Of a DNA stretch of 64,000 bases, positions 1 to 64,000 are shown one piece after another. The stretch lies in NCBI GenBank assembly GCA_963746725.1, contig CAVVCF010000007.1:169979-233978 (forward strand), written 5' to 3'. The notes under the pieces are model-generated. The model did no database searches. It was given only the letters and a program-made list of their open reading frames with translations, and was not told the origin of the DNA. The DNA is from an uncultured Alphaproteobacteria bacterium (GTDB lineage Bacteria > Pseudomonadota > Alphaproteobacteria > Sphingomonadales > Govanellaceae). The translations under genes and the position numbers were made by a program. Every line of letters starts with the position of its first letter. Position 1 is the stretch's first letter.

Positions 1-18
1 GAAGGCCGGTCGCGCCTG

Positions 19-2427
19 GTGGTCAAGATTATGACCCTGCTGTCGTTGCCGTTCTATGTCGTGCTGCTGGTCGCGCTTGACGGCTGGCAAAAGGGCGCGC
101 CCATCGGTCTCGGAACAGCCATTGCCCGTCTCGGCGAGGTCAATTGGCTGCCGTTCTATTACCATTATGAGGGTAACGAGATCTTCACCTTGGTCAGCGC
201 GCTTTCGGTCATCGCGCTCTATCTGCCGGCCGGGGTCGCTGTCTGGGTGCTGAGGGGCATTACGGTGCGCCGCCCCGTCGCCTGGCCAGCTGCTATTCTG
301 GCGGCCATTCTGGCGGCGGCCATTGAATTCGGTGGCTTACTGTTTGCCGGGTTCAGGCCTGACCCCAGCAATATCTGGTTAGCGGCGGCGGGCGGCGCCA
401 TTGGCGGCGCAGGGGGCGCTGCGGTGTGGCGCTGGCTGATGGCGTCACTGATTCGTGCTCCGGCGACCGAGACCGAAATGCCGGGTGCCGGGCGCGGTAT
501 CCGTGACCTTGGCATGCGTCATCTGGCAGCCCTGCTGCTGGGCGCGGCTGCGCTCGTTTTCGTGTTTGCCTTTCCCGAAGGCAATGGCTGGCTGCTTGCC
601 GCCCTGATCGCCTATGCGGTCCTCCTCTGGCGTCAGCCCTCGGCATGGCTGGTTGTGGTGCCGGCGGTGCTGCCGGTGCTCGATTTCTCCGTGCTGACCG
701 GCCGGGATTTTGTCGACAGTTTTGACGCGGTGCTGCTGGTGACGGTCGCGGTCCTGCTGGTGCGCCGGCCGCCACGCTGGTGGGACGTGAAGATTCATGG
801 CGCTGCACCCTGGCTGATTGGGGCCCTCGCGGTTTCCTATCTCGTCAGCGTGCTTTTCGGCCTGTTCCCGTTGCCGCCATTCGACGCCAACTTCTGGACC
901 TCGCCCTGGGCGAGCACACAGACCCTCAAGGTGGCCAAGGGCTTCTTCTGGGCGCTGGCGCTTTATCCGTTTCTGGCCCGCTTTCTCAAAAACGATCCGC
1001 GCGCGTTGTTGCTTCTCGCCTACGGTATAATCGCGGGACTTGCACTGACCGTCGCCGTCGTGGTGTGGGAGCGGTTCCTGTTCACCGGGCTTTTTAGCGT
1101 CGGGGCGAGCGGCTACCGTGTGGTCGGGCCGTTCACCACCATGCGCACCGGCGGCGCTCACATCGATGGCTACCTGGCGACGGCGCTTCCGTTCATTGCC
1201 GTTATGGTGATGGCAAGCCGGGCCCGGATCGCGCGGGTCGCAGCCGCGATTCTGCTGGTTGGCGGGCTTTATGCGGTGTTCGTGACTTTCTCGCGCGGGC
1301 CTTATCTGGCGACCCTGGCGGCTGCGGCCGTGCTTGGCATCGGCATCTGGGTCGCGTCGCGCGGCCGTGAAGGCGGCGTTGTGCGCTTCTTTGCGCTCGG
1401 CGTGGTGGGGCTCGGTCTCGCCGGTGCGGCGGCCGTCCCGTTCCTCAGCGGGTCGTTCCTCGCCAAGCGGTTCGAGACTGTCACCAAGGACAGCGAAATT
1501 CGCTTTACCCATTGGGAAGAAGCGCTCTCGATGATGGACAAGGACGTGGGCGGGCTTCTGTTCGGCATGGGGCCGGGGCGCTTCCCGGCAATTTATAAGG
1601 AGCGCAACCCCGAACCGATGCCGATGGCGACCTTTGCGCTGGGTCAGGATGGCGGGCAGCATTACCTGCGCCTGGTTGGCGGGCGGACAATCTATGTCTC
1701 GCAGTTCGTACGGGTGCGTCCTCACACCTCCTACAGCCTGCGCTTCCGGGCCCGGACCTGGACCGACAACGCCAAGCTGACCGTGCCTATATGCGAAAAG
1801 TGGGTCACCGATTCCTTCGATTGTGCCTGGTCCACCCTGACGCTTGGCAACACGGGCGGGGCGTGGCGCGACTTCAAGAAGACGATCAACACCGGCACGG
1901 TGGCGGCGCCCAAAGGGCGCAGCGGCTGGATCGGGGCGCGGCCGGTCAAGCTCACGCTCTACAATCCGGGAACCGCCAAAGCCGTCGATGTGACGGACAT
2001 TCGGCTTCTGGATCCCGAGGGCCAAAACCGGGTCGACAACGGCGACTTCGTTCATGGCATGGACTTCTGGTACTTCACGGTGGACGATCACCTGCCGTGG
2101 CACGTGAAGAACCTGTTCGTCGGGGTCTGGTTCGATCAGGGGCTGGTGGGGCTGGTGCTGTTCGTGGCACTCTTGGGCGTGGTGGTGGCCCGGCTTCTCG
2201 GCCAGATCCTCAAGGGGGAGCGCTATTCTGCGGTGCTCTTGTCTTCGCTGACCGGCTTTCTGGTTGTCGGCGTTATCGGCAGTCTGTTCGATGTGCCTCG
2301 CCTGACATTGCTGTTCTATCTCCTGCTATTCACCACCCTGATCATGGGGGAGATGATGAGCGGCGACCGGGCTCGATCCGTCAACCGGGGCCGTGACGAC
2401 GCCGGGGCCGCTGAGGATAGTCCCTGA
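19..2427 (+). CDS. Polytopic membrane protein of the O-antigen ligase (Wzy_C) family with a soluble carbohydrate-binding-like insert
   Basis: 802-aa ORF with many hydrophobic helices. The central block ...YAVFVTFSRGPYLATLAAAAVLG... is typical of the Wzy_C loop. A roughly 180-aa non-hydrophobic insert (...VDNGDFVHGMDFWYF...) sits before the last two helices. Start is GTG at 19, with ATG at 31 as an alternative. Confidence 0.7.
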   Translation: MVKIMTLLSLPFYVVLLVALDGWQKGAPIGLGTAIARLGEVNWLPFYYHYEGNEIFTLVSALSVIALYLPAGVAVWVLRGITVRRPVAWPAAILAAILAAAIEFGGLLFAGFRPDPSNIWLAAAGGAIGGAGGAAVWRWLMASLIRAPATETEMPGAGRGIRDLGMRHLAALLLGAAALVFVFAFPEGNGWLLAALIAYAVLLWRQPSAWLVVVPAVLPVLDFSVLTGRDFVDSFDAVLLVTVAVLLVRRPPRWWDVKIHGAAPWLIGALAVSYLVSVLFGLFPLPPFDANFWTSPWASTQTLKVAKGFFWALALYPFLARFLKNDPRALLLLAYGIIAGLALTVAVVVWERFLFTGLFSVGASGYRVVGPFTTMRTGGAHIDGYLATALPFIAVMVMASRARIARVAAAILLVGGLYAVFVTFSRGPYLATLAAAAVLGIGIWVASRGREGGVVRFFALGVVGLGLAGAAAVPFLSGSFLAKRFETVTKDSEIRFTHWEEALSMMDKDVGGLLFGMGPGRFPAIYKERNPEPMPMATFALGQDGGQHYLRLVGGRTIYVSQFVRVRPHTSYSLRFRARTWTDNAKLTVPICEKWVTDSFDCAWSTLTLGNTGGAWRDFKKTINTGTVAAPKGRSGWIGARPVKLTLYNPGTAKAVDVTDIRLLDPEGQNRVDNGDFVHGMDFWYFTVDDHLPWHVKNLFVGVWFDQGLVGLVLFVALLGVVVARLLGQILKGERYSAVLLSSLTGFLVVGVIGSLFDVPRLTLLFYLLLFTTLIMGEMMSGDRARSVNRGRDDAGAAEDSP

Positions 2428-3507
2428 CCCCTCAAACCGATTGCCGGTGATTTCGGCGGGCGCATCGGTATAGTTCCTGATAAAGGTGCCATTCGGCGCC
2501 TGATTGACGAATTCGTTATTGACGACGAGCAGGCGGTTTTCCTTGTGCACAAGATTTTCCGCCCCGTAGCTGACCAGGGTGTAGTTTTCCGCGCGCGGGC
2601 CCTGCTCCAGGTAGTTATCCCTGAGAATGCCGATCCCGCCATCGGACAGATCCACCAGATAACTCGACGCGCCCCTGTCGCCGTCAATGATTTTGTTGCC
2701 GATCAGGATAGTGACGCGGGCGCGGCTTTTGACGTTGTGGCCGCGAACCGCGCCTTCCACCAGACTGTCGGTCACGGTGAGCGAGTTGACCTGACCGACA
2801 TAGATGTTATGGCCCAGCGACTGTGTGCCTTCGACCACATTGTGAATGAAGCGGGAGTTGCGGATGACAACGTCGCTGGCCTGATTGGTGCCCGCAAGAA
2901 TGCCCATCTGATTGTCATGAAAGTCGCAATTGTCGATCACCAGCCCCGCGCCTTCAAGCCGAATTCCTGCGCCGTTTCGGTCAGGCACCCGCGCGCCCGA
3001 GAAGCTGATATTCTCGATATGATAGTTGTTGCCGCGCAGCACCCAGATCGCCTTACTTTGGGCTGAGCGTCCCGCTGCCAGCAGCTGTACCTTGCCTCCC
3101 ACGCCCCGGATGGTGAGGTTGTTGGCGGTCCAGACCGCCACGTCGCCGCGGTAGGTGCCGGCCGCAATCTCCACAATGTCGCCGTCCCGGGCGACTTTGG
3201 CGGCGGCACTTGGCGCCGCATAAAACGTGCCCGGACCCACTTTGAGAACCCGGGCGCCCATGGGGTTTTCCCGGCTCATTGGTTCGGGAGGTGCTGTCTT
3301 GGCCTTGGCCTTGGCTTCGATTTTCGCTTCGGGCCTGGCGGTGGTTTTGGCGCCCGTTGTTTCAAACTCGATCCCGGTCACGTCGTCGACCGCCACCGGC
3401 ACCCGTATGGTGCGCCCGTCTTTCAGGTGAATGAGCACATCGGCCTGGGTGCCTGCGGTTGGCAGTATGGTCAGGCAAACGGAAAGAAGAATGGCAAGGC
3501 GGATCAT
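2326..3507 (-). CDS. Secreted right-handed parallel beta-helix repeat protein (NosD / pectate-lyase fold)
   Basis: Within ORF 2326..3675 the plausible start is the ATG at 3507, which gives the signal peptide MIRLAILLSVCLTILPTAGTQA. Repeated beta-helix turns are visible (...NISFSGARV..., ...IDNCDFHDNQMGILAG..., ...IRNSRFIHN...). Confidence 0.75.
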   Translation of the reverse strand: MIRLAILLSVCLTILPTAGTQADVLIHLKDGRTIRVPVAVDDVTGIEFETTGAKTTARPEAKIEAKAKAKTAPPEPMSRENPMGARVLKVGPGTFYAAPSAAAKVARDGDIVEIAAGTYRGDVAVWTANNLTIRGVGGKVQLLAAGRSAQSKAIWVLRGNNYHIENISFSGARVPDRNGAGIRLEGAGLVIDNCDFHDNQMGILAGTNQASDVVIRNSRFIHNVVEGTQSLGHNIYVGQVNSLTVTDSLVEGAVRGHNVKSRARVTILIGNKIIDGDRGASSYLVDLSDGGIGILRDNYLEQGPRAENYTLVSYGAENLVHKENRLLVVNNEFVNQAPNGTFIRNYTDAPAEITGNRFEGSGTILSGPGVVTAPVDGSSPVAAHHLPHDQGGE

Positions 3508-3529
3508 CAGCCGCTCCGTGGTCCGGGGT

Positions 3530-4465
3530 TTAGCGCGTCGCAGTATAGTACGCCGCGGCCCCGGGATGAACCGGCAATGCCGTGTCAAGCGCGCGCAATT
3601 GGCGTTTGTCGAGGTGTTTAAGGGCCGGATGCGCCGCCCTGAGCGTATCGAGATCGGCGGAAATCGCCGCGACAATGGCCTTCACCAGAGCCGTCGGCAG
3701 GTCCTTGCGCGCCAACAGGAGGGAGGCTTGACCCACCGTGGTGACCCCCTGAGTCTGGCCACGGTAGAGCCCGGCCGGGATCGTCACCCTGGTGTAAACC
3801 AGGTTGGCCTTGGTGAGTTGGGTAATCATCGGCTCCCCGAGCCCCACGAGCCGCGTGTTGCACGAGCGGATGGCTTCCTGCACCATACCGGCGGGCTGGC
3901 CCACCATCAGCATCAGCCCCCGCACCGTTCCGGCGCAGAGCGGCGGCGAGATCAGGTCAGCCTGGGATTTCGAAGGCTTGCGCAGCTTGCGGTCCAGAAT
4001 TTTTGCGATGATAACGGCTGACCCCCGATGGCCGCTTTCAAGACTGCCGCTATAGAGTTTGCGAAACGGCAGGTCGGCGAGGGTGGCCGCCGGATCGTCG
4101 GCGCGCACGATCACCGTCAGGTAATCCTGATGGAGCCGCATGACCTGGACAATGTTCGGAGCCTTTCGGGCCCGCGCCACGTCATTCTGAACGATGGCAA
4201 GGTCTGCCGAGCCATCCATCAGGGCGTCCATGTTTGCACCCGATCCGGCGGTCCGCCAGGCGGCGCAGCGGGTGTTTGGAACGCGGCGGTTGATGATATG
4301 GCAGAGCGCGCGTCCCGCCGGATAGGAAACCCCGGTCAGCGGCCCGGTGGCGATCGTCAGGAATCGTTTGGCCGCCAGCGCCGGAACGCCTGGTATTCCG
4401 ACAACGAGTATAGTTGCGAGCAGGGCGATGCCGCTCAAAGTCCGGATTTTTGTTTGCACTTTCAC
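3530..4465 (-). CDS. TAXI-family TRAP transporter solute-binding protein (no TRAP permease adjacent)
   Basis: 311 aa with a signal peptide. Carries ...LTIATGPLTGVSYPAGRAL... and the C-terminal ...LPVHPGAAAYY... characteristic of TAXI/NMT1-like binding proteins. Confidence 0.75.
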   Translation of the reverse strand: MKVQTKIRTLSGIALLATILVVGIPGVPALAAKRFLTIATGPLTGVSYPAGRALCHIINRRVPNTRCAAWRTAGSGANMDALMDGSADLAIVQNDVARARKAPNIVQVMRLHQDYLTVIVRADDPAATLADLPFRKLYSGSLESGHRGSAVIIAKILDRKLRKPSKSQADLISPPLCAGTVRGLMLMVGQPAGMVQEAIRSCNTRLVGLGEPMITQLTKANLVYTRVTIPAGLYRGQTQGVTTVGQASLLLARKDLPTALVKAIVAAISADLDTLRAAHPALKHLDKRQLRALDTALPVHPGAAAYYTATR

Positions 4466-4581
4466 TCGTTTTGCAACACTCTTTCGATGGAACCCTCATA
4501 TCTGATTGCCGTGTCGTCAAGGAAGAATGGGGTGGAAGCGGCAGTCTCGATAAGGAACAGGTTAGGGGGCGAGGCAGTCGC

Positions 4582-5620
4582 GTGACGGAAAATACAGTTA
4601 GAACCGATGTGGTTATTATCGGGGCGGGCCCGGTTGGGCTGTTCACGATATTTCAGTTTGGTTTGCTTGGTCTCAAGTGTCATGTGATCGACAACCTCGA
4701 TCGGCCCGGCGGGCAGTGCACCCAACTTTACCCGGAAAAACCGATCTACGATATCCCGAGCCGGCCGAAATGCACAGGGCAGGAACTGACCGAGGATCTC
4801 CTGACACAGGCCAAACCATTTGACCCGGTCTTTCATTTTTCCGAACAGGCGGATGGACTGAAGCGCCTTGACGACGGCAGTTGGAGCCTGACCACGACGA
4901 CGGGTCTGGTGTTCGAGGCGCCCATCCTTGTGATCGCCGGGGGCGCCGGAAGTTTCGTGCCCAAGCGGCCGCCGCTCCAGGGGATTGAGGCCTTCGAAGA
5001 GAAATCCGTATTTTACGCGGTGCGGCGGATGGAGGATTTTCGCGGGCGTCGGGTGGTGATCGCCGGCGGGGGTGACTCCGCACTGGACTGGACATTGAGT
5101 TTGGCGCCGATCGCGTCCGAACTGACGTTGATACACCGGCGGGAGGAGTTTCGCGGGGCGCCCGATTTCAGCCGCGCAGATGCATGCCCTGGCGGACGCC
5201 GGCAAGATCCGGCTGGTGACCGGCACCATTCAGCAATTGGAGGGCGAGGACGGCGCATTGCACGCGGTGACCGTCGAGCACAATGCCGATGACCGGGAAG
5301 AGCGCATCGAGGCCGATGCCCTGCTGCCGTTTTTCGGTCTCAAGATTAACCTCGGGCCGATTGCGGAGTGGGGGCTCAATCGGGATCACAACCGGATTCT
5401 GGTCGACCCCGGAACCTTTGCCACCGACCAGCCGGGCATCTACGCGGTCGGCGATATCTGCACCTATCCGGGCAAACTCAAGCTGATCCTGTCGGGCTTC
5501 CACGAAGCAGCAGTGATGGCCCATGCCGCCTTCTCCTATGCCCGGCCGGATGAAAAAATGGTGACCGGCTACACCACCACCAATTCGGAATTGCAGAAGA
5601 GGCTGGGTGTAGCGAGTTAG
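4582..5620 (+). pseudogene. Ferredoxin-NADP+ reductase (thioredoxin-reductase-like type), split by one apparent frameshift
   Basis: GTG at 4582 follows gaggca. VVIIGAGPVGLF (FAD GxGxxG) and VVIAGGGDSALDW (NADP site) lie in the frame of ORF 4414..5292. The C-terminal third (QMHALADAGKIRLV...GIYAVGDICTYPGKLKLILSGFHEAA) lies in the frame of ORF 5180..5620. The junction is at the T-run 5166-5168. Confidence 0.75.
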
Positions 5621-5643
5621 CGCTGGACCCGCGGGAGGAGACG

Positions 5644-6237
5644 ATGCGCAGCCACCACAAAGACGAAGACAGCATGGCCACCGACCGGATGATCTCGGAA
5701 AACCGCGATTTCTTTCGCCAGCGCAGTTTTCATTTGCTGATCTGGGGCGCGCTGTTGTCGGCGCTGTATGGCGTTCAATCCGCGGTTACGCTCGGCTATC
5801 TCCCGCCGGTGTCCGGGCTCGACGGCTGGATCTGGACTATCACCGTTGTGGTGGCGGTGTTGGTGTCCTTCCTGTTTGAGCGATACCACGCCATCAGCCC
5901 GACCAATATCCTCTCCCGCCTTCTCATTCAGCTCTGGATCGGGCTCGGGGTTGCACTGGTCATTGTCGGTTTTCTGGGCGGCGCGACCGCACTTGCGCCG
6001 CATCCCGCTCACTCGGGCGCGCTCGCGGCGATCGTCGGCGTGGGGTTTTTCGTCTCGGCGCTTCTGGTGGCGAGTTTGGGGATCCTGCTCTTGGCGCTGC
6101 TATGGTGGGCCGCCAGCGCCGTGATGTTTTTCCTGGTGGAGCCGGCCGCCATTTTTCTCATGTTCTGTCTGGTGTTTGGCGGGCTTTTTTCTGCCGGGCC
6201 TCGCGCTTTATTCAAGCACCTTCGTCCGGCCCTCTGA
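5644..6237 (+). CDS. Hypothetical integral membrane protein (about 5 TM helices)
   Basis: 197-aa ORF with hydrophobic segments throughout and GC-rich third codon positions. I recognise no family. ATG at 5674 is an alternative start. Confidence 0.55.
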   Translation: MRSHHKDEDSMATDRMISENRDFFRQRSFHLLIWGALLSALYGVQSAVTLGYLPPVSGLDGWIWTITVVVAVLVSFLFERYHAISPTNILSRLLIQLWIGLGVALVIVGFLGGATALAPHPAHSGALAAIVGVGFFVSALLVASLGILLLALLWWAASAVMFFLVEPAAIFLMFCLVFGGLFSAGPRALFKHLRPAL

Positions 6238-6243
6238 AGGTTA

Positions 6244-6279
6244 GGCGAAAAAATCCGCCCCCGGTTGAGGGGCGGGATT
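6244..6279 (-). terminator. Rho-independent terminator downstream of the Tyr-rich protein gene
   Basis: GC-rich hairpin aatccgcccc / ggggcgggatt (one bulge). On the minus strand it is followed by ttttttcgcc. It lies between convergent genes ending at 6237 and 6304. Confidence 0.5.
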
Positions 6280-6303
6280 CTCACTGTTTCAGGTTTTGGC
6301 CGG

Positions 6304-6678
6304 CTATCGTCCGCGCCGGTCATGACTTTGGCTGCCGCCTCGGTCATGACTACGGCTTCCGCTTCGGTTATGATCCCGGTCGTCGCGCCGATCATGACGG
6401 TCGAAGCGGCGATTGTCCCGCCGGTCACCGCGCCAATGGCTCGGAGGCCTCCCGTAATTTCGGGGCACGTAGTAATAATACCGGGGGCCATAATAATAAC
6501 TGTATGGATAATAGGGGTAGCGCCAGTATCCGTAAGGCCCATATGGCGCCGGGCTGTACCAGCCATAGGGACCGAAATCCAGATAGATGCTGGCGGATAC
6601 ACCCTGTGCGGATGCCGAGCTCGCCCCGCCGAGCGCAACGCTTCCGGTTACGATCGCCATCAAAATGAATTTCCTCAT
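6304..6678 (-). CDS. Small secreted low-complexity protein: Tyr/Pro/Gly-rich core plus Arg/Asp/His-rich tail
   Basis: 124 aa. Signal peptide MRKFILMAIVTGSVALGGASSASA, then ...GPYGWYSPAPYGPYGYWRYPYYPYSYYYGPRYYYYVPRNYG..., then ...RGDRRDNRRFDRHDRRDDRDHNRSGSRSHDRGG.... Has its own terminator. Confidence 0.6.
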   Translation of the reverse strand: MRKFILMAIVTGSVALGGASSASAQGVSASIYLDFGPYGWYSPAPYGPYGYWRYPYYPYSYYYGPRYYYYVPRNYGRPPSHWRGDRRDNRRFDRHDRRDDRDHNRSGSRSHDRGGSQSHDRRGR

Positions 6679-6840
6679 CGTCTTCTCCTTGTCCTAATGG
6701 CTCTCGGCAACCTCCGGATACCTCCCTTGACCATTGTGTTACTGAGAGCATGACGATGACATCCTAATAGGTCTAAACTGAACCGGTTGTGAGACCGGCG
6801 TTCATGTGGTGTTAAAGTGGATTTTTCTATATTTTCGGCT

Positions 6841-7266
6841 ATGAAGCGGGGAATGACAACCATAGCCATCGCGATCATTGTCGCGCTCTGTGCGGCCCAG
6901 GCACCGGCGGCCTGGGCGTTCGATCCACCGCGCCATGGTCGCCACTTGGGCGCCGCCGAGCAGCAGTCCAAAGTGAGGCCGCGCGGGCTTTATCCACGCG
7001 ATGAGCGCAGGAAACAAGCGCTTGAGCAGTTGATGCGCCATGACCGGGCCCGCGACGCCGTCAGAGCCGGAAAGATCCAGTCGCTATCCGCCATACGCCA
7101 GCGCGTCAGCCGGCAGTTCCCCGGCCGCATCGTCGGCGTGGAGCTCTATGAAGGCCGCCGAAGCTGGATCTACGATGTGCGGGTGCTGAACAAATCAGGG
7201 AACGTCATTGCCGTTCAAATGGACGCCCGTACGGGCGCGGTGATGGGCGTCAGGGGAAGGCGCTGA
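6841..7266 (+). CDS. PepSY domain-containing periplasmic protein
   Basis: Start is MKRGMTTIAIAIIVALCAAQAPAAWA (signal peptide). The C-terminal part ...IVGVELYEGRRSWIYDVRVLNKSGNVIAVQMDARTGAV... matches the PepSY pattern. It lies directly upstream of the response regulator, a common arrangement. Confidence 0.7.
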   Translation: MKRGMTTIAIAIIVALCAAQAPAAWAFDPPRHGRHLGAAEQQSKVRPRGLYPRDERRKQALEQLMRHDRARDAVRAGKIQSLSAIRQRVSRQFPGRIVGVELYEGRRSWIYDVRVLNKSGNVIAVQMDARTGAVMGVRGRR

Positions 7267-7267
7267 A

Positions 7268-7942
7268 ATGCGGATACTACTGGTTGAAGACGATCCCAAC
7301 CTGTCACGCCAGATCAAGACCGCGCTTGAGGACGCGGATTATGTGGTCGACCATGCGGCGGACGGCGAGGAAGGCCACTATCTCGGCGCCAACGAGGCTT
7401 ACGATACCGTGGTCCTCGACCTCGGGCTGCCGGTGCTCGACGGGCTCAGTGTCCTGGAGCGCTGGCGAGGGGAGGGCGTTGACACGCCGGTGCTGATCCT
7501 CACGGCACGTGACCGGTGGAGCGACAAGGTTGCGGGCCTCGATGCGGGGGCCGACGATTACCTTGCCAAGCCGTTCCAGATGGAGGAACTGCTGGCCCGT
7601 CTGCGTGCGCTGATCCGCCGGGCCGCGGGTCAGGCGTCACCCGAAATCACCTGCGGGCCGGTGGTGCTCAACACCCGCAACGGCCGGGTCACGATGGACG
7701 GCAGCGCGATCAGGCTGACCGCTCAGGAATACAAGCTTCTGGCCTATCTGATGCACCATGCCGGCAAGGTGGTGTCGCGGACCGAGCTTACCGAACATAT
7801 CTATGATCAGGACTTTGACCGCGACTCCAACACCATCGAAGTGTTCGTAAACCGGATCCGGAAGAAAATCCCCGCCGACATAATCAAGACGGTGCGCGGT
7901 CTCGGTTATCGCATCGAAGCCCCCGAGGGTGATGCGGCCTGA
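7268..7942 (+). CDS. OmpR-family two-component response regulator
   Basis: Receiver domain (MRILLVEDD..., DLGLP..., ...LTARD..., ...DDYLAKPF) plus a winged-helix C-terminus (...TVRGLGYRI). Confidence 0.9.
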   Translation: MRILLVEDDPNLSRQIKTALEDADYVVDHAADGEEGHYLGANEAYDTVVLDLGLPVLDGLSVLERWRGEGVDTPVLILTARDRWSDKVAGLDAGADDYLAKPFQMEELLARLRALIRRAAGQASPEITCGPVVLNTRNGRVTMDGSAIRLTAQEYKLLAYLMHHAGKVVSRTELTEHIYDQDFDRDSNTIEVFVNRIRKKIPADIIKTVRGLGYRIEAPEGDAA

Positions 7943-9330
7943 TGGCCGACGGCGCGCAAACGGGCACGGACGACAAGGCGCTGAAAGCCGGCCAGTCGCT
8001 GGCCAGCCGTATGCTGATCGCGGCGGGGGTGTGGCTGGCATTGGCGCTTGCCGTGGGCGGCATACTGTTGTCGGTGTTTTTTCGCGACACCATGGAGCGC
8101 AACTTCGACGCCCGCCTCACCATGCTTCTCGATAACCTGATCGGTGGAGCGACGGTGGATGACGGGGGTATCGTCAGCCTATACCGCTCGATGATGGATC
8201 CCCGCTTCGACCGGCCCTATTCGGGCTGGTACTGGCAGATTTCCGGGCCCGGCAAGTCGCCCTTTCGCTCCCGCTCGCTATGGGACCAGGAACTCGACAT
8301 CGGGAAGGCGCACTCTCAGCTCAAGGCCCGGGTGTTCGAGACTGCCGGGCCCGAAGGCCAGGTTTTGCGGGTGATCGAACGCGATATCAGTTTGCCGGGC
8401 TCCAACCAGGTTTATCATTTTGCTGTCGCCGGCGACGTCTCCGAGCTCAAGGACCAGATTTCGGATTTCAACCGGACGCTTGCGTGGTGGCTGACGGCGC
8501 TCGGCGGAATCCTGCTTTTGGCGATGGCGATTCAGGTGCGATTCGGCCTGCGCCCGCTCAGGCAAATCAGCGCGGCGCTTGGCGCGATCCGGTCGGGCCG
8601 GACGCGCCGGCTCGAGGGCAGCTTTCCCAATGAAATCGAGCCTCTCGCCCGGGAACTCAACGCGCTTCTCGATCATAACGAAGCGGTGGTGACGCGGGCG
8701 CGTGAACATGTGGGCAACCTTGCCCACGCGCTCAAGACGCCGCTCAGCGTGCTGGGTAACGAGGCGCAAGCGAACGAAAGCCCGCTTGCCCGGCTGGTTA
8801 CCGAGCAGACAACTAATATGAGCCGCCACATCGATCACCATCTGACTCGGGCGCGGGCGGCGGGCCGTGGTGGCGTGATTGGCGCCCGCACGGCGGTGGC
8901 CCCGGCCGTGCGTGATCTGGTGCGCGTGATGGAGCGTTTGCATCCCGATCGTGAGCTCAGCTTTGACGTGTCCACCGTGCGGGACGACATTGCGTTCAGG
9001 GGGGAACGCCAGGACCTCGACGATATGCTTGGCAATCTCCTGGACAACGCCAGCAAATGGGCGCGCGCCAGGGTGCGCGTGACGGTTACCGGCGACGGCG
9101 ACAACCTCAGGGTTGTTGTCGAGGATGATGGCGAGGGGATTTCCGAAGAGGTCCGGGACCAGGTCTTCGAACGCGGCGAGCGGCTTGACGAGTCGGTGCC
9201 GGGCAGCGGTCTCGGACTCGCCATTGTCAAGGATCTGGCCGAAATCTGCGGCGGAGCGGTCACACTTGACCGCTCCGACCTCGGCGGCCTGAAGGCGATT
9301 TTGCGCCTTCCCCGCGCCCCGGTTTCCTGA
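7942..9330 (+). CDS. Sensor histidine kinase (2 TM, HAMP, HisKA, HATPase_c)
   Basis: H-box ...HVGNLAHALKTPLSVL..., N-box ...LGNLLDNASKWA..., G-boxes ...EDDGEGI... and ...GSGLGLAIV.... The start overlaps the regulator's stop codon. Confidence 0.9.
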   Translation: MADGAQTGTDDKALKAGQSLASRMLIAAGVWLALALAVGGILLSVFFRDTMERNFDARLTMLLDNLIGGATVDDGGIVSLYRSMMDPRFDRPYSGWYWQISGPGKSPFRSRSLWDQELDIGKAHSQLKARVFETAGPEGQVLRVIERDISLPGSNQVYHFAVAGDVSELKDQISDFNRTLAWWLTALGGILLLAMAIQVRFGLRPLRQISAALGAIRSGRTRRLEGSFPNEIEPLARELNALLDHNEAVVTRAREHVGNLAHALKTPLSVLGNEAQANESPLARLVTEQTTNMSRHIDHHLTRARAAGRGGVIGARTAVAPAVRDLVRVMERLHPDRELSFDVSTVRDDIAFRGERQDLDDMLGNLLDNASKWARARVRVTVTGDGDNLRVVVEDDGEGISEEVRDQVFERGERLDESVPGSGLGLAIVKDLAEICGGAVTLDRSDLGGLKAILRLPRAPVS

Positions 9331-9407
9331 ACCCGTCATTCATCCGCGGTTCAGGCGCCATCGATAATAATCGGGGTCATGATCACTGAGCTGGCGGAGG
9401 ACAGCAC

Positions 9408-9902
9408 ATGAAAAAGATTTTGATTATAGCCTGCTCGCTGGCGCTTGCCGCTTGCAGTTCGAACCCGGGCCCGCGTGAACAGAGCGGGGCCGTTCTCGGG
9501 GCCGCGACGGGGGCTATTCTGGGCGCGGCGCTGAGCGATCATCATCACGGCTGGCGCGGCCGCGGCGGCGGACCGAGCGGCGCAGCCATCGTGCTTGGCG
9601 CCATTGCCGGCGGCCTCGTCGGCAGCAGCATCGGCCGTGACCTCGACCGGGCCGACCGCCAGGCCATGTCCCGCGCAAACTACCAGGCGCTTGAATACAA
9701 CCGGTCGGGCGAGCCGTCGCACTGGTATAACCCCGACAGCGGGCACTCGGGCGACGTCACGCCGCAGCCGGCCTATGAGCAATCGCCCGGCGAATATTGC
9801 CGGGAATACACCCAGACCATCAACGTTGGTGGCGAGACCAAACAGGCCTATGGCACCGCTTGCCGCAAGCCCGATGGAAGCTGGGAGATTATCGGACGAT
9901 AA
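9408..9902 (+). CDS. Surface-antigen-type lipoprotein (glycine-zipper / 17-kDa antigen-like)
   Basis: Lipobox LALAAC at the N-terminus, Gly-zipper ...GAVLGAATGAILGAAL...GAIAGGLVGSSIG..., and the C-terminal ...YCREYTQTINVGGETKQAYGTACRKPDGSWEI... motif seen in these antigens. Confidence 0.7.
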   Translation: MKKILIIACSLALAACSSNPGPREQSGAVLGAATGAILGAALSDHHHGWRGRGGGPSGAAIVLGAIAGGLVGSSIGRDLDRADRQAMSRANYQALEYNRSGEPSHWYNPDSGHSGDVTPQPAYEQSPGEYCREYTQTINVGGETKQAYGTACRKPDGSWEIIGR

Positions 9903-9987
9903 AATTTGTGATTTTACGAGATCGGCGGTTTCGGATTTAACTCTCTCCCTCCCCACTCTGTGCCTAGTGGCACGCCCGAAATCGCCG

Positions 9988-10221
9988 TCATTCGGTCCCC
10001 GACCCGCTTAACCCCGGCGGGTCGGGGATACGCTTTTTTCCCCGTTTGAACGTCAATGTGACCTGCCAGGTTCCCGAAATCCCGTCAGCCGTGCGCACTG
10101 CCTCACCGTCCGTGGTTTCGGCCCCCGGCGGCAGAGCCTCGGCGGCGATTGCAATGGCTTCGTCCGCATTGTCTGCGGCGACCACCGTCTGGTATGTCCC
10201 GCCGTGGCGCTTTTTCGTCAC
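9988..10221 (-). CDS. Possible small protein (77 aa) translationally coupled to the DUF423 gene
   Basis: An in-frame GTG at 10221 overlaps the DUF423 TGA, giving a GTGA overlap. The sequence VTKKRHGGTYQTVVAADNADEAIAIAAEALPPGAETTDGEAVRTADGISGTWQVTLTFK... looks protein-like. Its last 17 codons coincide with the plus-strand terminator hairpin, which lowers confidence. Confidence 0.3.
   Translation of the reverse strand: MTKKRHGGTYQTVVAADNADEAIAIAAEALPPGAETTDGEAVRTADGISGTWQVTLTFKRGKKRIPDPPGLSGSGTE
9997..10039 (+). terminator. Rho-independent terminator after the lipoprotein gene
   Basis: 11-bp GC stem ccccgacccgc / gcgggtcgggg with a 9-nt loop, followed by atacgcTTTTTT. Confidence 0.55.
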
Positions 10222-10616
10222 GACGGGTCTCTGCGCGGGGGCTCTATGAAAAGCGCCAGCGCCGAAAGGCCCAGCCAGCCCAGGATCAACAGGCCGCCAC
10301 CCACGGGCACGATCCACTGCACCGGTCCGGGGCCCATGAACGCCAGAATATAAAGGCCGCCGCTGAACAGGACAATGCCGATGGTGAACGCGATTCCCAC
10401 TGCTTTCATCAGCCGGAGGCCCATCTCCTTGTGGACATAGGGAGTCAGCAGACCCACGCCGACGAGGCCGAGCGCATGCCAGAGCTGGTAGTCGGAGCCG
10501 AGGTCGAGCAACACCAGGGCGTGGTGAGACGTCTCGGGCAACAGGTGGCTGCCGACCGCGCCCATGATGACGGCAATCATTCCGTTGATGGCTGCGACAA
10601 ATATCCAGAACCGCAT
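10218..10616 (-). CDS. DUF423 (YgdD-like) small membrane protein
   Basis: 132 aa, 4 TM. MRFWIFVAAINGMIAVIMGAVGSH...YQLWHALGL... is characteristic of DUF423. Confidence 0.8.
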   Translation of the reverse strand: MRFWIFVAAINGMIAVIMGAVGSHLLPETSHHALVLLDLGSDYQLWHALGLVGVGLLTPYVHKEMGLRLMKAVGIAFTIGIVLFSGGLYILAFMGPGPVQWIVPVGGGLLILGWLGLSALALFIEPPRRDPS

Positions 10617-10768
10617 TGCAAATGGCTACCTCGTTTGATCTCCCGGCCATTATGACGGTCTTGGGTTGCTATGCAATTTGTGATTTTTGCACCATGGGCA
10701 AGCGCTTTCATCTATGCCATCATAGATGGGCCGTTTGGCGAGTTCGGGGCTACGTTTGAGGGTGCGCA

Positions 10769-11368
10769 ATGAAATTGCTGAGTGCAGGGTGTCTGATTCT
10801 TCCCTTGGTCTTCTGGTTCAGTTGTTCGGCTGTTGCGCAAGGGCGGCAGCCCGAACCCCGGCCAGACAGACAACCGCCGCGAACCACACCCGCCAAAGAC
10901 CAGGACGCGCTTAAAGTGACCATCCGGCCGCGCCCGTCCGAGGTGCCGCCGCCGCTTTACGACCTTGTGATCCGCTCGGCGGACGGCCGGCTGATGTTTC
11001 TCTATGAATGGCTGATCCGGCCCAAGGAAGGGTACGAGAACGGTCGAGGCGCTCTGTTCGATCTCGACTTTTCCGCGCCGCCCGAAGATCGCGAGACCCA
11101 GCAGCTAACGCTGCACACCAGCAATTTCGGCATGATCCTGGGTAAGCGGTACCGGTACCTCGACTTCGATCAGATCTCTGTCAAATATGGCTGGCAGTCC
11201 GCGACCCAGCTCGTGGCCGCGACGCGCTATCGCGGGGTCTACTTGCCGCAAACGGCGGAAGAGGCCTTCGATCCGCTGTATCAGACCTTCGGGAAACTGG
11301 AGTTTCAGTCGGCCAGCGTTTTCGGGCTTCGTGAATGGTGGCGCCACGATATGTTGCAGATTGAATAG
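10769..11368 (+). CDS. Hypothetical secreted protein
   Basis: 199-aa ORF with an N-terminal signal-like segment (MKLLSAGCLILPLVFWFSCSAVAQG), a Pro-rich linker, then a globular part. No family recognised. Confidence 0.55.
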   Translation: MKLLSAGCLILPLVFWFSCSAVAQGRQPEPRPDRQPPRTTPAKDQDALKVTIRPRPSEVPPPLYDLVIRSADGRLMFLYEWLIRPKEGYENGRGALFDLDFSAPPEDRETQQLTLHTSNFGMILGKRYRYLDFDQISVKYGWQSATQLVAATRYRGVYLPQTAEEAFDPLYQTFGKLEFQSASVFGLREWWRHDMLQIE

Positions 11369-11378
11369 GCCGGGCGGA

Positions 11379-12152
11379 TCACGACAGATCGTGCATTTTC
11401 TTGAGGAACGCCCGGACCCGGGCCGCGTTGGTGCCGATATCGCTGACTCCGACGCGTGACGCTGAACGCACGTCGAGCGCCGTCGCGCCGGCTTCGGCCT
11501 TGACGACCCGGATCACCACATCATCCTTGAACCCGAACCAGAAGGTGGTTGCGGTGGCCTCGATCCGGCCGTGGCCGCGGTCAATGTCATCAATTTTCCA
11601 GCCCAGTGCGCGCGCTGCGGCCAGCGCCCGGTCGAATACGGCCTTGACCGGTTCCATCAGATAGACCGTCTCCAGATCGGGATAGGCCTCCGCCTGATAG
11701 CGGCCGACCTTGTTAATCCCGGCATAATCGGTGCTGTTGTCACCGGGGGCGCGCAGCCCGACAACGGCGTGGAATGCAGGCGGATCGACAATATCGGTAG
11801 TAATATCGTGGATCGCCGGCACCTTGGCGGCGTTGCTTCCCATGACAAACAGCGTGACGGAGATCGCAAGGCTGACGGCAAGGGCCGCCCCGGCAAGCGC
11901 CATGCCGCGTTTATGGCGGGACGGGCGCGCAAAAAACATACCGCCAAAGGCAAGGGCGGCAGCGCCCATACTGGCGAAGGCGCCGAAAATCAGCGCATTG
12001 ATGGCCGTGCGGTAGCCGATAAGGCCAAAGCGATGGGCCGGCCCGGAGAGGACAACGATGAGTGCGATCGCGCCCGCCACGGCAGCGCTCAGGACTGCGA
12101 CACGCGAGTACTCAGGTGTCGACGAGGCAGTTTCCTGATCTTGGTCGGTCAT
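11379..12152 (-). CDS. DUF1499 domain protein with N-terminal membrane anchor
   Basis: The C-terminal ...FWFGFKDDVVIRVV...LDVRSASRVGVSDIGTNAARVRAFL... matches the DUF1499 signature. Three to four N-terminal TM helices. Confidence 0.75.
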   Translation of the reverse strand: MTDQDQETASSTPEYSRVAVLSAAVAGAIALIVVLSGPAHRFGLIGYRTAINALIFGAFASMGAAALAFGGMFFARPSRHKRGMALAGAALAVSLAISVTLFVMGSNAAKVPAIHDITTDIVDPPAFHAVVGLRAPGDNSTDYAGINKVGRYQAEAYPDLETVYLMEPVKAVFDRALAAARALGWKIDDIDRGHGRIEATATTFWFGFKDDVVIRVVKAEAGATALDVRSASRVGVSDIGTNAARVRAFLKKMHDLS

Positions 12153-12176
12153 GGCCAGTCCCTGTGCGCTATGGTT

Positions 12177-12716
12177 TTAGTCGTGGATTCGGGAAATCTT
12201 GGTGCCTTCAAGACTGAGGTTATACATCAGCCCCTTGTTTCCAAAGACGACTCCGATGATCGGGGCCTTGGCACTGTTGGTGTCGACGTCCGCGCCGGCC
12301 CCAAGGTCGATCAGAACGACGCTGCCGTCAACGCCCACTTCCCAGCCGTCGGATTTTCGGAAATCGCTAAGCGCCTTGTTGGTCATGAAGAGCAGCATCT
12401 GGGTGCGTTTCTGTGCGCCCAACTGAAAACCGATTGAGCCTGAGGTTGTCGAGTAATAGCCCACGGTCCTGCCATTCACCAGGAGCGAACCTTTGCCATA
12501 TTCGCCGCCAATGCCGATGCCGGCCTTGACGATACTGGGGAAGACCAACATGCCTTTCGCTTTTTGAGCAAGCTCCTTGCCACTGGGGCTGATTTCGTAG
12601 AATTTCTTGACGGCCTTGCTTACGTCGTGATCAAGGTCGGGCCGGCCTTTCGCAAAAGCGGCAGGCGCGGCGGCTGCCACGCAGATTACCAGCAGTGCAA
12701 TCAGTGTCTTTTTCAT
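12177..12716 (-). CDS. SYLF (Ysc84-like) lipid-binding domain protein, secreted
   Basis: ATG at 12716 gives MKKTLIALLVICVAAAAPAAFA. ...VFPSIVKAGIGIGGEYGKGSLL...GSIGFQLGAQ...GVVFGNKGLMYNLSLEG... is the SYLF repeat pattern. Confidence 0.75.
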   Translation of the reverse strand: MKKTLIALLVICVAAAAPAAFAKGRPDLDHDVSKAVKKFYEISPSGKELAQKAKGMLVFPSIVKAGIGIGGEYGKGSLLVNGRTVGYYSTTSGSIGFQLGAQKRTQMLLFMTNKALSDFRKSDGWEVGVDGSVVLIDLGAGADVDTNSAKAPIIGVVFGNKGLMYNLSLEGTKISRIHD

Positions 12717-12960
12717 GGCGTTCCTTCCCGATTTGGCGGCGATGGCACGTAGTCTAATGCGCGGCCGCCATTGAATAAAGCTTGATCTTTCCAATGCCAA
12801 CGCGTGCAGGATAGGGGCCGAATGTGAAATTCTTGAGGCAGGGACTGTTGGCGGGGCGCGAGCCCTCCTGGCGTCGGTATCGAGGACGCTTGTCTCACCT
12901 GAAGCATGCTGCTAGATTGCGCCGCGATCCGGGCGCAGACGTCCGGAGAACCACCCCGAA

Positions 12961-13035
12961 GGGCGCGTAGCTCAGTGGTAGAGCACTGTGTTCACATCGC
13001 AGGGGTCGCTGGTTCGATCCCAGCCGCGCCCACCA
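12961..13035 (+). tRNA. tRNA-Val (anticodon CAC)
   Basis: Folds by hand into a cloverleaf. Acceptor GGGCGCG/CGCGCCC, D-arm GCTC-AGTGGTA-GAGC, anticodon arm CTGTG-TTCACAT-CGCAG, T-arm GCTGG-TTCGATC-CCAGC, discriminator A, encoded CCA. Confidence 0.95.
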
Positions 13036-13124
13036 TCTCGCACTTCAAGATAAATCCAGCCTTTACCCGAGCGCTGAGATCATGACCGCGGCGATGCCTG
13101 ACCCCTTTGTCCCGCAGGCGGAGC

Positions 13125-13712
13125 TTACGATTTTCCGGACAGTATTTTGGAATAAAGCGGCAGGTAGTGTTCCCTCGTTTCCTTCGATTCCTTGATGCCC
13201 AAAGCATAGTACCCGACCTGATGGAAATAGGTGACCCGGGCGCGGATGAAGGCTTCCTCGGCGTCGTATCCCATGGTCTTGAAGATATCGGTCAGCAGGG
13301 CGATGCGGGCGTCGTCCGCCGCCTCGACGGCGTGCCGCGCCTTGAGGGATGTCCGCGCCCAGTCCCGCACCGCCGCATCGTAGGCCGGGCTGAAATCCTC
13401 TTCGCTCACGTAAAGGTTCGTGATCGCATCGAACTGGTCACGCCCATCCGGTCCAGCGTTGGCGACGGCATCGAAAAACGGCTTTGTGTTGGCCGTCTTC
13501 CAATCTTCCAATAGCGCGTCCAGGAGCTCCTGACGGTTCTTGAAAAACCAGTAGAAGCCGCCCCGCGTGACCCCGAGTTTCGCGGCAAGCCGCTCCACCT
13601 TGACGCCGTTAACTCCTTCAGAAATGAGGGTTTTGCGCGCCAGCGCCAGCCACTCCTCCCGGCTGACCTTGAAGTTGCCTTTCTTGGGGCTGGGTCTTGT
13701 TTCCGTCACCAT
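13125..13712 (-). CDS. TetR-family transcriptional regulator, divergent from the sox operon
   Basis: ATG at 13712. HTH ...VKVERLAAKLGVTRGGFYWFFKNRQELL.... Confidence 0.85.
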   Translation of the reverse strand: MVTETRPSPKKGNFKVSREEWLALARKTLISEGVNGVKVERLAAKLGVTRGGFYWFFKNRQELLDALLEDWKTANTKPFFDAVANAGPDGRDQFDAITNLYVSEEDFSPAYDAAVRDWARTSLKARHAVEAADDARIALLTDIFKTMGYDAEEAFIRARVTYFHQVGYYALGIKESKETREHYLPLYSKILSGKS

Positions 13713-13834
13713 TGCAATCCTTGGATAGTCACTCGCTTTATAGCGGCCCCGCATATTAAAATACAGACCTGAATTTTTTCTGGACAGGAGCAAATTATAA
13801 AAATACACTATTGTATAGTAATGGAGACAGATGG

Positions 13835-15085
13835 ATGACTCGCTTTTCAGCCTGGTCGTTGATCCGGAACGGCCTGACCGGCCATAAAGGCTGGCAACCC
13901 TACTGGCGTGATCCGGAGCCCAAAACGTCTTACGATGTGGTCATTATCGGGGGCGGTGGGCACGGGCTCGCCACAGCCTATTATCTCGCCAGGAACCACG
14001 GGATCACCAATGTTGCTATCCTGGAGAAGGGCTGGCTTGGCGGCGGTAACACCGGGCGCAATACCACGGCGGTTCGCTCCAACTATTTCTACCCCGAGAG
14101 TGCCGCGCTCTACGATTTCTCGCTCAAGCTTTACGAGGGCCTTTCGCGGGACCTCAACTACAACATCATGCTGAGCCAGCGGGGGGTTCTCTCGCTCGCC
14201 CACAGCCGCCACGACATGGAGTTCATGAGCCGGTGGGCGAACGCGTTGCAGATGAACGGGGTCGACTTCGAGATTCTGACGCGGGACGAGATTGCCAAAA
14301 TCGTTCCCCGTCTCAATATGAGCAGAGACGCCCGCTATCCCGTCTATGGCGGCTTTATCCAGCGCCGGGGCGGCGTGGCGCGCCATGACGCGGTGGCCTG
14401 GGGTTATGCGCGGGCGGCGGACGCGCTTGGCGTCGATATCATCCAGCAGTGCGAGGTCGCCGGATTTCAAACCGAAGGCGGGCGGGTCACCGGGGTGGAG
14501 ACCACCAGAGGCGCCATAGGCGCCGGCGCGGTGGCGATTTCCGTGGCAGGTCATTCTTCCGCCATTGCAAAAATGGCGGGCTTCCGCCTGCCCACAGAAA
14601 GCCGTGCGCTGCAGGCTTTGGTCTCCGAGCCCATCAAGCCGGTGCTCGATACCCTGGTCCTCTCGCCCGTCGTGCATTGCTATGTAAGCCAATCGGACAA
14701 GGGCGAGCTGGTGATTGGCGGCGGGGCTGATGGTTACGTGTCCTACGCCCAACGTGGCAGCTTCCCGACCATTGAGGAGACGGCGGCGGCGTTGGTGGAA
14801 TTATTTCCGTCCTTCGGGCGGCTCAGGCTGATGCGGCACTGGGCCGGTATCGTGGATATATCGCCCGATACCAGCCCTATTCTCGATGAGTTGCCCATGG
14901 GCGGTCTTTACATCAACTGCGGCTGGGGGACCGGGGGCTTCAAGGCCATTCCGGTCGGCGGCTGGACCATGGCCCATCACATTGCAACCGGCGAGCCACA
15001 CGATCTTGCCCGGCCCTTCGGTTTTGACCGGTTCAGAACAGGCGCGCTCGTCGATGAAGGCGCGGCCGCCGGGGTGGCGCATTAG
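13835..15085 (+). CDS. soxB: Sarcosine oxidase subunit beta
   Basis: ATG at 13835 follows ggagacag. ...YDVVIIGGGGHGLATAYYLA... FAD motif. Gene order B-D-A-G. Confidence 0.9.
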   Translation: MTRFSAWSLIRNGLTGHKGWQPYWRDPEPKTSYDVVIIGGGGHGLATAYYLARNHGITNVAILEKGWLGGGNTGRNTTAVRSNYFYPESAALYDFSLKLYEGLSRDLNYNIMLSQRGVLSLAHSRHDMEFMSRWANALQMNGVDFEILTRDEIAKIVPRLNMSRDARYPVYGGFIQRRGGVARHDAVAWGYARAADALGVDIIQQCEVAGFQTEGGRVTGVETTRGAIGAGAVAISVAGHSSAIAKMAGFRLPTESRALQALVSEPIKPVLDTLVLSPVVHCYVSQSDKGELVIGGGADGYVSYAQRGSFPTIEETAAALVELFPSFGRLRLMRHWAGIVDISPDTSPILDELPMGGLYINCGWGTGGFKAIPVGGWTMAHHIATGEPHDLARPFGFDRFRTGALVDEGAAAGVAH

Positions 15086-15096
15086 GAGAGCGGACG

Positions 15097-15375
15097 ATGC
15101 TTAGAATCGAATGCCCCTGGTGCGGGGTCGGCGACGAGACCGAATTTCACTGCGGCGGGCACTCTCATATTTCCCGGCCCGGCCCGGCCGAGGAGGTTAG
15201 CGACAAGGATTGGGGCGAGTATCTGTTTGTCCGGGACAATCCGAAGGGCTGGCATTTTGAGCGCTGGTGCCATGTGGCCGGCTGCGGCCAGTGGTTCAAT
15301 GTGGCCCGCCATACCGTCAGCCATGAAATCCGTGGCGTCTACAGGATGACCGACCCGCGCCCGGAGGTGGAGTGA
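15097..15375 (+). CDS. soxD: Sarcosine oxidase subunit delta
   Basis: 92 aa. MLRIECPWCG...EFHCGG...WCHVAGCGQWFNVARHT is a Zn-ribbon-like SoxD signature. Confidence 0.9.
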   Translation: MLRIECPWCGVGDETEFHCGGHSHISRPGPAEEVSDKDWGEYLFVRDNPKGWHFERWCHVAGCGQWFNVARHTVSHEIRGVYRMTDPRPEVE

Positions 15376-18341
15376 TGGCAGGCCCTTTGAGATTGAACCA
15401 AGGCGGGCGCGTCGATCGCAGCCGGACCATCCGCTTTAGCTTTGACGGGCGGGCGATGACCGGCCATCCGGGCGATACGCTGGCGTCGGCGCTGCTTGCC
15501 AATGGCGTGCGCGTCCTGGCGCGCAGCTTCAAGGTTCACCGGCCTCGCGGCATCATGGCCGCCGGCACGGAGGAGGCGAATGCGTTTGTCGCCGTGGGCG
15601 TGGGCGCGGCGCTTGACACCAATGTCCGCGCGACCGAGGTCGAGCTTTACGACGGCCTGATCGCCCGGAGCCTCAACGCCTGGCCGTCGCCGCGCTTTGA
15701 TCTTGGCGGCGTGCTGGACCGGCTGAGCCGTTTTCTGCCCGCAGGGTTCTATTACAAGACGTTCATGTGGCCTGACTGGCACCTGTTCGAGGGCCTCATC
15801 CGCCGCGCGGCCGGGCTCGGAAAGCCGTCCGGCGAAGCGGACCCGGACCGTTATGAGCATGCCCACGCCCATGCGGACGTGGTGGTGGCGGGCTCCGGTC
15901 CTGCCGGCCTGATGGCGGCGCTTGTTGCGGGAGAGGCAGGCGCGCGGGTCATGCTCGTGGAACAGGAGCCGGCGCTCGGCGGTAGCCTTGTCTGGCAGGG
16001 CGGGGAAATCGACGGACTGCCTGCGGCCCAGTGGGCAAAAAAGATAGCAGACACGCTCGCCGCCATGGACAATGTAACCGTACTGACCCGGACGACACTT
16101 GCCGGCTACTACGACCATAACGTGCTGACAGCGCTGGAGCGCCTGACCGATCACCTTCCCGAAGATAGCCGCAAAGGCCCGCGCCAGCGGTTGTGGAAGA
16201 TCCGCGCGCACGAAGTCATCCTCGCCACCGGGGCGATCGAGCGCCCGCTGGTCTTCCCGGACAACGATCGTCCGGGCGTGATGCTGGCCTCGGCGGTGCA
16301 GCGCTATCTGAACGAGTACGGGGTCGCTGCGGGCCGGCGGATGGTTTTCTTCGTTAATAACGATGGGGCATACCGGGCCGCCGCCGACTGCATCGCCGCC
16401 GGTATCGCGGTCGCTGCCATCGTCGATGTCAGGAGTGCAGTGGGCGAGGGGCCACGTGCCCTCGTCGGCGACGTGCCTGTTCTCACGGGTTATTGCGTCG
16501 CCCGGGTTCACGAAGCCCACGGTGTCAAAGGCATTACGGTCCAGGCGCTGGATGGGGCCGCCCGACAGCGCCTCGCATGTGACGTCGTCGCCGTGGCGGG
16601 CGGTTGGAACCCGACCGTGCATCTCTTTAGCCAGTCCGGCGGCAAGCTCAAATTTGAGGAACAGAGCCAGTGCTTCGTTCCCGACCGTTCCGTCCAGCGG
16701 GAGCATTCTGTGGGCGCGGCAGCCGGTCATTTCGACCTTGCCCAATGCCTTGAGGACGGATTCAGGGCAGGGCGGTCTGCGGCCGGCCTTGAAGGCCAAG
16801 ACGAAACGCCGCTCCCGACGGTTTCCGGGCAAAATCCTGCTTCGCCCCCCGCGCCGTTCTGGATGACACCCGCGGACATTGCGGGGTCGCGCCGCCAGTG
16901 GATCGACTTTCATAATGATGTCACCTCAAAGGACGTGGGCGTCGCCGCGCGGGAGAATTTTCAGGCGGTCGAGCATCTCAAACGCTATACCACGCTCGGT
17001 ATGGCGCTCGATCAGGGAAAGACCAGCAATGTCAATGGCCTGGCGGCTATGGGGCTGTTGACCGGGCGTAACCCTGAGGCCGTGGGCACCACCACATTCC
17101 GGCCGCCCTATGCGCCTATGACCTTTGGTGCGTTCCGTGGCGCGCGCCGGGGCGCGCTCTTCGCGCCGATGCGCTATTTGCCGACCCATGACCGGCTGAC
17201 CGCATTGGGCGCGGCAATGGAAGACTATGGCGGCTGGCTGCGGCCGGCATACATTCCGGTTGCAGGTGAAGATGAGGCCGCCGCGATCCGCCGCGAAGTG
17301 CTGGCGGTGCGCGAGGGGGTTGGCATCACCGACTACACACCCCTGGGCAAGATCGAGGTCAAGGGCGTGGACGCGGCCAAATTCCTGAATCTGATGCTGC
17401 TCACCAACGCCGAGACCATCAAGGTCGGGCGCGCGCGCTACAACCTGATGCTGAGTGAGACCGGGACCGTCATCGATGATGGGATCGTCACCCGGCTCGG
17501 CGAAGACCATTTTCTCGTTGGCACCACCAGCGGCGGCGCCGCCCGCGCCGCCGCCAGCTTCGAGGAGTGGTTGCAGTGCGAGTGGGTGGACTTCGACGTG
17601 TTCGTAGACAACCAGACCACGGCCTGGGGCGTGATCCTGCTGTCGGGCCCGAATGCCCGCACCGTTGCCGACCGCCTCGGCAGTGATATTGACTTCTCGG
17701 CCGAGGCCTTCCCGCACATGACGGTCCGCGACGGGTCGCTCGGCGGTGTGCCGCTGCGCGTCCACCGGGTCAGTTTTTCGGGCGAGGTATCTTACGAGAT
17801 TTCGGTCCCGGTGGGCTATACCGACGCGCTCTGGCAGGCCTGCATGGAAGCTGGCAAGGACCTTGGCATCACGCCGTTCGGGCTCGAAAGCCTGCTGGTG
17901 ATGCGGCTCGAGAAGGGGTTCATCCATGTGGGTTCGGATACGGACGGCACCACGGTTCCTGACGATATCGGGTTCGGCGCCGTGGCGCGCAAAAGGACGG
18001 TGGACTTTGTTGGCCGGCGGTCGCTCATGCGGCCGGACGCGATGCGTGAGGACCGCCTGCAACTGGTGGGGCTGGAAGCCCGTGATCCATCGGCGGCGCT
18101 CCCGGTGGGTGGGCATTTGGTGCATGCCGGCGTCCGGAGCGTTCCGGCCCCGACCGAAGGTTTCGTTACCTCATCCGCCATGAGCCCGACGCTCGGCCGC
18201 CCGGTGGCGCTGGCGCTCCTCAAATCGGGGCGCAGCCGCACCGGCGAAGATGTGCGGGTCTATGCCCAGGGGCGGTGGTTTGAGGCGCGGGTGGTCAAGC
18301 CCGGCTTCTATGACCTGGAGGGGGAGCGGATCGATGGCTGA
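15372..18341 (+). CDS. soxA: Sarcosine oxidase subunit alpha
   Basis: 989 aa. N-terminal 2Fe-2S-like fold, NAD/FAD GxGxxG (VVVAGSGPAGL), and a C-terminal aminomethyltransferase (GcvT-like) folate-binding domain. ATGA overlap with soxD. Confidence 0.92.
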   Translation: MMAGPLRLNQGGRVDRSRTIRFSFDGRAMTGHPGDTLASALLANGVRVLARSFKVHRPRGIMAAGTEEANAFVAVGVGAALDTNVRATEVELYDGLIARSLNAWPSPRFDLGGVLDRLSRFLPAGFYYKTFMWPDWHLFEGLIRRAAGLGKPSGEADPDRYEHAHAHADVVVAGSGPAGLMAALVAGEAGARVMLVEQEPALGGSLVWQGGEIDGLPAAQWAKKIADTLAAMDNVTVLTRTTLAGYYDHNVLTALERLTDHLPEDSRKGPRQRLWKIRAHEVILATGAIERPLVFPDNDRPGVMLASAVQRYLNEYGVAAGRRMVFFVNNDGAYRAAADCIAAGIAVAAIVDVRSAVGEGPRALVGDVPVLTGYCVARVHEAHGVKGITVQALDGAARQRLACDVVAVAGGWNPTVHLFSQSGGKLKFEEQSQCFVPDRSVQREHSVGAAAGHFDLAQCLEDGFRAGRSAAGLEGQDETPLPTVSGQNPASPPAPFWMTPADIAGSRRQWIDFHNDVTSKDVGVAARENFQAVEHLKRYTTLGMALDQGKTSNVNGLAAMGLLTGRNPEAVGTTTFRPPYAPMTFGAFRGARRGALFAPMRYLPTHDRLTALGAAMEDYGGWLRPAYIPVAGEDEAAAIRREVLAVREGVGITDYTPLGKIEVKGVDAAKFLNLMLLTNAETIKVGRARYNLMLSETGTVIDDGIVTRLGEDHFLVGTTSGGAARAAASFEEWLQCEWVDFDVFVDNQTTAWGVILLSGPNARTVADRLGSDIDFSAEAFPHMTVRDGSLGGVPLRVHRVSFSGEVSYEISVPVGYTDALWQACMEAGKDLGITPFGLESLLVMRLEKGFIHVGSDTDGTTVPDDIGFGAVARKRTVDFVGRRSLMRPDAMREDRLQLVGLEARDPSAALPVGGHLVHAGVRSVPAPTEGFVTSSAMSPTLGRPVALALLKSGRSRTGEDVRVYAQGRWFEARVVKPGFYDLEGERIDG

Positions 18342-18918
18342 CCTTCTGGACAAGTCACCGCTGGCGAAAGCGGACGCGTTATTCAGCCCCAGGGTTTTGA
18401 ACCGGGATGGGCTGCACCTGTCCGAATTGCCGCGCGAGGGCGTGCTATGTCTTCAGGGCAGGCCCGAAGAGCTGGTGAGTGCCGTCAAATTAGCTACCGG
18501 AATAACCCTTCCCGAGATCAACAGGTTCAACGAAGCGGGCGAAACAACCGTTATCTGGCTTGGCCCGCGCCAATGGCTGGTCCGGGCGCCGCTCGATCGC
18601 ATCCAACAGGTGGAGGCGCGGCTCGTCCAGGAGTTCGGCGGCCTTGCCTATATGATGACGGACGTCTCGCACCAGTATGTCACGTTCGAGCTGTCGGGCG
18701 GGCCTGCCAGTGACGTTCTGCGGCGCACCTCCAGTATTGATGTGGAGGCAGAGGGCTTTGCGCCCGGCGCGGCGGTGCGGTCACTGTTTGGCCGTCTACC
18801 CGTCCTATTCGAGTACACGTGCGATGGTCCGGAATACCGGCTGACCGTGGATCAGAGCCTTTCCCGCTTCGCCTGGGACTGGTTCTCCTCCATCGCCGAT
18901 GATGTCGCCCAAAGTTAA
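18334..18918 (+). CDS. soxG: Sarcosine oxidase subunit gamma
   Basis: ATG at 18334 overlaps the soxA stop. Its size and position after soxA fit SoxG. Confidence 0.85.
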   Translation: MADLLDKSPLAKADALFSPRVLNRDGLHLSELPREGVLCLQGRPEELVSAVKLATGITLPEINRFNEAGETTVIWLGPRQWLVRAPLDRIQQVEARLVQEFGGLAYMMTDVSHQYVTFELSGGPASDVLRRTSSIDVEAEGFAPGAAVRSLFGRLPVLFEYTCDGPEYRLTVDQSLSRFAWDWFSSIADDVAQS

Positions 18919-18930
18919 GGTTTGTCTGAA

Positions 18931-19803
18931 ATGAGTTCCCGCCCTGCGCTCAACGCCCGGTTCATTCTCACGCTCTCCTGCCCGAACACCATCGGGATTG
19001 TGCATGCGGTGTCCCATTTTCTGCTCGATGAACGCTGCAATATCACCGACAGCGCCCAGTTCGACGATCAGGGCACCGGGCGTTTCTTCATGCGCGTCGC
19101 CTTCGCAGCGACCGACAAACCGGTGACCCGCGAGGGACTGGCCGAAGGTTTTGAAACGGTGTCCGACGCATTCCGGATGGACTGGGCGCTTTATGACCAG
19201 GCAGTGCGCCCGCGGGTGCTGATTTTGGTCTCCAAGCTCGATCATTGTCTCGCCGACCTCCTCTACCGCCATGGTATCGGAGAACTTGCCATGGATATTC
19301 CAGCTGTGGTCTCGAACCATCCGGACAGCTATCAGCTGGCCGCATCCCACAACATTCCTTACCGGCACCTGCCGGTGACGAAAGACACCAAAAAGGAGCA
19401 GGAAAAGAAGCTCCTGAACCTCATTGGGGAAAGCAAGGCCGATCTGGTGGTGCTGGCGCGCTACATGCGGATTCTGTCCGATGAGCTGTGCGCCGCGCTG
19501 CCGTGCCCGGCCATCAACATCCACCATTCTTTCCTGCCGAGCTTCAAGGGTGCCAGGCCCTATCACCAGGCTCATGCCCGGGGCGTGAAACTGATCGGGG
19601 CGACGGCGCACTATGTAACCCCCGACCTGGATGAAGGCCCGATTATCGAGCAGGACGCGGAGCGGGTGACCCACGCCATGACGCCAGACGACTTAATCGC
19701 TGCCGGTCGCGATATCGAACGCCGGGTCCTCGCCCGCGCGGTACGTCTCCATCTGGAACGCCGCGTTTTGCCGAACGACGGCAAAACGGTCGTATTCCGC
19801 TAG
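18931..19803 (+). CDS. purU: Formyltetrahydrofolate deformylase
   Basis: N-terminal ACT domain (ILTLSCPNTIGIVHAVSHFL) plus a formyltransferase core (...NIHHSFLPSFKGARPYHQA...IGATAHYVT...). ATG at 18931 follows aagg; TTG at 18922 is an alternative. Confidence 0.9.
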   Translation: MSSRPALNARFILTLSCPNTIGIVHAVSHFLLDERCNITDSAQFDDQGTGRFFMRVAFAATDKPVTREGLAEGFETVSDAFRMDWALYDQAVRPRVLILVSKLDHCLADLLYRHGIGELAMDIPAVVSNHPDSYQLAASHNIPYRHLPVTKDTKKEQEKKLLNLIGESKADLVVLARYMRILSDELCAALPCPAINIHHSFLPSFKGARPYHQAHARGVKLIGATAHYVTPDLDEGPIIEQDAERVTHAMTPDDLIAAGRDIERRVLARAVRLHLERRVLPNDGKTVVFR

Positions 19804-19920
19804 ATTCTGAACGAACTTCTGGCAATTTGACTACCCTCGCGAATGGGTAGGCGGCTGCACGCGCCAGCGCCGCGCGTTCTACAACCTGTTTACCCCAACC
19901 CATGATAGCTTAAGGATTTT

Positions 19921-20025
19921 ATGAAAAAATTAACCAAGAGACGCTTTAATGAATGCGCAAAACTCTGTGCCTGTTCATATAAGCGCAAGGTTTTTGACGC
20001 TGCGGCGAGGAAAGCTGCACCGTGA
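19921..20025 (+). CDS. Candidate 34-aa basic, Cys-containing small ORF in the AT-rich leader of the porin gene
   Basis: ATG at 19921 is preceded by taaggatttt (SD aagga, 5-nt spacer). Product is MKKLTKRRFNECAKLCACSYKRKVFDAAARKAAP. It is below the ORF-track size cutoff. No homology evidence. Confidence 0.25.
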   Translation: MKKLTKRRFNECAKLCACSYKRKVFDAAARKAAP

Positions 20026-20053
20026 ATGCAACAAGATTTTTGGGAGTTGAAGG

Positions 20054-21349
20054 GTGACAAAACTTAAATACGGACTGGTGTCAGTCCCAGTGGCCGTGAC
20101 GGTTCTCCTTGTATCGGCATCGGCTCATGCGGCCGGTTTCGCCTTGCAGGAGCAGAGCGTGAAGGGCAGCGGCCGGGCATTCGCCGGCGAAGTAGCGATG
20201 GCTGACGACGCCAGCGTCATGTTCTATAACCCGGCGGGTCTAACGCAGCTTTCAGGTCCGCAGGCTTATGCGGGCGCCTATGCGATTATTCCGAGCGCCA
20301 AGCTATCGGATGCCGGCAGTTCCATGACCGTCGGGCCATATCCGGCCATGCCGGTCGGTGGCTTGTCCGGCGAGCAGGGCTTCAGCGCCCAGCCGGCGGG
20401 CTATCTTTATGGCGCTGCGCCCGTTGCTGACGGGCTCTGGGCCGGGATTGCGGTTACCGTGCCGTTCGGTCTGAAGAATAATTACAAGCCGGACTATTTC
20501 GGTCGCTACAATTCGACCAAATCAACGTTTATTGCCGTAGATATAGCGCCCACTCTGGCCTACCGCCTGAATAACCAGGTTTCGATCGGGGGATCGGTTA
20601 ACATTCAGCGCGCCAATGCAACCCTGGCGAACGCGCTTCCCAACCCGCTCGCTCCCGGCGGACCGAGCCCGGCGAGCGACGGACTGTTCACCGCCAAGGC
20701 GAGTGACTGGAGCGTCGGTTTTACCGCGGGCATCCTGTTTCAGGCGGCGCCCGACCTGCGCGTTGGCGTAAGTTACCGGTCGAAGGTCAAGCACACCCTT
20801 AAAGGCGACGCCACCACGGAATTTGCCGGAATGACAACGGTTCAGGGTGTGACGGCGGATGTAACGCTGCCCGACATTATCTCCGCCGGCCTGGCCTATC
20901 AGGCGACGCCGGACGTGACCCTGATGGCGCAGTTCAATTATTACGGCTGGAGCAGCTTCAAGGAAGTCCGGCTCAAATTCGAGGATGGCACCGAAGCGGC
21001 GACCACGGAGGATTTCAAGAATGTCTGGGGAGCCTCCGTCGGGGCTGAGGTCAAGGCGACCGAGGACTGGACGTTGCGCGGCGGCCTTGAATACGACAAG
21101 ACGCCGACCCGCGACGCCTACCGGTCGACGCGGATTCCGGACGCTGACAGGATCTGGGCGGCCCTCGGGGCAACCTACCGGCTTTCGGATGCGGTCTCGG
21201 TAGACCTGTCTTACGTCCATATGTTCGTAAAAAGCGAACCCATCAACCGGACAAACGCATTCCCGCTGCTGGCAACGACGGTTGAGACCGTGGCGACGAC
21301 CAGGACAAGCTCCAATGTTCTTGGCATAGGCCTGCGCGGGTCCTTCTAA
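20054..21349 (+). CDS. Outer-membrane hydrophobic-compound/long-chain fatty-acid transporter (FadL/OmpP1/TodX family)
   Basis: Signal peptide, then ...AAGFALQEQSVKGSGRAFAGE... (the typical FadL N-terminal hatch motif) and a C-terminal ...GIGLRGSF beta-barrel terminus. GTG start follows ggagttgaagg. Confidence 0.85.
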   Translation: MTKLKYGLVSVPVAVTVLLVSASAHAAGFALQEQSVKGSGRAFAGEVAMADDASVMFYNPAGLTQLSGPQAYAGAYAIIPSAKLSDAGSSMTVGPYPAMPVGGLSGEQGFSAQPAGYLYGAAPVADGLWAGIAVTVPFGLKNNYKPDYFGRYNSTKSTFIAVDIAPTLAYRLNNQVSIGGSVNIQRANATLANALPNPLAPGGPSPASDGLFTAKASDWSVGFTAGILFQAAPDLRVGVSYRSKVKHTLKGDATTEFAGMTTVQGVTADVTLPDIISAGLAYQATPDVTLMAQFNYYGWSSFKEVRLKFEDGTEAATTEDFKNVWGASVGAEVKATEDWTLRGGLEYDKTPTRDAYRSTRIPDADRIWAALGATYRLSDAVSVDLSYVHMFVKSEPINRTNAFPLLATTVETVATTRTSSNVLGIGLRGSF

Positions 21350-21362
21350 CGAGTAGAAGCGC

Positions 21363-22793
21363 ATGCCGATGACGGCTGACTGGCAAGACGACGGCGTCCC
21401 GCCGGATTATTTTATCCGGCCCATCTCGCTGCGCTTCTCCGACGATGTGTTGGAGAAGCGCTTCGCCGTCGATCTTGTTGTGCGCGGCATGTTCTCCATC
21501 CGCATTTTTCTGCTGGCGGGTGCGCTCCTCTATTCGCTGTTCGGGATTCTGGACTACTATGTCCTTCCCAAGACGGTAAACATAATCTGGACGATCCGTT
21601 ATGGCGCGGTGATCCCGCCGCTCATTATCATCCTTGTCATGACCTATTTCCCGGTGTTTATCCGGTACGGTCAGTGGATACTGGCGACGGCAATGTTCTG
21701 GGCCGGCTTCGGCATCATCGCGATGATTGCCATGGCGGAATCACCGGGGAATGGCCTTTACTACGCCGGCCTCATCATGGTGGTGAGTTACTGCTCCACC
21801 CTGTTGCATATCCGGTGGACCATTGCGGCGTTGGTCGCCATTGCTCTTGTGGCGATGTATCAGCCCATAGCGCTGTGGATCAATCCGATTCCGGCCAGTA
21901 TGATTCTCAGCAACAACTTCTTCCTCGGCATGTCGACGGCGGTGGGCGTATTCTCAGGCTACGCGCAGGAGCTTTACGTCCGCCGGGACTATCTCCACAC
22001 TGAAATGCTGCAATTTGAAAAGGAGCGGTCGGACGAGCTGCTGCATGAAGCGCAGTCGGCCAGCCGGGCGAAGAGCGATTTCCTGGGCGTCATGAGCCAC
22101 GAATTGCGCACGCCGTTGAACGCGATCCTCGGGTTCAGCGAGATCATGCAGCAGAAGATGTTCGGCCCCATCGGGTCGGACCGCTACGCGGCCTATGTGG
22201 ACGATATTCACGAGGCCGCCAAGCACCTCCTCAACATCATCTCCGACGTCCTTGACCTGTCGAAGGCCGAGGTCGGCAAGCTCAAAATTGTTGAAGAGGA
22301 TGTGGACCTGGTCGACCTCCTTGAGCAATGTTGCCGGCTTTTGCGGGAGCATGCGGCGGAAAACGGCTTGCGCCTGTCACTTCAATCCGACGACGTCCGG
22401 CCAATCCTGCGCGCGGATCCGCGGATGCTTAAACAGGTGGCTATCAACCTTTTGGGCAACGCGATCAAGTTCACCCAGTCCGGCGGGTCGGTCAATATCT
22501 CGGTCAGTGCAAAGTCTGGCGAAGGCTGTACGATTCGGTTCACCGACACGGGCATCGGGATTGCCGAGGAAAATCTGCAGAAAGTGCTGGAACCGTTCGT
22601 TCAGGTGGAGAGCACCTTCGCCCGGAAGTACGGCGGCACCGGCCTTGGCCTGCCGCTGGTCAAGCGCATCATCGAGCTGCATGAGGGCGAGGTCAGCGTC
22701 GCAAGCACGCTCGGCTCCGGAACCACCGTTACCATCGACCTGCCCGCCAGCCGGTTGGTCCGGCTGGCCGATCAAAGTTCGGGCGCCGCGTAG
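21363..22793 (+). CDS. Membrane-embedded sensor histidine kinase (about 6 TM N-terminal module, HisKA, HATPase_c); no cognate regulator adjacent
   Basis: H-box ...FLGVMSHELRTPLNAILGFSE..., N-box ...LGNAIKFT..., G-box ...DTGIGI...GGTGLGLPLV.... Starts 14 nt after the porin gene. Confidence 0.85.
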   Translation: MPMTADWQDDGVPPDYFIRPISLRFSDDVLEKRFAVDLVVRGMFSIRIFLLAGALLYSLFGILDYYVLPKTVNIIWTIRYGAVIPPLIIILVMTYFPVFIRYGQWILATAMFWAGFGIIAMIAMAESPGNGLYYAGLIMVVSYCSTLLHIRWTIAALVAIALVAMYQPIALWINPIPASMILSNNFFLGMSTAVGVFSGYAQELYVRRDYLHTEMLQFEKERSDELLHEAQSASRAKSDFLGVMSHELRTPLNAILGFSEIMQQKMFGPIGSDRYAAYVDDIHEAAKHLLNIISDVLDLSKAEVGKLKIVEEDVDLVDLLEQCCRLLREHAAENGLRLSLQSDDVRPILRADPRMLKQVAINLLGNAIKFTQSGGSVNISVSAKSGEGCTIRFTDTGIGIAEENLQKVLEPFVQVESTFARKYGGTGLGLPLVKRIIELHEGEVSVASTLGSGTTVTIDLPASRLVRLADQSSGAA

Positions 22794-22807
22794 GGACGCC
22801 GGTACAC

Positions 22808-22863
22808 CGAATCCGAAGTTCGTCACATTACTGCGGCCGGAACCTAACGAACTTCGGATTCGA
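22808..22863. repeat. Perfect 16-bp inverted repeat with 24-nt spacer
   Basis: cgaatccgaagttcgt (22808-22823) pairs with acgaacttcggattcg (22848-22863). No flanking T-run. Confidence 0.8.
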
Positions 22864-22888
22864 AGGGGTACTAGCCATTTGGTTGATT

Positions 22889-22967
22889 CTAGTGTGGTTT
22901 TGGGAACTGAAGTACGCTTTCCACTCCTGCAGCTTCTATGATGCGAACTTCAGTTCCACCACACTAG
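22889..22967. repeat. Long imperfect inverted repeat (about 21 bp arms, 33-nt spacer) abutting the stop codon of the PilZ-methyltransferase gene
   Basis: ctagtgtggt(tttg)ggaactgaagt pairs with acttcagttccaccacactag. It shares the core gaacttc(a/g)g with the neighbouring palindrome. Confidence 0.7.
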
Positions 22968-24400
22968 GCAGTCTTGGTCAGAGTGAGCATGCAAACCCGG
23001 CCAGTGGGATCGAGGTTGGTCTCGGCCATCGCATCCGGCAAGTCCTCGGCAAATGCCATCATTTCCGCTTCATCGCGATAAATCACGGTCCAGTCGGCCA
23101 GGAACTCCATTGGCCACAGGTTGCTGCCCGGCGTCTTGTACATATTGCTGATGATCAGCTTGCCGCCGGGCGCGACGCAGGAGAACAGGGACTCGACCCA
23201 GGCTTTACCGCGCTTGGCCTGCAGATAGTCGATCAGACCCACCGAATAGATCAGGTCCTGGGGCCCGAGCCTGGCCAACAGCTCGTTGGTCTTGAAGATC
23301 TGATTGAACGAGGCATGCAGGCAGGTAACGCTGGCCTTGCCATGGAGGCGGATCACGTCAGGGTGCGTGCGTTCATAGGCCTGGGAGAGCGCACCGTGAT
23401 CCTGGTCGATCAGCGTAAAGTGGGTATGCTGGGGGATGTCCCGGATTTTCAGATAGTCAATCACTTCGCGCGCCGGACCGCAGCCAAGGGAGGTAATCCG
23501 GACGGTATCTTTTTTCGGTTCGAGAATGGTTTTGGCAATGGTCTGGCGCATCATCACCATCCGCGTCGCGATGCACTCGGCCACGTCCAGGCCAAGCCGG
23601 TGCACCAGCTTTTCATAGAGGCTGTCGCCTTCGCGCTGCCAGTCATAGACCATGTTCATGATCTGATAGTCGCCGGGATAACCGAGCGGCTTCTCGTAGC
23701 TGCGCCGCCAGATGGCGCCGGCATTGATCTCCGGCGTCAGCACCAGCTCGGTAAAGCGTTTGGCGTCTTTCAAGGCTTGCGGGTCGTTCATAATCGCCTC
23801 GGCAAGCGCATTGCCGCGGTGCCAGAGGGATCTCCACTGCAGAAGTATTTTCTCTTCGCAGGATGCCAGCAACTCGGCCGCAGCCTTTTCTTCGATATGG
23901 CTCTGGCCAATCTCTTCGAGGCCGGCGCGGTAGGACCTCAAGAGATGAAGTGTGTCGGCGACGAGCGTCCTGTATTCCTCACTGACGCCACCACCGGGCG
24001 TGATCGTGGTGAAGTCGGAGATATCGTTCCTGAGGATTAGCTCTTTGTACTTAGAGACGACCTTGGGGACATCAAAACTGCGGTCCAGGAGTTGCAGGCC
24101 GAATTTCGTGCCGAACTGTGTGGGTTCGCTACGCACCACCTGACCTTCGCCTTCGAACAGCGTGCTCTCATCAAGGGTGAGATGGACAGAGACACGTTGA
24201 TCGGACTGAAGCATGTCCTCGGCATTGGGATTGGCATAGGCCGAAAGGCCGCTCAGGGAAACGTCGGCCAGCCGGTGCGGGGTCTGGTTGAGCCGCAAAT
24301 CCGGCACAGAATTACGAAACAGATCACGCGCCTTGTACCGTTCCGCCCTGAAGAACACACGGCGACCCTGGCCGCCACTCAACTCCTCGTAGGTCCTCAT
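22964..24400 (-). CDS. PilZ domain - class I SAM-dependent methyltransferase fusion protein
   Basis: ATG at 24400 is preceded by gggaggatcgc (strong SD). N-terminus has RRVFFR (RRxxxR), then DVSLSG (D/NxSxxG) 28 residues later, then ...GQVVRSEPTQFGTKFGLQL... (PilZ barrel). C-terminal half has VRITSLGCGPAREV (SAM motif I), ...FTLIDQD..., ...LIYSVGLIDYL..., ...APGGKLIISN.... Confidence 0.75.
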   Translation of the reverse strand: MRTYEELSGGQGRRVFFRAERYKARDLFRNSVPDLRLNQTPHRLADVSLSGLSAYANPNAEDMLQSDQRVSVHLTLDESTLFEGEGQVVRSEPTQFGTKFGLQLLDRSFDVPKVVSKYKELILRNDISDFTTITPGGGVSEEYRTLVADTLHLLRSYRAGLEEIGQSHIEEKAAAELLASCEEKILLQWRSLWHRGNALAEAIMNDPQALKDAKRFTELVLTPEINAGAIWRRSYEKPLGYPGDYQIMNMVYDWQREGDSLYEKLVHRLGLDVAECIATRMVMMRQTIAKTILEPKKDTVRITSLGCGPAREVIDYLKIRDIPQHTHFTLIDQDHGALSQAYERTHPDVIRLHGKASVTCLHASFNQIFKTNELLARLGPQDLIYSVGLIDYLQAKRGKAWVESLFSCVAPGGKLIISNMYKTPGSNLWPMEFLADWTVIYRDEAEMMAFAEDLPDAMAETNLDPTGRVCMLTLTKTA

Positions 24401-24800
24401 GCGATCCTCCCGATACTGCCCCACTACCAAACGGAGCAAATCCTTTCTACAGGCGTTACCAGGGCTGCGATTTGTCCGCCCTTTGCCGCCGACTTAACGC
24501 CATTGTTTAACTATTACCTTCGAACCGGTTGAATTAAAAGTTAAAAATTTATTAAAAATTTTCTCTACTTTCCAGACGCAGCGGGGAAGATAGTGTGACG
24601 AATCGATGGATCAGACCGGTGGATTGGCTGTGGAAGCCAGAAAAGAGATCAACAAATAAAAGAATAAAGAAATTCTGATATCTACTAAAACGGTTACGCT
24701 TGCAACCCTAACGTGGTTTCCGGGCGTGCGCATATGGGGTGCGCAATCACACGGGCTCTAGCGAAATTATTGAAAAAAGTTAAATGGTTATCGGCGGGTT

Positions 24801-24830
24801 TAAGAAAATCGCCCGGCACTGAGGCCGGGC
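24801..24830 (-). terminator. Rho-independent terminator of the globin-coupled MCP gene
   Basis: On the minus strand: gcccggc-ctcagt-gccgggc followed by gATTTTCTTaaa. It lies about 33 nt after the stop codon. Confidence 0.6.
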
Positions 24831-24862
24831 GCAGGATCGAACCACGTTCAGGTTAGGAAGGA

Positions 24863-26212
24863 TTATGCAGCCCGCACCTTATCCAGGAACGCGGAGACCT
24901 GTTGTTCAAGCGCTTCCGACTGTTCCGCCAGGGCCGATGCGGCTGTCCGGACCTGTTCCGCGACAGAGCCGGTTTCCTGTGTTGAATTCTGAACCTCGCA
25001 GATGCTTTCCGAGACTATACGGGTGCCGGTGGACGCCTCCTGGGTGTTGCGCGCGATTTCGTTCGTTGCTGCAGACTGCTCCTCAACCGCCGATGCGATC
25101 AATGCCGACAGGGTGTCGACTTCGGAGATCTCGGTGCTGATATCCCCAAGCGCAGCGGCGGACGCGCTTGTCACCTTCTGCATTTCGACCACCAGCTCGC
25201 GGATCTCTTCAGTTGCCGACGCAGTCTGGTTGGCAAGGGTCTTGACCTCTGAGGCCACCACCGCGAAGCCCCGTCCGGCCTCGCCGGCCCGCGCCGCCTC
25301 GATGGTGGCATTGAGAGCAAGGAGGTTGGTCTGGTCGGCCACGTCCTTGATCAGCCCGACCACGGCGCCGATTTTCTCCGAGGCCTCGACCAGTCCCTTT
25401 ACGGTCGTGTTGGTATCGGTAGCCCGGTCAGCAACGCGGCGGGTGACCTGGGCGGCATTATGCACCTGGCCCGAGATTTCCTTGATCGACTGCGTCATTT
25501 CCTCGACCGCCGAGGCAATGGTCGAGACATTGCTCGTTGCCTGCTCGGCCGCGGCGGCGACGTTGGCCGATTTTTCGCTGGTCACATTGGCGGTCTGCGA
25601 CATGGCGCCCGATGCGTCCTGCAATTCCTTCACCGATTTGGCAAGGCTGCGAGCAAAACCGCCCACCGTCTCCTCGAAGGTGGCGACCATGGTTTCCAGC
25701 GCCTCGGCTTTTTCCTTCTTGCCTTCGTCGAGGTAGATGGAGATCGCAAAATCCATATCCAGGAACGCAGCCTTGATCAGCGCCGCCAGCGTTTCCTTGC
25801 GGGTGTCTGCCATTTCCGCGCCGGGGTGCGTTTCATGCAATTCTTCGGCGCAGGCGGTGACAACGTCCGCCAGAATGTATGCGTACCCGCCGAGATACCA
25901 GCGCGGCTCCAGCCCGAGCTGGTGATGGGCGTGGCCGATGCGTCGGACCGAATCCACGTACTGGCCGTCAAATTCCGCCGCGGCAATCAGACCCCAGTGG
26001 CGACGCTGGGCGGATTTTGCGTGGTCTTTGACGTCCTGACTGGAAAACAGACGGTCGACATCCCCGAATTTCGCGATGTGGGTGTAGAACCCGTCGAGAG
26101 CACTGGAAAGATACTTGTCGATCTGGGCGCTGGCGGTTTTGAGATGGTTCCTGGCGGCGGCGTCAATTCCCAGGAATGAAAGCCGCGTTTCGAGATCTTC
26201 ATTCGATGACAT
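24863..26212 (-). CDS. Soluble globin-coupled sensor / methyl-accepting chemotaxis protein (HemAT-like)
   Basis: N-terminal protoglobin-type sensor domain (...[25 protein letters not shown]...). C-terminal MCP signalling hairpin (...[36 protein letters not shown]...). No TM helices. Confidence 0.85.
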
Positions 26213-26452
26213 AGAAATGTGCTCCGGTAATTGCGCGTTTTATAAAATTCGATTACTGATCTATGTTATTAGAATGAAGTCGTAAAACTATCGTTAATGG
26301 AACTGGCGAAGCGATTTTTCCTATGTCTGTTTGACTCAGAAATTTGACCAATTTGCATGGCCGTTCCCGCTTCGCAGCCCGGGCTTTCTTTGATCATTCT
26401 GTCGGGCTAAGGTCAGTCGTCACATTGGCCCTGGGCACGAAGCAATGACGGA

Positions 26453-27781
26453 ATGAGCGACCTTTGCGACACGGTAATTGTCGGCGGCGGGCCGGCAGGG
26501 GTGGTGCTCGCCCGCCAGCTCAAAGGCCTCGGGCTTCGCCCGACAGTTGTTACCCGGCCGCGCCCGTTTGCGGCGACGGAAGGCTTCTCTCCACGTACGA
26601 TGGATCTGGTGTCGCGGTTTTGCGGCGACTCCGGGCAGGCCGGTCTGATCTCCCGGACGGTTTATTGGAACGGCGAAGTCGGCGCCGCCAACCGCGAGGC
26701 TCTGATCGACCGGTGCGCCTTCGACCAGGCGCTTGTCGCCGACGCTGAAGGGCTTGGTGTGAATGTCATCGATGGCCGGGTTCAAACGACCGCCCGCAGC
26801 GGTGCCGAATGGCATATAGGGTATCGCACGCGCGGCGGCAGAGAGGGCGTGTTGAAGGCGCGCTTCCTTGTCGAAGCCAGAGGGCGGTCGGCGCCGCTGG
26901 GCCGGGGCGGACAGGTGCGCGGCCCGGCGCTGGTCTGTCTCTCCCGGCGCTGGGGGTTTTCGGACCGGGGCCCGGAACAGGCCGCCGTTGCCGCTTTCGA
27001 GAACGGGTGGGCGTGGTTTGTCAGGCCGCGGCACGGAGACGCCGTGTTGCAGATTTTCGTCGATCCCGGCGACGGATTACCGCCACGCCGTCAGTTAGGG
27101 GCATTCTACCAGGACGCGATTGGGCAGATAGCTGAGGCGCAAGGTTGGCTTGGGGGCGCAAACCCATCAGGCCCCATGCGCGCGCGCCATGCCGGCATGG
27201 TCCTGAGCGGCACGCTTTCGGCACCCGATTATCTGCGTCTGGGTGACGCCGCCATGGCCATCGATCCGCTCTCCGGCCACGGCGTCTACAAGGCAATATC
27301 AAGCGCGCTTGCCGCGGTGCCGGTCGTCAATACGCTGCTCGCCCGCCCCGGCGATGCGGCGCTTGCCGGGGGCTTCTACCGGGACCGGATTGCCGATGAT
27401 TTCTGGACCTCGGCGCGGATCGCCCGCGATTTCTATGCCGAAGAGGGGCGCTGGTCCGACCGGCCGTTCTGGTCGGCGCGTCGCGCGTGGCCGGATTTCG
27501 CTCCCGCCCATCCCGACGTGAAGGCGGGCATGATGACGGTCGAGCGGCGTGCGGTTGCCCGTGACAATTATGTGGAAGAGGCGGATGTTCTGGTAACGCC
27601 CGACCAGCCCCGCGGGGTCTGGCACGTGGCCGGCCTGCCGGCCGTCAGTCTGTGGAGCTTGCTGCGCCAGGGCACACCGAGCATTGACCATCTTGCGCAA
27701 CGGTTCGGGGTCGCCCCGGCGGCCGCCAAGGCGGCACTGGAGTGGTTTCGAGAACGCGGCCTGATGAACGCCCATGACTGA
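26453..27781 (+). CDS. FAD-dependent halogenase-like oxidoreductase with a C-terminal PqqD/RRE-like winged-helix extension
   Basis: VIVGGGPAGVVLA (GxGxxG), ...FENGWAWFVRP... (resembles the WxWxIP motif of flavin halogenases), ...GDAAMAIDPLSGHGV.... The last 80 aa or so (27530-27778), VERRAVARDNYVEEADVLVTP..GVWHVAGLPAVSLWSLLRQGTPSIDHLAQRFGVAPAAAKAALEWFRERGLM, fit a beta3-alpha3 PqqD-like pattern. Confidence 0.7.
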   Translation: MSDLCDTVIVGGGPAGVVLARQLKGLGLRPTVVTRPRPFAATEGFSPRTMDLVSRFCGDSGQAGLISRTVYWNGEVGAANREALIDRCAFDQALVADAEGLGVNVIDGRVQTTARSGAEWHIGYRTRGGREGVLKARFLVEARGRSAPLGRGGQVRGPALVCLSRRWGFSDRGPEQAAVAAFENGWAWFVRPRHGDAVLQIFVDPGDGLPPRRQLGAFYQDAIGQIAEAQGWLGGANPSGPMRARHAGMVLSGTLSAPDYLRLGDAAMAIDPLSGHGVYKAISSALAAVPVVNTLLARPGDAALAGGFYRDRIADDFWTSARIARDFYAEEGRWSDRPFWSARRAWPDFAPAHPDVKAGMMTVERRAVARDNYVEEADVLVTPDQPRGVWHVAGLPAVSLWSLLRQGTPSIDHLAQRFGVAPAAAKAALEWFRERGLMNAHD

Positions 27782-28467
27782 TTCGCCCATTCTGATTGGT
27801 GTCCTTGATAGCGGCGTCGAAGACGCATTCGCGCCTGTGGCTGCGCAAACGGCGTTTCGTCGGCCAACGCGATGGGGCCGTTGTCGAGACGGTGGCGCAT
27901 CCGGACCGACTGGCGCACGGGTCCGTTATCGCGCGGACGATTGCCGATCTGATACCCGAAGCCCGGTTTCTGGCTGCGCAGATTTTTCATGACCGCATGG
28001 TCACGACGCCTGCCGCCGCCGCTGCCGGGCTCGATTGGCTGTGCAAGCAAGGCGCGCGCATTGTCACCATGAGCTTTGGATTGCGGGCCGACCGGGACGT
28101 GTTGCGAACGGCCTGCGCCCGCGCCCACGAGGCCGGTGTCATTCTGCTGGCGTCCTCACCGGCGCGCGGTGGTCCCGTCTTTCCTGCGGCGTACCCGGAT
28201 GTCATTGCTGTGTCCGGCGATGCGCGCCTCGCCCCCGGTGAAATCTCGGCGCTGGATCCGGAGCGCCCGGTATTCGGGGCCCACAGTTGGCCCTCCGGCG
28301 TTGACGGCACCGGAAAGCCCATCGCCGGCGGGGCAAGTTTTGCGGTGGCGACGGCGGCGGCCATTGTTGCCCGCGCTCTTGTTGAGAAGCTGGCGGCCAA
28401 TAGCGCAGATGTCGTCGCTTACCTCAGGGCCAATGCCCGGTATCATGGGGCCGAGCGAAGAAAATAG
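27774..28467 (+). pseudogene. Minimal (about 230 aa) cytoplasmic subtilase (S8)-like protein, apparent frameshift after codon 28 or so
   Basis: ATG at 27774 overlaps the upstream stop by 8 nt and encodes MTDSPILIGVLDSGVEDAF... (the Asp motif). His (...LAHGSVIART...) and Ser (...GGASFAVATAAA...) motifs are in the frame of ORF 27796..28467. The junction is at T-run 27855-27857. No signal peptide. Confidence 0.6.
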
Positions 28468-28561
28468 TCGAGCGAGCAGAAATCCTCCCCGGGCGTCGTT
28501 GACAGGTGGAGCCGCACCCGGCACTCTCGGCCCATTAACGTCCCGAGGTTGGGAATGCCCG

Positions 28562-30265
28562 ATGACTTCAGAACCTGTCAGTACACGCGACCCGAACAAA
28601 AAAAAGCGGCGCTATAAACGCCGGGGCCGCCAGGTGGAGGCGGAAGCGCTGGCCGACGTCAGGGCGCTCCTGGGCGACACGCCCCGGCGGCGAGATCTAT
28701 TGATCGAACATCTTCATAAAATTCAGGACCGCTATGGTCACCTCTCGGCACGCCATCTCGCTGCACTTGCCGAGGAAATGCACCTCGCCATGGCGGAGGT
28801 TTACGAGGCGGCCACCTTTTACGCCCATTTCGACGTGGTCAGGGAAGGCGACAAGCCGCCACCACCATTGACGGTCCGGGTTTGCGACAGCCTGGCGTGC
28901 GAAATGGCCGGGGCCGGAGGGCTCCTCAAGGATCTCGGGGAGCGGTTCGGCGGAAAAGTGCGCGTGGTGCGCGCGCCCTGTATGGGGCGTTGCGCCAGTG
29001 CGCCGGTCGCAGAGGTTGGTCATTACCACATGGACGAGGCAACGGCGGCGTCAATTGCCGAGGCGGTCAGCGCCGGCGTGTCCGAGGCGGTGGTGCCCGA
29101 CTATCAGGATTTTCGGACCTGCCATGACGGGGGCGGTTATCAGAGCTTGCGCGCCTGCACGGACGGTGCGCGGCCGGTCGAGGATGTCATCGAAACCCTG
29201 AAGGAGGCCGGCCTGCGCGGGTGCGGCGGGGCCGGGTTTCCGACCGCGCTGAAATGGAGTCTGGTGCGCCAGGAGCCGGGCCCGCGCCTGATGGTGGTCA
29301 ATGCCGACGAAGGCGAGCCCGGCACGTTCAAGGATCGCCACTTTCTTGAATCCCGTCCCCACCAGGTGCTGGAAGGCGCGCTGATCGGCGCCTGGGCGGT
29401 GGAGGCTGAAGCGGTCTATATTTATCTGCGCGACGAATATCCGGCGGCGCACAGGATTCTTGCGGCGGAAATCCCCAAGGTGGAAGAGGCCGGACTTGCG
29501 CCGCCCGGTGGCATTCATCTGCGCCGTGGGGCCGGGGCCTATATCTGCGGCGAAGAATCCGCGCTGATTGAAAGCATCGAGGGCAAGCGCGGTCTGCCCC
29601 GACACCGCCCGCCCCATGTGGCGAAGGTCGGGCTGTTCGGCCGCCCGACGCTGATGAACAATGTGGAAACGCTCTATTGGGTCCCGGAAATCCTCGACAA
29701 GGGCGCCGCCTGGTTCGCCGCGGAGGGCGCGAACGGCGGCAAGGGTTTGCGTGCGTACTCGGTCTCCGGCCGGGTGCGCGACCCGGGCGTCAAAATCGCC
29801 CCGGCGGGCGTCACCGTTCGCCAGTTGATCGACGACTATTGCGGTGGTATGGCAGACGGGCACGCATTCAAGGCCTATCTGCCGGGCGGGGCGTCCGGCG
29901 GTATCCTGCCGGCCTCGCTCGGCGATGTGCCGCTCGATTTCGGCAAGCTTGAAGAGCATGGCTGTTTCATCGGTTCGGCCGCCGTGATTGTGCTCTCCGA
30001 CAAGGACCCGATGCCGGCCGCCGCGCTGAACCTGATGCGGTTTTTCGAAGATGAAAGCTGCGGCCAGTGCACGCCGTGCCGGGTCGGCACCGAAAAGGCG
30101 ATCAAGCTGATGGAGGCGGGGACCTGGGACGAGCCGCTGATGAACGAGCTGTCGGCGGCGATGCGGGACGCCTCCATTTGCGGGCTCGGCCAGGCCGCGC
30201 CCAATCCGCTGACCTCGGTGCTCAAATTTTTTCGTGACGAACTCCCCGTGAAAGGGGGGCGATGA
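28562..30265 (+). CDS. NAD-linked formate dehydrogenase beta subunit (fused NuoE-like + NuoF-like diaphorase)
   Basis: ATG at 28562 inside the longer ORF 28076..30265. 2Fe-2S cysteines (VCDSLACEMAG...CMGRCASAP), ...GCGGAGFPTALKW... (FMN), ...ADEGEPGTFKDR..., ...ESCGQCTPCRVG... (4Fe-4S). Confidence 0.88.
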   Translation: MTSEPVSTRDPNKKKRRYKRRGRQVEAEALADVRALLGDTPRRRDLLIEHLHKIQDRYGHLSARHLAALAEEMHLAMAEVYEAATFYAHFDVVREGDKPPPPLTVRVCDSLACEMAGAGGLLKDLGERFGGKVRVVRAPCMGRCASAPVAEVGHYHMDEATAASIAEAVSAGVSEAVVPDYQDFRTCHDGGGYQSLRACTDGARPVEDVIETLKEAGLRGCGGAGFPTALKWSLVRQEPGPRLMVVNADEGEPGTFKDRHFLESRPHQVLEGALIGAWAVEAEAVYIYLRDEYPAAHRILAAEIPKVEEAGLAPPGGIHLRRGAGAYICGEESALIESIEGKRGLPRHRPPHVAKVGLFGRPTLMNNVETLYWVPEILDKGAAWFAAEGANGGKGLRAYSVSGRVRDPGVKIAPAGVTVRQLIDDYCGGMADGHAFKAYLPGGASGGILPASLGDVPLDFGKLEEHGCFIGSAAVIVLSDKDPMPAAALNLMRFFEDESCGQCTPCRVGTEKAIKLMEAGTWDEPLMNELSAAMRDASICGLGQAAPNPLTSVLKFFRDELPVKGGR

Positions 30266-33033
30266 TGACAGAAAAGATTACCTTTACCCTCGACGGAAGG
30301 ACGGTGACCGCCGCGCCCGGTGAGACCATCTGGCAAGTGGCGGCACGGGAAGGAACCACGATCCCACATCTCTGCTGGCGGCCCGAGCCCGGCTACCGCG
30401 CCGACGGCAATTGCCGGGCCTGTATGGTCGAGATTGAAGGCGAGCGCACACTCGCCGCGTCCTGTCTGCGCAAGCCCGAAGACAAGATGGTGGTCAACAC
30501 GGCGAGCGAGCGCGCCAAGGCCTCGCGAAGCATGGTCATGGAACTCCTGATGGCCGACCAGCCGGCCCACGCGGACGCCCACGACCAGATCTCGTCGTTC
30601 TGGAACTGGGCCGACGCCATGGGGGTGAAAGCGAGCCGGTTTCCCGAACGCGGCGCGCCTCCGCCTGACGCGAGCCACCCGGCCATGCGGGTCAATCTCG
30701 ACGCCTGTATTCACTGTAACCTGTGCGTGCGCGCCTGCCGGGAGGTTCAGGTCAACGACGTGATTGGCATGGCCAATCGCGGGGCCGACACCAAGGTGGT
30801 GTTCGATTTCGACGACCCGATGGGCGAGAGCACCTGTGTCGCCTGCGGGGAGTGCGTCGCGGCCTGTCCCACCGGCGCGCTGATGCCGGCGACATTGGTG
30901 GACGAGACGGGAAAAGGCTCTCGCGCCGTCGACCGCGAGGTGCAGAGCGTTTGCCCCTACTGCGGGGTCGGCTGTCAGATCACCTACAAGATCCGGGATG
31001 ACAGGATCGCCTATGTGGAAGGAGCGGATGGCCCCGGCAACCACAACCGGCTCTGCGTCAAGGGGCGGTTTGGTTTTGACTATGTAACCCATCCCCATCG
31101 CCTCACGGTGCCACTTATTCGCCGCGAGAATGCGCCCAAGGGCCCGGTCCCGGACATTGACCCGGCCAATCCATACACTCATTTCCGCGAAGCGACGTGG
31201 GAAGAAGCACTCGACAAAGCCGCCGCCGGGCTCAAAACCGTGCGCGACCGCTGGGGCGGCAATGCGCTTGCCGGGTTTGGCTCGGCCAAGTGCTCGAACG
31301 AGGAGGCCTACCTCTTTCAGAAACTGGTGCGCGCCGGCTTTGGCACCAACAACGTGGATCATTGCACCCGGCTCTGCCATGCCTCCTCCGTGGCGGCGCT
31401 TCTCGAAAACATAGGGTCGGGCGCAGTGACCGCGCCGTTCACCGCGGTCAAGGACTCCGACGTGATCGTGGTGATCGGGTGCAACCCGACCGAAAACCAC
31501 CCCGTGGCCGCCACATTCTTCAAGAACGCGGTCAAGCGCGGCGCCAAGCTCGTCGTGATAGACCCGCGCGGCCAGGCGCTCAAACGCCATGCCACCGATA
31601 TGCTGGAGTTCCGTCCGGGCTCCGACGTCGCGCTCCTCAATGCCCTGATGCATGTGATCGTGGAGGAGGGGCTTTACGATCAGGCCTATATCGACGCCCA
31701 GACAGCGGGCTTCGAGGCCCTCAAAAAGCACCTTGGCGACTACACGCCCGAAGCCATGGCGCCGATTTGCGGCATTGCGGCCGACCGCTTGCGCGAAGTG
31801 GCGCGCCTATACGCCACTGCAAAGGCTGCGATCATCTTCTGGGGCATGGGGGTCTCCCAGCATGTGCACGGCACCGACAATTGCCGCTGCCTCATTTCTC
31901 TTGCCCTGATGACCGGGCAGGTGGGGCGTCCGGGCACCGGGCTCCACCCGTTGCGCGGTCAGAACAATGTGCAGGGCGCGTCCGACGCCGGGCTTATTCC
32001 CATGATGTTCCCGGATTACAAGGCGGTGGACGACGTAAAAGTGCGTGACCATCTGAGCACGCTGTGGGGAGAGAAGCTCGACGACAAGCCGGGCCTGACC
32101 GTGGTCGAAATCATCAACGCGATCTACGCCGGGAAAATCAACGCCATGTACATCATGGGCGAAAACCCGGCGATGTCGGACCCGGACGTGGCCCATGCGC
32201 GCGCGGCGCTCGCCAAGCTCGATCATCTGGTGGTGCAGGACATCTTCCTGACCGAGACGGCGATGTTCGCCGACGTGGTGTTGCCGGCCTCTGCCTGGCC
32301 CGAAAAGACCGGGACCGTGACCAATTCCAACCGCCAGGTGCAGATGGGGCGGAAAGTGCTCTCCATGCCCGGCGAGGCGCGCGAAGACTGGAAAATAACA
32401 CAGGCCATTGCGCAGCGCCTGGGGATGGACTGGAACTACAGCCACCCGAGCGAGATTTTCGCCGAAATGAAACAGGCTATGCCGTCGCTGGACAATATCA
32501 CCTGGGACCGGCTGGAGCGCGAAAACTCGGTCACCTATCCGTGCCATGGTCCCGACCAGCCGGGCGAGGACATTGTGTTCGGCGACCGCTTTCCAACGGC
32601 CGATGGCCGCGCGACGTTTGCGCCCGCCGACGTGCTGCCGCCGGACGAAGAGCCCGACGACGCATATCCGATGATTCTCATGACGGGCCGCCAGCTTGAG
32701 CACTGGCATACCGGCGCCATCTCGCGCCGCGCCGTGGTGCTGGATGCATTGCAACCGGAAGCGACCGTTTCCCTGAACCCGCGGGATATGCAGGCGCTGG
32801 GCGCAAAGGGCGGGGACCAGGTGCGGGTCACGACGCGGCGCGGCTCCATCGAGCTTCTGGTGCGCGAGGACGGGGGGGTGCCGCACGGCGCGCTCTTTAT
32901 CCCGTTCGCCTATGTGGAGGCGGCGGCCAATATCCTGACCAATCCGGCGCTCGATCCGTTCGGCAAGATCCCCGAATTCAAGTTCTGCGCAGCGAAGGTG
33001 GAAAAAATTGGCGCAGCACAAACCGCAGAATGA
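30262..33033 (+). CDS. Formate dehydrogenase alpha subunit (Mo/W-bis-MGD, Cys type)
   Basis: 923 aa. N-terminal 2Fe-2S and 4Fe-4S ferredoxin modules, ...CPYCGVGC..., and active-site region ...VDHCTRLCHASSV... (Cys, not Sec). ATGA overlap with the beta subunit gene. Confidence 0.92.
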   Translation: MMTEKITFTLDGRTVTAAPGETIWQVAAREGTTIPHLCWRPEPGYRADGNCRACMVEIEGERTLAASCLRKPEDKMVVNTASERAKASRSMVMELLMADQPAHADAHDQISSFWNWADAMGVKASRFPERGAPPPDASHPAMRVNLDACIHCNLCVRACREVQVNDVIGMANRGADTKVVFDFDDPMGESTCVACGECVAACPTGALMPATLVDETGKGSRAVDREVQSVCPYCGVGCQITYKIRDDRIAYVEGADGPGNHNRLCVKGRFGFDYVTHPHRLTVPLIRRENAPKGPVPDIDPANPYTHFREATWEEALDKAAAGLKTVRDRWGGNALAGFGSAKCSNEEAYLFQKLVRAGFGTNNVDHCTRLCHASSVAALLENIGSGAVTAPFTAVKDSDVIVVIGCNPTENHPVAATFFKNAVKRGAKLVVIDPRGQALKRHATDMLEFRPGSDVALLNALMHVIVEEGLYDQAYIDAQTAGFEALKKHLGDYTPEAMAPICGIAADRLREVARLYATAKAAIIFWGMGVSQHVHGTDNCRCLISLALMTGQVGRPGTGLHPLRGQNNVQGASDAGLIPMMFPDYKAVDDVKVRDHLSTLWGEKLDDKPGLTVVEIINAIYAGKINAMYIMGENPAMSDPDVAHARAALAKLDHLVVQDIFLTETAMFADVVLPASAWPEKTGTVTNSNRQVQMGRKVLSMPGEAREDWKITQAIAQRLGMDWNYSHPSEIFAEMKQAMPSLDNITWDRLERENSVTYPCHGPDQPGEDIVFGDRFPTADGRATFAPADVLPPDEEPDDAYPMILMTGRQLEHWHTGAISRRAVVLDALQPEATVSLNPRDMQALGAKGGDQVRVTTRRGSIELLVREDGGVPHGALFIPFAYVEAAANILTNPALDPFGKIPEFKFCAAKVEKIGAAQTAE

Positions 33034-33880
33034 GGACGGATCGGCGTCACTGATCGTTGGGCCGAATCCGGACGATCCGCGCCTGACCGAAGCGGTGACC
33101 GGCACCGATGAGAACGGGCAGGCGGTGGACATCCGGGTGGTGGCTGAACGGCCACTCACGCTTTATCTCAATTCGCGCGAGATCGTCACCGTCATGACCA
33201 TCGGAGACTACCCCGAGTACCTGGCGGTGGGCTATTTCGCCAACCAGAACATGCTGCCGCCCGACAATCCCGTCACCGGCGTTGACTATGACGAGGACCT
33301 CGGCGTCGTGGTGGTCCGGACCGAGCGGGAAACCGATTTCGAGGAGAAGCTCAAGAAAAAAATCCGCACTTCGGGCTGCGCGGTCGGGACCGTGTTCGGC
33401 GATATTATGGAGACTTTTGACGACATTAAGCTCAGTGATACCGCAACGCTTAAGACAAGCTGGCTTTATTACCTCACGGGCGCAATCAACCGCCTTCCGA
33501 GCCTCTACCTGACCGCGGGCGCGATCCATGGTTGTGTCTTGGCCGAGGGCGACAAACCGCTCCTCTATATGGAAGACGTGGGCCGCCACAACGCGGTCGA
33601 CAAGATCGCCGGCTACATGCGGATGCATGGCGTCCGGCCCGAAGACAAGATCTTCTACACCACCGGCCGGCTGACCTCCGAGATGATCATCAAGACCGTT
33701 CAGATGCGCATCCCCATCCTGATTTCCCGTTCCGGCTTTACCGCCTGGGGGGTGGACCTGGCGCGCCGCGCCGGCCTGACCCTGATCGGGCGCGCGCGCG
33801 GCCATCGCTTCGTGGCGCTCTCGGGCGTGGACCGCATCGTCTATGACGCCGACCCGCGCACCGGTGGCCACGATGACTGA
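33008..33880 (+). CDS. fdhD: Formate dehydrogenase accessory sulfurtransferase FdhD
   Basis: ...VEDVGRHNAVDKIAG...LISRSGFT... are conserved FdhD motifs. The TTG start at 33008 is uncertain. Confidence 0.85.
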   Translation: MAQHKPQNEDGSASLIVGPNPDDPRLTEAVTGTDENGQAVDIRVVAERPLTLYLNSREIVTVMTIGDYPEYLAVGYFANQNMLPPDNPVTGVDYDEDLGVVVVRTERETDFEEKLKKKIRTSGCAVGTVFGDIMETFDDIKLSDTATLKTSWLYYLTGAINRLPSLYLTAGAIHGCVLAEGDKPLLYMEDVGRHNAVDKIAGYMRMHGVRPEDKIFYTTGRLTSEMIIKTVQMRIPILISRSGFTAWGVDLARRAGLTLIGRARGHRFVALSGVDRIVYDADPRTGGHDD

Positions 33881-34505
33881 GGCGCCGGACGCGGTAGGCG
33901 TGATCCTCGCCGGCGGGCTCGCCCGGCGCATGGGTGGCGGCGACAAATGTCTGCTCGATGCCGCCGGCAAGCCCTTGCTGGCTCACGTGATCGAACGCTT
34001 TGAGCCGCAGGTGCGGGCGCTCGCGATCAATGCCAATGGCGACCCGGACCGCTTTGCCCGGTTTGGGCTTCCCGTCATCGCCGATGTGGTGCCGGGCTTT
34101 GCCGGGCCGCTTGCCGGGGTGCTGACCGGCATGGACTGGGCCCGAAAAGACTTTCCCGATTGCAAATGGCTGGCAACGGCGGCGGGCGACACGCCCTTCA
34201 TGCCGGGCGATCTGGTGGTTCGTCTTATGGATGCGGCGGCGGAGGCCAAAGCCCCGCTCGCGGTGGCGGAATCGGATGGCCGACGCCACCCGGTGTTCGG
34301 CCTGTGGTCGCTCGACCTGATTGAAGACCTTGAAAAGGCCGTTGTCGAAGAAGGGGTGCGCAAGATCGTCGCCTGGACCGACCGTCTCGGGGTTGCCCGG
34401 GTGGCGTTCCCGGTCGCGCCGTTCGATCCCTTTTTCAACATCAACACGCCGGGCGACCTTGATGTGGCGGCGCGCCTCGCGGCGGATACGGAGGCCGCCT
34501 CATGA
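33873..34505 (+). CDS. mobA: Molybdenum cofactor guanylyltransferase
   Basis: ATG at 33873 overlaps the fdhD stop. ...GVILAGGLARRMGGGDKCLL... is the MobA P-loop-like motif. Confidence 0.85.
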   Translation: MTEAPDAVGVILAGGLARRMGGGDKCLLDAAGKPLLAHVIERFEPQVRALAINANGDPDRFARFGLPVIADVVPGFAGPLAGVLTGMDWARKDFPDCKWLATAAGDTPFMPGDLVVRLMDAAAEAKAPLAVAESDGRRHPVFGLWSLDLIEDLEKAVVEEGVRKIVAWTDRLGVARVAFPVAPFDPFFNINTPGDLDVAARLAADTEAAS

Positions 34506-35214
34506 ATTTTGGCGACGCCATCGCCCAGGCTTTCCGCCTGATCGTCAGTTTCGACCCCGATCTTCTCGAGATCATCGGCCGCTCGTTTCAGGTCAGCCTG
34601 AGCGCGGTTGCCATATCGGCGCTGATCGGTGCGCCTCTGGGCGCTGCGATCGGGCTCGCCCGGTTCCGCGGGCGTGGCGCGCTCGTCGTGATGCTCAATT
34701 CCCTGATGGGCCTGCCGCCGGTGGTGATCGGTCTGATCGTCTACCTCATGCTGACCCACAATGGTCCCTTCGGCGTGTTCAACCTGCTGTTTAGCCCGAC
34801 CGCGATGATCGTCGCCCAGACCATCCTGATTACCCCTCTGATTGCCGCGCTTGCCCGCCAGGTGGTCGAAGACTTGTGGCAGGGCTATGCCGAACAGTTC
34901 CAATCCTGGGGATTGCGCCCGTTCGGGCCGTGCCCACGCTTCTTTGGGACGCCCGGGTGGCGCTGACGACGGTGCTGCTGGCCGGCTTCGGCCGCGCCAT
35001 TTCCGAGGTCGGCGCGGTAATGATCGTCGGCGGCAACATCGATCACCTGACCCGGGTCATGACCACGGCGATCGCGCTGGAGACTTCCAAGGGTGACCTC
35101 GATCTCGCCATGGCGCTCGGCATTATCCTGTTGGCAATGTCGCTTCTCGTGAACGCGCTATCACACGCGGTGCGCCGGGCTGCCGGGCCGGCGGAAGGTC
35201 TGGCGCGTGTCTGA
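34502..35214 (+). pseudogene. tupB: Tungstate/molybdate-type ABC transporter permease (TupB-like), apparent frameshift
   Basis: The N-terminal 135 aa or so lie in the frame of ORF 34502..34966. The conserved C-terminal half (...LGIAPVRAVPTLLWDARVALTTVLLAGFGRAISEVGAVMIVGGNI...) lies in the frame of ORF 34876..35214. The junction is near 34905-34910. Confidence 0.7.
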
Positions 35215-35923
35215 ATCCGAACCGCTCCTCTCGCTCGACGCGGTCACGCTGAAGGTCGATGGCAAACGGCTGATCGATAGTGTCAGTGTCACCTTTCCCG
35301 AAGGCGCGCGGACCGTGGTGCTGGGGCCGAACGGGGCCGGCAAAAGCCTCCTTATGCGGCTTTGTCATGGCCTGATCGCGCCCACGTCGGGGCGGGTCAA
35401 TTGGCGGCTGGGGCAGGGTGGTACGCCTGCGCGCCAGTCTATGGTGTTTGATCGGCCGGTGTTGCTCCGGCGTTCGGTGGCTGGCAATATCCGCTATCCG
35501 CTGGCGGCCGCCGGCGTCCCTGCGTCGGCCCGTCAACAACGCGTCGACGATGCCCTTTCCCTGGCCGGGCTTCAGGATCGGGCGCGCCAGCCGGCATCGA
35601 CACTTTCTGCGGGGCAGAAGCAGCGCCTGGCGCTGGCGCGGGCCTGGGCGCTGCGCCCCGATGTGCTGTTTCTCGATGAGCCCGCCGCGCACCTGGACCT
35701 TGCCGCAACGCGCGATATCGAGAATATGATTTCGGTCATTCACGACCGGCAGGCCACGATCATTCTGACCACCCACGACCTTGCGCAGGCCCGCCGGGTT
35801 GCCGATCATGTGGTATTCGTGCACAACGGCCGGGTGGTCGAAGCGGGGCCGGCGAAGGCGTTTTTTGACAGTCCGCGATCAGCGGAAGCGCGGCATTTTT
35901 TAATGGGAGAGATTTTCGAATGA
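35207..35923 (+). CDS. tupC: ABC transporter ATP-binding protein (TupC-like)
   Basis: Walker A GPNGAGKS, signature LSAGQKQRLALA, Walker B VLFLDEP. GTG start overlaps the tupB stop. Confidence 0.75.
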   Translation: MSESEPLLSLDAVTLKVDGKRLIDSVSVTFPEGARTVVLGPNGAGKSLLMRLCHGLIAPTSGRVNWRLGQGGTPARQSMVFDRPVLLRRSVAGNIRYPLAAAGVPASARQQRVDDALSLAGLQDRARQPASTLSAGQKQRLALARAWALRPDVLFLDEPAAHLDLAATRDIENMISVIHDRQATIILTTHDLAQARRVADHVVFVHNGRVVEAGPAKAFFDSPRSAEARHFLMGEIFE

Positions 35924-36756
35924 AGTCCTGTTTCAAGTTATTTGCAGTCGTGGCGGCGCTGGCTGTCGCACTCCTCGCCGGCACGCCTCAGGCGATGGCG
36001 CGGCCACTGTTGATCGTATCGACCACGTCTGTACAGAACTCAGGCCTGATGCCCTACCTGCTGCCCAAATTTGAAAAAGAGGCAGGCTTCAAGACGGCCC
36101 TTGCCGCCTACGGGACGGGCCAGGCGCTCCGCGCATGGCGCGCAACGGCGACGCCGATATTCTGATCGTCCATGACAAGCCCTCAGAGCTCAAATTCATG
36201 GCCGATGGCTGGGGCCTTGAGCGCCGCGAATTCATGTATAACGACTTTCTCATCGTCGGGCCCAAGGATGATCCCGCGGGCGTTGCCGGTATGGCGGACG
36301 CCGTCACAGCGCTCGAACAGATCAGGGAAAAGCACGCGCTGTTCGTGTCGCGCGGCGACAACAGCGGGACCCAAAAGGCGGAACTCAGGCTGTGGGCGGC
36401 GGCCGGGCTTAGCCCTAAGTCCTTCGACGCCAAATGGTATCGGGACGCCGGCGCCGGCATGGGCGCGACCTTGAACATCGCGGCCGGGATGGATGCCTAT
36501 ACGCTGGTCGACCGGGGGACCTGGCTCGCTTTCCGCAACCGGAGCACGCTCAAGCCGGAAGTGCAGGGCGACCCGCGGCTTTATAACCAGTACAGCGTGA
36601 TTCTCGATCAACCCCAAGCGCTACCCGGATCTCCAGCATGCCAAGGCGCGCAAGCTTGCCGACTGGCTGGTGTCCCCGAAAGGCCAGGCGTTGATTGCGG
36701 CCTACCGGGTCGACGGCCAGCAGCTTTTTACCCCCAACGCGCACATGACGAAATGA
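35920..36756 (+). pseudogene. tupA: Tungstate ABC transporter substrate-binding protein (TupA-like), two compensating frame changes
   Basis: Signal peptide and the first 70 aa or so are in the frame of ORF 35920..36165. The middle part (...NGDADILIVHDKPSELKFMADGWG...FVSRGDNSGTQ...YNQYSVIL) is in the frame of ORF 36135... The last 48 aa (INPKRYPDLQHAKARKLADWLVSPKGQALIAAYRVDGQQLFTPNAHMTK*) return to the first frame. Junctions lie near 36131-36136 and 36606-36611. Confidence 0.7.
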
Positions 36757-38015
36757 ACGAGAAGGGGCTAAGCGACGATTGTTTCGCCATTGGCGACGCG
36801 CTGATACCCCTGGACGAGGCCCTTGGCCGCCTTCGCGCCCGGTTGAGCGCAGTGGTGGGTGTCGAGCAAATCTCCCTTGGGGAAGCAGCGGGCCGGGTGC
36901 TCGCCGTGGAGGTCCGCGCCTGCCGTGACGTACCGGCCTTTGATAATGCGGCGGTGGACGGATTTGCCTTCGCTCACCGTGATATGGCGAAGGAAGGCGA
37001 GACGCGTTTGCCATTGTATGGGGTGGCGCGCGCCGGTGCGGCCATGTCCGAGCCGCTGGCGGCGGGCACGGCGGCGGAGGTCTTTACCGGCGCGCCGCTA
37101 CCGGCGGGCGCGGATACCGTGGTGATGATCGAGGACACCCGGCGCGACGGCCACGCGGTGATTTTTCCGGCGGGCGTGAAGCCGGGCACCAATGTGCGCC
37201 GGGCCGGGGAGGACATGACCGCGGGCGCGGTTGCGCTCGAGCCCGGGAAACGCTTGCGGCCCCAGGATCTGGGCGTGATTGCCGCGACTGGCTTGGCCAA
37301 GGTTGCAGTGTGCGAACGGCTGAGGGTTGCGATCTTTTCGACCGGCAATGAACTCGTCGAGCCCGGCGAAGTGCTGGAAATCGGCGGCGTCTACGACGCA
37401 AACCGCCCGATGCTGCGGGCGATCCTCCAAGGCTGGGGGTTTTCGGTGACCGATCTTGGCATTTTGCCAGACGAGCCTGCCCGCATCCGTGCAGCGTTGG
37501 AACAAGCCGCGGCAAGCCACCACGTCATCCTGTCTTCGGGTGGCGCATCGAAAAGCGCGGAAGACCATGTGGTCCGCGTGGTCGGCGATCTGGGCCGGCT
37601 CGATTTCTGGCGGATTGCGGTCAAACCGGGCCGGCCGATGGCGTTCGGGCGCTTGGGCCGTGCCGCCTATGTCGGCCTGCCAGGCAATCCGGTGGCCGCT
37701 GCCGTCTGTCTGTTGCGGATCGCGCGCCCGGCCCTGTTTACGCTTGCCGGGGCCGGTTGGATGGACCCTGTGCCGTATCCGCTGCCCGCCGGGTTCGCCA
37801 TGACCAAGAAGCCCGGACGGCGGGAATTCATCAGGGGCTCTGCCGCGCGCGGGAAGGATGGGCGCGTAATAGCCCAACGCTTCGCGCGTCAGGGTTCGGG
37901 CATTCTGACCTCGCTCACGGCCGGCAACGGTCTCATTGAATTACCTGAGGACCTGACCCGGGTGGAGGTCGGCGACCCCGTCGACTTTATTCCCTATTCG
38001 GACCTGCTGGCCTGA
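36753..38015 (+). CDS. moeA: Molybdopterin molybdotransferase
   Basis: ATG at 36753 forms an ATGA overlap with the tupA stop. MNEKGLSDDCFAIGDALIPLDEAL...VFTGAPLPAGADTVVMIED...SGGASKSAEDH...KPGRPMAFG are MoeA hallmarks. ORF-track entry 36135..38015 is a read-through artefact that joins it to tupA. Confidence 0.88.
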   Translation: MNEKGLSDDCFAIGDALIPLDEALGRLRARLSAVVGVEQISLGEAAGRVLAVEVRACRDVPAFDNAAVDGFAFAHRDMAKEGETRLPLYGVARAGAAMSEPLAAGTAAEVFTGAPLPAGADTVVMIEDTRRDGHAVIFPAGVKPGTNVRRAGEDMTAGAVALEPGKRLRPQDLGVIAATGLAKVAVCERLRVAIFSTGNELVEPGEVLEIGGVYDANRPMLRAILQGWGFSVTDLGILPDEPARIRAALEQAAASHHVILSSGGASKSAEDHVVRVVGDLGRLDFWRIAVKPGRPMAFGRLGRAAYVGLPGNPVAAAVCLLRIARPALFTLAGAGWMDPVPYPLPAGFAMTKKPGRREFIRGSAARGKDGRVIAQRFARQGSGILTSLTAGNGLIELPEDLTRVEVGDPVDFIPYSDLLA

Positions 38016-38989
38016 GCTTTTTGCGCAAGTTTGACCAAGAGCTTGTCGGCGACGCCGGGCTTGCTCCACGGACAGGCGGCAAGACAGACGGCGCAGCCCG
38101 CCGTTTCGTTGAAGTAGGGCAGGCAGCGGTCGAAATCCACGTACCACTTGCGTGCGCCGCGCACCAACTGCTTTTCCTCGAATATAGCCTGCGGCGGGCA
38201 GGCGTTTGAACAGGCCTGACAGCGGGTGCAGAATTCGTCGGCCCCAAATTCAATGGGCGCGTCGGCGACAAGCGGCAGGTCGGTCGCCACCGCGGCCAGC
38301 CGGAACGACGATCCGAGTTCGGGGTGGATCATCGAACCGTGCTTGCCCAGTTCGCCAAGACCCGCCGCGATGGCCGCCGGGATCAGCGTGACGGATTCCG
38401 CCATTGGCCCGGCCATGGGCTCCGCCCGGTAGCCCCGGTCACGGATCCAGTTGGTCACACCTTTCGCAATTTTGTTGGCGCGGGCGTACTGGTCGACGAC
38501 TTCGGCCCCGGCGATGACATCCGGCGCCTGGCTCAGTTTGACGTAATCCATGGCGACCGCGAACACCACCAGCCACGGCAGATCGACGGTACAGTCTTCG
38601 AACACCCAGTCGGGCGACAGCGTGGCAATACCAACGTCCTCAGCGCTGAGGCGGCGGATTTCCGCCTTGACGGCGTCAGCGGCAGCGGCCGGCGCCGTGG
38701 CGGTCTTTTCGTCGGCGACGCCGACCAGGGGCTCATCGAGAATTGGCTTACGTCGCGCCTGAGCCGCCTTCAATTCGGGCGCGGAGTTGCGTTCGTAGAA
38801 ATAGAGTTGCAGCCGCCCGTGCGCGGTTTTCTCAGGGTCCCACCAGTAGACATGTGACGGCCGGCGCCCGGTTGTCTCGCCCAGTCCATTGACGGCGTTT
38901 CCCGAAATGTCGGGCCAAAGCGCCATCTGCTCCGCCGGTGGTTCAAAGCGGGGACTCCATGCTCTCGTTCGTTTCTGCTTTTCCGGCAT
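37994..38989 (-). CDS. 4Fe-4S dicluster protein of the QueG / reductive-dehalogenase-like superfamily
   Basis: C-terminal CTRCQACSNACP and CAVCLAACP cluster motifs. Preceding ...LIPAAIAAGLGELGKHGSMIHPELGSSFRLAAV... resembles the QueG/RdhA core. Confidence 0.65.
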   Translation of the reverse strand: MPEKQKRTRAWSPRFEPPAEQMALWPDISGNAVNGLGETTGRRPSHVYWWDPEKTAHGRLQLYFYERNSAPELKAAQARRKPILDEPLVGVADEKTATAPAAAADAVKAEIRRLSAEDVGIATLSPDWVFEDCTVDLPWLVVFAVAMDYVKLSQAPDVIAGAEVVDQYARANKIAKGVTNWIRDRGYRAEPMAGPMAESVTLIPAAIAAGLGELGKHGSMIHPELGSSFRLAAVATDLPLVADAPIEFGADEFCTRCQACSNACPPQAIFEEKQLVRGARKWYVDFDRCLPYFNETAGCAVCLAACPWSKPGVADKLLVKLAQKAQASRSE

Positions 38990-39113
38990 AAGTCGCTCGG
39001 TTGTTGTTACCAGGCACTGCTCGGGGTAAGCTTACCAGAGATCGCGGAAAAATCTTATGGCCCGTTTTCCGCGTTACAGTGAGGGGCCGGTTCAAATTAT
39101 TTTGTCTTTCGGC

Positions 39114-39142
39114 TTGACCAGCAGTAAAGCGGTTTCTACATA
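39114..39142 (+). promoter_or_regulatory. Candidate sigma70-type promoter upstream of the SQR gene
   Basis: TTGACC (39114-39119), 17-nt spacer, TACATA (39137-39142), about 115 nt upstream of the GTG start. Pattern match only. Confidence 0.3.
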
Positions 39143-39256
39143 ACCATAGTGTATTATTGGGTGTCAACTTACCTCGGATCCGGCGCCGGTGGCTTACCAG
39201 TGTGACCGATAAGCCGGGCCTCTGCCAACGCCTGAATTGGAAAGGAAACCTCCCCC

Positions 39257-40969
39257 GTGACCAAATTCGCCAAGCTCAGCCCGTCCTATTCCGTCGCCGC
39301 CCAGATAACGCCGGCGGATGTGGAAGCTGCCGCCGCCGCGGGATTTAGATCGATCATCAACAATCGCCCCGACGGCGAGGCCGAGGAACAACCGCCCGGA
39401 GCGGAGATAGCGGCTGCTGCCGAACAGCACGGTCTCGAATACCGGGAAATCCCGGTGGTCTCCGGCAAGCTGACAGAGGGAAATGTTGAGGATACCCAGG
39501 TCGCGCTGGCGGAGCTCAGGGGACCGATACTGGCCTATTGCCGGTCGGGCACGCGGTCGGCGACGTTGTGGGCGCTCGCCCAAGCGGAGCATCTGTCGCC
39601 CGACAGTATCCTTAACGCCGCGGGTGAGGCCGGCTATGACCTTGGTGGTCTGCGTGGGCACCTCGAAGCCGCGTGGAGCGGGGCATCCGCCGAGGCAGCA
39701 AAACCAAAAGCGGCCGGGGCCGACTATGACGTGGTCATTGTGGGCGGTGGCTGCGCCGGGATTTCTGTGGCCTCGGGTCTTCTCAAAAAAGCCAACAAAC
39801 TCCGTATCGCCATTATCGAGCCCAAGGAAGATCACTACTATCAGCCGTCGTGGACTCTGGTCGGCGGCGGTGTCTTCGATTTCGACAAAAGCAAGCGCCC
39901 GGAGAAGGGCCTGATCCCCGCCGGCGCCAAATGGCTTCATGCCGCGGCCGCCAGTTTCGACCCCGATGGCAACATGGTGACGCTGGAAGATGGCGAGGTG
40001 ATCGGTTACCGGGCGCTGGTGGTCTGTCCCGGTATCAAGCTCGATTGGGACGGTGTCGAAGGGCTCAAGGAGACGCTCGGTAAAAACGGCGTTACCTCAA
40101 ATTATATGGTGGATATGTCGCGCTACACCTGGTCGCTCGTGCAAAACCTGAAATCCGGTAGAGCGATCTTCACCCAGCCGCCAATGCCGATCAAATGCGC
40201 CGGCGCGCCCCAGAAGGCCATGTACCTGTCGTGCAGCTACTGGGAGAAGGAGGGCGTGCTCAAGGACATCCATGTGGAGTTTGACAACGCCGGCGGGGTT
40301 CTGTTCGGCGTTCAAACCTTCGTCCCGCCCTTGATGGAATACGTCAAGCGCTATAACGCGGAGCTCTGTTTCAACGCCAATCTCAAGAAGGTGGACGGTC
40401 CGGCGAAAAAGGCCTGGTTCGAAGTGACGGACAAGGATGGGGGCAAGTCCCTGGTGGAGAAGTCCTTCGACATGCTCCATGTCTGCCCGCCGCAGACCGC
40501 GCCGGATTTCATCAAGGCAAGCCCGCTGGCGGATGCGGCGGGCTGGGTCGAAGTGGACCAGGTCACGCTCCAGCATGTCCGCTACGAAAATGTCTTCTCT
40601 CTGGGCGATGCCTGTTCCGCGCCCAATGCCAAGACCGCGGCGGCGGTGCGCAAACAGGCTCCGACCGTGGTGCGCAACCTGCTCGCCATGTTTGGCGGAG
40701 AAAGTCTGCGCGCGGTCTACGACGGCTATGGTTCATGCCCGCTGACGGTGGAGCGGGGCAAGGTGATCCTCGCCGAATTCGGCTATGGCGGCGAGCTGCA
40801 ACCCACATTCCCGCTGGATCCCGCCAAGCCGCGCTGGATCTGGTGGATATTGAAGGCGAAACTTCTTCCCTATATTTACTGGGAGCTCCTGCTCAAAGGG
40901 CGAAACTGGCTTGCCGAGCCCAAGATGCGATCGAAGGCCGACGCGGCAAGCGATGACCAGAAGCGGTAA
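39257..40969 (+). CDS. sqr: DUF442 (sulfurtransferase/phosphatase-like) - sulfide:quinone oxidoreductase fusion
   Basis: The N-terminal 140 aa or so (...AAQITPADVEAAAAAGFRSIINNRPDGE...AYCRSGTRS...) match DUF442/TIGR01244-type. The rest has ...YDVVIVGGGCAGISVA..., ...YYQPSWTLVGGG..., ...PIKCAGAPQK..., ...SLGDACS..., like type II (SQRDL-like) SQR. Confidence 0.85.
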   Translation: MTKFAKLSPSYSVAAQITPADVEAAAAAGFRSIINNRPDGEAEEQPPGAEIAAAAEQHGLEYREIPVVSGKLTEGNVEDTQVALAELRGPILAYCRSGTRSATLWALAQAEHLSPDSILNAAGEAGYDLGGLRGHLEAAWSGASAEAAKPKAAGADYDVVIVGGGCAGISVASGLLKKANKLRIAIIEPKEDHYYQPSWTLVGGGVFDFDKSKRPEKGLIPAGAKWLHAAAASFDPDGNMVTLEDGEVIGYRALVVCPGIKLDWDGVEGLKETLGKNGVTSNYMVDMSRYTWSLVQNLKSGRAIFTQPPMPIKCAGAPQKAMYLSCSYWEKEGVLKDIHVEFDNAGGVLFGVQTFVPPLMEYVKRYNAELCFNANLKKVDGPAKKAWFEVTDKDGGKSLVEKSFDMLHVCPPQTAPDFIKASPLADAAGWVEVDQVTLQHVRYENVFSLGDACSAPNAKTAAAVRKQAPTVVRNLLAMFGGESLRAVYDGYGSCPLTVERGKVILAEFGYGGELQPTFPLDPAKPRWIWWILKAKLLPYIYWELLLKGRNWLAEPKMRSKADAASDDQKR

Positions 40970-40978
40970 TAACCAGCC

Positions 40979-42790
40979 ATGGCGTTGCGTCGTTTGATAC
41001 CAGCCGGGGAGTGGCTCAAGGGCTACGGACGGGCCAATTTCCAGGGCGACTTTCTGGCCGCGGTCATCGTCACAATCATGTTGATTCCCCAGGGCCTGGC
41101 CTACGCCATGCTTGCCGGGCTGCCGCCCGTGGTCGGCCTCTACGCCAGTATCCTGCCGCTGGTAGCTTATGCGGTGTTCGGCACCAGCCGGACCCTGGCG
41201 GTGGGCCCCGTTGCCATCATCTCTCTGATGACTGCTGCGGCAGCGGGCATGGTCGCCGAACCGGGCACTGCCGAATATATTGCGGCGGCAGTGGCGCTGG
41301 CGGTCCTCTCGGGCGCCGTTCTTGTGGCCATGGGTGTCTTGCGGCTGGGCTTTGTGGTCAATTATCTGAGCCACCCGGTGCTTTCCGGTTTTATTTCCGC
41401 CTCGGCGATCCTGATTGCGGTCAGCCAGCTCAAATACATCCTGGGTGTCAAGGCGTCGGGCCATTCGGTGGTGGAAATTTCCGCCTCGCTGGCCGCCCAT
41501 CGCACAGAAATCAACATCCCGACGGTCCTGCTCGGGACGCTCGTCATCGTATTCCTGTTCTGGGCGCGCTCTCGGCTGAAACCGCTTCTGATCCGTCTCG
41601 GTACGGACGCACGCTTTGCCGGCATTATCGCCAAGGCCGGGCCGGTGATCGCCGTCATTGCCACCATTTGCGTGGTGGCGGTCTCAGGCCTTGGGGCCGC
41701 CGGCGTACACACCGTCGGCACGATTCCCAAGGGCTTGCCGCCGCTCTCGTTGCCGAGGCTCGATGGCGAGTGGCTGTTGACCCTGTTGCCCGCTGCAGTG
41801 CTTATCAGTCTGATCGGGTTTGTCAGTTCGGTGTCGGTCGCCCAGACCTTGGCCGCCAAACGCCGTCAGCGCATCGATCCGGACCAGGAACTGGTGGCGC
41901 TTGGCGTGTCCAATCTGGCTGCCGGGTTCACCAGCGGCTTTCCGGTGACAGGCGGGTTCGCCCGTTCGGTGGTGAATTTCGATTCCGGCGCGGAAACGCC
42001 GCTCGCCGGCGTCATGACCGCAGTGGGGATCGCGCTGATTGCCAGGTTCATGACGCCGCTCTTTTATGACCTGCCCGAGGCAACGCTTGCCGCCACGATC
42101 ATTGTCGCAGTCCTCTCGCTCGTCGATGTCAAGGCCATGGTGCGAACCTGGCGATACTCCAAAACCGATTTCGCCGCCATGGCTGTGACGATCGTGGTGG
42201 TCCTTGCCGTCGGGGTCGTCGCCGGGGTCCTTGCCGGGGTCGCAACGTCCGTCTTTTTCTTCCTGTGGCATTCGAGCCGGCCCCATATGGCGATTGTGGG
42301 ACAGGTGCCGGGGACCGAGCATTACCGCAACATTCTGCGCCATCACGTGGTCACCAGCGAGAAGGTCCTGACCGTCCGCGTTGACGAAAGTCTGTATTTT
42401 GCAAACGCGCGTTATCTTGAAGACGCCATCGCCCGCCTTGTGGCCGAGCATCCGACAGTGACGGACGTGGTGTTGATGTGCCCGGCGGTCAATTACATCG
42501 ACGCCAGCGCGCTCGAATCGCTTGAAGCCATCATCGAGCGGCTGGACCATGCGGGCGTGCGATTCCACCTGTCGGAGGTCAAGGGGCCGGTCATGGACAA
42601 GCTGATCCGGGTGAACTTCCTCGACCGGCTGACCGGCGAGGTATTCCTCAGTCAGCACGCGGCCATGGCGGAACTTGACCCGGACGTGACGGGAGCGGCC
42701 GACGCCGGCAAGCACCCACAGATGAAGATGCCCAACCACCATGGACCGGAACAGAATATGGAAGGAGCGCAGCATGACCACCAATCCTGA
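40979..42790 (+). CDS. SulP-family anion (sulfate/sulfite-type) permease with C-terminal STAS domain
   Basis: ...DFLAAVIVTIMLIPQGLAYAMLAGLPPVVGLYASILP... is the SulP signature. The STAS region has ...VLTVRVDESLYFANA...VVLMCPAVNYIDASALESL.... Confidence 0.9.
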   Translation: MALRRLIPAGEWLKGYGRANFQGDFLAAVIVTIMLIPQGLAYAMLAGLPPVVGLYASILPLVAYAVFGTSRTLAVGPVAIISLMTAAAAGMVAEPGTAEYIAAAVALAVLSGAVLVAMGVLRLGFVVNYLSHPVLSGFISASAILIAVSQLKYILGVKASGHSVVEISASLAAHRTEINIPTVLLGTLVIVFLFWARSRLKPLLIRLGTDARFAGIIAKAGPVIAVIATICVVAVSGLGAAGVHTVGTIPKGLPPLSLPRLDGEWLLTLLPAAVLISLIGFVSSVSVAQTLAAKRRQRIDPDQELVALGVSNLAAGFTSGFPVTGGFARSVVNFDSGAETPLAGVMTAVGIALIARFMTPLFYDLPEATLAATIIVAVLSLVDVKAMVRTWRYSKTDFAAMAVTIVVVLAVGVVAGVLAGVATSVFFFLWHSSRPHMAIVGQVPGTEHYRNILRHHVVTSEKVLTVRVDESLYFANARYLEDAIARLVAEHPTVTDVVLMCPAVNYIDASALESLEAIIERLDHAGVRFHLSEVKGPVMDKLIRVNFLDRLTGEVFLSQHAAMAELDPDVTGAADAGKHPQMKMPNHHGPEQNMEGAQHDHQS

Positions 42791-43643
42791 CGTGAAAGGG
42801 TTCTTCGATCCCGATACGTTCACCATTTCCTATGTTATTTCCGATCCCGCGACGAACAAGGCGGCGATTCTCGACTCCGTCCTCGATTTCGATCCCAAGT
42901 CCGGGCGCACCGCGACCAAATCCGCGGACGACGTGCTGGCTTATATGAAGGAGAAGAGGCTTGATGTGGAATGGATCCTGGAGACCCACGCCCATGCCGA
43001 TCACCTGAGCGCCGCGCCCTACCTCAAGGACAAGCTGGGCCAGGGCAAGGTCGCCATTGGCGAGCATATAACGACGGTCCAGGAAACGTTCAAAAAGGTG
43101 TTTAACGCCGAGCCTGCCTTTGCCACGGACGGCAGCCAGTTTGACCACCTGTTCCGGGATGGCGAGACGTTCAAAATCGGCAATCTGGAGGCCCGGGTGA
43201 TGCACACCCCCGGTCATACGCCGGCCTGTCTCAGCTATGTGATCGGCGACGCGGTATTCGTCGGCGACACCCTGTTCATGCACGATTATGGCACCGCACG
43301 CTGCGACTTCCCGGCGGGGGACGCGGCGACGCTTTACCGTTCGATCCAGAAGATTTTTGCACTCCCGGACGACACCCGCATGTTCCTCTGCCATGATTAT
43401 CAGCCGGGCGAGCGGGAGCCCGCGTGGGAGACCACGGTCGGCGAACAGAAGGCCAAAAACATCCATATCCACGAGGGCGTCAGCGAGGCCGAGTTCGTTC
43501 GCATGCGGACCGAGCGCGACAAGACACTCGACATGCCGGTGCTGATCCTGCCGTCGGTACAGGTCAACATGCGCGCCGGTCACCTGCCCCCGGCGGAGGA
43601 CAACGGCGTGGTTTACCTGAAGCTGCCGGTGGACCTTCTTTGA
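42774..43643 (+). CDS. MBL-fold persulfide dioxygenase (ETHE1/Blh-like)
   Basis: ATG at 42774 follows gaaggag. ...ILETHAHADHLSAAPYL... (HxHxDH), ...MHTPGHTPAC..., ...GDTLFMHDYGTARCDFPGG-like segment. Confidence 0.8.
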   Translation: MTTNPDVKGFFDPDTFTISYVISDPATNKAAILDSVLDFDPKSGRTATKSADDVLAYMKEKRLDVEWILETHAHADHLSAAPYLKDKLGQGKVAIGEHITTVQETFKKVFNAEPAFATDGSQFDHLFRDGETFKIGNLEARVMHTPGHTPACLSYVIGDAVFVGDTLFMHDYGTARCDFPAGDAATLYRSIQKIFALPDDTRMFLCHDYQPGEREPAWETTVGEQKAKNIHIHEGVSEAEFVRMRTERDKTLDMPVLILPSVQVNMRAGHLPPAEDNGVVYLKLPVDLL

Positions 43644-43782
43644 TAACGGCCATTTTATTCTCATAGTGTGAGAAATTCCTCAGGAGAGCCAGTTGACGAT
43701 TTTGTGCGGGCTGAGACATTGTCATCGCAAATCATGAGGCCCCGGCCGTGTGCGGCGAACTCGGGTAAACAGAGAGGACGAC

Positions 43783-44613
43783 ATGGCAAAGGTCGACAAC
43801 AAGGCCATCGAGGCGGCGGCGAAAAAGCTGCGGGACGCACGCGAGACGGGCAAGCCCTGCGCGCCCTTAAACAAGGACATTCCGGCCGATGACCTCGAGG
43901 CCGGCTACGCCATCCAGGATATCAACACCGACCTCTGGATTGCTGATGGTCGCAGACTGGTGGGCCGCAAGACCGGCCTGACGGCGAAAGCCGTCCAGAA
44001 CCAGCTCGGCGTTGACCAGCCGGACTACGGCATGCTGTTTGCCGATATGGCTTATGGGGATGGGGAGGAAATTCCCATGTCCCGCCTCATTCAGCCCAAG
44101 ATCGAAGGCGAGATCGCGTTCGTGCTTGGCCGCGACCTCGACCGGGAGGGGCTTACCCCGGCCGATGTGATGAGCGCGGTGGATTATGCGGTTGCCGCGT
44201 TCGAAATTGTCGATAGCCGAATCGCAGACTGGCAGATCAAGATTATGGACACCATCGCAGACAATGCGTCGTCGGGGCTCTATGCGCTGGGCTCGGAGCC
44301 CCGGACGCTCGGCTCATTTGACCCGTGGGCCTGCGGCATGGTGATCGAGCACAAGGGAGAGCTGGTGTCTATAGGCACCGGCGCCGCCTGTCTCGGAAAT
44401 CCGCTGACCGCAACCCTTTGGCTTGCCCGCAAGATGGTCGAGGTGGGCCGCCCCCTCAAAGCCGGTGACACCATCCTCTCCGGCGCGCTTGGCCCCATGG
44501 TGCCGGTAACGCCGGGGGGCGCCTATGAACTCAGAATCTCGGGGCTTGGCTCGGTCAGGACGATATTTTCGATACCGTCAGGGATTCGTAATTGGTCGAT
44601 GAAAATCCTGTGA
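43783..44613 (+). CDS. 2-keto-4-pentenoate hydratase family (MhpD/FAH-fold) protein
   Basis: ATG at 43783 follows gagagga. ...GYAIQDI...GRKTGLTAKAVQNQLGVDQPDYGMLF...EGEIAFVLG...GDTILSGALGPM... is the hydratase/decarboxylase family pattern. Confidence 0.75.
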   Translation: MAKVDNKAIEAAAKKLRDARETGKPCAPLNKDIPADDLEAGYAIQDINTDLWIADGRRLVGRKTGLTAKAVQNQLGVDQPDYGMLFADMAYGDGEEIPMSRLIQPKIEGEIAFVLGRDLDREGLTPADVMSAVDYAVAAFEIVDSRIADWQIKIMDTIADNASSGLYALGSEPRTLGSFDPWACGMVIEHKGELVSIGTGAACLGNPLTATLWLARKMVEVGRPLKAGDTILSGALGPMVPVTPGGAYELRISGLGSVRTIFSIPSGIRNWSMKIL

Positions 44614-44703
44614 CCCAGGTCACAGCGGGCGCCTCAGGGTTCTCTTATTCTTCGTTTCATCCCGCCAATGGTGGCGGGTCTTTGAGATGAAAGGAGAGGA
44701 CCT

Positions 44704-44808
44704 ATGTTCAGGAAAGAGGAAGCGGCGGGCCAATTGTTCGTTACCAGCGTGGTCGGTTTCGGGTTTTATGCCGCCCTGGTGGCTCTGCTCAGCCTGCCAA
44801 TCATTTGA
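44704..44808 (+). CDS. Candidate 34-aa single-TM hydrophobic peptide
   Basis: Strong SD aaggagagga lies 5 nt upstream of ATG 44704. Product is MFRKEEAAGQLFVTSVVGFGFYAALVALLSLPII. It is below the ORF-track cutoff and is followed by a long hairpin at 44890-44922. Confidence 0.35.
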   Translation: MFRKEEAAGQLFVTSVVGFGFYAALVALLSLPII

Positions 44809-44889
44809 GGTCGGATTCGTGCTCTGCGCCCAAACCCTTGCGGTGCACCATCCGGAGCCCCATATGACGGACACTCTTGAATACCACTC

Positions 44890-44922
44890 AAACGCCGGAT
44901 CGGCCTTGCCGGTTCGGCGTTT
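44890..44922 (+). terminator. Long hairpin (15 bp including G-U pairs, 3-nt loop) downstream of the small ORF
   Basis: aaacgccggatcggc-ctt-gccggttcggcgttt. The stem ends in TTT followed by gtctct, so it is only a weak intrinsic-terminator candidate. Confidence 0.35.
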
Positions 44923-45134
44923 GTCTCTCCGGGAACCGCAAAAAGAAGGGACGGCTTCATATGCGGGGTCTGGACCGCATACAACACCGCCCCTCAAGCC
45001 GCCACGTCGTCCCAAGTGCTCGTGATTTGGGGCATACGTGACAAAAGTTCCCTCTAAAGACTGATGGCGTTTTACTCGCCGTAACCAGTTTGGTCAATAC
45101 CATTTGTATCGATTGTGCTGCTATAGCCATCGCT

Positions 45135-45852
45135 ATGACGGGGGTCACCAAAGAGGATATAGCCCAACGGCTCAGGGCTTCGCGGATACGCGCCGGCTAC
45201 TCCAGCGCGGCCCGTTTCGCAGAGCGTATTGGCGTTAGCGATGTTACCTATCGTAGCCATGAAAATGGACTGCGCGGCCTCCCCTATGAAACCGCGGCTC
45301 GATACGCCCGCGCGCTCAGGATTTCTCTGGCCTGGTTGCTGACCGGGGAGGGAGCGGCAGAGGGTGTTGATCTTGCGTATCTCAATCCGCTGACGGTGAC
45401 CCAGTTTGTCGAGACCGGACGATGGGTGGCGCGCCCGGATCTGGATCCCGCTGAAACTTATCTGATCGGTTGGCCTGACGGGGGTCGCGTACAAGTCATT
45501 GAGGGCGCTCGCGGTGCGCGATAACAGTATGGACCAGGTGTTTGTCGCTGGCGACAGCTGATCGTCTGCGCGGTTGACTGGACAAGCGGGGTTTGGCGCT
45601 GGAAATCTTATTATCGTCCAGCGCCGCTCCGCCGATGGTCTGGTGGAGCGCGATGGCGCGCGGATATGAAGTCGACAGTCGGAGGGCAGGTCTGGCTAGT
45701 GCCTTATTCGACCGATCAGGACTATCGATGCGATCAGACTGCCGGCCAAGCGGGAGCGAATCACCAGAGGGCACCGGCGAATTATCGAAACCGAGATTAT
45801 CGGCCTTGTGGTCGGCATATTCCCCAAGCATCCGCCGCGCTATCGCCGCTGA
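45135..45852 (+). pseudogene. Decayed phage CI/LexA-type repressor (XRE HTH + S24 peptidase remnants)
   Basis: An intact HTH (...IAQRLRASRIRAGYSSAARFAERIGVSDVTYRSHENG...) lies in the frame of ORF 45090..45524. S24-like blocks continue in shifted frames: ALAVRDNSMDQVFVAGDS then in-frame TGA at 45559, GNLIIVQRRSADGLVE, GGQVWLVPYSTDQDY, and EIIGLVVGIFPKHPPRYRR* ending at 45852. Confidence 0.6.
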
Positions 45853-45877
45853 CGCTAGCCCTCGGCTGAGGTCGCCT

Positions 45878-46144
45878 TTATCCTTCTCGTTCTTTTCCTT
45901 CGTCAAACCCGATCACTGCGTTTTCGCCAAGGTGTGACATGGCAAGCCCGGTGAGCGCGCTGACCTGTTCCGTAATCGGACGGCTGTCCCGCGGCGCAGC
46001 GGCGCGCGCCATCCAGCCGGGAGGTTCCTTGCGCTTGTACAGCATCAGAACAATGGCCAGACGGGGAACCACGGTAAATCCCCGAGGGGGCGAGACCTCC
46101 GGCCCTTTCGGGGTCAGGTCCGGTGAGGGGGACAGTTGGTTCAC
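45878..46144 (-). CDS. Possible 88-aa protein coupled to the upstream secreted-protein gene
   Basis: GTG at 46144 overlaps the TGA of ORF 46141..46494 (GTGA). No family recognised. Confidence 0.3.
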   Translation of the reverse strand: MNQLSPSPDLTPKGPEVSPPRGFTVVPRLAIVLMLYKRKEPPGWMARAAAPRDSRPITEQVSALTGLAMSHLGENAVIGFDEGKEREG

Positions 46145-46494
46145 CTGATTGTCGCGCTGACGTCCTGGCGGTCATTTGCTTCGGCGCGACCGACGTCGTC
46201 AGTCAGATAAGGGGTGCGCGCGGAAGGGTCGACTTCAATTTCCAAAACATGAGTCGCGTCTTCGTTGACGGTAATACTGCGCTCTTTAAGGGCCGCTTTC
46301 ACCACCGCCACGGCGGCCATGGTTTCATCGTTGTCGTCAAGCGGGTCGATAGCGACAGCCTTTGGCATGGCGAAGGGATCGAGCACGCGCGCAATCAGGG
46401 TTTCCCCCGCCGAGGCCGCGCCCGCGAAGGCGAGGACGAAAACGGCGAAACAAAAAGCGGTCGGTGCCGCAATTCGATATTTTTTCAGGATCAT
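46141..46494 (-). CDS. Hypothetical secreted protein (117 aa)
   Basis: Signal peptide MILKKYRIAAPTAFCFAVFVLAFAGAASA and an acidic mature part. Divergent from the M2 peptidase gene. Confidence 0.5.
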   Translation of the reverse strand: MILKKYRIAAPTAFCFAVFVLAFAGAASAGETLIARVLDPFAMPKAVAIDPLDDNDETMAAVAVVKAALKERSITVNEDATHVLEIEVDPSARTPYLTDDVGRAEANDRQDVSATIR

Positions 46495-46716
46495 GGTGTC
46501 TCTTCATTTAAAATCTTGCGGGTAGCGCGCACGACGAGCCTGGCGGCGACCGTGAGTCCAGCACGACCTGGACGTTGTGCTTGAGCATAACAGGACAGTT
46601 GGACTGGCGGTAGGAATATCCGCCGTCCAACGCCATGTGTCAGGGTCAGATCTTCCTTGCCGAACCCCGTTTGGTCATTACACTGGTCGTCCCCTGGGTA
46701 GTTTAAGGCATTCCTC

Positions 46717-48540
46717 ATGTATGGCATTCGCGGCTGTTGCCTCACCCTGAGTTTGGCTGTCTTGCTCCATGGCTTGCCCGAACAGGCCCGGGCCGACCCT
46801 TCGGCTGCCCCACCGGCGAATGCAGCCGCCGCCCGGACCTTTGTCGCCGAGACCAGCGCCAGACTGAAGGCGCTGTGGATTGCCGCATCCAAGGCGTCTT
46901 GGGCCAAGGCGACGAACATTACCGACGCCACGGTGGCCGCCGAGGCGGCGGCCAACGCGAAGGTCCTCGCCGCCGAAGCAGAAGCCATTCGCGGTGCCGC
47001 CCGGTTTAACGGTGTGAAGACCGACACCGATACCCGGCGCCAGCTCGAACTCATCAAGATCATGTCATCGTCGCCCGCCCCTGCGGACCCGCAAAAGGTC
47101 GCCGAGCTTGCGGATATCATGAGCCGGATGGAGGCGATCTATGGCGAGGGCAAGGTTTGCGAGAACGGCAAATGCCGGACGCTTGAGGACCTGAGCGACG
47201 TCATGGCAACGAGCCGCGACCCGAACGAGCTCCGCAAAGCCTGGGTCGAGTGGCGCACCATATCGCCCAGGATCAAGCCGCTTTACGAGCGCTTCGTGGC
47301 CCTCACCAGCGAAGGAGCGCAGGAGATCGGGTTTGCTGACCTCAGCGCGCTATGGCGGTCAGGTTACGACATGACGCCGGAAGAGTTTTCGGCGGAAGTC
47401 GACCGGCTGTGGCGGCAAGTGGCCCCGTTCTATCAATCGCTCCATTGCTATGTGCGGGCCCGGCTCAATGGGTACTATGGCGACGCCGTGGCGCCGGCCC
47501 AGGGGCGCATTCCGGCGCATCTTCTGGGCAACATGTGGTCGCAGAGCTGGGGCAATATCTATGACATTGTGGAGCCCTATCCGGACGCGGTGAGCGTAGA
47601 CCCCACGGCGGCGCTGAAAGCCCAGCACTATGATCCGATTCGCATGGTCAGGCTCGGCGAGAATTTCTTTTCGTCCCTCGGCTTCGCCCCGCTGCCCGCG
47701 ACGTTCTGGCAGCGCTCGATGTTCACCAAGCCGAATGATCGGGAGGTGGTGTGTCACGCCAGCGCCTGGGACCTCAACTTCGGTGACGATCTCAGGGTCA
47801 AGATGTGCATCAAGACGACCTATGAAGATCTGGTGACCATTCATCACGAGCTTGGTCACAATTATTACCAGCGGGCCTACGATGCTCTTCCGGTGCTTTA
47901 CCAGTCGGGGGCGAACGATGGCTTTCACGAGGCGGTGGGCGACACCATCGCGCTATCCATCACGCCTGCCTACCTGAAGTCCATTGGCCTTGCCGACAGC
48001 GCGAGCGAGGGCGCGCACGCGGTGATCAACACCGAGATGCAGTTGGCGCTCGAAAAGATCGCGTTCCTGCCCTTCGGCAAGCTGGTAGACCAGTGGCGAT
48101 GGGGTGTGTTTTCGGGTGCCATTCCACCGGACCATTACAACAGCGCTTGGTGGGATCTGCGCCGCAAATATCAGGGGATCGAGCCTCCGGTAGCCCGGTC
48201 CGACGCCGACTTCGACCCCGGAGCCAAGTATCATATCCCGGCCAATACGCCCTACGCCCGCTATTTCCTATCGTTCATCCTGCAGTTTCAGTTCCACAAG
48301 GCGCTGTGCGATGCGGCGGGCTGGAAAGGGCCGCTTCATGAATGTTCGATCTATGGATCCAGGGCCGCCGGCGAGAAACTCAACGCCATGCTCGAAATGG
48401 GCCAATCGAGGCCGTGGCGCGACGCGCTATACGCCATGACCGGCAGGCGGGAGATCGACGCCGCCGCGCTCATGGAATATTTCGCGCCACTCAGGCGTTG
48501 GCTCGAAGAGCAGAACAAGGGGCGCCAGTGCGGCTGGTGA
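46717..48540 (+). CDS. M2-family zinc metallopeptidase (peptidyl-dipeptidase A, angiotensin-converting-enzyme homologue), secreted
   Basis: Signal peptide. ...TIHHELGHNYYQ... (HEXXH) with a downstream ...FHEAVGD... third zinc ligand. 607 aa, typical of a single-domain ACE-like enzyme. Confidence 0.88.
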   Translation: MYGIRGCCLTLSLAVLLHGLPEQARADPSAAPPANAAAARTFVAETSARLKALWIAASKASWAKATNITDATVAAEAAANAKVLAAEAEAIRGAARFNGVKTDTDTRRQLELIKIMSSSPAPADPQKVAELADIMSRMEAIYGEGKVCENGKCRTLEDLSDVMATSRDPNELRKAWVEWRTISPRIKPLYERFVALTSEGAQEIGFADLSALWRSGYDMTPEEFSAEVDRLWRQVAPFYQSLHCYVRARLNGYYGDAVAPAQGRIPAHLLGNMWSQSWGNIYDIVEPYPDAVSVDPTAALKAQHYDPIRMVRLGENFFSSLGFAPLPATFWQRSMFTKPNDREVVCHASAWDLNFGDDLRVKMCIKTTYEDLVTIHHELGHNYYQRAYDALPVLYQSGANDGFHEAVGDTIALSITPAYLKSIGLADSASEGAHAVINTEMQLALEKIAFLPFGKLVDQWRWGVFSGAIPPDHYNSAWWDLRRKYQGIEPPVARSDADFDPGAKYHIPANTPYARYFLSFILQFQFHKALCDAAGWKGPLHECSIYGSRAAGEKLNAMLEMGQSRPWRDALYAMTGRREIDAAALMEYFAPLRRWLEEQNKGRQCGW

Positions 48541-48547
48541 ACCGCCG

Positions 48548-49639
48548 TCAAAGGGCCTCGACGGGGGTATACGGCTCGGTCAGACCGAAACTCGCCGGGC
48601 CGAAGAAGTCCCGCGATTTCTCGTCCCGGAGCTGCGGCGGCGCGCTCATGGCCAGGACCTTGACCCGCTGGCCGTAGCGCAGCGCCTGGGTCGGGATCGG
48701 CGCACCGGTTTCCCGATCGACGATGCAAATCAGGTCGGGCACGATGGCCTTGAGCTTTCCGTCGACCCGAACCGACAGGTTCTCGTTCTGGAAAACGACC
48801 TCGGCTTTGGAATCCTCCGCGCCGAGCGACGTCAGATGGCAGTGCCCAACCGAGAATCCCGCCGCTGTTTTGCGCTCCAGGTCGTTGATCTTGCCGTCGA
48901 ACACCACCTTGGCATGGAAATAGTAGGGTGTGGTGCGCAGGTAGTTCACCAGTGCATCGACCGGGTCCAGTTTCGACCGCGCGTCCCGCAGCGTTCTGCC
49001 AATTTCAAAGGCAATCCGGAGCGTGCCTGCTATGGCCGTGTCCTTGACCTGGCGGCCGGTCATCGGGAAGCCGGCAATAAAAACCCGAAGCCCCATCCGG
49101 ATGGCGAGCGCCCGGGTCATGTCCTCGGCGATCTTGTCCGTTTCGGCCTCGATCACCGCGTAGTTGAGGTGCTCGTCGACCACCACCAGCGGCGTCGCCC
49201 TGATACCGAGCGCGCTGAAATTGTTCATCTGTAATTCGGGGAAGGCGCGGCCCATCCCGTCGCCGTCGATCACCGGAATGCCACGCGTAGCGGCGACCAT
49301 GATCGGCGTCATCGAGTTGCCGCCGCCGATTTCCGCTGGAATGAGGGCGTCGACCTTGCGGCCGGTAACCTGTTCGAGCTTGGAGAGCGCGAACAGCACC
49401 TCGTCGCCATGGATCAGTTTCTCCATCTGCACCGTCGGCGCCCCGAATCCGGCAATGGAGAACACGTTCATTTCGTCGTCGATCTCGGCCGGGTCGAGGA
49501 GCGTGGGCGAGCCATGCTCCTCGATCGCCTGCTGGACGATCAGGCGACCGATATAGGGGTCGCCGCCGCCGCCCGTTCCCAGAAAGGCCGCACCTTCGGC
49601 GAGACATTCAAGATCTTCGATACCAAGTTTCCAGCTCAT
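48548..49639 (-). CDS. DUF917 domain protein
   Basis: ...LAEGAAFLGTGGGGDPYIGRL... N-terminal signature. 363 aa. Usually paired with a hydantoinase_A-type gene, which is present at 54260..55841. Confidence 0.85.
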   Translation of the reverse strand: MSWKLGIEDLECLAEGAAFLGTGGGGDPYIGRLIVQQAIEEHGSPTLLDPAEIDDEMNVFSIAGFGAPTVQMEKLIHGDEVLFALSKLEQVTGRKVDALIPAEIGGGNSMTPIMVAATRGIPVIDGDGMGRAFPELQMNNFSALGIRATPLVVVDEHLNYAVIEAETDKIAEDMTRALAIRMGLRVFIAGFPMTGRQVKDTAIAGTLRIAFEIGRTLRDARSKLDPVDALVNYLRTTPYYFHAKVVFDGKINDLERKTAAGFSVGHCHLTSLGAEDSKAEVVFQNENLSVRVDGKLKAIVPDLICIVDRETGAPIPTQALRYGQRVKVLAMSAPPQLRDEKSRDFFGPASFGLTEPYTPVEAL

Positions 49640-49713
49640 GCTTCCTCGTAAGATTTTTCGCGGATGCTGTCGGCCATGCCGAAGGTGCAGCTCCCGATTA
49701 GTTAGTCAACCGC

Positions 49714-50478
49714 TTAAAGCTTCGGCGAAAGCGGAAATTTCCCGTAACCCGTGAAGCTCTTGTTCCCCGGACCCGGGTAGGCGAGCGGGCTGTGCGACAG
49801 ACCCGCCCTGACAAGAGCGAATGCGGTCATCACCGTGGCAGGCAGTGGATCAATCACAGGCGCCGCCTTGCCTGCATTTCTGAGGTTATTCGCCAGCTCT
49901 GCCCCCAGGCCGATAAATCCGGTGCAACCAAGCACGATCACATCGGCATGGTCGTCATCGATGGCCGCCAGGGATTCCCTGGTCATACGCTCAACAAGCT
50001 CTTCGTGGCTGTCGTTAATGTCGAGCACAGGAACATCAACCACCCGAACCGGTGTCATCTGTCTTGCCACACCGTAGATGCGCGCATGTTTTTCGATCAT
50101 GGGTCGAACACTGTCAGCGACGGTGACGAAGCAGAACTTGTGACCCATCATGGCTGCGAGATGCAGGCCCGTTTCGCCAGGCCCCAGAACCGGGATGTTG
50201 ACACATTCACGCGCCGCGTCCAAACCGGGATCGCCCATGCAATCTATGATAACGGCGTCGATGCCTTGCTGTTCGGCTTCGATGGCCCGGGCTACGACGT
50301 AAGGGGCACTCAGCATTTCGTCGAATTCGGTCTCGATGGACTGAGGGCCACTGTCCAGCTTGACCATGTCGATATCAAACAGATCGGCGAACTGCGTGAA
50401 CGCCTGGAGCTTGAATGACCGGTCATTGGTGTTTGTTCCGATGATTCTGATTCGGATCGGGGGTCTATCTTCGTTCAT
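49714..50478 (-). CDS. Asp/Glu/hydantoin racemase family protein
   Basis: ATG at 50478. ...DAVIIDCMGDPGLDAAREC..IPVLGPGE... and ...VIVLGCTGF... are the two catalytic-Cys motifs. Confidence 0.85.
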   Translation of the reverse strand: MNEDRPPIRIRIIGTNTNDRSFKLQAFTQFADLFDIDMVKLDSGPQSIETEFDEMLSAPYVVARAIEAEQQGIDAVIIDCMGDPGLDAARECVNIPVLGPGETGLHLAAMMGHKFCFVTVADSVRPMIEKHARIYGVARQMTPVRVVDVPVLDINDSHEELVERMTRESLAAIDDDHADVIVLGCTGFIGLGAELANNLRNAGKAAPVIDPLPATVMTAFALVRAGLSHSPLAYPGPGNKSFTGYGKFPLSPKL

Positions 50479-50589
50479 AGGTTTAATCCTCTGGTTCGAT
50501 GGGTGTCGGTGTATGGATTTCCATACAGGAATGCCCAAATTATATGGGTGTCCAGAGGACGGTGACGCTGGTGAAGTGTGACATTAAAT

Positions 50590-51918
50590 TCACTCGGTCC
50601 CTACCGGTATCTCACTGCGCGGTCCTTCCGCAGGAGCCGGCCGGGGCTCGCTGCGGGCCCATCCGAACTGGTAAAACGCCAGATACAATGTCAGAGCCGT
50701 CAAAATGGAATCGCACGCCGGAATCGTGGTGAAAGTAAACACGTGATTGGTCGTCAGAAGCGCAACCGCGATGGCAGCCGCCCAGGAGATGAGCGCTGGA
50801 ATGCGGAAGGCCGGGACCTCGGCCCACGTGGACACATCAATGTGGCCGCGTCGCACGATGAAGAAATCCGCAATATAAACGCTGGCGATGGGAGGAACCG
50901 AAAAGCCGACCAGCAGAAGGACCGGAATAAGGTAGGTCGTAATGCCGCCAACCGCCAGGATTGTCCCGATGACGCCGATGATGACCACCAATGTTTTTTG
51001 TTTCACCCGGCGGGTTACCGTACCCATCATCAGGGACGACGAATAAAGGTTCCCGGTATTGGTTGTCCATGCGGTGAACACGAGAAGCAACAGAGCCGGC
51101 ACGCCAAGACCAAGACCGACCATGATGGCAATCAGGTTGCCTTCGCCGGTCGCGACACTGGGCAGCGCGGTGAGGCAGAGCACCAGCGGCAACCCGGCGC
51201 CGACCGTAAGGAACGCGGCGAGACGGGCATGGGGCGGGGTATGAGCGAACCGGCAGACATCGGGGAATATGGAGACGCCTGCCGCCATCGCCCCTACCAC
51301 CGCCGATATACCAACGCCAATGGCAAGGGGGTTTGCTGGAACAGCCGTCAATGCGCCGGGCGCAGCCTTTTGAAATCCGAGGTAGGCAATAATGGCGAGC
51401 CCGATCAGCAGCAACGGAACCGCCATGTCCGCCAGGCGCTGCAGGCCGCGGATACCGTATATCGTGGTAAGGACCATAAGGATGGATCCCAGGATAATAT
51501 ACGCGGCAGAGCCGAGATGAAAGTTGAGCACATCGCCCGGAATACGTTCCAGGCTTTGGCCGAACAGTTCGGCCGTAACGGCGTACCAACCGGTCAGCGT
51601 GGCCGCCAGCGCAACGCTGACCGCCTGCGCCCCCAGTCGCCCGAACACGAACTGGATCAGCATGGCTGTGGACAAACGGGTGCGCGCGCCCACGGTTGCA
51701 GTTCCGGCTCCGAGAATGAACAGGATCGCACCGCCGCTGAAAAATGCTATGACGCTGCGTTCAAAACCCATCGTGAAGCCAAGCTTTGCCCCCATGATGA
51801 AGGCGGGAAGCGCGATCAGGACGCCCACTTTGATCAGGGCGATCCGCCAGCCGCTGATTCCGATGTGCCCGGGCACTGGCTCGCGGGCGAATTCATTGCC
51901 TGTTGGATCGACAGTCAT
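50590..51918 (-). CDS. NCS1-family (cytosine/purine/uracil/allantoin/hydantoin) permease
   Basis: 442 aa, about 12 TM. The N-terminal ...GHIGISGWRIALIKVGVLIALPAFIMG... resembles CodB/Mhp1-type permeases. Confidence 0.85.
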   Translation of the reverse strand: MTVDPTGNEFAREPVPGHIGISGWRIALIKVGVLIALPAFIMGAKLGFTMGFERSVIAFFSGGAILFILGAGTATVGARTRLSTAMLIQFVFGRLGAQAVSVALAATLTGWYAVTAELFGQSLERIPGDVLNFHLGSAAYIILGSILMVLTTIYGIRGLQRLADMAVPLLLIGLAIIAYLGFQKAAPGALTAVPANPLAIGVGISAVVGAMAAGVSIFPDVCRFAHTPPHARLAAFLTVGAGLPLVLCLTALPSVATGEGNLIAIMVGLGLGVPALLLLVFTAWTTNTGNLYSSSLMMGTVTRRVKQKTLVVIIGVIGTILAVGGITTYLIPVLLLVGFSVPPIASVYIADFFIVRRGHIDVSTWAEVPAFRIPALISWAAAIAVALLTTNHVFTFTTIPACDSILTALTLYLAFYQFGWARSEPRPAPAEGPRSEIPVGTE

Positions 51919-52041
51919 GCATGCCTCCGGGGTGATGGAACAGCGATTAATAAAGTCTACTATCGGTAGGGTGATTTAGGTGAAAAAAGAGCAGCTCTCT
52001 CTCGGAGCGACCTGAGAGAGAGCTGCACAAAGGTTTGCCAC

Positions 52042-54216
52042 CTAGAATCTGTATGACGCTTCTACACCGTAGGAGCGCGGCTGGTTGGGCATCCGAACGC
52101 CGGACGACGGGTTGAGGTACGGCGCATATCTGTTATCCGTCAGGTTCTTGCCCCAGACAGCGAAGGACCACCCGTCAGTGGATTCAAGAGCGATCTTTCC
52201 ACTGATGAAGCTATGAGCGCCGCCTTTCGCCTTGTTAGCGATGTCGAGATACATACCGCCCTGACGGCGAAAGTCGGCATGGAAAATCAGATTAAGATTG
52301 TCGCTGACCGGCTGGGTGTAGGTTCCAGAGAGGTTGAAGGTGAACGCCGGAACAAACGGAGATTTATTGCCGATGACAGCGTTGATCTGGTCTGCCGGGA
52401 CGAGCGCGTTGGGATCGATTTTCAACGCCACGGAGTCAGACACGCCGATGCCAGCTGACAGGCGTAACTTGTCAGTGGGGGCGGCGGACATTTCCAGCTC
52501 CATCCCATCCACGCGGGACTGGCGGATGTTGATGACGCCGCGTGCCGTCTGGAAATCGCCATTTTCGTCGTAGTAGAAGTTTACGAACGAGACCTGCTGG
52601 TTGGAGTAATCGATATGGTACGCAGCACCGCTCATGCTCAGCAGACCTTCAAACAACGTTGACTTGAAGCCGATTTCATAGTTCTTGGTCACTTCATTGT
52701 CGAACTTGCCGGTTTGGGTATAGCCGCCGGTCCGGAACCCTTGAGCGTAGCTGACGTAGGTCATGAAGGTGTCCGTCCAGTGGTATGACAAGACCGCTTT
52801 GGGCTGGAACTTCGCGAACGTGGCTTCCTTGTATGTGCCGGTCCAATTGCCCCTATCGAAAGAATTCTGCTTGTCGTGGTCATAGCGTCCAGCCAGTGTC
52901 GCCGTCAGCTTGTTGGTGAGGTCATAGTCCATTGACGCGAAAGCCGCCCACAAATTGCTGCGCGTTTCGGTATCAATATGCGCTAAGCTTGGGACGACAG
53001 ACGCCAGGTCGTAAGGGTCTGCGGGTTGCGGCCCGACCCGGGCATCGAGAGCCTCAAAGCGATGCTGATAAAACCCACCGACAATCCACCGGAAACGCCC
53101 GTCGTTGTTGGATGTGAGGCGTAGTTCCTCGTTGGTTACGTTAGTCCTGAAGTAGTCGTCCTGCACGACCAGCGGCGCCGATGTGTAATCGCCGTCCGCG
53201 TAAAGGTGCTGTAGAACGTGGTTGTGAGCCGTAACCGACGTTAACGTGAACCCATCGAAGTCATAATCGATTTTTAAAGCTTCGCTTGACAGATTGTCCC
53301 ATGTTTTACCCCTGATATTGGTATCGGGACCCGGATCGGTGACGTTGTCGATAGTCACATACTTTCCGTTGGCATCAATGAAGTTCCAGTTCCCGGCTGC
53401 GTCCTTGGGCGCATGGTCGAGGAAGGCGCCAGACCCTATTCCTTTGGTATAACTGCCTTGCAGACGAATCTTGAGACGGTCGCCTCTGTACTCCAGTTGG
53501 GCTCGGCCTGACCCCTGATCGATGTTGTCAACATCTTGTTTCAAGTAGTGGTTGTAGATCAGGCCACCGAAATACTTGTAATAACCACTGGCACGGGCGA
53601 AAAGTTTGTCCTTCACAATGGGGCCGGACAATGCGCCGGCCGCCCTGAAGTACTTGCCATTGCCATAGGTCAGCTTGCCAAACCCTTCGAAGTCGTTGGT
53701 CGGCTGCTTGGTGATGATGTTGATGGCCCCGGCAATAGCGCCCTGACCATAGAGCGCACCCTGCGGACCGCGCAGAATTTCGATCCGCTGAATGTCGATC
53801 AGGTCCTGGTTGATGAAATCGTTGGACCCGTACTGAACGCCGTCGACCACAAAGGCGACCGGCGGCAGCGACCCTTGAGCGCTGGAAATACCGCGCATGG
53901 TCAGGAAGGTCTCGTTCGAGCGGAAGGTTTCGCGCACGATGAGGTTCGGTGTCAGGTCGACAAACCCGCGAAGGCCGGTTACGTTCGATATCTGCAACTG
54001 CTGAGCACCCAATACCTTGATCGAATCCGGCACATCTTGCAGTTTTTCCTCGCGTTTGCGCGACGTCACCGTGATTTCTTCCAGTGCCTTGTATTTGCTT
54101 GTTGCCGCGTCCGTAGCCGCGACCGCTGTTCCTGCTCCGACTGCCCCCGCCGCGCTGGCGATGGTTGTTGTAATGAGAAGGCTCCTGAGAATCTTGCTCT
54201 CCCCGAATTTCCACAT
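52042..54216 (-). CDS. TonB-dependent outer-membrane receptor
   Basis: Signal peptide, plug domain (...EEITVTSRKREEKLQDVPDSIKVL...IEILRGPQGALYGQGAIAGAINIITK...), and a C-terminal ...PRSYGVEASYRF barrel terminus. Confidence 0.9.
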   Translation of the reverse strand: MWKFGESKILRSLLITTTIASAAGAVGAGTAVAATDAATSKYKALEEITVTSRKREEKLQDVPDSIKVLGAQQLQISNVTGLRGFVDLTPNLIVRETFRSNETFLTMRGISSAQGSLPPVAFVVDGVQYGSNDFINQDLIDIQRIEILRGPQGALYGQGAIAGAINIITKQPTNDFEGFGKLTYGNGKYFRAAGALSGPIVKDKLFARASGYYKYFGGLIYNHYLKQDVDNIDQGSGRAQLEYRGDRLKIRLQGSYTKGIGSGAFLDHAPKDAAGNWNFIDANGKYVTIDNVTDPGPDTNIRGKTWDNLSSEALKIDYDFDGFTLTSVTAHNHVLQHLYADGDYTSAPLVVQDDYFRTNVTNEELRLTSNNDGRFRWIVGGFYQHRFEALDARVGPQPADPYDLASVVPSLAHIDTETRSNLWAAFASMDYDLTNKLTATLAGRYDHDKQNSFDRGNWTGTYKEATFAKFQPKAVLSYHWTDTFMTYVSYAQGFRTGGYTQTGKFDNEVTKNYEIGFKSTLFEGLLSMSGAAYHIDYSNQQVSFVNFYYDENGDFQTARGVINIRQSRVDGMELEMSAAPTDKLRLSAGIGVSDSVALKIDPNALVPADQINAVIGNKSPFVPAFTFNLSGTYTQPVSDNLNLIFHADFRRQGGMYLDIANKAKGGAHSFISGKIALESTDGWSFAVWGKNLTDNRYAPYLNPSSGVRMPNQPRSYGVEASYRF

Positions 54217-54259
54217 GTGACTTTCTCCTATGAGTTGGTGTGGAATTGTTACTTACACA

Positions 54260-55841
54260 TCAAATTTGCGCCGTTTCCGACGCGCCGGTCATCGACGGGC
54301 TCAGGTCAAGCGCACCTGCGGCCTTGACCCTGACCCGGACGGCCCCGCCCGGCACATAGGCCAGCGGAACCTCGTCGATATCGAAAATCCGTATGGAACT
54401 CTTTTCGGCGCCCGCCTCGAGCGCCGCGTCAATGGCATGCTGCTTGGCGTCCGCGAGGGCCGCGTCCCGGCCCATGGTGCCGTAGCTGTAGACCCGGTCT
54501 GTCTCCCCGCCCACCTGGGCGATGGCTGCACCGATCGCGTTGGCGACGGGTGCGTGGTCGGGCACGATGACCTCGGACGCGCCGGCCAGATCCCGATTGA
54601 TCAGGATCGATCCGCCGCCGACCAGGATGACCGGGACAGGGTCCGGGCTGGTTTTCATCCGGTCGATCCCTTCTTCAACCATGGCATGGATGCGGTCGAC
54701 CGCCGCTTCGACGAACTGTCCGGAAAGATGAGCCGCGCGTTCCCTGTCGCCCACATCCGCGTAACCGGCGGCGACGGCAATATCCGTGGCGGTCAGAAGT
54801 CTCGCCACCGAAGATGATCGCTTCCTCCAGAATGCGATAGCCCACCGACTGCGGGCCGATGGACAGGGGGCCGTCGTTTTTCACAAGGCTCCCGCCGCCA
54901 AGGCCGAGCGCCAGGATATCCGGCATGCGGAAGTTGGTGCGAACGCCGCCGATATCCACATTGAGAGATGATTCACGCGGGAAACCGTGAACCAGCACGC
55001 CGATGTCTGTGGTGGTGCCGCCGATATCGATCACCAGCCCGTCGCTGATCCCCGATAGGAATGCGGCGCCGCGCATACTGTTGGTGGGGCCGGAGGCGAA
55101 GGTGAGAACGGGAAACCGTTCGACCACATCCGCGCTCATCAAGGTACCGTCGTTCTGGCTGATGAAAAACGGCGCGTCGATCTTCAGGTCCGAAAGCGCC
55201 TTGCGGAAGGAGCTCACCACGTCTGTCGCAAGCCGGCTCAGGCTGGCATTGATAATCGCGGCGTTTTCCCGCTCCAGAATGCCGAGACGGCCGATGCTGT
55301 GCGATAGCGTAATCTGAGCGTCCGGATGCTCGTTCAGGATGATTTCCGCCGCGCGCATTTCCATGTCGGCATTGAGTGGCGAGAACAAACCGCTGACAGC
55401 AATCGCGCCAAGGCCGGCTTCGCGGATGCTGCGGGCTGCGTCGGCGACCGCGGCCTCGTCGAGCTGGCTGTTGATGCTGCCGTCATACTGATATCCGCCG
55501 CGCACCAGATGGACTTCGCCACAGACGATGTCCTTCAGGTCCTCGGGCCAGGCGACGAAGGGGCGCAGTCCCGCAGTGGCGGGCAGGGCGATCCGGACGA
55601 CGCCAACCGGCAGCAGCTTGCGGCGCTCCACCACGGCATTGGTGAACTGGGTGGTGCCGATCATGACGCTGTCTATGGGATAATCGCCGTTTGCGGGGCT
55701 CCCCAGAAGCTCGTTGATGACGTTGATGATGCCGGAACGGACGTCTGCGGTGGTCGGCATCTTCTTCCAGGCCCGAACCCGGCTGCCGTCCAGAAGAACA
55801 GCGTCCGTGTTTGTGCCTCCAACATCGATGCCGATACGCAT
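54260..55841 (-). pseudogene. Hydantoinase/oxoprolinase (Hydantoinase_A-type) family protein, apparent frameshift
   Basis: MRIGIDVGGTNTDAVL... N-terminus (ATG at 55841 follows gggggg) is in the frame of ORF 54675..55904 up to ...ILEEAIIFGGE. The C-terminal 180 aa or so (...LTATDIAVAAGYADVG...PVILVGGGSIL...) lie in the frame of ORF 54260..54808. The junction is near 54795-54803. Confidence 0.75.
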
Positions 55842-55999
55842 GAACCCCCCAAGATCTGCCATTGCAGTGTCTTCAGGGTTAGGTCGCGTATCAGCGGAAG
55901 CCAAGGAAGCCGGAGAGTAGGCGGGGGGTTCCGGTGAGGGGGGCCATAAAGACGGATTAAGCGGGAGACCTACTCATTCGGGTAGTCAAAGGGGAAAGA

Positions 56000-58768
56000 T
56001 CAGGGTTTGATGAGGCCGTGGGTCTGGCTGTAGCTGACGGCCTGGGCGCGGTTTCGTGCGCCCAGCTTGCGGAAAATATTCTTGAGGTGAAACTTGACGG
56101 TGTTTGGGGCGACGTCAAGCTCCCTGGCGATTTCCTTGTCGGTGAGTCCACGCGCCACATGCTGAATGACCATAAGTTCGCGGTCCGACAGAATCGGAGC
56201 GTTCTCGGCCCCTCTGGCGCCCCTAAGGTGGGTGACGAGGCGATCGAGAAATGCCGCGTCTTCGATGTCTGACCGCAGAGCATCGAGGTGCTGTTCGATC
56301 AGGTTTCGGGCAAGCTCGCCCTCTTCCAGGAACGGCCGGGCGTAACCGGCCGGCGCTGCCCACCGGATCACCTCGGACAGGGTGCGGCGGCTTTGGTCTG
56401 TCTCGCCTGCCACATGGTGCGCAACCGCTTTGAGGAGACCGAGGCGAATGGCGGAGCGAATCTCGCCGCGTGCGCCGCACCATTGCGTAAGCTGGCGGAG
56501 AAGGTCCCGGGCGGCCTGTGTCCGGCCATCACGAATATAGACGCGGGCAATCGCGGATGCGATGGCCTCGCGCTGGCGCCAGGCGACTTCTTCATTTTCC
56601 TGGCGGAGCTCATGCTCGGGCGAAAATCCGTGCTTCTCGAGCAGGTCTCCAGCCTTTGTGACCATGCCGCTGAGCGCAAAACAGGAAATTTCGATGGCGT
56701 TTAAAAGCGGCAGAAGCCCTTCTGCCTGACGCTGCTCCACCAGCGCACGGCAATGAGAGAGGGCGTCGCGGGCGGCATCCATTCCCTGTGTCGCACGCTG
56801 TGTCATGACCAATGGAATGGCGGCAGCGGCAAAAGCGTCGTACCACCATTCACAATGTTCGAAGACGCCCATGGTTTCGGTCAGCTTTCGCATCGAGAGC
56901 GGATTTTGGGCGCGCTCATACTCAAGCTCCAGGATATGGGCCTGTAGCAACGCCTGTTTGGTTTTTTCTTCGTCAAGCACGGTGCGCCAGATCTCTCGCG
57001 CCGTTTCGTGGCTATCCTGTGCCTCTTGGACCCGGGCCTGCGCAAAATACGCGGTTCCCATATGCAGGCGCGCGAAAAATTCTCCATGTGTGAGGCCGGA
57101 CTGGCGATAATGATCCAGGGAATCGATAGCTTCCCTTATTGCTCTGTCGAAATGGCCACGTTGACAATGGGAAATGGCCAGACGATTTTTCAGGCTGCCC
57201 AGAAAGACGTCGTCGTCGTCCGAAATACTAATGATCGTGCGTTCGTAATCGGCCAGATAACTGTCATTTGGTGTCTGGCACTCGTTGACTAACAGGGTGG
57301 ACTCAAGCACCAGGCTGTCGAGTTTCAGGAGCGACAAACTTCCACCCTCGCGGTCTTGCTCGAATCCGTGGGTTTCGCGGCGGATTTCTTCGAAAAGCCG
57401 CCGGCTTTCCCGGACATTTCCTTCTTTTACGTAAAGGAAGGGCTTGAGAAGCTTGACCCGCGGGAAGGCGCCGAGCACATCCTCGTCAACCGCCTGGATG
57501 ATCGCCCGCAGTTGCGGCAGTCCAGACCGCAACCAGATCGTAATCCCGCCCGCGTCCTCGATCAGTCGCCCGGCGAGATCCGAATCCCTGGCAGCCGTGG
57601 CGCATTTCAAGGCGCTGACAAGCCGGCCAGCCGTGGCATACCATTCGGCCGCCCGCCGGTAGACGGGATTGCGCTCCGTCGACGGACGCTCGTCCAGGCG
57701 CGCCTTGAAATAGGCCCGAATGATGGGGTGGGCGCGGTAGACCTTGAGACCAATATCAAGCGGAATCAGGAACGGCGCCAGGCTTTCGGCTGCCATGATC
57801 CGGATCCAGGCGTCGCCCGGGCCCGCCATAAATTCGCTAATGCCCGGGCTCATCCGGTCAATGGGCGACAAGTGGACGAGGAGGTCGAAAATATCCTGTG
57901 GCAACGTCGAGAAGACCTGCTCCGACAAATAATCGGTGAGCGTGTCGTCCAGCGTTCCGATGTCGCGCAGAACCTGGGCGCGGCGGTCCTGTTGGAACCA
58001 TACGCCCCTCAGAAGCTGTACCGCGACCGGCCAGCCGGAGGTCTGGGATTCGAGGAGTTTCAGCTCGGCGCTATTGACGGCGTCGCCGAACAGGCCGTGA
58101 ATTTCAGAAATGTCGAAGCGCAAGTCTCCAGCGTGAATTTCGTTGACATGGCCTTGAGCGCGCAATGACCCCAGTTTCAGGGGAGGTGGCTCTCTGCTGG
58201 CAATCACCAGATGGAGATTTGCCGGCGCCTTGTCGAGAATGGGGAGAAACACCTCCTCAACAACGGCGATGGGAAGATGCTCGAACTCGTCGAGGATCAG
58301 GATAACGTCGCGGTCTTCGGTTGCGATTATATTGAGAAGCGCCGTCAGGTGCTGTTTTATGCCCGCATTATGGACGATGGGAGCGGCCGCAAGTTTCGCC
58401 GCCCGGGTGACGCCCGCCCGGGCCAGAGCGAGGGCCAGACACTTTGTCACATGGGGAGCATCGCCATCGTCCGTGTCCAGCAAGAGCCAGCCGACCGGCA
58501 GCCCACGACCCTTGAGCTGGTTGTACCATTCGGTCAGAAGCGTCGTCTTGCCATACCCCGCCGGGGCGGTGACCAGGGTCAGCCGGGTCTGAAGTTGCGC
58601 GTCAAGCGCCGCCAACAGCCGTGGTCGGACAATCAGGTGGGTCCGCTGAGGGGTCGGATCGAATTTGGTGATGACGACAGAGTCGTTGAGCGCAAGGTCC
58701 TCGTCCCCCGCCGCCTTGGGCGACGCGTTCTCCGGCCCGGCGATGTTCCCGAGAGAGGACGAGGTCAT
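56000..58768 (-). CDS. MalT-like large LuxR-family regulator (STAND NTPase + TPR-like + LuxR HTH)
   Basis: 922 aa. Walker A ...VTAPAGYGKTTLL..., a long helical repeat region, and a C-terminal ...LSDRELMVIQHVARGLTDKEIARELDVAPNTVKFHLKNIFRKLG.... Confidence 0.88.
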   Translation of the reverse strand: MTSSSLGNIAGPENASPKAAGDEDLALNDSVVITKFDPTPQRTHLIVRPRLLAALDAQLQTRLTLVTAPAGYGKTTLLTEWYNQLKGRGLPVGWLLLDTDDGDAPHVTKCLALALARAGVTRAAKLAAAPIVHNAGIKQHLTALLNIIATEDRDVILILDEFEHLPIAVVEEVFLPILDKAPANLHLVIASREPPPLKLGSLRAQGHVNEIHAGDLRFDISEIHGLFGDAVNSAELKLLESQTSGWPVAVQLLRGVWFQQDRRAQVLRDIGTLDDTLTDYLSEQVFSTLPQDIFDLLVHLSPIDRMSPGISEFMAGPGDAWIRIMAAESLAPFLIPLDIGLKVYRAHPIIRAYFKARLDERPSTERNPVYRRAAEWYATAGRLVSALKCATAARDSDLAGRLIEDAGGITIWLRSGLPQLRAIIQAVDEDVLGAFPRVKLLKPFLYVKEGNVRESRRLFEEIRRETHGFEQDREGGSLSLLKLDSLVLESTLLVNECQTPNDSYLADYERTIISISDDDDVFLGSLKNRLAISHCQRGHFDRAIREAIDSLDHYRQSGLTHGEFFARLHMGTAYFAQARVQEAQDSHETAREIWRTVLDEEKTKQALLQAHILELEYERAQNPLSMRKLTETMGVFEHCEWWYDAFAAAAIPLVMTQRATQGMDAARDALSHCRALVEQRQAEGLLPLLNAIEISCFALSGMVTKAGDLLEKHGFSPEHELRQENEEVAWRQREAIASAIARVYIRDGRTQAARDLLRQLTQWCGARGEIRSAIRLGLLKAVAHHVAGETDQSRRTLSEVIRWAAPAGYARPFLEEGELARNLIEQHLDALRSDIEDAAFLDRLVTHLRGARGAENAPILSDRELMVIQHVARGLTDKEIARELDVAPNTVKFHLKNIFRKLGARNRAQAVSYSQTHGLIKP

Positions 58769-58869
58769 TTTCCTTCCAGCGTCTAAGGTGGCCTTGTTCT
58801 TTTTATATTAGTTAACCGACGCAGATCATCATAATACAGATTGAATAGGTGATGTCGAATTCTTAAGGT

Positions 58870-59661
58870 TCAAGCGCGCACCAGCGCACGACCGCCGATC
58901 GGCGGGTTCGTATCGTCGAAGACGCTCCAGGCCTTGATCTCGCGCTCTTCCGGCGGGGCTTCGCAGCTCCACATGCGGCTCGGTTTCCAGCCGAAGCGCA
59001 GCTTCAGGTCGGCCAGGTGCTCGGCGCGTTTGAAGGCGGCAAAGGCGCAATCGATCACCGGCACCCCGAGGTGGTTCTGAAGCTTTTCGAAAAAGCCGAA
59101 CTCCTGCGTGCAGCCGAGGATTATCGCCTCCGCCCCGTCCTGCTGGATGGCTTCTTCCGCCGCCGCGATCAGCCGGCGCCCGGTTTCGCGGTGGTCCCTC
59201 TGGAAGTCCTCGACGCCCAGTTCCACCGGTTTGAAAGAGGCCAGCATGTGGCTGTAGCCATAGCTGCGCACGCGTTCCTCCATATGGTTGATCCACTTGC
59301 GCCGCCCGACGATGATGGAGACCTTGTTCGCCAGCGCGGTAGCCGTTTCAAGGGATGCCTGGCACGGGCCCACCACAACGGCCTCGCCCGAGACCTCCCG
59401 CGCTTCTCGCAAATAAGGGTCATAGAAGCAGGCGATGACCACCGCGTCAAAGCCCTTAAGCCCGGCGTCGCGCACGACCTTGACGATGTCACCGGCGACC
59501 AGCCCTTCGTAGGCATGGTATTCGAGATGATGCTTGCAGTGGGGATTGGCAAGCGACACCACCTCGATTTCAGTGCCCGGATTGGCAATTGTCCTCAAGT
59601 GTTCGGCCACGGGCTGTACCCAGCTGTCTGTGCCGATGGGCTCGATAAAACGGATGCGCAT
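58870..59661 (-). CDS. Asp/Glu/hydantoin racemase family protein (second copy, divergent sequence)
   Basis: ATG at 59661. ...DAVVIACFYDPYLREAREV..VVVGPCQAS... and ...AIILGCTQEF... motifs. Confidence 0.85.
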   Translation of the reverse strand: MRIRFIEPIGTDSWVQPVAEHLRTIANPGTEIEVVSLANPHCKHHLEYHAYEGLVAGDIVKVVRDAGLKGFDAVVIACFYDPYLREAREVSGEAVVVGPCQASLETATALANKVSIIVGRRKWINHMEERVRSYGYSHMLASFKPVELGVEDFQRDHRETGRRLIAAAEEAIQQDGAEAIILGCTQEFGFFEKLQNHLGVPVIDCAFAAFKRAEHLADLKLRFGWKPSRMWSCEAPPEEREIKAWSVFDDTNPPIGGRALVRA

Positions 59662-60125
59662 ACTGCCTGTTCCTTCGGGGCTATCATGTGAATCATACAA
59701 TTATAGGAAGTATTTCTTATATTGCAAACCCGTTAAAGTATATATCGTTTGCGTCGCAACGGCACTTGTCCTCGGGGCTTTTTTATCGTCTTCCTAACAC
59801 TCTCTTTACTTTGTGCGGCTACTCTGGTGTCCAGCAGCGGTTCCGGGTCAAGGCCGCAGTCGAAGCGGGGAATGGGCGGTCCTGAAGGTCGAAGGCCTCA
59901 AGGTCAAAGGTAAAGAGTTCGTTGAGAACTGCGGCCCCGCATTAACCTTTTGTTAAAAAATAAGGGCGCCAAATAGAACAGCCGGAAGAAGACCGGCCAA
60001 GGACAAGAATACGCAGACCTCTTGACGATAACGGCAAACCGTCGGCAACGGCGGGACGCAAAGCCTCCGGTCCCCGATAACAGAAAGTGGGGATAGCGGG
60101 GCTACCGAATTGAAGAAGGTGTGAC

Positions 60126-63100
60126 GTGATAGGACTCGACGCTCGGCTTGCAGCGCGTTTGTCCGACATAAAGGCCCGCTTACACGATGATCACAATGGG
60201 GATCATAACGGGAGCTTGTCTTCGAACGAGTATCTCGGGCCCTTAGCGGATGCGAACGCTATTCCGACCGACCCCAATTTCGGTTGGCATCTTGGCGCAA
60301 TCAACATTTACGGCGCGTGGGCGGACTACACCGGCGCCGGTGTGACCGTTGGCGTGATCGACGATGGCGTCAATTACAACCACACGGATCTCGACGCCAA
60401 CTACAATACCGCCATTGACTGGGACGCCCGGGACAATGACGCGGACGCCAACACCACGGCGGCTGGAGATGGGCACGGCACCAAGGTCGCCGGCGTCATT
60501 GCGGCCGAAGCCAATGGCGAAGGCCCGGTGGGCGTTGCCTATAATGCCGAGATCGCGGGTTTCCGCATCGGCTATGGCTCCGCGGGCAGCATCTCCCAGA
60601 TCACGACAGCGATTACCAAGGCGTGGGCGGTCAGCGATGTGGTGAACTCGAGCTGGGGCTACAGCACCGCGTTCCAGGACAATTTCAAGAACTATGGCTA
60701 TTCGCAGGCGGGTCAGGCGCTCGCAGACGGTGCGATACAGGGCCGCGGCGGGCTTGGCACGGTATTCGTGTTTTCCGCCGGCAACGAGCGCTCCTCGGAC
60801 GAGAACGTCAATTATCACAATTTCCAGAACAGCCCCTATACTATCGCCGTCGCCGCCACCACGTCGAGTGGCCACTATGCCTCGTTCTCCGATCCGGGCG
60901 CGGCGCTTCTGGTCGCCGCCCCCGGTTACAGCATTCAGACGCTGTCCGATAGCGGCGGCTACACGACAGCGTCCGGCACCTCATTCTCGGCGCCGATCGT
61001 GTCGGGCGTGGTCGCGCTGATGCTTGAGGCGAACCCGGACCTTGGTGCCCGGGACGTTCAGGAAATTCTCGCCTATTCGGCACAGTACAACGACGCCACG
61101 CAAAGCGACTGGCATTTCAACGGCGCCGGGGACTGGAATGGCGGCGGGCTTCACTTCAACCATAACTATGGCTTTGGCCAGGTCGATGCGACCAACGCGG
61201 TGCGGCTTGCCGAGACCTGGACCCTGCAGCACACTTTCGCCAACCAGATCACCCAGACCAAGTCGAGCGCGCCCAACGTGGCGATCCCGGACGGATCGGG
61301 CAGTGTGTCCGACACCATCCATGTCACTCAGGACATGAAGATCAACTCGGTCCAGGTCGACCTCCAGATCGACCACACCAAGATCGGCGATCTGGAGGTG
61401 GTTCTGACCTCCCCGGACGGCACCCAGGCCGTGCTTGTGAACCGCCCCGGCGGGTCCGGCAACACCGCCAACAACATCAATTTCGAGCTCACCGCCAACA
61501 ACTTCTGGGGTGAGCACCCGACCGGCGACTGGACCATCACGGTCTATGACAAGGCCACCGGGGACGTGGGAACGCTCAAAAGCTGGTCGCTGATCCTCAA
61601 CGGCGACGCGGTGACCAACGACAATACCTACGTCTACAACAACGACTACGCCACGGTTGCCGACGCTGCCCGCAGCACCCTTGTGGACTCGAATGGCGGT
61701 ATCGACACCATCAACGCCGCGCAGATCACCAGCGACAGCTTTATCAACCTGAACGCCGGGACCACCAGCACGCTGGCCGGCACCCCGATGGTGATAGCCG
61801 CCGGTACGGTGATCGAGAACGTCTACCTCGGTGACGGCAATGACACGGTGATCGGCAACGCGGTGGACAATGTCATCCTTGGCGGCCGCGGCGACGATAC
61901 CCTTGACGGCGGGGCCGGAACCGATACGGCGAAGTTCTTCGGCTCCCTCGATCATTTCAATGTGACCATCGTCAACGCGTCCACGGTCAAGGTCACCTTC
62001 ACCGGCCCGGACGGCATCAACGAAGGCACCGATACCCTCAGCCATTTCGAAAAATTCGATTTCGATGGTGTGACCTATAGCTATGACCAGCTCGCCTCCA
62101 TGTATGGCGGGGCGGCGCCGGTCAATACGGCGCCGGTGGTGGCTCAGGCGATTGCCGACCAGGCCACCAACGAGGACGCCCCGTTCAGTTTCCATGTGCC
62201 GGCGGGCACGTTTACCGACGCCGATGGCGATGCCCTTGCACTGACCGCGAAACTCGCGGACGGTTCCGCGCTGCCGGACTGGTTGCACTTCGACGCCGGA
62301 ACCCACACCTTCTCCGGCACGCCGGTGCAGGGCGATGTCGGGGCGATCGATATCAAGGTAACGGCAGCGGACCCATCGGGTGCCGCCACCTCGGACATCT
62401 TCCAGCTGACCGTCAACAACGTCAACGAAGCGCCGGTTCTGGCCCAGGCCATTGCCGACCAGACCGCGACAGAGAACAGCGCCTTCCAGTTCGCACTGCC
62501 GGCCGGCACCTTTACCGACGAGGACGGCGATCACCTGGCCTTCGCAGCGACGCTGGCCGATGGCTCCGCGCTGCCGAGCTGGCTGCACTTCGATGGGGCC
62601 ACCGGCACCTTCTCCGGCACGCCCGGAAGTACGGATGCCGGGGCCCTCGATATCAAGGTTGTCGCCAACGATCCGTCGGGGGCGACGGCGTCTGACAGCT
62701 TCCAGTTGACGGTCGACGCCACCAATTCCGCGCCGGTGGTGGCGCAGGCGATTGCCGACCAGGCCACCAACGAGGACGCCCCGTTCAGTTTCCATGTGCC
62801 GGCGGGCACGTTTACCGACGCCGATGGCGATGCCCTTGCACTGACCGCGAAACTCGCGGACGGTTCCGCACTGCCGGACTGGTTGCACTTCGACGCCGGA
62901 ACCCACACCTTCTCCGGCACGCCGGTGCAGGGCGATGTCGGGGCGATCGATATCAAGGTAACGGCAGCGGACCCATCGGGTGCCGCCACCTCGGACATCT
63001 TCCAGCTGACCGTCAACAACGTCAACGAAGCGCCGGTTCTGGCCCAGGCCATTGCCGACCAGACCGCGACAGAGAACAGCGCCTTCCAGTTCGCACTGCC

Positions 63101-64000
63101 GGCCGGCACCTTTACCGACGAGGACGGCGATCACCTGGCCTTCGCAGCGACGCTGGCCGATGGCTCCGCGCTGCCGAGCTGGCTGCACTTCGATGGGGCC
63201 ACCGGCACCTTCTCCGGCACGCCCGGAAGTACGGATGCCGGGGCCCTCGATATCAAGGTTGTCGCCAACGATCCGTCGGGGGCGACGGCGTCTGACAGCT
63301 TCCAGTTGACGGTCGACGCCACCAATTCCGCGCCTGTGGTGGCGCAGGCGATTGCCGACCAGGCCACCAACGAGGACGCCCCGTTCAGTTTCCATGTGCC
63401 GGCGGGCACGTTTACCGACGCCGATGGCGATGCCCTTGCACTGACCGCGAAACTCGCGGACGGTTCCGCACTGCCGGACTGGTTGCACTTCGACGCCGGA
63501 ACCCACACCTTCTCCGGCACGCCGGTGCAGGGCGATGTCGGGGCGATCGATATCAAGGTAACGGCAGCGGACCCATCGGGTGCCGCCACCTCGGACATCT
63601 TCCAGCTGACCGTCAACAACGTCAACGAAGCGCCGGTTCTGGCCCAGGCCATTGCCGACCAGACCGCGACAGAGAACAGCGCCTTCCAGTTCGCACTGCC
63701 GGCCGGCACCTTTACCGACGAGGACGGCGATCACCTGGCCTTCGCAGCGACGCTGGCCGATGGCTCCGCGCTGCCGAGCTGGCTGCACTTCGATGGGGCC
63801 ACCGGCACGTTCTCCGGCACGCCCGGAAGTACGGATGCCGGGGCCCTCGATATCAAGGTTGTCGCCAACGATCCGTCGGGGGCAGCGGCGTCTGACAGCT
63901 TCCAGTTGACGGTGGGTGCCACCAATTCCGCGCCGGTGGTGGCGCAGGCGATTGCCGACCTGACGACCAACGAGGACGCCCCGTTCAGCTATACCGTACC
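60126..64000 (+). CDS. Very large secreted protein, 5' part only: S8 subtilase/kexin-like domain + proprotein-convertase P-domain + RTX Ca-binding repeats + tandem cadherin-like/putative-Ig (He_PIG-type) modules
   Basis: I translated the frame by hand and found no stop from TGA at 60111 to the window end, which is why it is missing from the ORF track. GTG at 60126 follows gaagaagg. Catalytic motifs VGVIDDGV, GDGHGTKVAG, FSAGNE, SGTSFSAPIVSG. P-domain ...IDHTKIGDLEVVLTSPDGTQAVLVNRPGG...WGEHPTGDWTITVYDKATGDVGTLKSWSLILNG. RTX repeats ...LGDGNDTVIG...LGGRGDDTLDGGAGTD. No N-terminal signal peptide. Confidence 0.85.
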   Translation, partial: MIGLDARLAARLSDIKARLHDDHNGDHNGSLSSNEYLGPLADANAIPTDPNFGWHLGAINIYGAWADYTGAGVTVGVIDDGVNYNHTDLDANYNTAIDWDARDNDADANTTAAGDGHGTKVAGVIAAEANGEGPVGVAYNAEIAGFRIGYGSAGSISQITTAITKAWAVSDVVNSSWGYSTAFQDNFKNYGYSQAGQALADGAIQGRGGLGTVFVFSAGNERSSDENVNYHNFQNSPYTIAVAATTSSGHYASFSDPGAALLVAAPGYSIQTLSDSGGYTTASGTSFSAPIVSGVVALMLEANPDLGARDVQEILAYSAQYNDATQSDWHFNGAGDWNGGGLHFNHNYGFGQVDATNAVRLAETWTLQHTFANQITQTKSSAPNVAIPDGSGSVSDTIHVTQDMKINSVQVDLQIDHTKIGDLEVVLTSPDGTQAVLVNRPGGSGNTANNINFELTANNFWGEHPTGDWTITVYDKATGDVGTLKSWSLILNGDAVTNDNTYVYNNDYATVADAARSTLVDSNGGIDTINAAQITSDSFINLNAGTTSTLAGTPMVIAAGTVIENVYLGDGNDTVIGNAVDNVILGGRGDDTLDGGAGTDTAKFFGSLDHFNVTIVNASTVKVTFTGPDGINEGTDTLSHFEKFDFDGVTYSYDQLASMYGGAAPVNTAPVVAQAIADQATNEDAPFSFHVPAGTFTDADGDALALTAKLADGSALPDWLHFDAGTHTFSGTPVQGDVGAIDIKVTAADPSGAATSDIFQLTVNNVNEAPVLAQAIADQTATENSAFQFALPAGTFTDEDGDHLAFAATLADGSALPSWLHFDGATGTFSGTPGSTDAGALDIKVVANDPSGATASDSFQLTVDATNSAPVVAQAIADQATNEDAPFSFHVPAGTFTDADGDALALTAKLADGSALPDWLHFDAGTHTFSGTPVQGDVGAIDIKVTAADPSGAATSDIFQLTVNNVNEAPVLAQAIADQTATENSAFQFALPAGTFTDEDGDHLAFAATLADGSALPSWLHFDGATGTFSGTPGSTDAGALDIKVVANDPSGATASDSFQLTVDATNSAPVVAQAIADQATNEDAPFSFHVPAGTFTDADGDALALTAKLADGSALPDWLHFDAGTHTFSGTPVQGDVGAIDIKVTAADPSGAATSDIFQLTVNNVNEAPVLAQAIADQTATENSAFQFALPAGTFTDEDGDHLAFAATLADGSALPSWLHFDGATGTFSGTPGSTDAGALDIKVVANDPSGAAASDSFQLTVGATNSAPVVAQAIADLTTNEDAPFSYTV
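62131..64000 (+). repeat. Tandem 600-bp repeats (at least 3 complete copies, continuing past the window), each encoding two cadherin-like modules of about 100 aa
   Basis: Units 62131-62730, 62731-63330 and 63331-63930 align base for base with only a few substitutions (for example 62144 t/g, 62270 g/a, 63326 t/g, 63810 g/c). A fourth unit starts at 63931 and diverges after about 63960. Confidence 0.9.

Follow-up and report, generated by a model that had tools for sequence, protein, structure and literature searches.

Predicted orthologs of the quinohemoprotein amine dehydrogenase maturation genes qhpG and qhpE, without qhpADCB in the surrounding 64 kb

Two overlapping genes at positions 26453-28467 of the 64-kb stretch of DNA analyzed here (the window) encode a flavoprotein and a subtilisin-like protease, which raises the question of what such a pair would modify and cleave, and where its substrate is encoded. 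An earlier note, made from the sequence alone, took the two for an unusual peptide-tailoring pair, formed by a halogenase-family flavoenzyme with a fused PqqD-type RiPP recognition element (RRE) and a protease partner. Family profiles and alignments instead identify the genes as predicted orthologs of qhpG and qhpE, maturation genes of the quinohemoprotein amine dehydrogenase (QHNDH), a system with reports from over 1300 species of bacteria. The pair is neither new nor unusual, being part of a known system for which a crystal structure (PDB code: 7CTQ) and biochemistry are already published, and for that reason the locus is of low importance. Its oddities are limited to two, the lack of a substrate gene in the 64-kb window and a one-base frameshift in the protease gene. 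The reading that we favor, with a probability of about 65%, is that of a relocated qhpG-qhpE pair that would still serve a QhpC encoded elsewhere, the frameshift being most likely an assembly indel.

In the known pathway, the small γ-subunit precursor QhpC has a 28-residue leader (in P. putida and Paracoccus denitrificans), by which it is gripped by the radical-SAM enzyme QhpD, the one that makes three Cys-Asp/Glu thioether crosslinks. The crosslinked QhpC core docks in a pocket of QhpG between the FAD domain and the winged-helix domain, where, in a single turnover, two hydroxyls are introduced onto Trp43, from which cysteine tryptophylquinone derives. The leader is cut once, in a suicidal manner, by the minimal cytoplasmic subtilase QhpE (a single-turnover subtilisin-like QhpC leader peptidase according to Nakai et al. 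2012, as cited in PMC7876137), and after leader removal the peptide is exported by QhpF. With its leader peptide, radical-SAM thioether crosslinks, and leader cleavage, this pathway is RiPP-like (PMC7876137, PMC8172795), so the proposal that a peptide- or protein-modifying flavoenzyme and a cytoplasmic leader peptidase act here in a RiPP-like pathway was right in kind. The logic is shared with sactipeptide-type RiPP pathways, which also start from a precursor with a leader, use a SPASM radical-SAM enzyme to make thioether crosslinks, and include tailoring oxidation, a dedicated leader protease, and ABC export (PMC8172795, PMC7876137). However, the sactipeptide-type product is a secreted natural product, whereas that of the QHNDH pathway is an enzyme subunit with a protein-derived cofactor, and compared with a full pathway of that type, the window locus has only the tailoring enzyme and the protease.

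The first gene, qhpG (26453-27781, forward strand), is intact and has the 442 codons first ascribed to it, and its product is predicted to be an FAD-dependent peptidyl-tryptophan dihydroxylase. This protein scores 447 bits against the QhpG equivalog (NCBIfam NF049967; cutoff of 240 bits, E of 6e-134, profile positions 2-423 of 423) and matches 7CTQ end to end (E of 6e-75, residues 8-437 against 9-431 of the chain). Because of the equivalog and 7CTQ matches, it is identified as a tryptophan dihydroxylase, that is, a monooxygenase predicted to act on Trp in QhpC, and not as a halogenase. The QhpG of P. putida and Paracoccus denitrificans (7CTQ; Oozeki et al. 2021, PMC7876137) shares the FAD and winged-helix architecture over its full length, with an identity of roughly 40%, and its gene also adjoins qhpE, although the order there is E to G, against G to E with an 8-nt overlap in the window.

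The three motifs pointed out before in the flavoprotein are all present: the GxGxxG FAD-binding loop (G11, G13, and G16; 26483-26500, forward strand), which aligns with the GAGPAG loop of 7CTQ, GWAWFV (residues 185-190; 27005-27022, forward strand), and GDAAMAIDPLSGHG (residues 264-277). In the alignment with 7CTQ, W186 and W188 of GWAWFV correspond to Trp181 and Trp183 of P. putida QhpG, both lining the re-face substrate channel of that enzyme, where the W183F mutation abolishes activity (PMC7876137). Both tryptophans are invariant in the seven sequences of the clade to which the window protein belongs, and nearly so across 72 homologues. Moreover, four of the five residues needed for activity or binding in P. 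putida QhpG are kept (E42, R47, R70, and W183, being E43, R48, R68, and W188 in the window protein), and R307 is also kept, as R312. The position of R314, likewise needed in P. putida QhpG, is occupied by T319, and R314 is also missing from the canonical QhpG of locus L003. In the Trp42 pocket, W74, L268, and F322 of the P. putida enzyme are found as W72, L273, and F327, and D260 and P267 are conserved as well. The FAD-ribose Glu34 of P. putida QhpG is replaced by Arg35 throughout the clade.

The earlier assignment to the halogenases has a structural basis, since the nearest structures that are not QhpG are the halogenases CmlS (PDB code: 3I3L; E of 7.5e-15) and CndH (PDB code: 3E1T). However, in comparison with the flavin-dependent halogenases (these two and PltA, PDB code: 5DBJ), the window protein has no catalytic Lys, there being no Lys at all between residues 25 and 134, and the WxWxIP signature is incomplete, GWAWFV lacking its Ile and Pro. 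Also, the Pfam Trp_halogenase profile gives 19.6 bits, below its cutoff of 21, in a partial match restricted to residues 259-345, and the chemistry of the QhpG orthologue is hydroxylation instead of halogenation. Other homologous flavoproteins, LodB and GoxB, are the maturases of the cysteine tryptophylquinone enzymes LodA and GoxA, and they too build this cofactor. Their profiles match residues 81-343 of the window protein with 89 bits (NF038171) and 73 bits (NF038174), far below the equivalog cutoff of 400, and leave the C-terminal domain uncovered. The substrate of LodB and GoxB is a 7-hydroxy-Trp in a large protein, not an unmodified Trp (PMC7876137), and no LodA- or GoxA-like partner was noticed in passing among the window proteins scanned.

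The C-terminal domain of the flavoprotein (residues 354-442; 27512-27778, forward strand) was compared at the level of structure. Its AlphaFold2 model (pLDDT of 88.4) has three strands followed by three helices, which is the order of elements that had been read from the letters and ascribed to PqqD-type RREs. In a Foldseek search of the PDB, the only significant match of this domain is chain A of 7CTQ (E of 5e-5, query TM-score of 0.70), whose winged-helix domain is defined as residues 349-429 (PMC7876137); on the basis of the model, the tail is this published winged-helix domain of QhpG. On the other hand, RRE-containing structures are absent from the best 50 Foldseek matches, and PF05402 (PqqD) gives no match at E up to 10 with the isolated C-terminal domains of three QhpGs, for which Pfam returns weak matches to HemN_C, HTH_28, LexA, and DUF2582 alone. 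On these grounds, a PqqD-type RRE is not supported for the tail, while the comparison with known structures did recover a winged helix, that of 7CTQ. Also, according to the published docking model, it is QhpD and not QhpG that grips the leader, and the winged-helix domain contributes one side of the pocket in which the QhpC core sits. Together with the QhpG equivalog and 7CTQ matches, this makes a new RiPP tailoring pair with a halogenase-family enzyme, a fused RRE, and a protease a very improbable description of the locus.

The start of the second gene, qhpE, overlaps the end of the first by 8 nt, as was noted before, with the ATG at 27774 and the TGA of qhpG at 27779-27781. However, the protease of about 230 aa described from the sequence is not a single ORF, and the earlier note, which was right about the motifs and inferred a RiPP-like maturation module correctly, overlooked the frameshift and read across it silently. 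The 5′ part (27774-27855, forward strand, frame 0) contains the start codon and the catalytic Asp motif ILIGVLDSG and aligns with the N-termini of QhpE proteins, but its frame runs for 72 codons before ending at 27992. A separate ORF of 223 aa (27796-28467), in frame +1, contains the His and Ser motifs, and its stretch 27856-28467 (forward strand) corresponds to the 3′ part of qhpE and includes LAHGS (His), SSPARG, GGASFA (Ser), and the C-terminus RYHGAERRK. As sequenced, qhpE cannot yield an active protease because the Asp is out of frame with the His and the Ser.

A DNA alignment with the related locus L001 places a 1-nt surplus of the window in a TTT run with one extra T (27855-27857, forward strand). 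Deleting one T gives a protein of 230 aa (231 codons with the stop) that aligns end to end with QhpE homologues and reads AFVGQRDG in register with AFFGAADG of L001. Only if the extra T is an error would the Asp-His-Ser triad be united in a single polypeptide. Against the QhpE equivalog NF049966 (cutoff of 165 bits), the 223-aa ORF scores 217 bits and the repaired protein 229.8 bits, the latter covering positions 2-219 of the 219 in the profile. Known QhpEs share the size of about 230 aa, minimal within the S8 family, and the Asp, His, and Ser motifs of the window gene align with those of canonical QhpEs. The replacement of the AAGN motif by SSPARG, singled out earlier, is real but not a peculiarity of this gene, since all 11 aligned QhpE sequences have SPA[RQ]G where the Asn motif of the oxyanion hole would be expected, as well as a C-terminal RYxGPERR.

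As for the cause of the frameshift, the lesion is also in the deposited assembly, where the gene call is a truncated product of 222 aa. With qhpE broken at codon 28, its catalytic Asp cut off from His and Ser, and no qhpADCB in 64 kb, the pair could be seen as a decaying remnant, that is, a real frameshift in a genome where QHNDH is lost or being lost, the pair being nonfunctional here though working in relatives. A similar case may be P. fluorescens LY3, which retains E-G with ADCB missing from about 10 kb of downstream flank. However, qhpG carries no lesion at all and qhpE just one, without additional stops, and the repaired qhpE still reaches 230 bits. Moreover, the dN/dS of qhpE between the window and L001 (0.20) is not above that of qhpG (0.19), with dS near saturation in this comparison. 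At least three other, unrelated genes in the 64 kb are split across frames by one base (45878-46494, 34502-35214, and 35920-36165/36135), and for this reason sequence quality, rather than targeted decay, is suggested and an assembly indel is the likelier cause. Decay is accordingly held to be unlikely, and the frameshift would be an artifact; several one-base indels in the window assembly also advise caution with any pseudogene call made from it.

Still less probable, and the least likely of the explanations weighed, is that ribosomes are programmed to shift by +1 at GCG-UUU-C, where tRNA-Phe would move from UUU to UUC. The required shift is indeed +1, and UUU-C would permit re-pairing on UUC, but the five relatives in which qhpE is fully readable have it intact, all in one frame through this position. 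In addition, the site is followed by no stop or recognized rare codon, no stimulatory element is evident, and similar one-base splits are present in the other window genes.

With respect to the substrate, the statement that no precursor gene is visible near the pair is borne out across the 64-kb window. Small-ORF scans of 26213-26452 and 24441-24862 found no credible precursor-like ORF, confirming what had been said of the first of these regions, and the spacer downstream of qhpE (28468-28561) measures only 94 nt. QhpC matches obtained by tblastn in the same two regions (E of 0.5-4.5) were dismissed because they are not collinear. None of qhpA, D, C, and B was found by tblastn in the window (best E of 0.005), which covers 26 kb upstream and 35 kb downstream of the pair. 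The region 26213-26452 lies between a globin-coupled chemoreceptor gene on the reverse strand and qhpG on the forward strand, and this divergent intergenic region is the presumed promoter region; no match to the sigma-70 consensus was found in it. A promoter and terminator scan of 24400-28700 gave nothing above shuffle expectation, and qhpE is not separated from the fds genes by a terminator. The matches of an Rfam search for regulatory RNA near the pair were limited to a tRNA and a c-di-GMP riboswitch, the latter distant.

A relocated pair is the reading that we prefer for this arrangement. The two genes would have moved away from qhpADCBF in this alphaproteobacterium-like lineage and been re-ordered to G then E, with translational coupling, whereas their QhpC substrate would be encoded elsewhere in the genome, where qhpADCBF probably exists. 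The survey of co-occurrence that the earlier note had proposed shows qhpG and qhpE as neighbors in many genomes, and the G to E order without ADCB is common to the window and six related metagenomic loci, with QhpGs 49-61% identical to that of the window where measured. No qhpA, D, C, or B was found in the flanks (up to 10 kb) of any locus of this clade. Here the pair is followed by mobA or formate dehydrogenase genes, whereas known qhpE comes directly after qhpF in A-D-C-B-F-E…G operons. The stop of qhpE overlaps the start of mobA in three loci (L002, L027, and L031), and a QhpE-MobA fusion is seen on one contig (L029). This packing with mobA has no explanation in QHNDH biology and, like the lack of qhpADCB in the window and in the flanks of the clade, speaks against the relocated pair.

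These features would also fit a repurposed stand-alone module, in which the QhpG- and QhpE-like proteins, expressed from one transcript with MobA, would process some substrate that is not QhpC, and do so without QhpD. Besides the conserved order and the overlaps and fusion with mobA, the clade is monophyletic in a neighbor-joining tree and has substitutions of its own (Arg35 for Glu34 and the loss of R314), and nonsynonymous changes accumulate about 4-5 times faster in qhpG, qhpE, and mobA than in flanking genes, the faster evolution and the substitutions also speaking against the relocated pair. If the module reading is true, it would mean a new system, with its origin in the QHNDH maturation machinery, for protein-derived quinone or hydroxy-tryptophan modification, and a pair working without QhpC and QhpD would mean a new substrate for tryptophan-dihydroxylating flavoenzymes. 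However, both proteins clear by a wide margin the cutoffs of the equivalogs built for true QhpG and QhpE, the residues of the pocket that accommodates the Trp42-Trp43 loop of QhpC are retained, and the clade is nested inside the canonical QhpGs and not beside them. Moreover, QhpG in vitro requires the crosslinked QhpC bound to QhpD (PMC7876137), and the loci compared share no ORF near the pair that would be a candidate for the substrate. Synteny among related genomes is expected even without a functional link, and the fusion on a single contig is treated as a one-off because no protein of about 430 aa is among the best 120 QhpE matches listed. Repurposing is consequently considered doubtful, more so than decay.

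The relocated pair, in turn, gains support from family membership, domain architecture, conserved catalytic residues, conserved synteny, and purifying selection. The last of these applies to both genes in the clade because dN/dS is about 0.2, being 0.18 for qhpG and 0.24 for qhpE between L002 and L027, in agreement with the values given above for the window and L001. Single-protein and alignment scans of 185,579 species-representative genomes found no member of the clade, the alignment scan yielding 23 loci, all with at most 46% identity and none from the clade, and a metagenome scan added only two short contigs. A lineage in which qhpG and qhpE have changed order, lie apart from the structural genes, and are packed with mobA extends the known variability of qhp arrangements a little. 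Split sets also occur elsewhere, as in L003 and L005, where G-A-D-C-B is found with no E within 10 kb, and in P. fluorescens LY3 with the E-G pair mentioned above. The closest canonical QhpEs, 52-54% identical to that of the window, belong to complete A-D-C-B-F-E…G operons in metagenome-assembled genomes of Rhodospirillales.

The module that the earlier note had picked out at 26453–28467 was correctly spotted, yet is already known, being QhpG and QhpE, which act in the biogenesis of quinohemoprotein amine dehydrogenase. The flavoprotein gene (26453–27781, + strand) encodes 442 residues with G11xG13xxG16, GWAWFV (residues 185–190), and GDAAMAIDPLSGHG (residues 264–277), all as claimed from the sequence. 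It reaches 447 bits against a cutoff of 240 with the NCBIfam equivalog "flavin-dependent monooxygenase QhpG" (NF049967), covering the whole profile, and its residues 8–437 align with the crystal structure of QhpG, "peptidyl tryptophan dihydroxylase" (PDB code: 7CTQ; E 6e-75). The proposed membership of the flavin-dependent halogenases was dropped, since in the PDB comparison CmlS, CndH, and PltA come only in second rank, as remote matches to its central part, the Pfam Trp_halogenase score is under its cutoff, the WxWxIP motif is incomplete, and residues 25 to 134 contain no lysine. Moreover, the mutationally essential E42, R47, R70, and W183 of the Pseudomonas putida enzyme are kept as E43, R48, R68, and W188, and likewise R307 and the pocket residues W74, L268, and F322. 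R314 is replaced by Thr, although it is not kept in one canonical QhpG either.

The C-terminal tail had been described as a fused PqqD/RRE-like domain. The AlphaFold2 model of residues 354–442 (72 homologues in the input, pLDDT 88) reproduces the strand-strand-strand-helix-helix-helix order, and the sole significant Foldseek match in the PDB is the winged-helix domain of 7CTQ (E 5e-5, TMq 0.70), the others, all nonsignificant, being helix-turn-helix pieces of regulators of the ArsR and MarR types. The top 50 matches include no RRE-containing structure, and a Pfam search of the isolated domain gives no PqqD match. Together, these outcomes indicate that the tail is a winged helix, with a PqqD-type RRE not demonstrated.

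The second gene starts 8 nt before the stop of the first, as had been noted (ATG at 27774, + strand; qhpG TGA at 27779–27781). Its product matches "subtilisin-like serine protease QhpE" (NF049966, cutoff 165) with 217 bits as a truncated ORF and 229.8 bits (profile 2–219 of 219) once one T is removed at 27855–27857. SSPARG does stand in place of AAGN, but it is not peculiar to this protease: SPA[RQ]G and a C-terminal RYxGPERR are family traits in an alignment with ten QhpEs, most of them from loci also bearing qhpADCB. In the published system, the N-terminal FAD catalytic domain of QhpG (residues 1–344) has the CmlS halogenase as its nearest structural relative; QhpG dihydroxylates Trp43 of crosslinked QhpC in a single turnover within a QhpC-QhpD-QhpG complex, QhpD holds the QhpC leader in the proposed model, and QhpE, a single-use protease, removes this 28-residue leader (PMC7876137). 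Given this description and the family matches, what the earlier note inferred from the sequence matches the way a published, known system is built and works. The gene arrangement is uncommon here; the arrangement, order, and strands of qhp genes are noted to vary (PMC7876137).

All the Asp, His, and Ser motifs expected of a protease of about 230 residues are present, but not in one continuous ORF. The frame of the ATG at 27774 holds the Asp motif ILIGVLDSG and reaches a stop at 27992 after 72 codons, whereas LAHGS (His motif), SSPARG, and GGASFA (Ser motif) lie in another frame, in a 223-aa ORF (27796–28467, + strand); therefore, the protease is only obtained by reading across a frameshift. 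Against the intact 233-aa homologue on the syntenic metagenomic contig L001, the lesion maps to GCG-TTT-CGT (27852–27860). Removing one T from TTT (27855–27857) gives ...AAQTAFVGQRDGAVVE..., exactly in register with ...DAQRAFFGAADGSVEE... of L001. A 222-aa truncated QhpE from the 270,929-bp contig to which the window belongs is present in a public protein collection, so the extra T belongs to the deposited assembly. An assembly indel seems more likely than a true pseudogene because four single-base splits occur among about 55 genes of the window, qhpE is intact in all five readable homologues, and the window copy bears no further defect. Programmed +1 frameshifting is highly improbable, since the homologues read through the site in a single frame; even taken jointly with the halogenase/RRE reading, it would carry only marginal weight.

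The other three splits, which also suggest indel errors, affect an ABC permease (34502–35214, + strand), a PBP_like_2 binding protein (35920–36165 and 36135 onward, + strand), and a conserved 203-aa protein (45878–46494, − strand). In a 626-aa ORF (36135–38015, + strand), a PBP_like_2 periplasmic-binding-protein domain reduced to its C-terminal three quarters is joined to a complete MoeA (N, MoCF_biosynth, and C domains), either a true fusion or an indel artefact that erased a stop codon.

Across the whole 64-kb window, none of qhpA, D, C, and B could be detected, hence none within 26 kb upstream or 35 kb downstream of the pair. The nearest QhpG relatives (49–61% identity) are on metagenomic contigs L001, L002, L027, L028, L029, and L031, where the G→E order recurs, the qhpG stop codon overlaps the qhpE start codon, and the flanks contain no qhpADCB. 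In a neighbor-joining tree (no support values), this clade is monophyletic within the QhpG family, on the side bearing alphaproteobacterial sequences; no member was found among 185,579 species-representative genomes. Slightly more distant QhpEs (52–54% identity) belong to complete A-D-C-B-F-E…G operons of Rhodospirillales MAGs. The pair is widely syntenic, qhpE and qhpG being adjacent in Pseudomonas and one Burkholderiales MAG (E-G then A-D-C-B) and in Marinobacterium (A-D-C-B…E-G). Split sets also exist elsewhere, for example two Rhodospirillaceae-type G-A-D-C-B loci with no E within 10 kb.

The dN/dS values for L002 versus L027 (qhpG 0.18, qhpE 0.24) and the window versus L001 (0.19 and 0.20) point to purifying selection on both genes within the G→E clade. 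Altogether, with a probability of about 0.65, qhpG-qhpE would be a functional relocated pair serving a QhpC encoded elsewhere, the qhpE frameshift being an artefact. A truly inactivated remnant, in which the frameshift would be real, appears unlikely. Both genes evolve several times faster than flanking genes (whose dN/dS is 0.03–0.07 for L002 versus L027 and about 0.09 for the window versus L001), and mobA, encoding a MobA-like guanylyltransferase, lies directly 3' of qhpE in four of the six relatives (L002, L027, L029, and L031). Repurposing of the pair for some other substrate, with a link to mobA, is improbable. Formate dehydrogenase genes come after qhpE in both L001 and the window, and L028 stops inside qhpE, where the downstream gene is not visible.

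Several observations concern these loci. Between the window and L027, protein identity is 70–85% for flanking genes, 49% for QhpG, 59% for QhpE, and 61% for MobA, and dN/dS of qhpG, qhpE, and mobA is about 4–5 times that of neighboring genes. The qhpE stop overlaps the mobA start in L002, L027, and L031, and on L029 alone (2452–3738; Logan SRR28370465) both form one 428-aa ORF, …RFKGAERK-TGIAGVILAGGEARRMGGGDK…. Another detached E-G pair occurs in Pseudomonas fluorescens LY3 (NZ_QLIN01000009.1), collinear with P. jessenii until just before qhpA, with qhpADCB missing from about 10 kb of downstream flank. Also, a gene call on locus L035 (2556–4283; JGI 3300041024) merges QhpD (Radical_SAM, Fer4_12) and QhpC (QH-AmDH_gamma) into one 575-aa product, possibly an enzyme-substrate fusion or a sequencing artefact; the near-identical locus L036 encodes them separately, with lengths of 479 aa and 109 aa.

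Upstream of the pair lie a FadL/TodX-type porin, a histidine kinase, a PilZ-methyltransferase-like protein (− strand), and a globin-coupled chemoreceptor (− strand); downstream are NAD-dependent formate dehydrogenase genes (a fused NuoE/NuoF-like subunit, FdsA), then fdhD and mobA. The PilZ protein (22964–24439, 491 aa) has an N-terminal PilZ domain, a C-terminal sub-cutoff match to class-I methyltransferase domains, and no NCBIfam match, and it adjoins qhpG-qhpE in the window, L001, L002, and L027 (73–83% identity to the window copy). A full-length bacterial Peptidase_M2 of the angiotensin-converting-enzyme family (46717–48540, + strand, 774 bits) is kept in the syntenic L002 and L027. Finally, a c-di-GMP-I-GGC riboswitch (RF03167; 60024–60110, + strand; 67.5 bits, gathering threshold 59) directly precedes a very large open frame (60114–64000, + strand; at least 1295 codons) that runs past the window end. 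By eye, this frame opens with subtilase-like GVIDDGV, DGHGTKVAG, and SGTSFSAP followed by tandem PAGTFTDxDGD repeats, and its product looks like a secreted protease or adhesin under c-di-GMP control.
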